A DNA stretch of 58,615 nt, the filler included, from Sphacelaria rigidula (taxonomy: Eukaryota), in NCBI GenBank assembly GCA_964200075.2. It is 3 parts of 3 records of this genome, joined end to end, with 100 filler letters (N's around TTAATTAATTAA, not from the genome) between each part and the next. Parts side by side here need not be neighbours in the genome. Positions count along the whole stretch, not along the records: positions 39,146 to 58,615 come from CAXNAA020000666.1; 2 more parts are not named here. One strand, written 5' to 3'. Below are positions 1-58,615 of this stretch, piece after piece (position 1 is the stretch's first letter; each line of letters begins with the position of its first letter). The notes below the pieces were generated by a model. That model was not told the DNA's origin. It did not search any database and was given only the letters and a program-made list of their open reading frames with translations. The translations under genes were made by a program, and so were the position numbers.

Positions 1-29
1 AACGTCCTCGCTCTGCACCTTGGTGGTCT

Positions 30-135
30 GGGCTGGGGGTTGGGGGGTGGGCGGGGGCGTACTCATTTGTTGCTTGCCCTAGTCGTTTGACCATTGATCA
101 CGCATCCCTTTCGAGACGGAGCAAAGCAAGGGGGA
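30..135 (+). repeat. Dispersed repeat shared (inverted) with 58290-58405
   Basis: GTACTCATTTGTTGCTTGCC...TTTGACCATTGATCACGCATCCCTT in both, preceded by G-runs. Confidence 0.8.
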
Positions 136-247
136 GGGGGGAAGAAATCCTGCCCTTCCGTTACGGCATGGGGGTTTGATTCGGCGAACAATAGTAACGC
201 CAAGGTATCTTGCAACTGCAAGACCGCGACAAAAAATCGCGGAATTC

Positions 248-556
248 CACGGTTGTGTTCCGTAGAGTACGATTTTCTTGTGTACCCGGGGTACTATCCG
301 TACCTCAGAGGCCTGCACCTCAAAGGTCCGTGAGTTTTGTCAGCCCTTCATGCAGGTACTCGACTGTTCTGTTCATGTATTCAAGACATTCTTGCCCTTG
401 CCCGGGGTACGGGTATACCCTTGTAGAAATAGTCGGGTGCAAGTGAGGGTTTCTGTACAAACTCCGTACCGTTCCTGACGGGTTTTGTTAAGTTTTGTTG
501 TCAACCTATACCGGTATCCAACAGATGTAGAACATACCTTACAGAACATAACATTG
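248..556 (+). repeat. CAAGG...CCTTG-bounded repeat arm (internally shortened)
   Basis: Begins CACGGTTGTGTTCCGTAG, ends TTACAGAACATAACATTG; internal TGAGTTTTGT/ATACCGGTA subrepeats as in the other copies. Confidence 0.7.
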
Positions 557-641
557 TAAACTCCTTGACGTCTACGCAACATAGCGGGAACGAAACACCG
601 ATCGCATCGCCATTTTTTTGTGCAATACAAACAAGTCTGAC

Positions 642-16213
<15,572 letters not shown>

Positions 16214-18062
16214 GAGTACGTGCGTAGACGAGCTGGTGAGCTATGTGGGAGTGGAACCCGAACTTGAATGGTAGCTGCACGCTCAGGGTAGCGTGCAAAA
16301 AAATTGGGATAAGTTCGCAGGCGTTGTGTCGGAACAAACCGCTGCCAGATGCCCCCCACCAATGTTTTCAAAATAGTCGTCTCGCATCAAGAATGACAGT
16401 TCTCACAGCGGGTACACTACAACAGCGGTCTAATGTGGCTCTCCAAGCAGGCGACGGTGCCCACGACATGGGGCAAACAAGGTTGGTATACCGAAGGGTT
16501 TGTGCCTGGATCAAAGCGGCTCGAAGAAATCTATATGCAAGTAACACGCTACGTACGGTGATAAAGATTGCCCTCTTGCAACCAAGCCGTTGTTTATACA
16601 CACCGCAGAGAGACAAGTGCAGAGTACACACAGTACGGACGTTAACGGAACTCGCTCGAGATTGAGCGGCCTCGTGGATCATCACATATCTTGGGCTTGG
16701 TAGTCGTTGTAGTGGCAGTTGTTACGGAAAGCCATGGATAGGGACGAAGGTTCAGAGCTGAAAGATGAGCTAGCAGTGCTCGGAGCACATGTGCAGAAGT
16801 TTATCGAAGAATTGCGGCCTTGGGCAGAGGTGAGTGACTAACTCGAGATCTAGAGTTGCGCTGCACGAACAGTTGCTGTGCTACGGTTGTTGTTGTACTG
16901 AACTGTGGAGTCTGTACCGGGATCCCTCCACCCTGTTGAACATAAAGCAAGGAATACCGCCGACATAGCCAAGGGTAGGCCCAACACAAGATACAGTCAG
17001 TAAATTCAGTTCAACCATATAGCCCATACTGCTATGCTTTACAGGGAGTAAGTAGCCTCTCTTTGGAGCAAAGTAGTGCGACGGACACTGAAACTAATTG
17101 ATTCCGAGTAAAGCTGGTTTCGTAGACGAGACTGTTGAGGCAAAAAATCAGCAAAACTAATTTTGAACTCAACCCTTGCAGTCTCACGCCAAAATAATAA
17201 AAAGGAAACAAAATCGGAACAGAATCTGACATCTTTTCACCCCAGTACGCACGCGCACACCGCGCAACCCCAGATTCAGCAAGATGGGGTTGTTGTCTGT
17301 AGTCTACATGACATGTGGTCAGAGTTTCAGCACGTAAATGTACTGACAGCGCTTGCACGGTCGTGTCTCCTGACGTGAGCACCTCTACAGGCGATACCAA
17401 GAAAGGTACCGCGTAGAATGACATCATCCAGAGTGTGCGCAATATGGATCGATGTCTTCGTTTGCCGGGGCAGGAGCCACCCAGCAGGAAGTGAGCGTAT
17501 CTGCGTTTCAACATATGCATCCACTGACGTCTCACGCACTCTGGGCCGAGGGGACTGCGTTTTGAGGGCGTACCGATGGCATTGCCCATAATCCGTATTT
17601 TGCTTCGTGCGTCTAGCGCACCACGTAGAACGTGCCGCCGCTCCGGGAATATACTGTCTGTGTTGTGGTGTATCTCTGTGCCAAGTTTCAGGCTTGATAG
17701 AACAGACACGGCGGAGAAATCTACAAGCAAAATAACCCTTGATTCGTACTGAAAATACAGTACTCAACCCTGTTGAACCGTCTAAAGATTCATGAGGTGC
17801 GTATGATTTTTGTATGCGGGAATCTTGGCAGTTGGCTTGATTTATTTTTTTTGGCGTGAGACAGCTTGTAGATCAGATCGCCGTGCGCCACTATTTGAAT
17901 CGGTATCATTTTTGCCTGAAAAATGAATATGATGAGAACCAGATAATCCTCCCGTCACAGGCTTATATATTAGCCCGCTTCTTATAGACTGAAAAAAGTC
18001 TGTGAGAAAAGTCGTTTTGGTCAGTCTCCAGATACTTTTTTCAGAACGCGACCTTACAGGTC

Positions 18063-18528
18063 GCTCCCTACGTATAACAGACAAAAATAAAAATCTGGAA
18101 AAAGTGCCGTTTTGGAGCTTTTACGCCGTGTTACGCCCCGATAGGGAGCTAGGCAGAGGTTGAAACCTTGGAATGAGTTGCTCTACTAGTTGAGGCGGTT
18201 CTAGAATATGTTCCCGTTTTCCGGTGGCCTCAGTTCTTTATTCTGGCCAAAAAAGAATTTATTGTCCAAGAACAGTAGAAAACAGTTAGGCCCCGAGAAA
18301 AGTGGCGATTTTTTCTGGATTTGACTGTTTCCAACCGTTCTTGGACAAAAAAAATCCTGTTTGGCCAAAATAAAAACTGCGACCACCGGAAAACGGGAAG
18401 GTGTCCTGGAACCGCCTCGACTAGTTGAACAAGTCATTCTAAGGTTTCAACATCCGCCCGGCTCTCTTTTGGGGCGTAAAACGACGTAAGGGTTCTCCAG
18501 ATTTTCATTCTTGTCTTTTATAAGGAGC
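18063..18528. mobile_element. Foldback (long-TIR) MITE
   Basis: About 220-bp imperfect inverted arms, e.g. TTCCCGTTTTCCGGTGG / CCACCGGAAAACGGGAA and GTTGAAACCTTGGAATGA / TCATTCTAAGGTTTCAAC. Confidence 0.85.
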
Positions 18529-18531
18529 AGC

Positions 18532-18711
18532 CCTCTCCTCAAAGCTCCCGTTTAATCGCACGTAGTCGGCTGGCCTCTTCCTCGATCTTGTGACAAGAGG
18601 TCATGAACCTCTCCGCGCCCTGCAGCACTCCCGCGTGCCATGGTATCCCCCCTTCCCTCTTCCATGCAGAAGGCCAGAGGGCACTTTCAACTCCCAATGT
18701 CTGTCGGTTGT
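18532..18711 (-). repeat. Inverted duplicate of LINE segment 19196-19375
   Basis: Reverse complement matches 19196-19375 over 180 bp with only scattered substitutions. Confidence 0.92.
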
Positions 18712-19375
18712 GACAACCGGAGCAGAGCCGCGTGGGCGTGCATCAGAAGGTTTTCCCGAGAGCTCATTGACCGACCGAAAGCACCGTGGGAACTCAAGGT
18801 CCAACTGCTGAAGGCAGAGACGATGGAGGCCCTACTGTATGGATGCATGACGTGGGCCCCGCGCAGCGAGCACTAGCGGTTGCTGAGGACGGTACACTAC
18901 CGGCTCCTTCTGCGGGTTATCGGGTACCGCCGAGTGCGTGGCACATACCGACAGTTATCATATGCCCAGGCCCTCAAGAAGACCGGATGCCAAAGTGTTG
19001 AAGCCATCGTCCGGCAACGGCGACTGCTGTTCGTGGGAGCCCTGGCTGGACAACCGGACGGACAACTTCCGCAGCGACTGGCACTCGGAACACTCGTGGG
19101 GGGGGAACCAGGACCAGGGTGCCCGAAGCAAAACTGGCTCAAGTGCCTGCGGGACGCTTTTCAAGCTTTCGGAGCCACGAACAGCTCTACGGACGACAAC
19201 CGACAGACGTTGAGAGTTGAAAGTGCCCTCTGGCCTTCTGCAGCGAAGAGGGAAGGGGGGATACCATGGCACGCGGGAGTGCTGCAGGGAGCGGAGAGGT
19301 TCATGACCTCTTGTTACAAGATCGAGGAAGAGGCCAGCCGACTGCGTGCGATTAAACGGGAGCTTTGAGGAGAGG
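18712..19375 (+). mobile_element. Non-LTR retrotransposon (RTE-like) 3' fragment, pseudogenised
   Basis: Translates as ...LKVQLLKAETMEALLYGCMTW...*RLLRTVHYRLLLRVIGYRR...LSYAQALKKTGCQSVEAIVRQRRLLFVG...LPQRLALGTLVGG, typical of the post-RT C-terminal region of RTE-clade ORFs; in-frame TAG near 18873. Confidence 0.85.
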
Positions 19376-19473
19376 AAGGAGGAGATGGAAGGATGCGTAG
19401 CTAGCTTGTACCGAACTACACATGGCGGAAGTGGCAAGACCCCCCATCATCTCCCCCCCTTTTTTTTTCTTCT

Positions 19474-19573
19474 NNNNNNNNNNNNNNNNNNNNNNNNNNN
19501 NNNNNNNNNNNNNNNNNTTAATTAATTAANNNNNNNNNNNNNNNNNNNNNNNNNNNNNNNNNNNNNNNNNNNN
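19474..19573. other. Artificial contig spacer (N44-TTAATTAATTAA-N44)
   Basis: Exactly 100 bp; the central 12-mer gives stops in all six frames. Confidence 0.98.
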
Positions 19574-20090
19574 GCATTCGTTGGTGTTTTTTTAGAAAAA
19601 AACAGTACTCTTTTTGCAACGTGGGTGCTTGACCCGTGCAGCCTCGCGACCGAGAAAAAGTGGGTCGGTCAAAATATGGCCATTTTTCGCTTTTTTCCAA
19701 GTAAAGCATAGCAGACCCGAGAATCGCGAAAAATCGTCAAACAAATGTGAAAACCGCGAAACCACCGCTGATCTGGATATCTCCGTGACGTTAACCTACG
19801 CACGCCCCATTCAACAAGTTTTCAGCATGTAATCGCTAGAGTTTGACGTAAAACCGTCCAAAATTGGTCAACATTGGGGTATATGTGGACCAAAAAGGGC
19901 TAAAATGAAGTATATTTTGACCTAATTTTAGTATTGAAAACAAGTTTTTTTTTCTTCTCTTTTTTTTTTTTGCGTCAGCTTCTTCTGTGTGTTATCTCTC
20001 TCACGAACCCAACTGTAGGATGGTCGTCAGCGTTGAAATACCCAAACGATCAAACGTCCATAACTGCACAGACTTATGGGACAGAGGAAG
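19574..20090. mobile_element. Second copy of the same MITE, left end cut by the contig edge
   Basis: Colinear with 21850-22373 (e.g. ATCTCCGTGACGTTAACCTACGCACGCC, GAGTTTGACGTAAAACCGTCCAAAATTGGTCA); ends CAGACTTATGGGACAGAGGAAG|TA. Confidence 0.88.
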
Positions 20091-20107
20091 TACATTACGA
20101 AGAAAAA

Positions 20108-20188
20108 AACCAACGCGTCGGGAATCGAACCCCCGTTTTCTACACCCTGGTGGCGAAAGTGTGACCATTACACCGCCGGGGTGCGGCG
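20108..20188 (-). mobile_element. Isolated tRNA-like SINE head
   Basis: Minus strand GCACCCCGGCGGTGTAATGG...GGGGTTCGATTCCCG, colinear with the 48480 head. Confidence 0.6.
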
Positions 20189-20320
20189 GATATATTACCG
20201 GCGTAATATATATATCAGTACCATTGGACTGCACACGTACAGGCCGGTCAATATATATTGGGTCTACGTGGGTACTAATGTATTGTATCGGTCATAAAAA
20301 AAAATGTTATATTATAAGTG

Positions 20321-20857
20321 ATTCCTCTGTTCCATAAGTAAAGGTACCTGAATTTTTACGGGCCCTGAACGATGTCCAATCTTTTTTTTTTTTATTGAAC
20401 TCTACGGTGTTTTTTGGGTTAGGAAAATGTGTTTCGAATTTGCCGTGCCTGAACAATGCCGCCGAACGGCTGCAAAAAAAGTAGTCGACCGAAAATTGGC
20501 CGTTTCTTGCCCCTTTCGGACGGGAAAAAGAATGTCGATTTTCATTTTTTTTTAACGTTTTTTTAATCGCGTGGAACTTCCTGGCAGCAAGCCCCCGTGA
20601 AGGCGGGGGCGATTGAAAAAAAATCGAAAAAAAAATCGACACATTTTTTCCCTTCGGAAAGGGGCAAAAAACGGCCAGTTTTGGGCCCACTGCTTTTTTT
20701 GCAGCCGTTCGGCGGCATGGTTCAAGCACGAGCTGCGAAATTAAAACACATTCTTTTAATTAAAAAAACACCGTAGAGTTTATTGAAAAAAGAAACGATC
20801 GGACATCGCCAAGGGCCCGTACAAATTTAGGTACTTTTACTCATGGGACAGAGGAAG
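20321..20857. mobile_element. Foldback MITE with about 230-bp imperfect TIRs and the same terminal motif
   Basis: ATTCCTCTGTTCCATAAGTAAAGGTACC... versus ...GGTACTTTTACTCATGGGACAGAGGAAG|TA; inner arms GCCGCCGAACGGCTGCAAAAAAA / TTTTTTTGCAGCCGTTCGGCGGC. Confidence 0.85.
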
Positions 20858-21774
20858 TATGGTGAACGCTTCGAGAAAAATGCAGACACGAATGCCGGAG
20901 CCCGTGCAGATTGGGGGAAGCTTCAAAGGAAGCTGGAGAAGTTTGCGTGCATTACTACAGAGAATTGTCGAATGAGTTTGACAAATACTGTATATATATA
21001 TATATATATACTGGGCAGAAAACATGGTGACAGAAGAGGCGACCAGATATATATGCCTCCTGATACTTATCTGGCCACCGATGCGGGGTCGCCCGTCCTC
21101 TTCCCAGCATGTCATCAATATACCTTGGCTGAACATCACGATGACAGAAAGGGGGTCGATATGCGCCTTTCGGTACCGCTGTTGTCACCGGGGCTGTTTT
21201 GCTTATACCCTGGACAATACAATATGTTCCAATATGATACCAGTACTTCGTATTGGAGCCAGCGCAAATATTGTCCTTTCAATATATGTTGTGTTGAGAT
21301 GTCCTCGGAGATATTGAAGCAACATCATATATTGCTCATGTCATGATCCAGAAGTAATGTGTTGTTCTTGTCGTCCCATTTATTCCGGGCGCCGGTCATG
21401 TCAATATGGATTGGTAACGCAGTTGCTCCGGGGATAAAGCCTTCAACATATATTGTGCATGCCGGCCGTGTATGTTTTGAAGTGTCAATGTAGATTGAGT
21501 CGAAGCAATGCGTAGCGTATTGCTACCATAATCAATATCGAACGCAAGCCATGCAAAAGTATTGTTTCTCCAATATATATATATATTATATATATATTGC
21601 GCACGCTCATCGCATAGCTATTATGCAGCCAACATAAATGGACACGCTTGCGGAGGAATATATTGAGCGTTTTCAGCATGTGGTGATACGCCTTCGAATG
21701 GCGCTCGCGAACATAAACCTGCCCACTTTACTAACTCCAGTACATTTTTTTTCATCTACACGTTGAAATCAATA

Positions 21775-22373
21775 CTTCCTCTGTCTCATAAGTCTGGTCG
21801 GTTATGTTTATACGAGCCCTTAACGGTGTCTGATTTGATTCTCGTTTTTTTATTGCATTCGTCGGCATTTTTTGAGCGAAAAACAACACTCTTTCCACAA
21901 CGTGAGTGCTCAACGCGTGCCATCTCGCGGTCGAGAAAAAGTGGGTGGGCCAAAAAACGGCAATTTCTTGCTTTTTTTCCCGGTAAGCATGTGGGATCCG
22001 GGATCACGAAGAATCGCGAAAGAACGTGAAAAAACGTGAAAATCGCAAAGTAACCATTGAGTGTGGGTATCTCCGTGACGTTAACCTACGCACGCCTCAT
22101 CAAACATACTTTCGGCATGTAATCGCTGGAGTTTGACGTAAAACCGTCCAAAATTGGTCAATTGGGGTATACGTGGACCAACAATTGGCCAAAATGGGCG
22201 TACTTTGACGTCATTTTAGTATAGACCACTCACTTTTCATTCATTTATTTTTCTGCATCGGCTTCGTTAGCGCTTCATCTTTCCTACGAACCCAACTATG
22301 GGATAATCGGAAGAGTTTGAATACGCAAACGATTAAAAGCCCATAACCGACCAGACTTATGAGACAGAGGAAG
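21775..22373. mobile_element. Tc1/mariner-type (Stowaway-like) MITE, complete
   Basis: Perfect 32-bp TIR CTTCCTCTGTCTCATAAGTCTGGTCGGTTATG, TA on both flanks (21773-4, 22374-5). Confidence 0.92.
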
Positions 22374-23149
22374 TATATATATTGCTACACCAATACATTT
22401 ATTGTGACCGTCGGTTCCCTCGTGTATTGTCCGCCAATATGTATCGGACGCATCGACGCAGGACATTTTGGGGCGGCAGTGTATATTGGCGCTTCGGGTG
22501 TTGAGTATATTTAATCATCAATATATATATATATATATATTGACCTCGTGTGGCAGCCAATACATTACTCGACAAACATATTTGGTACCTCACCGCACCA
22601 ACATATTACTCTGCCAATATATATATATTATATATATAATATATATTGAGGTGGCGCGTGTCGTGATATATTGTTCGGTCGATATATATTGCATGCCGCG
22701 AGCCTTGACATATTCATGGCACAGTGTATACTGACCCTCCATCGTGCCATCATATTGCTAGCCCAATATATTATGACCACCCGACGCGTCGACATATTGA
22801 GCGGGCAATATATGTTACATTTTGTCTTGTCCAGGGTGTGAAATGTTTCGTGAAAGTTGACGAAGAAAGTGCCTAAACGGATGGAAAGGGCCGGCGTTCA
22901 TCTGCGGTTACCGTGATATCTGATTCCATGCCATATATCTGTGACATGTTGCACTTGTCTTCTTCATAATGTTACGAGCTGGTCCAGCTGACAGTGACTT
23001 TTGAACGTATCCTGGCAATGCAGCTGACAGTGAATTTTGACACAACATTTCACACGTCGGACGAGTAATTCCCCGTCGAAACGAGTGCACTCGTGGATTT
23101 TTTTGTAAAACACCACGAGCATGATTCCTGTGCTCGAGTCATTGCTTCT

Positions 23150-23345
23150 TTTCACAACGAGCGATGACTCGAGTGCTCGGCTTACTAATTTTTTACCACA
23201 ACGAACAATGAACCGCGTGTTCGCCCAAATAATGTTCTTCCACAAGGAGCAATGACCTACTTATTTTTCTCACAAGGAGCAATAAATCGAGTGCTCGCCC
23301 CATTATTTTATTCGACAACGAGCAATGACTCGAGTGTTCGCCCTA
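23150..23345. repeat. Tandem array of ~43-bp units, core CAACGAGCAATGACTCGAGTGCTCGCCC
   Basis: About 5 degenerate units. Confidence 0.8.
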
Positions 23346-24387
23346 TGAACCCTTCTGGGATCGACCCCCCACGAACACGGGGTTGACCATGTGTCAGTGA
23401 AATAATAAAAAATAAGTCAGGGAGTGACCTGCCCAATCACGGCGAGGCGAAATTTATCGACCAGATCCGAACGACCAGCGCGGGGACTGTTGCCGAGTGT
23501 GATGTCACTGCAGAGGTCGCGTGGGGATCCTGTCCTTGGCCCAGATAAGCCTTCCCAGGTTTCTAAAGCCAGGATGCTCGGAGCATGGTTTATCGTATTA
23601 CTTGCATTCAGTATACTGTAGCGTTCCCGGGGTTTCCGACGAGTTTCCTTGGGTCGCCAGCCTATACTAAAATGTAATAATTACAATAACACCGGGTGGA
23701 ATGGGAAAACCGGGAAGGAGTGTACATGCCGCAATGTGGCCGTTTTCACGAGGCACTAAACCCAGGTGGGCTGTGGAAAGACAACAGGAGCTACCGCCAT
23801 GAATCCTGTCTATCCCTCTGGCGATGATTTGCAGAACACTGTGAACATGTATGTACTGGGCGGGGATAAACAAGCTGTGTATAGGCAGCTGATCTCCGTC
23901 GCTGAGAACTGCCCATAACGGGCAAGGAAGTATGCAGTGGCAGCTGCTGCTGCAGTCCGAGTGGCGCACCGTACCGTACTGTACTGTATGTATATGCGCC
24001 GCAACGCCCATACCCTTCGAAGAGAATTCGTTGCATGCAACACAGATAGGAATGGCGACCCACCCCGACCACAAAGGGCTGTGTGGCAAGGTGATGGGGA
24101 CAATATCATCCAAAGCCACAAGTGGCGGGCGGCCCGCCGGTCGCCGCATCCTGTGGAAAGCTCTCTACGGCGACACATACTGCTTGCTAAATCAGGTGTA
24201 CATTACCTAATGCGCGCCCTGCACCTGAAAATAGATCGGATGGAACTTTCGGTCTCCCTCGTAACCCTGCGGTTACATACACCGATTTTCAACAACATGC
24301 CACTGTTTCGTGCGGACGTCAGACACGTCATTCCCAGTCAGCACCATCGGTCGTTCTGGGCGCCCGGTCCCGAAGGGGTTAACTTTC

Positions 24388-24530
24388 TCCACGACGAGCA
24401 ATTACTCGAGTGCTCGCCCCATTAGTTTGTTTCCACAGCGAGCGATGACTCGAGTGCTCGCCCTATCAATTTCACGGCCAACGAGCAATGACTTGAGTGA
24501 TCGCTTTATTAACTTTGGGGTCAACGAGCA
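24388..24530. repeat. Second array of the same ~44-bp unit
   Basis: 3 units plus a partial one, same orientation. Confidence 0.8.
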
Positions 24531-24861
24531 GCCCAATGAGTGCGAGTGCCATGCGTCACACTCGTGCTCGTCCGACGTGTTCAACAGTTTGATCATCACT
24601 ACGCACAACATTCCTGGGGATGCCAAGGAGAAAAAAGCAACAAGTAAGAGCGATTTGAAGATTCTGCAAAAAACTAGAAAAATGCAATTACTCCGTGATA
24701 TATATATATATACATATGTATGTATTATGTATGTATATATAAATATATAAGGAGGCATTCACGGGATAGTCGTGCGTCCTTGGGTGGAGAAGATCTTGGT
24801 GCAATCTTGGCCAAAAATGCCGGAAATTTGGCGTTGCATCCAACTTTCGTGTGATAAGGAT

Positions 24862-25205
24862 ACGCCCCGGTGGTCAAATTGGTAGAACCGCCTCAAACTA
24901 CAGAGGTCAAAAGTTCGAATCCCGACACGGCCATTCATTTCATTTTGCGAATAATCTGGCATTTGTTCTGTGCATAATTCCACGGGTGGGAGGAATCATC
25001 GAGTTGAGTTGAGTGAGTTTTCCTGTCGGCACACGACGACATCGAGTTGGGTTGCAGTGGTTTCAGGACTGCTCGCCCAGTGATCTTTACCCCCCCCCTG
25101 GCTTCAAAGCTCAGCCTCCACCCGTGAGCCTCTGACTCTGCTTCCTCCCGATTTGCGAAGGGTCTCGACATTCTGGTGACTGTCTTGCACTCGGGGGGTG
25201 TAAAG
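24862..25205 (+). mobile_element. Probable tRNA-derived SINE with a different body
   Basis: GCCCCGGTGGTCAAATTGGTAGA (A box) ... AGTTCGAATCCC (B box); 3' boundary approximate. Confidence 0.5.
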
Positions 25206-27943
25206 CGCAGTTTAAGGAAAACGACCGTCGGCTGGGAGGTCCTCTCCCATGAAGCTGTTAATGCCATTTTGCAGCACTACTCGTACCAGTGTGTTTATGC
25301 GCATGCCGAGTCTTCGCGTGCCTGTGCGGCGCAATTCCCTACCGCAATTCGACCGCATTTGGTGAAACAAAACGTCTCCAGACGCGCCGTCACGCAACGG
25401 CACAAGGCGTTCCCGGTACTCAATGCACTGCAATAACATCGTCGCCAATACTTCGCCAATCGACCGGCGGCGGTGCCGTGCATTATCAAGTTGGTCTGCA
25501 GTTCACAGCGATACGCTCAGGTCGGGCTGATTCGGTGAAGTTGACGAGTTATGGTGTGACATGCAAATGCAGGATTTACACTGGCCCAGCTCCTAGTCGA
25601 ACGGACATCACATTACCCTTCAAGGACCCTTCAAGTGTGCGCCAAGCATGTTATATGCCAAGGTGGACATGGAATCAACGAGCAGTGCGCCTGCGCGAAC
25701 TTGTCAATGGTCGGCTTCTCCCGTGTAAAAACGCAAATCGGACCCCCGGTCAGGCGAAACACAACCCACTACCCTTCATTTCGTTCATATGTGGTCCGGG
25801 ACAGCCGTGTCTTCAAGGCCCAAAAATGCCTACTAGCAGCACGATCGGTACATGGTGCTTCAGGGCCTTGATTAAAAGGGGAAAAGGGGTTACGCATACT
25901 CTCGAAACGTGAGGTGGCGTGTACTCGTAAGGACACTTGAGTCAAATAAGATCGTTCGCAGAGACGCTTGCCAACGCGTTTCTGCATGTGCTCACCTGTG
26001 TACGGTGCTGCTCCATCGCCAACAACACAACGCTGTTTCGTCTGTGCACATTCAGTGCAGCGAATCTCAAGTGTACTCAATGAGACATCAAGATGCATTG
26101 AAACAAGGAATCCATGTGACGCGCGTGGCAAGCTCTTGCGTGACCATCCCTCAGCCGGGCACAGGCCTCGAGTGATCGTCTGTGAACCAGACGGCAAAAG
26201 TGAATATCTCACAGGACCATCGTTGCACCGCTTCGGTAGGATAGACGCGTGGGAAAAATACACATGAAATGCCGGCCATATTAAACACTGTCCATCACGC
26301 GTAGTATGGTCTTTTATTATTGCCATGTCCCTGGCAATGGCAAATACAGTCAACAAGGGTTGACTGTAAAAACCTCCAACCCTCATGTGTGATGTGCCCC
26401 CATCACGAAGGCGGGGTACATGGACCAAAAAAATCAGATGTGCCATGTAGGTACTTCGAGTGCCGATAAAGCACGTCATGCTTTCAAACGTCTGGAAACA
26501 TACACTCAGTCCTACTTGGAGGCTGCGGCTACATGGTGGAGGCGGTACTTTCCGACGACTATAATAGCAGTCCCAGACACTGGTGTTAAAATGTCTAGGA
26601 GATATTTCTCAAGTTGTCCGCATGAACGACCATTCCATTCTTGATTGCTGAATACTCGTTCCAAGTAGCTTCTGTCGCGAGACATGTTCCAGCTGCTATT
26701 GCGGAAATACTGTGTCTGGGGTAGGTCGGGGAAATGCCGATAGGTGAGTATGCTCCCGAACACATGCTAAACAAAACACGGGCTGCCACGTGCACATTCA
26801 TCACTACAACCATCACTGTCAAACATAGAGCACAACGATACGTGTGGTGCGCGACTCGCTTGCACCATGTAGACAAGGTATGCATACAGAACCGTATCGA
26901 AGAAAAAACAAATATTTGGTGGTTAGTTTACACTACTGTGGTGAATATGACTAGTCATACAGGCCGGTTCAAGGTTAACATCTTAGATACACTCATCAGG
27001 AAATCCCTTTCGCAATACTCATCGAACATCTGCATACACGGCATCACTTTGCCCATGAACTAATGAATAGAGTGACACAGCCGGAGTTTTGTTCAAGGCC
27101 GTTGTGGTGGCGTTAGGGGGCGAAAATGCCCCTCGACCATTCCGCGGTCTTCAAGTTGTTCAGGAATCAAATATAGTAATCAGAATCATAAGTATCACAG
27201 GGGTGTTTTCGGGGCGATACGGACTAGATACCCCGTTCATCAGGAGGGTGTTATTTACCGTTTCCGACTCTTTCGTAACGAAACGGTCAAGTTTCAGATG
27301 TATGAATACGTATACAATTATTCAAAATAACGATTGAGATCGTCTTCCCCCCCTATACTGCACAGACCTTAGTCCAGCATTTTCCGTGGATGGCTTGATT
27401 TCGGGAGGGGTTTGCTTACTATTCTCCATGAGCACTCAAAAGTGCTTGCGTCGATAGTTTCCGCAAAATAAGCAGATCGTGCTCAAATCATCATGTGCAA
27501 GTTGGTGTCGTGGGGGTGATGCGGACTAACAAACCCATCAAGTAAGAGAGTGTTATTGACTGTGAATGGTCCAAGAAAAATAGTTCCCCGGCTCTGGCGA
27601 GGTGAATAGGTGGAACTAGAGAAAAAAAAAAACGTTTCGACATACATGATCGGAATCGAGTTGGTCCATCGAAAGTACCGAAGGGCTCGAACCTGGGAGT
27701 GCACTTTCGCAGGACCCCCGGAGATCAGTCAGGCCTGTAAGTCACTTAATATTGATCGCCGTTTTTTCTGTTTTCGACATTTGTCAACAGGATTATAATA
27801 TCTCCGGATTCCCATTTTTTGGCATCGAGCAGTCACTGTGATGAGTGGTGGCCAGGGAAAGAAATTTTGAAAATCTTCGAGTACCTGAGAAAATACGGAT
27901 TCCGAAGACCTATGATGCTGACTACTGTATATACTTTCAACCC

Positions 27944-28255
27944 CCCGCGCCGCTTTGGTGCCATGGTCCGACTGTAACCACCAAGGTGGAGAGATCATGG
28001 GTTCGACTCCCAATGCGTCAAGTCTTTTCCTCCATTCATCTGATTTCCACCGTCGAAAGCATGGGTACGTGAGTAAGCGAAAAGTAGTTGACTGAGCGTG
28101 ATTGACGAGAGTTGACGCGGTGCGACTGTGCTCACCCAATTCCGCGAGATCAAATGGCGGGGCATGGTCTAGTGAGACACGGGTTGATCCCTTGAGATCA
28201 CGGACTCGTCCCAAGGAATAAGAGGGCTTCGGAGTGCGACGAGGAAAATAACTAG
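27944..28255 (+). mobile_element. tRNA-derived SINE-like element, same family
   Basis: Head with GGTTCGACTCCC B box, body GAGAGTTGACGCGGTGC...TCCGCGAGATCAAATG...CACGGACTCGTCCCAAGGA. Confidence 0.7.
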
Positions 28256-31079
28256 TAAAAAATTGAAACCCAATGTGCACCACTTTTCACGTGCTTCAAT
28301 TCGTAGTATCCATCAGGTTACGAATCCAACTGAAAAAACATGTGGAAAGGGTTACCATGGGATGGAATACCTGAACCTGTCAAATCTCCATGCTGTGGGG
28401 TTTGAGCGTCATCGGATTTCTACTGATGAACTGCCTGAGAGACCCAGAAGGCTTCTGAACGCTTTCCCTCATACCTGTCGTCAAACGGTTATGATCACTC
28501 TCAAACTTGGCAGTTCGTTGGGTATTGGTGCTCCACATGGAACAAAAAGGAGATTGTGGGAAAATGGCTTTCCATTGACATGATTGTATTCCTCCGCCCA
28601 TCGCTACAGCAACATGTCAATGGAAAGCCAAAATGTGTTTTTGCCGGTTTCTCAGGGAAATGAAGACTCTGACTTTTCCCCTTGTATCGTCATCATCCAC
28701 GCCCCGTGGAGTAAGACTACGCACACATTCGAAGCTTGTATACTTCGCACGTTATTGCCACGAATATAACAGGAAGACTTGTTTAAGTTCCTACATGATC
28801 AGCATTTCATGTATCTGGAATCGAAGCGTGTCCACTTACGTGCCCATATTCCTCGACTGGGACCCGTTCTATGCTGGTCACGTGACATTTTCACTATTGC
28901 CATCAAGTTCCAGGATATCCAAGTGGCGTTTGAGCCCGGTCAAGAGATGGTCACCGATCACGAGTGTCATGCCGGCCGCTATTCTCGTTCCTTAATACAC
29001 TTTCGAAGTTCCGCACAATCGTAGATGATGACAAGTATCGCCAGTTTTCGGGGCGAACGCTGCACACTTTCCACCCAACTTTCCAGGAGAAACTACACCC
29101 CGCTGCAACGATCACCAACTGTACAGGGTTGTCCTGGCTTGTGCACACGAAGGAGGCTGGAAGACATGAACTCTCAACGAGTGTACGAATGACGTAATTC
29201 TGTATCTGGCTAAATGCAACATACACGTGAAAATGTACACCGTAAGAGGAGAGTGAGGCTCAGCGGACTTGCAGTCGTCGGCATGAGCAACGTACGACGA
29301 AACCGCTGTTGCTAGTATGATGTTGCCATCAGCGATCGGTTTGGTCACATCTTCCATGCTCAAACACCGGGTACAGAGTTGATATTTCATCCCCCACAGC
29401 ACCTGATGAAACAATCCTACCTGTCATGTACGTACAAGATATGGTAATCAGTGTACCAGGCACACAGTCGGCCGCCCCGGTGGATCAGTTGGTGACTACG
29501 AAACCTTCTGACATTTGGGACGTTGGGTTTGAATCTTGGTAAAGGCACACGATCTGGGACTATCTTCCTCATATCTTGCCCAACAGCGGAGAGCGACTTC
29601 GTGGTGGGTACAAAAGTTCGACTAGGGAAAGCGGCCACGCTCTGGACAACAGACAATGAACGCTACAATAGCAATACGACCTGCTGCAATAGACGCCGAT
29701 ATTGTCGTCAGTAATGGAAATCGATCGACGAGTTTCTCGGTCTATTGTAATCGGTGATAGGTTCCGATGGACTTCTTTCCTACCCTATCGCCCGGACAGT
29801 AGTCTTTTGCGACTCCATAGCGAAAGCTGCTCAAGTCGACCAAATATATCGATGGATAGCTTCCCAGATCTATTAATGACGGTAATGGCTATCGATGGAT
29901 TGTGTATCAGGTCCATTGACCACGACAAGGGCTTTTGATTGATTGTGTACCAAAGCCATCGATGGCGACAATGGCTATCAGTTGATACATGCCAGGATCT
30001 ACCGTGGTACACACTGCCTATCGATGGATATCCTCTGTCATCAATAGCCACACCAGAAATGCAATATACTGTGTATAAAGGATATACTCTATTGAAGTAC
30101 GCTAGAGACACGCAATTGAAAATGCGCTCGATATACGATGATACTATCAACGCTTGTGGAAAAATGTAATCACAATTTCAAAAATTTGGAACAGCTGTAT
30201 GTTGCAGGAATCCGCGACATGTGTGGCCACATGTTTATATGTTTTCTGTTGGTGTGGTGTTGGTACTCATGGTTCTCCCTATGACGGACAAGACCGCTTA
30301 CAGGACCCACGTGCGTGGCTAAGATGTGCTTATTCCCTTATCAACAGACTGTATGCCTATTGGTGTCCGTTGTCAGCTACAGTCGATGACATCACTTTCT
30401 ATCGGTAGAACTTAGTAACAATAGAACCTGAACAAGGGATAGAACCCATCGTTGCCGCGACGGTGGACTGGCCAAGTCGTCGATCAGTTTGCGGTGGATG
30501 GATCCAACTTCCACAAAAGCTACCGCCCCTATGGCCTCGGGTAGTTATGTGGGGACAGTTTGTATTTGGTGTACTGCCGTTGATGCCGACAAAACACTGC
30601 GGTGGACAATATTTGAATATATAAATATTTGATTCCAAACCTTGTGTTGGCGGCATTGGCTATCGATAGATCCTACCTGCGACGTCCTCTTGCTGGCGAT
30701 GTATATTGATGGATACCCCCAAATTCATCGCCAGCAGAGACCATCAATAGATGATCACCCTATTTTTTTGTAACGGCATGGCTATCGATAAATGGCTCAC
30801 CAAATAGATCCATGAATGGCCATCGATAGCTACATCCCAGGATCTAGTGCGGTACATAATATCCATGAATGGCCAGTAATCTTGATTTGTTACAGTTGCA
30901 GAGGACCATCGATCGCAACACCTCTTGTCTTCTTGTCAAAAATCATGTTCCACCATATGTTGTGTTGGACAATATATATCGAGATATTCCCCCCGTGTCT
31001 GTTGTTGGAGGAGCGGAACCTTGTTGTATCCATAATAAAAAACGTGAAAGGGACCGTCGAACCCTTCTCGTGATAAAAA

Positions 31080-31245
31080 AGAAGGCAAGCACCCCAGAAA
31101 GGAGGTGGAGTAGCAGATCAAAGTTGAAAGCTCCTGTGTAAACGTTCCTCGTGTGTGACGCCGGCTGATGCGCACAGATACACCGGAAGTGTAGACTGGC
31201 GTCCAGAATAGATTAGACGACAGCACCAACATACGCACACCGAGC
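31080..31245. repeat. Dispersed repeat shared with 5630-5790
   Basis: See 5630-5790. Confidence 0.75.
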
Positions 31246-32502
31246 CCTAACGTGATCTTCGTACACAATTGCCCGAAACGAGAAGGTCACGGGGGAAGAC
31301 GGGAAAAGGAGCAAAACATCTCGAAGTTATTTTGTCAAGCTATTGGCGCATTCCTTGTCTCGAACGATACGTTCCAGCATACCCTACTCGCATCCGAAGC
31401 AGATAGCACTATATGTAAGAAAGCACAGCGTACCTTTCATGTTATTTCGGATTTCAGAATGGATTATGACCGTTGCGCTTGAACACAAATGAGCATTTTT
31501 CGTACCAATTGTTGGAAAATACCCGTCTATAGTGTGTCTCCTATTGTGGCAGAATTGAGCACGAGTCGTTGGGGGAAGTAGCCATGGATATCGTTGTTGT
31601 TTCATGCTTCGTCGTTTCTACTGACTTCACCATGTGTCATTTGAGAGGTGGTGTGCAAACGTGACACTTGATCACACCGGTCACGTGAACGTTGCTGTTC
31701 AACAATAACGCCGTCGACCACTCTTCCGAAAAGAGACGGAATATACTGAGTCCGGTGTTGGTGCGAACTCACTGCGAAGCAACCGCAAGACTGTGATGGT
31801 GTAGTACCGCACGTTACGTGCACCAAATAGATGAGTCGGTAGCCCAAAGACACGATTATCCTATCGTAGTGCGTCCGCACAACCGACAACCACCAGAAAG
31901 GGCCGGCAGTGGCCATATCAGGCTGGCAAACTAGAGTCAACAACTTCATGGCCGTGGAGACGCTGGTGGTCAGGGTTACGCCCAGTATTTTTTTTGTTTT
32001 TTCATAGTCTTTTAGACGCCTCCTTGTAAAATGCTGGATGATGGCAAGTATTCCGATTTCGCATGGAGGGTCTACGCCTGCTGTGCATACAGTAGCGGAC
32101 CAAACAGCATCGCTCTGGCGGAAGGCGGGGACGCGAGGGCGATCGAGGTGTGTTGAAATACAGACAGGCAGTCCCTCTTGCAAGTTTTAACGGGAGCAGT
32201 AACGGAAGCAACGAGTAATCGCAGAACCCATGTGGCCGAGGGTGAACACCATGGCCCCCGTGAAACCTGCCCTCCTGTGTTTAGGGAGAGCACCGCGCTC
32301 GTGCTACACTAGTGGCAGAGACATCGAGAGCTGTTTCCCCATCTACAGAAAATAAGCTTTCCATTGCAAAAGGATTTATTGAAGTCCATCCGTGCTGGTG
32401 AGTAAACGACTTGGCTGAAGTTTGAAAAAATATAATTTTGCTCCGCACCCGTGCACGTCTGCTCTGGAGTGCCAGATATGCTGAAAACAGACCACCTAAC
32501 TT

Positions 32503-32612
32503 CAGTGCAGTACAGTGCGGTACAGTACAGTGCAGTACAGTGCAGTACAGTACAGTACCTGGTACAGTGCAGTAGAGTCCAGTGTAGTGCAGCACAGCAC
32601 AGCACAGTAGAA
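32503..32612. repeat. Pentanucleotide microsatellite (CAGTA/CAGTG)n
   Basis: Directly visible. Confidence 0.9.
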
Positions 32613-33186
32613 CATGGTGCTGTGTACTGCACCGCCACCAAGGCCATGGTGCAGTCTGCCAAAGGTGAGGGTAGTTGCTGAAGTGTATCTACGTAAGGGC
32701 GGTCGGGTCGAATCCTGCAAGAATAAAATCCTGCGCACTGTGTGCGTGGATAACGTGTATATCTTTGGGTTGCGTCGTCCGTCACGCACATCGCTGATAG
32801 TGCTCCTGTTGGCTTCTGGAGCGTATGTTCGGAACCCCCGTCCGGATTCTAACGGCCGTAAACGTTGAGCACCACCTACGGAATCGTCGCAGACATACAA
32901 ACCCACTTGATGAGTTGAACGGGGCTACAGTACCACGATCGAACGCTGCGGCATCAGATACAAGTATCACATGTCAAAACCACAGCTCCGCTGGCGTAGA
33001 CCGGTACTGCACGAGTGTTCTGGAGTTCGTACTCTCGGTGCCTTCTCCGGGTTACCCCTCGCCAACGCTGCCGAAGTGACCAGGGTGGGTGTGGACGTTC
33101 TGATATATTTCCACAGCTATGGCAAAGATATTTCTTCGACTATGGGAGAGAAGAAGTGATCGCGCCGAGAATCGACCTCGCACTTC

Positions 33187-33276
33187 TTTTGTTCGTCGGA
33201 ACGAACTCCAACACTAAGCCACTCAGTCAGCGCTCACTGAGTGGCTCCGTGGTGGAGTTCGTTCCGACGAACAAAA
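33187..33276. other. 90-nt near-perfect hairpin (41-bp stem, 3 mismatches)
   Basis: TTTTGTTCGTCGGAACGAACTCCAACACTAAGCCACTCAGT-CAGCGCTC-ACTGAGTGGCTCCGTGGTGGAGTTCGTTCCGACGAACAAAA. Confidence 0.9.
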
Positions 33277-33513
33277 CACACCATGGAAGGCACGCGATGT
33301 CAAACGCACTGATTCTCAACCTTTCACCCATTCACCCCCCAGTCCATTCCCTTCCTCTTGACGGTAGATGTGGAGGATCCACAAGACTCACTCACGCGGT
33401 GCAACGTCTGGATGCCTGCTTGGAGGTCGGCGGGGGCAGTCCGAATGTTGCATACGACACCAATGTCGATCCCGAGGAAACAGCGCCACGAGTACGGGGA
33501 TGCTGCATGGTTC

Positions 33514-35286
33514 CAAGGTTGTGTTCTGTAGAATACGGTTCTCTGTATACCCGGGGTATCTTCCCGGGTACTTACCGTCCCCGACAGTTTTGTGACTTCT
33601 GTAAGGCGTTCATACCGGTATCCGACACTTGTGTAATCTCTCTCAAGACTTCCATACCCTCACCCGATAGTTCTGTGACTTCTGTAAGCTTCCCGTACCG
33701 TCACTGGGGGGTACGGGTACGCTTTTGATAAGATACCCGATTGCGGGTACGGTGTTCTGTGTAACTTTCACACTCTGCCCGACAGTTTCTGTGAGTTCTT
33801 TAAGCCTTCCATACCCTTACCCGACAGTCTTGTGAGTCCTGTGCATAACGTTTACCCGCACCCGGAGCGCGGGTATGCTCTTGGAGACGAACCCCACTGT
33901 CGGTACGGTTTTTCTGTAAGTCTTCCATACTATACCCGACAAGCTCTGCAATTTCTGTGAGACTTTTATCCAGTACAGGTACCCGCCAGTTCTGTGAGCT
34001 CTGTAAGCCTCCCATACCCCTACCCGGGGTTACGGTATACCGTTGTCGAAATACCCGATTGCAAGTACAGCACAGGCATATACGTTGGAGAGGTATGAAT
34101 ATAGGCTCAATCCAAGCACAACCTCATGACCTGAACATGTACCTCCCATCGAGAAACTCACCGTACTCTTTCATTCAACACTGCACACCAACGAAAAATC
34201 AATGCTGGAAAGTTCTTTAGTTTATAATTTGACGGGATACGAGGTACTGCTGAGTGGAAACACGAAACATGAGCAGCACTGCAGACCGTCTGAATGGATC
34301 ATCCCCAGACTCGAGTGGGGCGGCTCAGCTGCGCCATCAGGGGAGCAAGTAGCAAGTCGCACGCAACCGACGTTGGTGATGGTTGTGTCGTGGTCATCGA
34401 ACCCCAGGCCGTTATCGACATGCACCTCAGATAATATTAGCTGCTACCGGAAGTCGTCAAGGCCGCCGACGATTCTGTCGTGCCCAAGGGCTTCTAGAGA
34501 GCGGGCAGCCGTGAATGCTCCTTCATGTACACCGTGGGGGTGTAAGTGAAGCCGATAGATGTTGACGATCCCGTGCACATGTACTACTGCGTGTGTTCGT
34601 GTAGTATTTCGTGTTCGTGTAGTATTTCCTTGTCAGCCCCGTGAAGTTAACGGCCAGCCGTAGTTCGCCACGGTCGTGACGCAGGTCCCAGCACAGGGGT
34701 GATGATAACACCAAGGTCGTGTTTAGTAGGGTACGGTTTTTTATTCAACTGGGGTTCTTTCCCGGGTATTTACCGTACCTTACAGTTCTGTGACTTCTGT
34801 AAGACGTTAATACCGGTACCCGACAGTTCTGTGACTTCTGTAAGGCGTTCATACCGTTACCCGACAGTTGTGTAATCTTTTCAAGACGATGATACCCTTA
34901 CCCGATAGTTCTGTGACTTGCAAGCCTCCCGTACTGTCATCGGTGGGCGCCGGTATGCTCTTGATAAGATACCCGGTTGCGGGTACGGTTTTCTGTGCAA
35001 CCTGCATACCCTGCCCGACAGTTTCTGTGAGTTCTGTAAGCCTTCCATACCCTTACCCGACAGTTCTGTGAATTCTGTACATAATGTATACCCGCACCCG
35101 GAGCGCGGGTATGCTCTTGAAGACGACCCCATTGTCGGTACGGTTTTTTTGTAAGATTCTCAAACCGGTACCCGGCAGTTTTTGAATTTTTGTGAGACTT
35201 TCATACCGGTACCCTAGTTTTGGTCGAGTTCTGTAAGAGTCTCATATCCTACAGAACATACCCGCACCCTACAGGACACAACCTTG
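33514..35286 (+). mobile_element. Composite non-autonomous element: arm (33514-~34068) - core - arm (34712-35286)
   Basis: Arms start CAAGGT(T/C)GTGTT and are built of ~40-bp CCGACAGTTCTGTGAnTTCTGTAAG subrepeats; the second arm ends CTACAGGACACAACCTTG (inverted terminus). Confidence 0.75.
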
Positions 35287-38200
35287 CATGATTCTGCAAA
35301 GCGCAATTGCTTAATATAGCAGCATCTGACCTCTTCGCTCATGTTTGGGATAATGGTTGTGATTTCGATCGGAATCAATGGCGCCTACAGTTGTGCTTTT
35401 CAGAGCTTGGTATGAGTATTCGACTCCGACGCTCCCAATTTGAAACCGACGAGACAGCTGACATATTTCATCCATACATCGATTTATCTCATGTCCTCCA
35501 GACAGGTGGTGAAACACCTGTATCACTCAGGCCTCCATTCCGCCCAACTCGTAACACATCCGTTGTTGGGAGTGGATCTCGATGGACAGACTCCGGGTGA
35601 GTCAGCCAGATGGGGCGGGGGAGGAGCAGCGACGCCGCGGACGGCGGCAACTGCGGAACGTGGAGGTTTCGACGGCAAAGGTTTTGCAGGACCGATACAG
35701 CGGACATATCTTGCGGTGGTGACAGACGGACGGGGGAGCGGGGCTGCGCCGGTGCCGACAAGCGGTGCCAAGGGTGGGTGTTGGCACCCGCGCGGCGGTT
35801 CGGAAGACTCCACCATCGTATATTGCGGTACTGACAGGCAGCGGAGAAATAGCGGCGGCAGCGGACCAAGGTCTGCGTGGTGAAGCACTTTCCCAGCCTT
35901 TCAGTCTTTGCTGTAGTGGCGTAACGGCAGTGGGCCTGATCAGAGTATTCACAGCGCAGCTGGATCCGGGATAGGTGAGGGTGAGATGTCTACAGTTCAC
36001 TGCATCATCCACTCCCGGAGGTTGTTCAAGAAGCACTATAAGAAGTGGCTGGTGACTTCGATCGATACTGATCAGTGGATTATTGTGTTGCTAGCAATGT
36101 CCTCCGAGTGTATCACGCCGCAGAGCTCCGACGCAGTGCAAGTCACTGTTGAACGATTGCGAGCGGTGGCCCCCGGTACGTCCTCGAGGGCACAGTGTAC
36201 AGCTACACCGAGGATCTGAGGGATGGGAGTGAGAGCGCTTGGCCGCCGGCCGGACAGTATACGTGATTGACGCCATCTATCAAGGTAGCATCATTTGTGT
36301 TGACCTACCCGGTACGCCGAATCTATTTACAGCACCGATATTCACGGAAGAGGACGGCATCCTGAGAGTGGACATCGATGAGGGCGTGAAGCTGCAGGCC
36401 GCCATCTTTTTTTCGAGGGACGAAAACGCCTCTGCGCAAATCGCCCCGGATCCGGGGCTTCTCTTCGCCACGCGGGGGTGGGACTTGGGATCGTATGTCA
36501 ACAAGACCCGCCTGTGTATCACCACAGTACATGAGCATATGCCTTCCCGGTGCTGCCCAGACTTGGACGCCTGTCGGAAGCACGTGAGTAAGTCTGGCGC
36601 GGTATTCGAACACTGGGGAGGGAGGTTTCAGAAAAAGATGCCCGCAGGGGACTTCAACGGCCGCGGTTGGGTTGTTGAACCCCAGAAGACTCATCACAAG
36701 CGGGGCATAAAACTGGAGAGCAGAGAGGCAGAGACGCTCACGCGGGACAACATCGTTATTTATTCATCAAGCCACACGTATGATGATGGGTCCGGGAACG
36801 TGCGGACCCTGAGGTGCTCATGTAACCGGCAAAGGCGCCACAAAGAGACCACCGCTGCAATTAATGTAGGTGTCTGGGGAACTGCACGCTGAGCTGCGGT
36901 TGCCAGGGTCGCTGCTTGCTACCCCCGCCGTCCTCTGGGGCAACCGAGGCGACTTCTAGTGGTGATGCTGACAGTAGAAATGGCGGTGCACGTGAACGAT
37001 CTATTTCTGCCAGGGGCGGATCCGGAGCGAACCGTGGGAGGCGCGGATCCACAGCGAAGCGCGGGAGGGGCGGATCTACGGCGGACCGTGGAAGGGTCAA
37101 GGCGAGTGGAGCGACCAATGCGTCGAGGGCAGCAGTCAGCGTGAGGCACGGCGATGAGCCGCGCCGGTTTGGCGGCGGGAGTGTGGTGGGAGAGGGATGG
37201 GGTCTAGGAATATCCTCGAATAGTCGTTATTGTCACGACGGTGGACGTGAAGACTACAACAGCGTCGGGTCGAGAAGTGCAGCCGGCATCTGGAGTGGAA
37301 ATTCCGATTTGAAGTGCAGCGGGTCGGAGACAAATGACCCGGCAACGGAGGCAGGAATAATCATGATGATTTCATGTTTTGATTGCGCCCGATGGACAAA
37401 TTGTAACTGTTATTTTGGTGTGTAAAGTGGACTATTGCATTTGCGTTTTTCAAGATTGTCTTCTCCAGGAGGTGGTTAAGAGCTCGCCTCGTGTACATGG
37501 CAATGGTGTTCTTTGCATGATGCAGTGCGCCCTTTGGGACACAAGTGTGTTGCGGTTGGTGAGCTGACGCCCTTTGGCGAATCTCCGGTCGTGCGTGAGT
37601 GCAGGCATTAATGAACACCGGACGAGTTCTGATCAAATATGATTGTAGGTCCAACTCTGAACCAAACCACGATCTCCAAGTTTGTCGTTTGTTAATCCTA
37701 CATTAGTCTATCATTGCATAGTCATCTGCGCTAGTCTGTGGCTGGAATGAACGGCGGTCTGACATCGAGCGAGCCGCCAGCAATCGTTGCTGTGACAAGT
37801 TGTGATGAACGCTGGGGGAGGGAAGTCCGAACGCGTTCTCCAATTCTTCCTCTTCTACAAGCTGAACCACTCTGCAGCGTAGCAGATGGTCGATGTAACC
37901 ACCTTGCCTCCAATTCGTACCACAGTTCCCCTTCGGTAGTACCGCGCCCTTTTGATGCGGAGGAGTAACGGTATCGCAGACCGTGGAAGCTATCGGCGCA
38001 GTACAGGTGGCGACATTCCTTGAGAAGCTCTTATCTGAGGCGAGGCTCGTTTCTTATTCTTTTCGCCGAGCCGAGTATATTTCTTAGAGTCATTTTCTTA
38101 CTTTCCGCACACGTGCAATTAATGATGAATATCTCAAAGCCCAATTTCTTATCTTTCCCGGACTCGTAAAAAATGATGGAATTATTGAAAACAAACGTCT

Positions 38201-38824
38201 TTTTGTGCCTTCAAAGGTTAGGTAATATATGAAATATTGTACAATAATTCTAGTACTGTACAAGAGTATGTACTGACAAATGCCCCGTATTCGGCGGCGG
38301 GGGAGGTAAAGAGGGGTGTGGCATCCTTGCGTCGAGGGGCTCGTGGGTCTTCCACCAGTTTCTTATTTCCCAAGGCTGCAGTGTCGATGACAAATTTCTT
38401 TTTCGCCGGGCGTCTTGAATCTCTCGATTTCTTGTCCTTATTTTCGCCTTGATCTGGGCAAAAAATTTCATTATCGACTTCTTAAAACCTGAAAATCTGA
38501 GCCTCGATTTCTTAACTGGTGACTTCTGGCGCAGCTCGGAACTCCCGTGCTTGCATTATTTCCGCCGGTGTCGCTCACAGATCACGCTTGTTGCAATCTG
38601 AAACCAGTTATCATGCGCTGTATGACCGTATTCTTCCCGACAGCTTTCGGGATGGTTCTGGGTAGGGGGGGGCTATCGACGCATCATTCGGGCGACGATG
38701 TCCGCGATTTGAAAGCACCTGAACGCGGCGCAATTACCGCCTGCTTTTTTTTGGATACCACCGACGATTTGAAGCGCTTTTACACCGCATTCCACATGTT
38801 CTAAGACCCACTTTTATGGCAAGC

Positions 38825-39020
38825 ACAAATCTTGATTTTTTCAAAATCGGGGGGAAAAAAATCGGGGAACGCATTTTATGGACACCGATTTGGGCCACAT
38901 CGGGGCCGAAAAAATCGGGGGGTCACGATCTCGGAACGGTTTTCCCCGATTTTTCCCGAAAAATCGGGGAAAACCGTTCCGTGATCGTGACTCCCCCGAT
39001 TTTTTTGAGGTGACGTACGT
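38825..39020 (-). mobile_element. Putative DNA transposon terminus, same family as 10774-10975
   Basis: Ends ...CCCCCGATTTTTTTGAGGTGACGTACGT; multiple AAAATCGGGG motifs. Confidence 0.65.
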
Positions 39021-39045
39021 GTATTGACGTACACTCCCAGAGTAC

Positions 39046-39145
39046 NNNNNNNNNNNNNNNNNNNNNNNNNNNNNNNNNNNNNNNNNNNNTTAATTAATTA
39101 ANNNNNNNNNNNNNNNNNNNNNNNNNNNNNNNNNNNNNNNNNNNN
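39046..39145. other. Artificial contig spacer (N44-TTAATTAATTAA-N44)
   Basis: Identical 100-bp spacer. Confidence 0.98.
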
Positions 39146-39796
39146 CACAATCCCGGGGAGCGGTTGGTTCTCATTTCAAAATACGTTCTCATTTTTCTGG
39201 CAACCCTGTTACTTCCAGAACCAACCGCCGCATTATTCACCTGTGCGCAAGTCGGGGCTTCGATCTGAAGAAAACTGCTTGTCGATAAGACGCAGCAGTG
39301 GTTGTTGTGGGGGCAGTCACTTCTCCAAAAGTGATTTTTTGGACACGGATAATCACTTCTGATAAGACCCCGCCTGATGCCAGTCTCTGGAGAGTTTGGT
39401 AATCGCCGAGCGGGTACACACAGAGGACACAGGCGAGGAATTTCCTCTCTGTCGTTGCTTCTCTCTCTGGTGATATCGTCATCGACACCTGTGTATACCA
39501 CATTCGTTAGATACACCTAGCCACAGCTGTTCAACTGTTGCGGACATTTGGGGGGAAAGATGGCTTCACTCGGTCGCAGGTGTTTCCGCGTCTTCCCTGC
39601 AAAACAGAAATGCCACTTCAACCCCATATTTTGTGTGAACCCCATTTTCTAGGATCCACTGTTTTTTGGTGTTGTATAATAGTATGTTCAGGTCAACTGG
39701 AACACAACATGAAGCCACGAAGGCTGTCAATGGCATAGCTCGGGGGGAGGAACTGGTTAGTAAAACAGCTCTGGGCACGCAGACGCATGTAACTGT

Positions 39797-40083
39797 GTCT
39801 TCGTGAGATTGAGAATAAAAATACGATTGAGAGTGAGAAGCGGTCAATCGGTGAAGGAGTCGTTTCAGTTGCGAGATGCCCCTCCCCGAGGCCCAATATG
39901 CTCTCCGTAGTAGCTTGCCACTGAGGTCTTTGGTATCCCTGAGTAGGATATCGACGTGAAGCTGTACGCATACGCCAGTGATGGAGGCAAAGGAAAGCAC
40001 ACACGGAATGAAAGTTTAGCTAAGTTACAGCGAAATATCAAAGCCACTCTCAATCAGCGCTCTACTCTCAATCTCACGAAAAC
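39797..40083. mobile_element. Small MITE-like element with ~40-bp imperfect TIRs
   Basis: GTCTTCGTGAGATTGAGAATA...GATTGAGAGTG versus CACTCTCAATC...TACTCTCAATCTCACGAAAAC. Confidence 0.65.
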
Positions 40084-40234
40084 GTCGTTATGTGTTGTAG
40101 TACCACCATAGTTGATGTGTTACGTGTGAGTACAAAATTTTAAATCAAGTTTACTACGAATTTGACTCCTGAGGGGTTCGCGAACTGTACGTACCCCACC
40201 TGCAACAGGGCTGCGCCACCGAAGAGTCGCGCCC

Positions 40235-40650
40235 CATGAACTGACAGGTGGGAAACAACATATGTTTATATGATTCATTTTTCATGGGCAGAAGGTGGAG
40301 GACATGTACGCATGAGTCACGCTGCGTGAATGATAAGTGGGGAACATTTGGACTTGTACCACTTTGTATGGATGGGAGGTATGTCACATATATGTATGAT
40401 TCATGCCGCATGAAATGAATTTGGGAAACATGTACGCTTGATTCATTCACCTCGTACGGACGGGAGGAGGATGACATGTACGTACGATCCATGCGGCATT
40501 AACAGAAATTGGGAATTGTGTACGCTTGATACACCTCGTATGAAAGGAAGGTGGGGAACGTGTGCTCATGATTCATGCTGACTGAACGGAAATTAGGAAA
40601 CATGTACCTATGAATCACGCCATACGAAAGTACGGTAGAAAACATGTATC
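40235..40650. repeat. Degenerate ~42-bp minisatellite (GGGAAACATGTACGnATGATTCA core)
   Basis: About 10 units with recurring ACATGTAC and TGATTCA/TGAATCA at ~42-bp spacing. Confidence 0.75.
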
Positions 40651-41747
40651 TTCGACGGTGCACCGCACGAATCACGCACTGGGAAAGTGTACATTTACTT
40701 GAAGGGGTGTCGTACGAATCACGAACCCAAAATATGTATAAACTCGGTTGGTTCATCCAAATGTAGAATTTGGATAAAAGTCGAATCACGATTATATTCG
40801 TTCGAACCGTGAAAATACCGTTTGCATTTTTCAGGGTCTCGTGTTCTTTTACGCGTACTAAATTCAATATCATATACAATTTCGAGCTCAGCTCGTACTC
40901 ATGGAAACGTCTGGTTCTCATTTTCCCGCCTGTTTAGTGCTAAAATCATGGCGGCGGCAGGGAGGTCGAGTGTCTGCAGTGTGACACGTGACTACTTCGT
41001 GACTGGTGCATTCTGGATTTGAGAGCTGTGATGGATGCCCCCCTTGCACACTGTGGGTATGTTGATTAAGAACCGGCTGTGACAATGGTAGTGGACGCGG
41101 TTCATACTCCTCTTCGCTATCCTGAGTGCTGTAGCGGCACTTCACACTCGCCTGCCTTTGACCTCAGCCGTTGAATTTCAGGGGAGGTGAAATGTCCTCA
41201 AAGGCATCTTTGACGGGTGCTATTTGCCAACACCATATGCAATTTTGATCTGCGCCCGTTCCCATTTTTCAGAATGCCGTCTTATTTGGGAAAAGGAGTA
41301 TTAACTCCACACTTCGAAGACAAGAACACGGGATTCGCCAGCGAAAGGGCCCCCATCGGTGTACCGAACCCACACAACACACACAAACGATCCAAGCGCA
41401 TCGTTGCTCCAGGCCTCGTCGCGACGCAGGAGTCGGGACCTGGTACAAACTACACGCGCACACACGTCCCGTGCACACACACACGTCCCGTGCAGACACA
41501 CACGTCCCGTGAATCTAACCTCATTCCACACCCATGGCAGTCCCGTAGACCACACTTTCCACAAAGGTCGCCGAGATGCCACCATAAGTGCAAAGCAACC
41601 TAAACTCACACCACCGTCCATAAAAGGTTCTTCCAACATATCCGTCGTACCCAACGGATAACACCGTTCGCCTCCTAAATATGGCAACTTGACAGACACA
41701 ACACTGCAACAAAGGGGGAAAGAGTACCCACACCCAATTCCTCAATG

Positions 41748-41901
41748 CTAAACCCTTCGCCCGGAACCTATTCCGTTGCGGGGGTTGGGGTTTTTATTAT
41801 TACGTCGTGGGGAGGCGCCTGCGCTGACGAGAAACCGTTTAAGCTTGGCTGCCTGCTGCGCCGTCATGCCGGGGACTGCAATCTGGAACTCTTTTGCGGC
41901 G
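41748..41901 (-). CDS. FANCM: FANCM terminal exon (second HhH)
   Basis: CAG|C acceptor matches phase 2; AAKEFQIAVPGMTAQQAAKLKRFLVSAG..., stop TAG. Confidence 0.75.
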
Positions 41902-44900
41902 CTGCAATACACACACATGCACACACGCAGGCACGGACACGAGAGGATAGAAAAACGCATGTTTGTGTCAAGGCTCGAGATACGCCAGGATCGCCAGGTT
42001 AAAGCTGCGCAATATTCAGTGGGGTTGGTCGTGTATCGGTTACCGATAATATCCAAAGCAATTACGGCAGCAGCACCGACATCGATAGTTTGCCATCACA
42101 GGCGATAAAGCATGTTCGGAGTTCTGCGCCCTGACCGGGCGTTTGGACACTCGACAACCTAATTTTGCGATAAGATTGACACATTGACTGCGCCAATCGG
42201 CCCATCTAAAAAAATGGTGAGAAGACATACGGCAAAATGTTTACAGCTGGTTCGTACAGTATTGTAAGTTAGGATGATTTGTACTTATATAATATCTTCG
42301 ATACCTGTCGATACAAAACACTACAAATCAAGGGACACCGTCCGTTCGTGCACAATAGGGAATAACAGGGACATCCAGCACCCAATGGGCGAAGGCGGGA
42401 AGGTGAGTGAGCATGTGTGATGGAATACACGGCATGAGAGGCGGGAGGAACTGGACTGATGAAACCCCGCCGTCGCAAAATCCCATGGTCAACGAGTGCG
42501 CTATACTTGTTTGCTGAATCGGTGCGACTTCATTGGCAATAAACGTCATGCGAAGATTGACGAAATAAAAGATAGGCCATGTAGGCTGGAACCCCGGTTG
42601 TGCCACGTACGCTATGCCCGGTCAAGGACACGTAACAGGAGTTACTTGATTGATGGATTGATTCACATATCACGCAAAATTGAATCAAGGACGCGTCAAG
42701 GCCTGCCCCGGAATAAAAATCTACCATGACTCACTGTAGTGTTCACGCACCTCATTTGCTCAAATAATCGTACAGTGAAGAACAACATAAACACGCTGCT
42801 CCCTTGATATGACGCTGGGGTTGTCGAACAGATCCCGCTCCCGTCGCCACCTTCCACCTTGCTGCATCAATCCCTACAGGAAATATAGCCCGCGCAACCT
42901 TCTCTATACTTATATAGAAGGAGGGAACCTCACCTACTTATGACCTCCTTGACCGACCGTCCTCGAAACGCCTGCAGCAGGAACAACCCTCCGGGGTACG
43001 ACAGTGTTGGCGCCCTCAGCAACAATGACAGGAACTTCATCTGGGCAGCCGTGAGAGAAGGCCCTGTGACCTGTTATTGTCCAACGGAAACACAGCGCGT
43101 AAAACAAAAAAGATGGGTAAAGCGGGGTGAAGAACGATAATGCCGGGTAGTACGCACTGATGAGGAGAGGCACGCTGCTTCACCCCGCCAGGTATGCCGT
43201 GCTTCATTATATTACGAATTAGAAAGAACAAAAAGTTAAAAAAAAAATTCGACAAAATACTAGAGGTATTCTCAAGCACTACAGGCTAGCCTTAAATGCC
43301 CGAAAAGCGCCGCACCGCAAGCAAATGGGGATAGGAACACCCCGGAATAATTTGCTCTCAAGAGCCCTCTGGACAATTTTGACTCACCACAATCGATTAC
43401 TCCAAGACCCCCCCCCCCCGCCCCTTTGTACTCCCCAATCCCTCACCTCGGAAGGCAGCCCCACACCCGCTCGCTCCTCCTCAACCACCAGCTGCACCAC
43501 CTTGTCAGCGGTATCTTTCCACCCCCGGCTCGCGACGACGCTAACCCCGTGGAGAGCCTCGACCCTATCAATTGCAGCCTGCTCCGCCTCATCCCCCTGG
43601 CTGTCACCGCCGCCACCGCCGCCGCCGCCCCTATCGCTTCTTCCCCCGCTGCCACCGGAGTGACGATGGCTCTGGTCGTCCTCCAGGCCTTCCACGATCA
43701 CCACCACGCGGGCGTACCGGGACAGGTTGGCCTGGAGGAGCGCTACGAGGGGCGGGACTTTTTCAGGCGATTCAATCCCGCCAGCATTAGAGAACGGGGC
43801 GGTTGCCGCAGCAACGCCGACGACACCTTGCTGGTGCTGTCGCTGCGACTGCGATTGCGATTGCGATTGTGAATACGACGATGATGAACCTGGCAGCGGC
43901 AGTGGGGAACAAGGTGACAGCCCAGCTTGGCTCCGTTTTCTTCGCCCTGACGCCTGAGAGACGAACTGCCGCCGGCTGCGGACGCAAACCGCGCATTGTG
44001 CGCCCACCACGAGGTCAACATCTCGCAGCAAGGGTGGCAATGACGATACTCCCGTCGACATCGCGCCTCCCGTCCGACCCGCGATTGAGCCCGTGGCGGT
44101 GCCGCCGCCCAGTGGGCAGGCGTGTATCGTCAAACCTGGACGCGAGCGCAGTTCCCTTGCCAGCGCTTCCAAGGTGATCGCCCTCGGCGCAGACAGGGGC
44201 ACGGTAGCCGAAATTGTTGCTGTTTTTGTCGGCGGCAGAGGAGAAGCAGACGAGGAAGTGGCCACGGCCTTGGCCGAGGTGGTCGCTGCCGATGATTTGA
44301 CCGCCGGCAGTGGGGGTGACGGTGGTCTTGGTGCGGAGTGACTGTGATGTGCTGATGATGATGATCTTGATGAAGCTACAGAAGGGCCCAATGGCGGTGG
44401 TGGTCGTCGTCGCTGCTCGGTGGTGGTCGTCGCTGGCCTCAATAAACCCAATCTGACGGTACCACCCGCTTCTTTAGCATATCTCCCAATTGATCTCTCG
44501 GGAGCCGCCGATGATGCACCCTCACTGTCTTCTCCGTCTGAATCATCATCATCATCATCGTCGTCGTCCATATCCACGCTCATACGGAATTTTCGCCGCT
44601 GCTGTTGCTGCTGGAGCAACACGGCCGTTTTGTTTTGACTGCTGCTTTCCTGCGATGGCAACGATGAACGAGGACGCGTGAGACCTGCCTTCGGCAACAA
44701 AGACCTCGCCGATGAATTCGTCCCTCGCTCGCTGCCAAGACCACCTGCACCGTTGCCTCGACCAATACCCGTCCCACCACCACCAAGGGGTTCGTTCTTA
44801 GTTGGAGCAGCGCAATCCTGCGGCTGCGTTAGCCCGACGCTAGAGCCTTGGCTGAGGCCTCCTCCTCCTACTTTCCCACCGCCACCACCGCCAACTTTAG

Positions 44901-47900
44901 CAGCCTGTCTTTGTCTAAGACGTTCGAGAGCCCTGGCCCTATTTTCCTGCATCTTTCGCCGCTGCTGTTCCGTCAAGGACGATGCTCCGGAGCTGTTGCT
45001 GCTGGAACGAGACGAGGAACTGGAGCCCATGTCCTTATTCTCGAGAACCTTCTCACACCGCGAACCACCACTTGCCGCGGCGATACCACCAGCGGCGACG
45101 GGTTCACTGCGCGCCACAGACTGGAGCACAGTTCGCTGCGAAGCTTGCAGGGGTGGTTCACCGTGCCCCTTACCGCTCGTTTCACCTTTCCCAAAAGCGG
45201 TCCCCCCTGCGCTTATGCCGCCTTCCGTCACATCATTACCTTCTGGGCGGTGATTTTCCTTGCCCTCGTGCCGGCCATCATCCTCGACACCGGCGGCTGC
45301 CACGAGCTTCGGTCTCTTCAACAAAGGAACAGCAACAGGGTCGGGATCGGCACGCGCTGCCGCCGCCTTCGCGGGTGCTGTGCGACGGAGGCCAGGAGAC
45401 AACGGAGGAGACCCTGGCGGGTACGCCTGCCGCATTACCTGAGAGTATGACTGGTCTTCTGCCGCTTCCTCCTCATCAGAGTACATCGGCTCGGCGTTCG
45501 CTTGATCTTCCGCCGTAAGCCGCCCGCACCCCGACAACTCAGCAGACGGCATACCACCACCGCACGATTCGCTTCCGTCCTCCCCCGGGGAGGTGAACTG
45601 GGAGGATTCCGCCTTCGCCAATCTCCTGCTTGCTCTCTGTGGCGTGGGCATCTCCTGAGTCGGGGTTTGGCTGTTGTCGACATACATATCGGAATCGCAC
45701 GCGTTTTCGATATCGAGGGGGTCGCCTCCGTCCCGCGCGTGGCTCATGACGGCATTGATAAACGCGCAGCGCCCTCCGCCGCGGATTGCTCTGCCGCCGC
45801 GGCCATCCCGCGTGCCACCACGATTGCGGTTCCGGGATGATGTCGAGGCACCGCCAGGACGAACAGGAGTTTGAGACATCGCCATCAGTTGGAGGTACAT
45901 GCCCTGCGAGTATGAACGGGAAATGTGGATAGCTGAATGGGTGAGGACGTTGAGCACGCAGCGTATGGTTGATGCAGTTTTCACCGCAATAGAGTAAAGT
46001 ACAGAAGCCCAAGTAATGAGAAAATATACGTTTAGATGATGGGGACTAACCACAGCATACACACACACAGGAGCAAACCAGGATGCAAGAATGCTGATGA
46101 CCCACAAACGCTGTATAACGCACGAGAAGGCGTGTTTTGTTCTCTTACTTCTCTCACGCGGCGCCGCGGGTAACAAAAAACGACAGCAAAACGATAAAAA
46201 AAGCGTTTCCCTGCACGTAACCCTACTTGCGCATCTACAACCAGCTACATACCTTCTCGTCTTCATCGTCACCCAACCTCCTCTTTTTCTTCTTTTTCGT
46301 GCCGTTACCGTTGCCCCCGCCCTTGCCTCGCCTAGAGCCAATGCTCGCATCTTCTTCGCCGCTGTCGCTGTCGCCTTGGTCGCACGGGGTGTCTTGCAGG
46401 CTTGACGGCGTGTCGGCACCCTCCTCCTGAGACGAGGAGGTCTCATATGACAAGGGTCCATCATCAACGAAGCTATCCTGGCTGTTTTTCATTCCACGGG
46501 AAGACGAAAGGGCAAAGAAACCGGATTAGCAGGTCCGTAGCGAGGTTCGGGGACAGCAGACTTCACGTGAGGTCGGCGTCAACTTTCCACCCCCTTGAAA
46601 CATACTTGATTTTAGTGTGAGCCTTCAGTCCCAAGGGGGGGTGATCGTTTTCACGATACAATGGGAATAACTGTTGCGGCTGCTACCGGCGCGGTCGGAA
46701 TCCGAAACGAGAAAACTCCGAAAGTCAGGATATACGACATCTACAAGGTTGTGTTGTGTAGGGTAGGGGTACGTTCGGCAGGATATGAGATTCCTTGCAG
46801 AACATACATGACTATCGTGTACCAGTATGAGAGTCTTACAGAAGTTACAGAGTCTGTCGGATAGAGTTTGGGAGGCTTACAGAATTCACAAGACTTGTCA
46901 GGTAGGGTATGGTGGTTGCACAGAAAAACGAACCCGTAACCGGGTATTTTTACGACGGTATACCCGCACCCCGGGTAATGGTAAACATTGTGTTTAGAAC
47001 TTACAGAACTATCGGGGTACCGGTATGGAAGTATTACAGATCTCACAGAATTGTCGGGTAGGGGTATGAAAGTCTCAACAGAACTGACAGATCTGTCGGT
47101 ACTCGTATGAAAGTCCTACAGAAGTCACACAACGGTCGCGTACGGGTAATACCCAGGAAAATACCCTGGTATACAAAAAACCGTACGCTGCCGAACAAAA
47201 CCTTGCACACAACCATCAACGTCGATGACCTGCCCCTTGCAACTTATTCCCCCTAGTGGCACAGATGAACCGGTCCCACTCAAGCCCCAACTGAAGTCTG
47301 TGGGTGATCCATCCTGACGGTTTGCCTTGCTGCTCACGTTTCGTGTTTCCACTCAAGGGTACCCTGTAACCCGTCAGTGTACGAAGTTTACATATGTTTT
47401 TGTGGGGGTGGTGTTGAGTGAACGAAGGGGATTTGATTGATGGGGGTTTGGTGTTCAAGTTTTGATTATCAGATTGTGTCGGGACCAAACCTCCATTGTT
47501 GGGACGGAAACTAAATCCATACTCACAGGGGTATGAACGTCCAAAAAAACGTAGAGAACTGTCGGGTATCGGTATGAAAGTCTCACAGAGGTTGCAGAAC
47601 TTGCCGGGTAGGGTATGGAGATTGCACAGAAAACCGTACCCGCAACCGGGTATTTCTAAAGGGTATACCCGTGTCGCCGGCAAGGGTATGGGAGGCCCAC
47701 GGCACTCACAGAACTCACAGAACTCACGTGTAGGGGCATGAAAGTCTTCGAGAAATTACAGAACTGTCGGGTATGGGTATGGAAGCCTCACAAGAAATCA
47801 CAGAACTGTCGGGTGCGGATGATACCCGGGGAAATACCCCGGGTATACACAAAACCGTACCCTTCAGAACATAATCTTGGACATTTATATCCCCGCACTG

Positions 47901-50900
47901 CATGTTTTTCATACTGTACGTCTCTTCACCAATCCGACAGCTCAGTAACCCATCCCTGAACTTCATGTCGAAAAGACAAGTTGCGAAACTCCCGTGTTAC
48001 GGGGAACTGACGCTGGCGCAATATATTCCAGAGACGCGCAGAAATGGGTGCCATAAACTTCCCCTTTTTACCAGTCCTCCCCTCTCGTCCTGTTTGCAGT
48101 GACGCATTACACTGACTCTATCGCCGCGAACAAAAGAGAAAAAAAACAGTAATAAACGCCAACATTTCCTTCTTATGTCACTTTTCAACTGCTCCCCGTC
48201 CTCGGGATAAGTCCGTGGTGTCAAGGGACCAACCCATCTCTCCCCCGGTACACGCCTTGCATTTGGGTCTCGCAGACTGGACCAACATATCTGCACCGCG
48301 TCAGCTCTTGCCAAACAAACTCAGTCGAACAAACCAACTTCTGCTCCTCACATCCTCGCGTGTTCAATGACGTACATTAGATCATTGGAAGGGGAAACGC
48401 CAAATATATCTAGCGGGAATCGAACTCACGTTTTTCCCACCCTAATGGTGTCAGTTGTAACATTATACCACCGGGGCGCGTTAAGAGTTGTCGTAGGTAT
48501 GTACGGCTACATGTAATCACCTACCTTCGGTGCTTCGGGGTCCCGAGTACGCGGCGAATCGCGCGCGAAGCGACTCGAGCGTCACAAGGGACCGCTAATA
48601 GCACTGAATAATGACCGAATGTACACGCACAACACGCCACACACGAGCTCTTTTTACCTGTCATAGAAGTCGTCCAAGTCTGCCTCGTCATCGTCGGAAA
48701 TATCTTCGTCCACTTCTGCCTCGTGGTCTATATATCTGAAGTGCCACACAAAACACACGTGCACACAGACACACACACACATACGGAGTGGTCAGGCGCA
48801 GGGAGCCGGCGAGCCTTTTTCTTCGAGCGAGCACAGGAACAGAAGATGAGTTCGTGTTATCAGAATATGGCATAAACAACACCAAACAAACACACACCCA
48901 CACATCCATGCACGCATACAACGCGCACATTTTTACCCCAAGAGTATGCCTCGTTCCCCCCGCCAATAACACATACACATGATTCTGACGGCGATCCATC
49001 TACAGTCTAGGAAGGAAGGCTATGAGAAGCTTTCCCCCTCACGGACGATAATTACGACATGATACCATGGTCGTCGTAGACTTTGACTACGTGAGACCGA
49101 TGTCGGACACACGATCCACAGCGAACTAGGCACCGTCTCGCCTGGGGCGGATCGACTGGCCCATACCATGCCGGTCGGTGCCTTCTTTGCCAGATCCCCC
49201 AGCACACCTCAGTGCAACGGTAAACGCAACCCGCCCCACAAGCACCTCATCACGGACTAGGCGGCTCGGATGCAAACGGCAAAAGAAAGTCGATGGGAAG
49301 ACATGGCAGCAAGCCAGTCGCTCATGACAGCAACATGTTCATGGGGAAGTGGCAAAATCGCGACCACCACGATCGCGGCAAACACCAATACCGCCACCAT
49401 GACCATCACTAAACAATAGCAGCAGCGGCAGTAGCAGCAGCGACAGCAAAGGCAATGGCCGACAGAAAGAAACCCACCGGCGATAGGAAGACTTGTCGAA
49501 TTCGCATCTCCGGCCCTTGCTAGCGCCCCCGCCTTTCTCCCGCCCCATGAACGCGCGCTCTCCAGCTTTCGGCTCACTCGGCTGCTTTTTCTGGCTCCGT
49601 TCCCTCGACAAACCCTTCAAATTATCGTTACACCCATCAATCACAGAGTAAAACCATACGTTGACCATATACATATACAAATACTACATGTCATCACATA
49701 GATTCATAAAAAAATACGAAAGCATTCTCGACACGATAGAAACAAACTTACCAGAGAATGCCATTGCACGAAGTCCTGAAAACCACCCACCGAAAGCACG
49801 CTTGCACCAAAATCCACCCACAAAACCATGATTGACTTGTGGGAGGTGTCGATGCGTCGAGACTGCGCAAAGTCCTCGTGTTGCCCATGATGAATGCCAG
49901 TGCGACCAAGAACAGTCTGTTCAACTACCAAATGACAGCAACTACTCCGTTTATACCGTCAAAATATCACCCACGATGGAGGGCAGTGCTCATCTGTCTA
50001 ACCCTATCCCACGGGCCATACACACAGCCGGTGAGACGATGAGAGTAGGGAGGAAGGGAAGAATTACACAATATATTATTCCACGGGTCGTACGTTTTGA
50101 CACGTGAGCCTCAGCAAAACGCAATCAGCTGTCCATTTCGTTCAACACTCACCTTTGAGCGGCTGCCAAGCGAGCGCTTCTTGCCGGATAGTGCGCCTTC
50201 CTCCACACCAGACTTAGGATGAAGCGTGACGACGCCCGCGTTAGTGGCACGCATTCCGAAAACGAGGGTTCGGGTTGTGAGTCAGTGAGCCTGGGCACAG
50301 GTCACGGGTGCAGTCAAACATATGACGACAATCAACTGCTTCCTCACACAGGGATACCCTTCTCCCCTCACCTTCTTGAGGCGTCGGCGCTTGACGTCTT
50401 TCCTCACATCGTCCACCGGCGAGATCGCCTGCGACAAGGTCACGAGACCGTCATCGCAGCCCTCGCCCACTCCTTCAACGTCAACAGGGCTGCCATACAT
50501 GCCGCCCTCTCCCCGCCCTCCCCCTCCTCGAAGAAACTTCGTACCCGAGGTAGCCGGCGGTGCCATATCAAACACCTTTAGTGGTGTGCCTCTCTCGTCA
50601 CCTGTGTCCCCGCCCGCACCGCCTTTTCTTCCCCCCTTCCTAGCGGCCGCAACCTTCGCCGCCGCAGCCACGGGGCTCGAGGTTCCACCCACAGCTCCGT
50701 CGTTTTCGCTCTTACTGTGCTCGGTTCCGTCCTCGTCGCCTTCGCTATCCGATAAATTCATCGTGTGCTTTCGAAGTCGTCGCCGCCGCCCGGCTGCCGC
50801 CGCCGCTGATATAACCACCGGCGACTCCGCCTGACTCTGCTGCGAGCAATGGAACAACCCGCTCGACTCTGTCTGCGTCGGTATCAGTTTCCGCGATCTG

Positions 50901-53900
50901 CCCGCCTCGTCTTTGGCATCGGCGCACACAGTCTCACCAGTATTTCTACATTCGTTTTTTGCCCCTAGCATGCTATCCGCAATGCATGCTGCACTCCCTC
51001 CCGTGCTATCTGTTTCTCCCTCGATAGGCCTTGGTCCACCGGTATTGTTCATTTGTCCCCCCGTTACTCGCGACTCGTCGAGGCGACACATATCACCACC
51101 ACGTGGTGCGGCGTGCGCGTGGTGACCCTGTCTTTGATCCTCGCGTTGTCTCTCCCGCCGGGAGTGAGTCCGGCAAAACAGCTCGAACACGCCGTCGTTC
51201 TCCCGCAGAAAAAAGCCCGATCGCAACGCGCAAAACGGGTGACACGCCTCCAAGCAGACGGGTGCCGCGCACTGCACCACCGCTCCGCCGCGCTCGTGGC
51301 AAAGCGAGCACGTGAGCGTCTCGCGTGTCGGGTCGAGCTCAGAGAGCGGTCCGGGTCGCACCGTATCCGGGTCAGAGGTTAGCTCCGGGGTCCACCACAC
51401 GCATACCACGTGCGCCCATCGCCCGCACCGCGAACGCTTGAGAACACCCCCCGAGCGCCTACAGAGAGCGCAGGAAGTCGAGGATGCAGCAGATGGTGCT
51501 TTTTTACGGGCATCTGCCACTGCCGATGATGTGGACCCACAACGCTGGGTCCCCTTGGTTGCGGTCGGGCGCGAAGGTGACGATAATCCGCACGATTGTG
51601 AGTTCGAGTGACCAGAAGAGGAGGAGCACGGCTCACATAACCATGGGCCCTCTGGAATCTCGGTAACACCGTAACAGTCAGCGTGAACGGCCGTCTCGCA
51701 GCCTTCTCCGTCGCAGAGCAGTATAGGGTCATCCTCCTTGGGGCTGGCATCGCCGCAGACCCCGCAGAATACATCGTCGTCTTCTCTCTCTTGGTCTGGG
51801 GTGGGTCGGCCGCGATCGCCACCGCCAGAACCTCCACCGCTGCTTTGGCTGCTGTTTTCTACACCACCAGCTTGACTACCGCCGCCTCCGCCCCGGCCAC
51901 CACCACCGCCGTTTCCTATTTCGCCACCTCCCCCTCGCGTCTGAATGAATTCTCGGATTCCTCGCTGCGCGTGACTCCTCACACCGCTCTCTCGTTCACT
52001 GGCAGTCGATCGATTGCCGATGCTAGGATCTGCCACCACTACCTCACCCTCAAGCTGGTCGCCAGGTCGGTAAGACTCGAGCGTGCCGTCACCAGACATG
52101 TTAGCAGAAACATCTTGTGTGATCCCGTGCGCAGCCTCCGCATCGTCGCTAGCAGGGTTCCTTTCGTCAGCAGTCCGACTGCTTTTGAAGGCCTCGGGGT
52201 TGTTGTCACACACCGGTACACCCCCGCTGTCAACCAGTAACGTCTCTTCTTGTGTTCCGGCGACGTCTGCATCGCACGGCGTATCTCCTTGGGCATCCTC
52301 GCCCCACTCGTCGTCTTCGTCGTGCTGGGTCTCAGTAAGTTCCTCCACATGGCGTTGCCCCGGGGAGGCAGTCGTGCTTGACGCCGCAGAGTCTTTATTC
52401 GGAGAACGCTTGCTGTCAGCACAAGAGGGATCCGAAGTTGGTGTGGGGACATGCCTCTGAGATTCGCTGTCAATGAGAACATCGCGCATGGCGGCGGCAG
52501 CGCGATCGCCGCCTGCAGCGGCGGTTGTTGCCGACTGTACTGCCACATCATCAAGGGTCCCAGCAGATGTAGTCAGAGACAAACGCCGGGGAGGAGGCGA
52601 CGCTTCCGGGATGTGGGGGACGGACAACACTGGTGGAGGAGGTAGGACCAGATCTTTGGTAGGCGTAGCTGGCGGGGGCAAGCGTGCCACGGGAGCAGCG
52701 GACAGCACCGGAGGAGGAGGTATCGCCAAACCTATTGTGGATGTAGTCGGCGGACGCGCCGACGAAGTTTCCGAAGTGGAAACTTTAGAACGACTGGATG
52801 GCATTGAACGAGGCGCCGGGGTGACGAGCGGTGACAGCCCGCCATCAAAACGGCTGATCCCCCCGGTGCTTCCACCATTCAAGACATCGACGTCGGCAGA
52901 GCTAGTGCCTTGGTCGCGGACACCACCGGTGCTGTCCAGTCCCTCTTGGCCTGCCTCGAACTGATGCAACGACGGAAAGAGCCCCGCAAAGCTGTCGTTA
53001 TCTTGGCTTTCCTGCGTCGCGGGCGAGGGGCACGGTTCCGTTAAATCCTCTGTTGTTGTGGACCTGCCGCTTCCTGGGGCTGGCGATTCGTCCGCACCTG
53101 CCGCACCGACAACAGGCCGGCGGCCTTGTACTGACTCTGGCGTATGATGTTGCATACTCCTCTGTAGAGGTTCCGAGCTGAACCGTTTCCCTTCACATTT
53201 TGGTGTAGCCAGCCTTGGCTGGCGGGGAGCGGAGGCGACAGGTGCGGTTGCCGGCCCGCCAACGACGCCAGCACACAGGTTCCGGACCCCGGGAGCCGTC
53301 GCCTCCGCTGAAGCCGTTGTAGAGGCCGGTGCAACCGCCGGCGCTTCGAAGGTGACTTCCCTGTCCCCGTTCGTTTTGCTCCCATCTCTAGATGCCGACT
53401 TTTTCAATTTCGACTCTCTGCGGTGGCCGATCAAGGATTCTTCATCCTCATCCTCCTCGCTGCCACCACCCTTTCCTGGCCCGCGGTGGCCACTGTCCAC
53501 ATTTCCTACTTGCCTCTCACTGACTTTGTCGCGAGCGGCGTCTCGGTCGATGCCTCCTGCCCCCGCGGCAGCGGCGGGTTTGTCCTTCGCGACTGTGACT
53601 GGCCTTGGGGTTTTGCAGGCGCGGCACTTCAATCTGCTGGCACCGTACTCGTTGCCGCAACCAACGCACATCCACGTTCCCTTGGTTTCTTCAGGCGCCG
53701 CCGGCGACGGGGATCTAACGCCCACGCCATCACTTCCGCCCGCCGACGACGACAGTACGCGTGCTAGTGTGGAGAGACTCTTCGGAGCTATGCCACGCCC
53801 TACAGCAGCACCTTTCGATCCGTCACTAGCCGATCCGTGCACCCCTGAATCTGCCCTGCCACCGTTGCTATTGCTGTTCTCGGCGTTTTTGTTGGCGACG

Positions 53901-56900
53901 CCTCTCGGCTGTCGAGCTTCATTGTCAGCGGCGCGACCTGGGGGTCTCGGTTGGCCGCACATGGAACATCTCTTGCTCCCCGCTTTCATGCTGCACCCGC
54001 ATCCGCACTGCCATCGGCCACGGCCGCCGGTTCGCTTGCCAGTTGCAGGCTTCATCGGGTGCCCCTCCGAGCGATTACTGCAACACCCAATGTTGCCGAT
54101 ACCGCAGCTCTCCTTGGTGCTCGTACTGCTGCCGGTGCACAAAATGGGGCTCTCCGGACTCCCGCCCCGCGACTGGAGGTTGTCGCAATTCATGGAAGGC
54201 GAGCTCGATACGGAACGGATACCTGACGTCGATCGGCAAGCTGAAGAGCTCTTGTCTTTACCGCCGTCGACAGACCGGTCCAGTGGCTCAAGTGGCGGCG
54301 GCGGGGAATCTCGGCTGTCGCAAGAAACAGAATGGTTCGTCGAGGCGTCAACGAGGCCGACATCGATGTCGACATTGGCGGGAGCAGCAGCGACAGTGAA
54401 CATTTCACCGCACATGGGACAGGTCTTGCGATCCATTTTTACAACGCAACCGCACCTGCACCGCCATCGTATACCCTTGTTCGTTCTTGAGGCCGCAGGC
54501 GATGCCGGTGTTGGCTGCTTCGCTGTTGCCGCAGTCATGCTACCGGGGTTCTGGGATGACATAGGGTTGGCGACACGATGATTAGCAGTAGGGCCGGTCG
54601 AACTGCCAGAGATGGCGGCGCAGCGGTCGCGATGATGGCGGCGGCGGCGGCGGCCGCGGCTGCATTCCGGGTCCGACTGCGTCTTCTGATCATCATCCCC
54701 ACCGCCATGGTCATGTGCAAGCATCGGGTGACCCCGCTCGTCGTCAATCTGCGTTGGCCTGTCTTCATCGTCGTCCTGTGGCAACTGCTGTCCTTTGTCA
54801 GTGGTAGGTGGGACAGCAGCCGCTGAAACCACAGATCGCTCCCCTCTCCCCGTACTAATCATCGTTTGAGAGTCTCCCGCGGCAAACAACGCCGTCGTAG
54901 ACGTGTCTAGCGTATCGCCAACGTCAGTATCCCTCAATGTACCATCGTCCCCACCCACGTCGCCACGCTCGTGCTGTCGAATTCCTCGGCCCTCCTCCCT
55001 TTCATCCTTAGATATTGTTGGAGTCGCGGGCATCTTACTCCTCTTTTTGGCGGGTCCATCCCCGTCTTTGACTGTCGACGCAGCAGTAGCAGGATTCTCA
55101 CTATCTTCCTTCGCCACCTTCCCTTCCCGTAACTCCCCCTGCTTCACCTCCGTTTTTTGCACCTGGTTCGATTTACTCTTCCTTTTTCGGGCGTTTGTAC
55201 GAACCTGGAACACCGCTTCTTCGTCGGAAGACTCCGACGCTAACTCCACCGCGATAGACGACCTCCCACCTGCACTACTTCCGCCTCTCCCGCCAGTACT
55301 CTCTTGTTTCGAGCTCAACACCGACGGTAGGGGTGGCGACTTGCTCTTCGGTGCTCGAATTCCAGCTTGAAGTCCCGTCGCTGCCGCTGACTGTTTACGC
55401 GTGCCACGACTGTCGTGCTCTACGGCCGCAATGCTAGACCCGTCCATGATCGCGTCATCTCCCAGAACCTCGGTTTGGTCGGCGTTGGTGCTGCCGTCGC
55501 TCACGGCGCCGCCGTTGACGACAGGCCACCTGCTGTTCTTGCTCACGCTGTCCTCGGCTTGGGTGTGCCAGTTGTCCATCACAAGTTGCATATCGCTCGG
55601 GTCGTACAGCAGCTCCCACTCCTAGGGGATACGAGTAGCGATGAAAAGAACACGAGCATCAGGTGACCAGCGAAACAAGAAGGCTGAAGAACAGGCTCAT
55701 GCATGCTCTCCAGTTTCATGTTTTCGGTAAGGGGATGGAAGAGGGGGTGTACTCATGATGATACATGCCACAGTCTTAAGACCATTGACCTCGCATCCCT
55801 ACAAAGCCGGAACGGAGCACGCCGGGTTTTCGCCGGGCCAGGCTTGCAATCAACGGTAGGCAGGGCAGGGGTTGTCTTTGCGCTATGTCACAGCCAGTCG
55901 TCCCATATGGCTTACAAATGGCATGATACATAGGTCAAGTATGAAAGACGATGGCTCTGAGCAATACATATAATGATAATATATATAGCGAAGACAAGTG
56001 AATAAAAAGAAAAAGAAAAAAAGCAAAGCACGATCGACAGCAAGCAGCATTGATACTGGCGCAGACGACGCCAAAAAAAGAGGGGGGGGGGGGCGACAAA
56101 GACGAGGACTGCCAGGAAGAAGAAACAAACTGCCGACGACAAAATATATCCAAAGACATGTAGTACTGCTTCCGCCTGTGTATCTACACTACTACTTGTT
56201 TCCGTTTTTCGCTCGACACAAACCTGATGCTGAACAAAATCTCTCAGTCCACAGAGCACTTTAGAACGAGACGAGCGTGAAACCTGTTCGGGAACAAAGA
56301 AAACGAGACGAGTAAGGGAAAGGGCACACGCCACCACAGCGACAAATGGGGGAACGGGGACGACGGGGGTCAAGTATAATACGAGTGAGGAAGGGGCGAC
56401 GGGTGGCGGGAGGATTGATTGTCCTGGAAACAAATAACGAATGACGAACGACCTGATTATGTGTGATGACACTGCTTAATTTGGCATGATATGACAACTC
56501 CGTGTTGACTTGTGGATCGTCAAATGGTCCTGCATGCGGTGGCGAGACGCCAAAAAGCTGAGAGTCGAAACGGACGCCGTAAACCATTGGCTCCAAACCA
56601 CTGCATTGCCGTCACCATTACAATCGCCTCTACTTGCACACGAAATACTGATGGGGGGGGGGGGGTTCTGAGGAAGTGCAAGCACTGCAACCATGCGCTT
56701 ACTGTTAGACGGAGACGGGATATACGGTGCGAGGTGCATTGGCGAAAGAAAAGGGAAACACACACACATCCGTATGAATTTTCCCCTACTGTGATGCTAC
56801 CCCATGCCAAACCCAAGGGTAAGTATTGCCTGCTTCGACAAACCTCGGAACCCATTATATTGCACGTTAGAAGGGACAACTTCGAGGCGCCGTTACCTTG

Positions 56901-57835
56901 CTACAGTGGTACGTACGATGGTACGCCCCAACTTGTTCACAAACGTTTGTAGGTCCGAGACACTGGAAACAGCCTGAGCTTTGGGCGGGTCGCTTTGGGG
57001 ATTTTTTCAATCTGGGAAAAAAAACACACACACACATATACACATGTTTCACACCTTTCGGGCAACTTCTTACGGTTGGCTTGTTTGTTTGGCTACAACT
57101 TTTCAGTTTTGGAACAGAAAAAAAAAAACGTAAGAAACGGTTCAAGAGAGTATTCTGCGCCCTGTGCCCGAAAAACTGCTCCACGGAAACAAAGCTAAGG
57201 CGAGACCATTCCCAGGAGCAGGTCGACGCAGACACAGAGCACCTGACAGCTCTCCAAAAATGGCAGCGGTGCCCGCGAAACCCCGTTGCAAAAATGAGCA
57301 GCCTCCTCTCATGGATCATCAACGATTGGACTGGATTCGGAATTGTTGGGCTGTGGTGCGCTGTTCCAAAGCAAGACCGATTTCCGTTAGTGGCGGCCGT
57401 TCGTTGATGTAGAGAGGGGCCCTGCGCGAGATAAACGTGACCTTCTTGAGACCTTTTTTGTTCGTTTGCCGTCTGTAAACGTGCAACAAAAAGCAGTGCC
57501 TGTTTCTTGCACTAACGCCCTCTCCCGTCCAGAGCACACAACATTCAAACACAAGCCACGCAGCACCCCCACCGTCCACTCACACTCCCCGTCGCCCAAA
57601 AACTCCTCTGATGCCTCCACCCCAGGGCAGGGTCCGGGATGTACGGCTTCGTCCCCGGCTCCCCCATATACGCCTCTTCTAAGGTGGCCTTCTGAGCCGC
57701 GGTCAACCGCCAATCCTCGTCACCAACACCGCCGCTGTTGTTGCCGCTCCCGCCGGCGCCGCGACGTCTCCCGCCGGCCGAGCTACCAGCGCTCTTTTTC
57801 GCCGCTGGTTTGCGTTTCGATTGATGCCCCCCGAC
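41748..57835 (-). CDS. FANCM: FANCM-like DNA translocase, 5'-partial, 10 exons: join(57835-57584,56283-56224,55621-50372,50212-50153,49614-49478,48735-48658,46481-46253,45903-43447,43070-42934,41901-41748)
   Basis: GT-AG introns with consistent phases. In FANCM order: MHF-binding-like motif (DWRLTAAQKATLEEAY...WRHQRSFWATGS/VSRSSRSKVLCGLRDFVQ), long SQ/TQ-rich disordered region, MM3-like motif (YIDHEAEVDEDISDDDE...SQDSFVDD...GMYLQLM), ERCC4-like domain (LRSRPGLTIHACPLG...DLVVGAQCAVCVRS...RYARVVVIVE) and HhH pair (LLRAPTLSYPGGLFLLQAF...VPGMTAQQAAKLKRFL), ending at TAG 41750-41748. The helicase exons are not in the window. Confidence 0.85.
42934..43070 (-). CDS. FANCM: FANCM exon (first HhH)
   Basis: CAG|GTC acceptor, AG|GTGAGG donor; VTGPSLTAAQMKFLSLLLRAPTLSYPGGLFLLQAFRGRSVKEVIS. 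Confidence 0.8.
43447..45903 (-). CDS. FANCM: FANCM 2457-nt exon (RPA-binding-type helix, ERCC4-like domain)
   Basis: CAG|GGC acceptor, GAG|GTGAGG donor, 819 codons within ORF 43384..46467. Confidence 0.88.
46253..46481 (-). CDS. FANCM: FANCM exon
   Basis: CAG|C acceptor (phase 2), AAG|GTATGT donor; SQDSFVDDGPLSY...KKKKKRRLGDDEDEK. Confidence 0.8.
46744..47879 (-). mobile_element. Second composite arm-core-arm copy, in a FANCM intron
   Basis: Same arms (47879-~47530, 47205-46744) and homologous core (GAGTGGAAACACGAAAC(A/G)TGAGCAGCA...ATGGATCA). Confidence 0.75.
48165..48480 (-). mobile_element. tRNA-derived SINE-like element (head and body)
   Basis: Minus-strand head CGCGCCCCGGTGGTATAATG (A-box-like) ... 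GAGTTCGATTCCC (B box), then body GAGCTGACGCGGTGC...GCGAGACCCAAATGCAAGGCGTGTACCGG...CACGGACTTATCCCGAGGA. Confidence 0.75.
48658..48735 (-). CDS. FANCM: FANCM exon (MM3-like acidic motif)
   Basis: CAG|A acceptor, AG|GTAAAA donor; YIDHEAEVDEDISDDDEADLDDFYD. Confidence 0.8.
49478..49614 (-). CDS. FANCM: FANCM exon
   Basis: AAG|GGT acceptor, CG|GTGGGT donor (phase 2, which the next exon requires); GLSRERSQKK...FDKSSYR. Confidence 0.65.
50153..50212 (-). CDS. FANCM: FANCM 60-nt exon
   Basis: AAG|TCT acceptor, AAG|GTGAGT donor; SGVEEGALSGKKRSLGSRSK. Confidence 0.65.
50372..55621 (-). CDS. FANCM: FANCM giant 5250-nt exon: 3 C4 zinc ribbons, PHD finger, zf-HC5HC2H extended PHD
   Basis: TAG|GAG acceptor, AAG|GTGAGG donor; 1750 open codons overlapping ORF 50282..55591; canonical PHD C4HC3 (FCGVC...LLCDGEGC...HADC...WLCEPC). 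Confidence 0.92.
56224..56283 (-). CDS. FANCM: FANCM 60-nt exon (second half of MHF-binding-like motif)
   Basis: CAG|GTT acceptor, CAG|GTTTGT donor; VSRSSRSKVLCGLRDFVQHQ resembles the VxHSxRxxxxxxLxxxxE segment of FANCM. Confidence 0.7.
57584..57835 (-). CDS. FANCM: FANCM exon (first half of MHF-binding-like region)
   Basis: CAG|GTC acceptor, AGT|GTGAGT donor, 252 nt; contains DEDWRLTAAQKATLEEAYM. Confidence 0.8.
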
Positions 57836-58289
57836 CTGTTTGTTGCGTGAACCGATCAGAATATGGCAGTAAGGGTGGTGGGTGTACCATGCGGGGGCGA
57901 GCGCAGGTGAGGTTACAGTGTCAATCATGAGATGCATTTGCTGTCCAGGGTCGAACACGCGAGGAAATCGGAGAAGGGGACGGGGGTGGGGGGTACTCAT
58001 GATCTTGCATGCCGTAGTCATATGATCGTTGAGGGGGGGGATGATGGAGACACAGATGCATAGGTCAGGTGTCAGGTACGAAAGAACTGAGAGAGACACC
58101 GCAAAAAAGTGTTGGATAGGAGAAGGAATGGAATCAAGAAACAAAAAGCACGTGCTCGTATCACACGAACAATGCTTTTGATGAGCTGAGAGAGTATTTT
58201 GTCCTTCTTTTGTTTGGACGATGGGCATGGTACTTGAAACAACTCTACGTGAAGGTCTGACTGCGTCTACCAGCTTAATACAATAACCC

Positions 58290-58405
58290 CTCTCCCTTTG
58301 GGGCGCTCCATCTCGGAAGGGATGCGTGATCAATGGTCAAATGATGGAGGCAAGCAACAAATGAGTACCCCGCTCCTCCCCCTCCCCCAAACCCACCCCC
58401 TAGAC
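58290..58405 (-). repeat. Dispersed repeat shared (inverted) with 30-135
   Basis: Reverse complement of the motif above. Confidence 0.8.
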
Positions 58406-58615
58406 ACCTCCATTTCGGGTACTGCAACAGAGAGATATAGGCTACTCTTTGCATCATCGACCCTTAATATCCTTCACATCAAACCCCCCACGCTAAGTAT
58501 TCGGTCACGTTCAAAATATTTTCTCTTCACCCCTCCCCCCCCCCCCCCCCGCCCGGGTTCGGTTTCGTTTTGCTCGTTTGTTTACCGCCCTCCCACTCTT
58601 TCGTGTTTCCTTTTT

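Follow-up and report, generated by a model that had tools for sequence, protein, structure and literature searches.

Along the minus strand, from position 57835 to 41197, the window (the whole stretch of Sphacelaria rigidula DNA analysed here, 58,615 nt with filler) carries the last ten exons of a gene of at least 2937 codons (Table 1). In spliced contigs, a 5250-nt exon and nine further GT-AG exons form one open frame of 2937 codons; after refinement of the borders the acceptors are AG in 10/10 and the donors GT in 9/9 cases, and none of the 9 junctions interrupts the frame. The first visible exon holds a low-complexity stretch followed by a conserved block (DEDWRLTAAQKATLEEAYMGEPGTKPYIPDP..GWRHQRSF), and in the last one the stop codon (41748-41750) is followed by about 550 nt of 3' UTR.

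Table 1. Features of the gene in the window, in the direction of transcription
Feature	Position	Strand	Evidence
First visible exon, 252 nt	57584..57835	-	Spliced contigs X1 rec1, X8 rec17, X2 rec7; AG/GT borders
60-nt micro-exon VSRSSRSKVLCGLRDFVQHQ	56224..56283	-	Fills 59-nt gap in contig coordinates; in frame
5250-nt exon, 1750 codons: three zinc ribbons, PZP, conserved short motifs	50372..55621	-	Open frame; AG/GT borders
Zinc ribbon 1 (ZnR1, WRCRCGC..CPMCG) WRCRCGCVVKMDRKTCPMCGE	54404..54466	-	Pfam Zn_Ribbon_1 E 0.053, below cut-off
Zinc ribbon 2 (ZnR2, WQCGCGC..CSMCG) WQCGCGCSMKAGSKRCSMCGQ	53951..54013	-	Conserved ligands
Zinc ribbon 3 (ZnR3, WMCVGCGNEY..CRACK), RanBP2-like spacing WMCVGCGNEYGASRLKCRACK	53612..53674	-	Pfam Zn_ribbon_RanBP E 0.0059
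Conserved short motif LFPSLHQFEA	52952..52981	-	F882, P883, L885, H886, F888 invariant in 14 orthologues
PHD finger 1 of PZP	51626..51766	-	Pfam PHD E 1e-6, PHD_2 8.3e-10; aligns to BRPF1 PHD1 in 6U04
Zinc knuckle and extended PHD (zf-HC5HC2H_2)	51161..51475	-	Pfam E 3e-20; zf-HC5HC2H 1e-15
Short motifs TPLKVFDMAPP and L(M/V)TLSQA(V/I)SPV..KRRRL	50378..50587	-	Invariant columns T1679-P1689, T1728-L1748
60-nt micro-exon	50153..50212	-	Fills 61-nt gap in contig coordinates
137-nt exon	49478..49614	-	Contig piece; AG/GT borders
78-nt exon with acidic motif YIDHEAEVDEDISDDDEADLDDFYD	48658..48735	-	Fills 78-nt gap in contig coordinates
229-nt exon, acidic and serine-rich, KKKKKRR stretch	46253..46481	-	Contig piece; AG/GT borders
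2457-nt exon: RPA32C-binding motif and ERCC4-like pseudonuclease	43447..45903	-	X1, X2, X8 contig piece; in frame
RPA32C-binding motif, SMARCAL1/TIPIN type, predicted SLTEQQRRKMQENRARALERLRQRQAAK	44896..44979	-	Profile search against PDB
ERCC4-like pseudonuclease domain, long low-complexity inserts	43447..44205	-	Fold match (AlphaFold2, Foldseek, VIA-align)
137-nt exon, first half of (HhH)2 region (..LRAPTLSYPGGLFLLQAFRGRSVKEV..)	42934..43070	-	Contig piece
Last exon, second half of (HhH)2 (..VPGMTAQQAAKLKRFL..)	41197..41901	-	Contig pieces 41197-41901 (X1), 41163-41901 (X2)

The spliced contigs stem from three runs (X1, X2 and X8) of two studies, and are Logan assemblies, not single molecules, of runs guessed to be RNA. 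The main ones measure 11,220 nt (X1 rec1), 10,959 nt (X8 rec17) and 6,008 nt (X2 rec3), the last ending within the big exon at 52542. The pieces 41197-41901, 43445-45902, 46252-46481 and 50372-55620 abut in contig coordinates, the big exon being a single piece in X1 and X8; a piece 57582-57838 occurs in X1 and X8, and 42934-43068 and 49478-49613 are listed for X1 only. Contigs of run X5, a run whose kind is not on record, pass unbroken through the introns. The upstream micro-exon is the sole 60-nt AG..GT candidate starting with GT and is conserved in an Ectocarpus model (P0045) and in an MMETSP open frame (P0018), while the downstream one is the only one of five 60-nt AG..GT candidates, read by eye, that is open in phase 0. 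The 78-nt exon is part of the NCBI model P0003 of Sphacelaria and is conserved in the Ectocarpus models P0011 and P0045.

An earlier note on this DNA had described the 5250-nt exon as uninterrupted and in frame with the ERCC4/HhH exons, and so it is: both are found in the same molecule in the X1, X2 and X8 contigs, and the junctions named there, 56224/55621 and 50372/50212, are exact and used by spliced contigs of all three runs. That the PHD exon should be a separate chromatin gene, nested or adjacent, which was joined to its neighbours by read-through or mis-assembly, is highly improbable. Such a join would fit the assembled nature of the contigs and the start of models P0003 and P0011, whose first residue is in both cases a Met within ribbon 2; yet these models, too, connect the PHD exon with the ERCC4/HhH exons, an identical exon chain with exact GT-AG borders recurs in the three runs of two studies, and the 2937-codon frame is open throughout. 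Moreover, the parts follow each other in the same order in the Ectocarpus models and in the MMETSP transcript protein P0048 of a distant alga, the contiguous protein of which can be aligned over two splice junctions of the window.

At the C-terminus lies an ERCC4-like domain of the FANCM type that is nuclease-dead. Its core is predicted by AlphaFold2 with a pLDDT of 74-93, and Foldseek places Hef first (E 4.2e-5, TM 0.78 on the target) and FANCM at E 5.4e-5 to 2.3e-4. In VIA-align, human FANCM chains take the top three places (Z 17.2, 17.1 and 16.4; 22-23% identity over 133-135 aligned residues), above archaeal Aeropyrum XPF (15.4), Hef (14.6) and Zip2 (13.9). Human FANCM, the best structural match, is also the only sequence-profile match in the PDB: a two-sequence profile of the C-terminus gave three matches at E <= 10, all of them human FANCM at marginal E values (0.067-0.076), over some 100 residues that take in the (HhH)2 of 9HJO, 4M6W and 4BXO, where the exon 42934..43070 aligns. 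No FANCM chain came up when the ERCC4 region was searched against the PDB as a single sequence, and Pfam ERCC4 remains below its cut-off (17-19 bits vs 24), matching at all in just 2 of the 12 sequences compared (that of the window and 11 matches). At the expected ERK..D strand-helix the alga reads QCAVCVRSRRQF, with zero acidic residues, and 'QCAVCVR' is invariant in 12/12 sequences. A (HhH)2 region likely follows the pseudonuclease.

FANCM is a branch-point DNA translocase of the Hef family, and the earlier note proposed linking the exons described here to upstream DEAH-helicase exons. No helicase exon is present anywhere in the window, but a helicase was found in Ectocarpus sp. 12, in a computed partial NCBI model (P0045, 2352 aa) with ResIII/DEAD (E 3e-22) and Helicase_C (E 9.5e-13) domains. 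This helicase matches human FANCM (9EL5_A) with E 9.1e-119, Hef (1WP9) with 1.2e-62 and RIG-I, the next family, with 1.7e-16. Spliced residues 39-119 of the window, which cover the first visible exon, the micro-exon and the beginning of the big one, share 58% identity with P0045 residues 531-611 (E 2e-28), and in P0045 this shared block comes directly after the FANCM helicase. The identity of the helicase as that of FANCM is shown in the Ectocarpus orthologue only; the link between helicase and PZP is unseen in Sphacelaria itself, as the helicase exons would lie beyond the right-hand end of the window. The contigs do extend 5' of the first visible exon, by 1852 nt (X1) and 1876 nt (X8), which leaves room for some 500-600 residues.

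One could propose instead a lineage-specific Hef/FANCM paralogue, or a helicase-less scaffold of PZP and pseudonuclease, with the canonical FANCM elsewhere in the genome. The missing helicase in the window would suit this, as would two MMETSP open frames, P0018 and P0048, which begin past the helicase position, exactly at the block that follows it. I consider it unlikely, as P0045 has its helicase directly before the shared block, the C-terminus is nearest to FANCM by fold and by sequence, and the roughly 1.85 kb further 5' in the Sphacelaria contigs would be unusually long for a 5' UTR. Still, a helicase-less form may exist, given where P0018 and P0048 begin. Very probably, then, the gene is the Sphacelaria orthologue of FANCM with a built-in PZP, three C4 ribbons and an RPA32C motif, its helicase exons being situated off the window. 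The central claim of the earlier note, PHD/ePHD and three C4 ribbons in one polypeptide with FANCM, holds on the strength of the contigs, the C-terminus and the Ectocarpus helicase.

The PHD and the zf-HC5HC2H extended PHD lie where they had been noted, except that the PHD ends at 51766 rather than 51780. The Pfam matches to PHD, PHD_2, zf-HC5HC2H and zf-HC5HC2H_2 in the open frame all exceed the curated cut-offs, and the module matches the BRPF1 PZP crystal 6U04 with E 3.9e-28 over the whole sequence (second stretch E 1.3e-17), followed by the PZPs of JADE3, JADE1, AF10, NTO1 and PHF14. PHD plus ePHD is present in 14/14 brown-algal orthologues, and the zinc ligands of both are invariant in an alignment with a mean column identity of 28%, a conservation which is far beyond chance. 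The ligands of PHD1, zinc knuckle and ePHD of BRPF1, JADE1/3, AF10, NTO1 and PHF14 are all present in the alga too; the host of the algal PZP differs from these proteins in being a DNA-repair translocase instead of one component of an acetyltransferase or methyltransferase complex. Among the Foldseek matches of the predicted PZP model, the top 16 are without exception PZP structures. The model itself is mediocre (pLDDT 59.6; TM 0.35-0.45 and rmsd about 9 Å against PZP crystals), and owing to this poor superposition and to an insert of some 45 residues, absent from BRPF1, that separates PHD1 from the knuckle, it does not demonstrate an integrated PZP packing.

The three C4 ribbons are situated exactly where the earlier note had put them. 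In the 14 brown-algal orthologues, W650, C652, C655, C666 and C669 of ribbon 3 are invariant, as are C552 and C555 of ribbon 2, and at least 90% conservation is seen for W537, C539, C541 and C543 of ribbon 2 and for C390, C401 and C404 of ribbon 1. Ribbon 3 shares the W-x-C-x2-C-x10-C-x2-C spacing of RanBP2-type zinc fingers (ZRANB2, Nup153; PF00641), to which the Ectocarpus orthologue has weak matches (ZRANB2 E 0.021, Nup153 E 0.25), whereas ribbons 1 and 2 differ from this type by an extra Cys (C-x-C-x-C). Zn_ribbon_RanBP is matched by 6/14 orthologues at E <= 0.1 (best 6.6e-5), and in the MMETSP homologue one finger passes the Pfam cut-off (29.0 bits vs 27). The RanBP2/NZF assignment made earlier is not supported for the window's own ribbons, however, the best of which, ribbon 3, reaches 16.3 bits against that cut-off of 27, and the proposal that the modules embedded in FANCM read ubiquitin found no support. 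Zinc-finger binding is predicted, and the ligand would be nucleic acid or ubiquitin.

It is possible, if rather doubtful, that the architecture is real but that PZP and ribbons act as zinc scaffolds for binding DNA or RNA or for docking proteins, for instance an alga-specific partner. The insert, the poorly superposing halves of the PZP model and the ribbon scores all lean that way. Against this, in 14 orthologues whose linkers diverge freely, PHD1 and ePHD keep all their zinc ligands invariant, along with many residues on their surface, and the module is along its full length 24-31% identical to PZP structures with bound H3; binding of both DNA and the H3 tail is described for solved PZP domains (PMC4705663, PMC8082262, PMC8421203).

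When its profile is built from 12 sequences (that of the window and 11 matches), the putative RPA32C-binding motif retrieves the SMARCAL1 peptide 4MQV_B (E 1.1e-4) and TIPIN (E 0.3); searched by itself, the window's sequence matches 4MQV_B best (E 0.087). According to an excerpt of PMC10950228, 4MQV is the SMARCAL1:RPA32C complex. The algal LTEQQRRKMQENRARALERL resembles the SMARCAL1 motif, with 13/20 letters identical, and both hosts are fork-remodelling translocases; the motif is N-terminal in SMARCAL1, an SNF2-family annealing helicase, whereas in the alga it lies about 230 residues before a FANCM-family pseudonuclease.

In the alga as in human FANCM, the helicase is followed by a long linker with docking motifs and then by pseudonuclease and (HhH)2, though the algal protein is much longer, reaching at least 2937 residues even when its helicase is not counted. 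Between helicase and FANCM-type C-terminus it has four added features: the ribbons, the PZP, the RPA32C motif and conserved short linear motifs. Human FANCM, yeast Mph1 and Arabidopsis FANCM are not known to have PHD/ePHD (PZP) or zinc ribbon modules, nor is human FANCM known to have an RPA32C-type motif. The human structures used here are those of the helicase (9EL5) and of the C-terminus with FAAP24 (4BXO, 4M6W, 9HJO). The linker of human FANCM carries MHF-binding (MM1) and RMI-binding (MM2) motifs; Pfam and PDB searches detected neither in the algal linker, and the exons previously called MHF-binding-like have no Pfam or PDB match, so this label reflects their position only. Archaeal Hef (1J24 nuclease, 1WP9 helicase) has the same two-ended design of helicase and ERCC4 domain/(HhH)2; it is not known to have a long linker or reader modules, and its nuclease is active, unlike the algal domain with no acidic residue in the ERK..D segment. 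The architecture is new for FANCM, occurs in brown algae as well as in one MMETSP alga, and I found no paper describing it.

Built-in readers would tether the motor to its substrates. Contacts of the PZP with DNA and the unmodified H3 tail would keep the translocase on nucleosomes. At stalled forks, the RPA32C motif would recruit it to single-stranded DNA coated with RPA, as happens with SMARCAL1, and branched DNA would be bound by the pseudonuclease/(HhH)2, which probably forms a heterodimer with a protein like FAAP24. Binding of histone, of RPA and through the zinc fingers by the algal FANCM is what its parts suggest.

The conserved short motifs of the big exon, LFPSLHQFEA and the pair at its 3' end, have no match in the PDB. 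The second motif of the pair, L(M/V)TLSQA(V/I)SPV..KRRRL, is probably a nuclear localisation signal.

The frame from 50282 to 55621 on the minus strand is open for 1779 codons, and the way in which it is joined to its neighbours can be read from public sequencing data. Eight public runs contain the stretch, none of which is on record as RNA (the kind given for X1 to X4 is a guess), and four of them, X1, X2, X5 and X8, were examined. In X1, X2 and X8, pieces of the window lie in abutting contig coordinates within single contigs (see the table of features), with gaps of 78, 61 and 59 nt in contig coordinates left between pieces, while the contigs of X5, a run of unrecorded kind, pass unbroken through the intervening sequence. 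I moved the exon borders by 1-3 bases, within the ambiguity of the alignments, and placed three micro-exons; the refined borders have AG at 10 of 10 acceptors and GT at 9 of 9 donors, and the spliced frame is open for 2937 codons up to a stop at 41748-41750. The junctions 56224/55621 and 50372/50212, which had been proposed from the sequence alone, are exactly those in the spliced contigs.

The annotated proteins agree in part with this structure. A homology search gives P0003, an NCBI protein of Sphacelaria rigidula called 'unnamed protein product', as 100% identical, and both in P0003 and in the Ectocarpus model P0011 the PHD exon is likewise joined to the C-terminal exons. These two models start at an internal methionine within zinc ribbon 2, and parts of two exons are missing from them; P0003 lacks one micro-exon, some of the big exon and the ERCC4 domain's first half. 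Public models of the locus (41197-57835, minus strand) are split and all unnamed, with the longer Ectocarpus model P0045 partial at both ends. The full protein probably comprises some 3,500 residues.

Features of the gene and the contigs that span it
Feature	Position	Strand	Remark
X1 record 1 (11,220 nt)	41197-41901, 42934-43068, 43445-45902, 46252-46481, 49478-49613, 50372-55620, 57582-57838		contig pieces
X8 record 17 (10,959 nt)			spliced contig, listed with most of the pieces of X1 record 1
X2 record 3 (6,008 nt)			spliced contig, listed with most of the pieces of X1 record 1; end at 52542, inside the big exon
Micro-exon	56224-56283	-	
Micro-exon	50153-50212	-	
Micro-exon	48658-48735	-	
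EWELLYDPxDMQL	55583-55621	-	invariant, 14 orthologues
Zinc ribbon 1	54404-54466	-	
Zinc ribbon 2	53951-54013	-	
Zinc ribbon 3	53612-53674	-	
LFPSLHxFEA	52952-52981	-	invariant, 14 orthologues
PHD finger	51626-51766	-	
ePHD	51161-51475	-	
TPLKVFDMAPP	50555-50587	-	invariant, 14 orthologues
LMTLSQAVSPV..KRRRL	50378-50446	-	invariant, 14 orthologues
Predicted RPA32C-binding motif	44896-44979	-	in the pseudonuclease exon
ERCC4-like pseudonuclease	43447-44205	-	

A tblastn search with the helicase of P0045 finds no helicase exon in the window, and the contigs run past exon 57584-57835 by 1852 nt (X1) and 1876 nt (X8). P0045 itself (CAM9839407.1, Ectocarpus, 2352 aa, partial) is a longer NCBI model within the cluster of the Ectocarpus protein, and its N-terminus matches ResIII/DEAD (E 3e-22 and 7e-19) and Helicase_C (9.5e-13) in Pfam. 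Against the PDB it finds human FANCM (9EL5_A, E 9.1e-119) and the Hef helicase (1WP9, 1.2e-62), the next family being RIG-I at 1.7e-16. At about residue 499 this helicase leads straight into ..QVGGHQKK..EDEWRLSAAQKATLLEAY.., a post-helicase block that is 58% identical (E 2e-28) to the spliced residues 39-119 of the window, and downstream of it follow three ribbons and then a PZP module (PHD1, zinc knuckle and ePHD) that is 56% identical to that of the window (E 8e-67). As P0045 leads from the helicase through the shared block to the ribbons and the PZP, and as the C-terminus is of the FANCM type, the best reading is that the gene is a FANCM orthologue, with the helicase join observed in the Ectocarpus model P0045 only.

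The conserved block occupies a position after the helicase equivalent to that of the MHF-binding region of FANCM, and this position is the sole basis of the label 'MHF-binding-like' in the earlier note, a label for which Pfam and the PDB gave no support. Three segments had no match in either database: exon 57584-57835, the beginning of the big exon, and the contiguous homologous N-terminus of P0018, the shorter isoform of a homologue from another alga, where the Pfam family FANCM-MHF_bd in particular gave nothing. For the 84 residues of exon 57584-57835, there was no PDB match, no Pfam match at E<=10, no homologue among proteins of 148-2000 aa and no usable Atlas match.

At the C-terminus, Pfam ERCC4 stays below its threshold (17-19 bits vs 24) and is matched in just 2 of 12 sequences (that of the window and 11 relatives). 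Searched as a single sequence against the PDB, the region gave low-complexity matches only and no FANCM chain, and 1.84 billion representatives gave 13 matches, all close relatives, without a distant FANCM. The best 11 of these 13 relatives were aligned with the sequence of the window for structure prediction. The resulting AlphaFold2 model has a mean pLDDT of 61, with 74-93 in the core strands and helices. Foldseek ranked the Hef nuclease first (4.2e-5), then human FANCM (5.4e-5 to 2.3e-4), Zip2 (1e-3), XPF, FAAP24 and EME1. With VIA-align, the top three were human FANCM chains (9HJO_A, Z 17.2; 4BXO_A, Z 17.1; 4M6W_A, Z 16.4), aligned at an rmsd of 2.5-2.9 A over 133-135 residues with 22-23% identity (for Z 17.2: 2.9 A, 135 residues, 22%), followed by Aeropyrum XPF (15.4), Hef (14.6), human XPF (14.0), Zip2 (13.9), MUS81 (13.2), EME1 (12.5) and FAAP24 (10.8). 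An Atlas search of the region returned SPO16/SCRE, ERCC4, FANCM-pseudonuclease/Rad10 and EME1 clusters, all with scores below 0.9 that serve as leads only. As judged from the model, the C-terminus carries an ERCC4-fold domain of the FANCM/Hef type.

The catalytic motif of an active domain of this kind is GDXnERKX3D. The segment where the ERK..D strand and helix are expected reads GAQCAVCVRSRRQFVSQ; whichever register is taken (I aligned it by eye), neither Asp nor Glu occurs in it, and its QCAVCVR core does not vary among the 12 sequences. Because this segment is devoid of acidic residues, the domain is a pseudonuclease, as in vertebrate FANCM. Pfam HhH has no match in P0003 or P0011. A two-sequence profile (Sphacelaria and Ectocarpus) of the last ~140 residues gave three PDB matches at E<=10, all of them human FANCM (E 0.067-0.076). 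They cover some 100 residues, reaching from the last part of the pseudonuclease across the (HhH)2 of human FANCM; the (HhH)2 of the algal protein is putative.

Within the big exon, all five zinc modules (three Cys4 ribbons, PHD and ePHD) were found where the first reading of the sequence had placed them. The PHD finger (frame residues 1286-1332) matches Pfam PHD at E 1e-6 and PHD_2 at 8.3e-10, and the ePHD (residues 1383-1476) matches zf-HC5HC2H_2 at E 3e-20 (72.9 bits vs a cut-off of 27) and zf-HC5HC2H at 1e-15; all four exceed the curated Pfam cut-offs. Pfam finds PHD and ePHD in 14 of 14 orthologues. The homology search gave orthologues that are 47-86% identical over the module, one of them from Ectocarpus sp. 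12. In an alignment of 14 orthologues (mean column identity 28%), the zinc ligands of the ePHD are invariant, as are those of PHD1 (14/14), a C4HC3 set; PHD1 aligns to that of BRPF1. Zinc ligands are fixed across orthologues, whereas the linkers diverge freely; the linkers at big-exon residues 680-1280 and 1490-1750 had no meaningful match in the PDB.

The PHD-ePHD stretch alone, when compared with the PDB, finds the BRPF1 PZP crystal structure at E 3.9e-28, and then JADE3, JADE1, AF10, NTO1 and PHF14. Since the BRPF1 match falls in two stretches, an insert of about 45 residues lies between PHD1 and the zinc knuckle. The structure model of the module has a pLDDT of 59.6 and a pTM of 0.39, and all its top structural matches are PZP structures, yet at a TM of 0.35-0.45 and an rmsd of about 9 A; given so mediocre a model, the packing of both halves into one module is only putative. 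PZP domains of known structure bind nucleosomes by both the H3 tail and the DNA (PMC4705663, PMC8082262 and PMC8421203). A search for proteins above 3064 aa with this PZP gave one unrelated PHD protein, and in a metagenome scan four loci (L001-L004) matched the PZP alone, with no helicase or ERCC4 flanking it.

In the alignment of the 14 orthologues, the ligands of ribbons 2 and 3 are invariant and those of ribbon 1 at least 90% conserved. The ribbons were compared with the RanBP2 type by the gathering cut-off of PF00641 (27 bits) and the pattern W-x-C-x2-4-C-x3-N-x6-C-x2-C. Ribbon 3 of the window reaches 16.3 bits with Pfam Zn_ribbon_RanBP and is sub-threshold, and ribbons 1 and 2 have no RanBP match in Pfam. 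Six of the 14 orthologues match Zn_ribbon_RanBP at E<=0.1 (best 6.6e-5), and one finger of the MMETSP homologue exceeds the cut-off (29.0 bits vs 27). None of these results favours ubiquitin over nucleic acid as ligand. Four short motifs are likewise fixed in the 14 orthologues (see the table); they have no match in the PDB or Pfam and are candidate docking sites for partners.

About 230 residues before the pseudonuclease, outside the coordinates of the earlier note, lies the motif SLTEQQRRKMQENRARALERLRQRQ. A profile of sequences aligned over the pseudonuclease exon finds in the PDB the 26-residue SMARCAL1 peptide of 4MQV (E 1.1e-4), with TIPIN at 0.3; with the sequence of the window alone, 4MQV_B is still the top match (E 0.087). 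PMC10950228 describes 4MQV as the SMARCAL1:RPA32C complex. I regard SLTEQQRRKMQENRARALERLRQRQ as a predicted RPA32C-binding motif of the SMARCAL1/TIPIN type.

Sphacelaria is a brown alga (Phaeophyceae), and the order of parts in its protein is matched outside this group by P0048, an MMETSP transcript protein of 1770 aa from a non-brown alga. P0048 has a post-helicase block (31% identical, E 5e-5) spanning two of the splice junctions of the window, one ribbon and a PZP (33% identical, E 3e-35), followed by the acidic motif, a motif that by eye resembles the RPA type, a RanBP finger placed between that motif and the pseudonuclease, and a FANCM-like pseudonuclease/(HhH)2 (27% identical, E 6e-9). 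Its open frame starts right after the place of the helicase, which may reflect either a truncated assembly or a real form without helicase.

How FANCM reaches stalled forks and recombination intermediates within chromatin is only partly understood. Its targeting in animals relies on separate partners, the MHF histone-fold complex and FAAP24. In the lineage described here, the FANCM polypeptide itself contains a putative reader of histone tails and DNA, a predicted docking motif for RPA and additional zinc fingers, which makes it a natural experiment on the targeting of a fork-remodelling, anti-crossover motor. In the likely mode of action, the motor would be retained on chromatin via its own PZP, recruited through the RPA32C motif to single-stranded DNA coated with RPA, in the manner of SMARCAL1, and anchored on branched DNA by the pseudonuclease and the putative (HhH)2. 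I put forward as a tentative and rather doubtful proposal that in brown algae, and in one or more further algae, FANCM would have come to sense chromatin and stalled forks by itself. Its PZP would recognise the H3 tail in its unmodified form together with the DNA of nucleosomes, its SMARCAL1-type motif would dock RPA32C, and a third signal, either ubiquitin or single-stranded nucleic acid, would be picked up by its RanBP2-like fingers. The sites at which the translocase acts on forks or on crossover intermediates, remodelling the former or dissolving the latter, would then be set directly by chromatin state, as opposed to separate partners such as MHF and FAAP24 in animals. Ectocarpus is a genetically tractable brown alga.

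Among the papers listed in literature searches, I found none that describes a PHD or PZP in FANCM, a FANCM from brown algae or a FANCM with an RPA32C motif. Those that mention FANCM together with Ectocarpus or brown algae are surveys of meiosis genes in diatoms (PMC4647503 among them), and the one that pairs FANCM with RPA32C concerns SMARCAL1. The PZP-bearing architecture of FANCM is not known from lineages other than these algae.

Positions 1-41200 hold 11 open frames with 180 codons or more, of which 10 were scanned and had no Pfam match at E<=0.001. The filler stretches 19474-19573 and 39046-39145 each show a pair of 44-base N runs with 12 bases between them, in identical layout, which are masked or gap stretches. 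In the big exon at 53110-53152 (minus strand), the contigs of X1, X2 and X8 each have one loose end at 53110 with an identical 30-letter consensus; the X2 contigs break there, and the depth of the bin is about two- to four-fold above its neighbours. These ends may be a branch of the assembly graph or an alternative form. In all four runs, depth at 39146-40443, 46934-48880, 55371-56019 and 57967-58615 exceeds that of neighbouring unique sequence by factors of tens to thousands (in X5, for example, 745,091 vs ~65), with many joints and loose ends; these four regions are dispersed repeats, three of them within introns of the FANCM gene.
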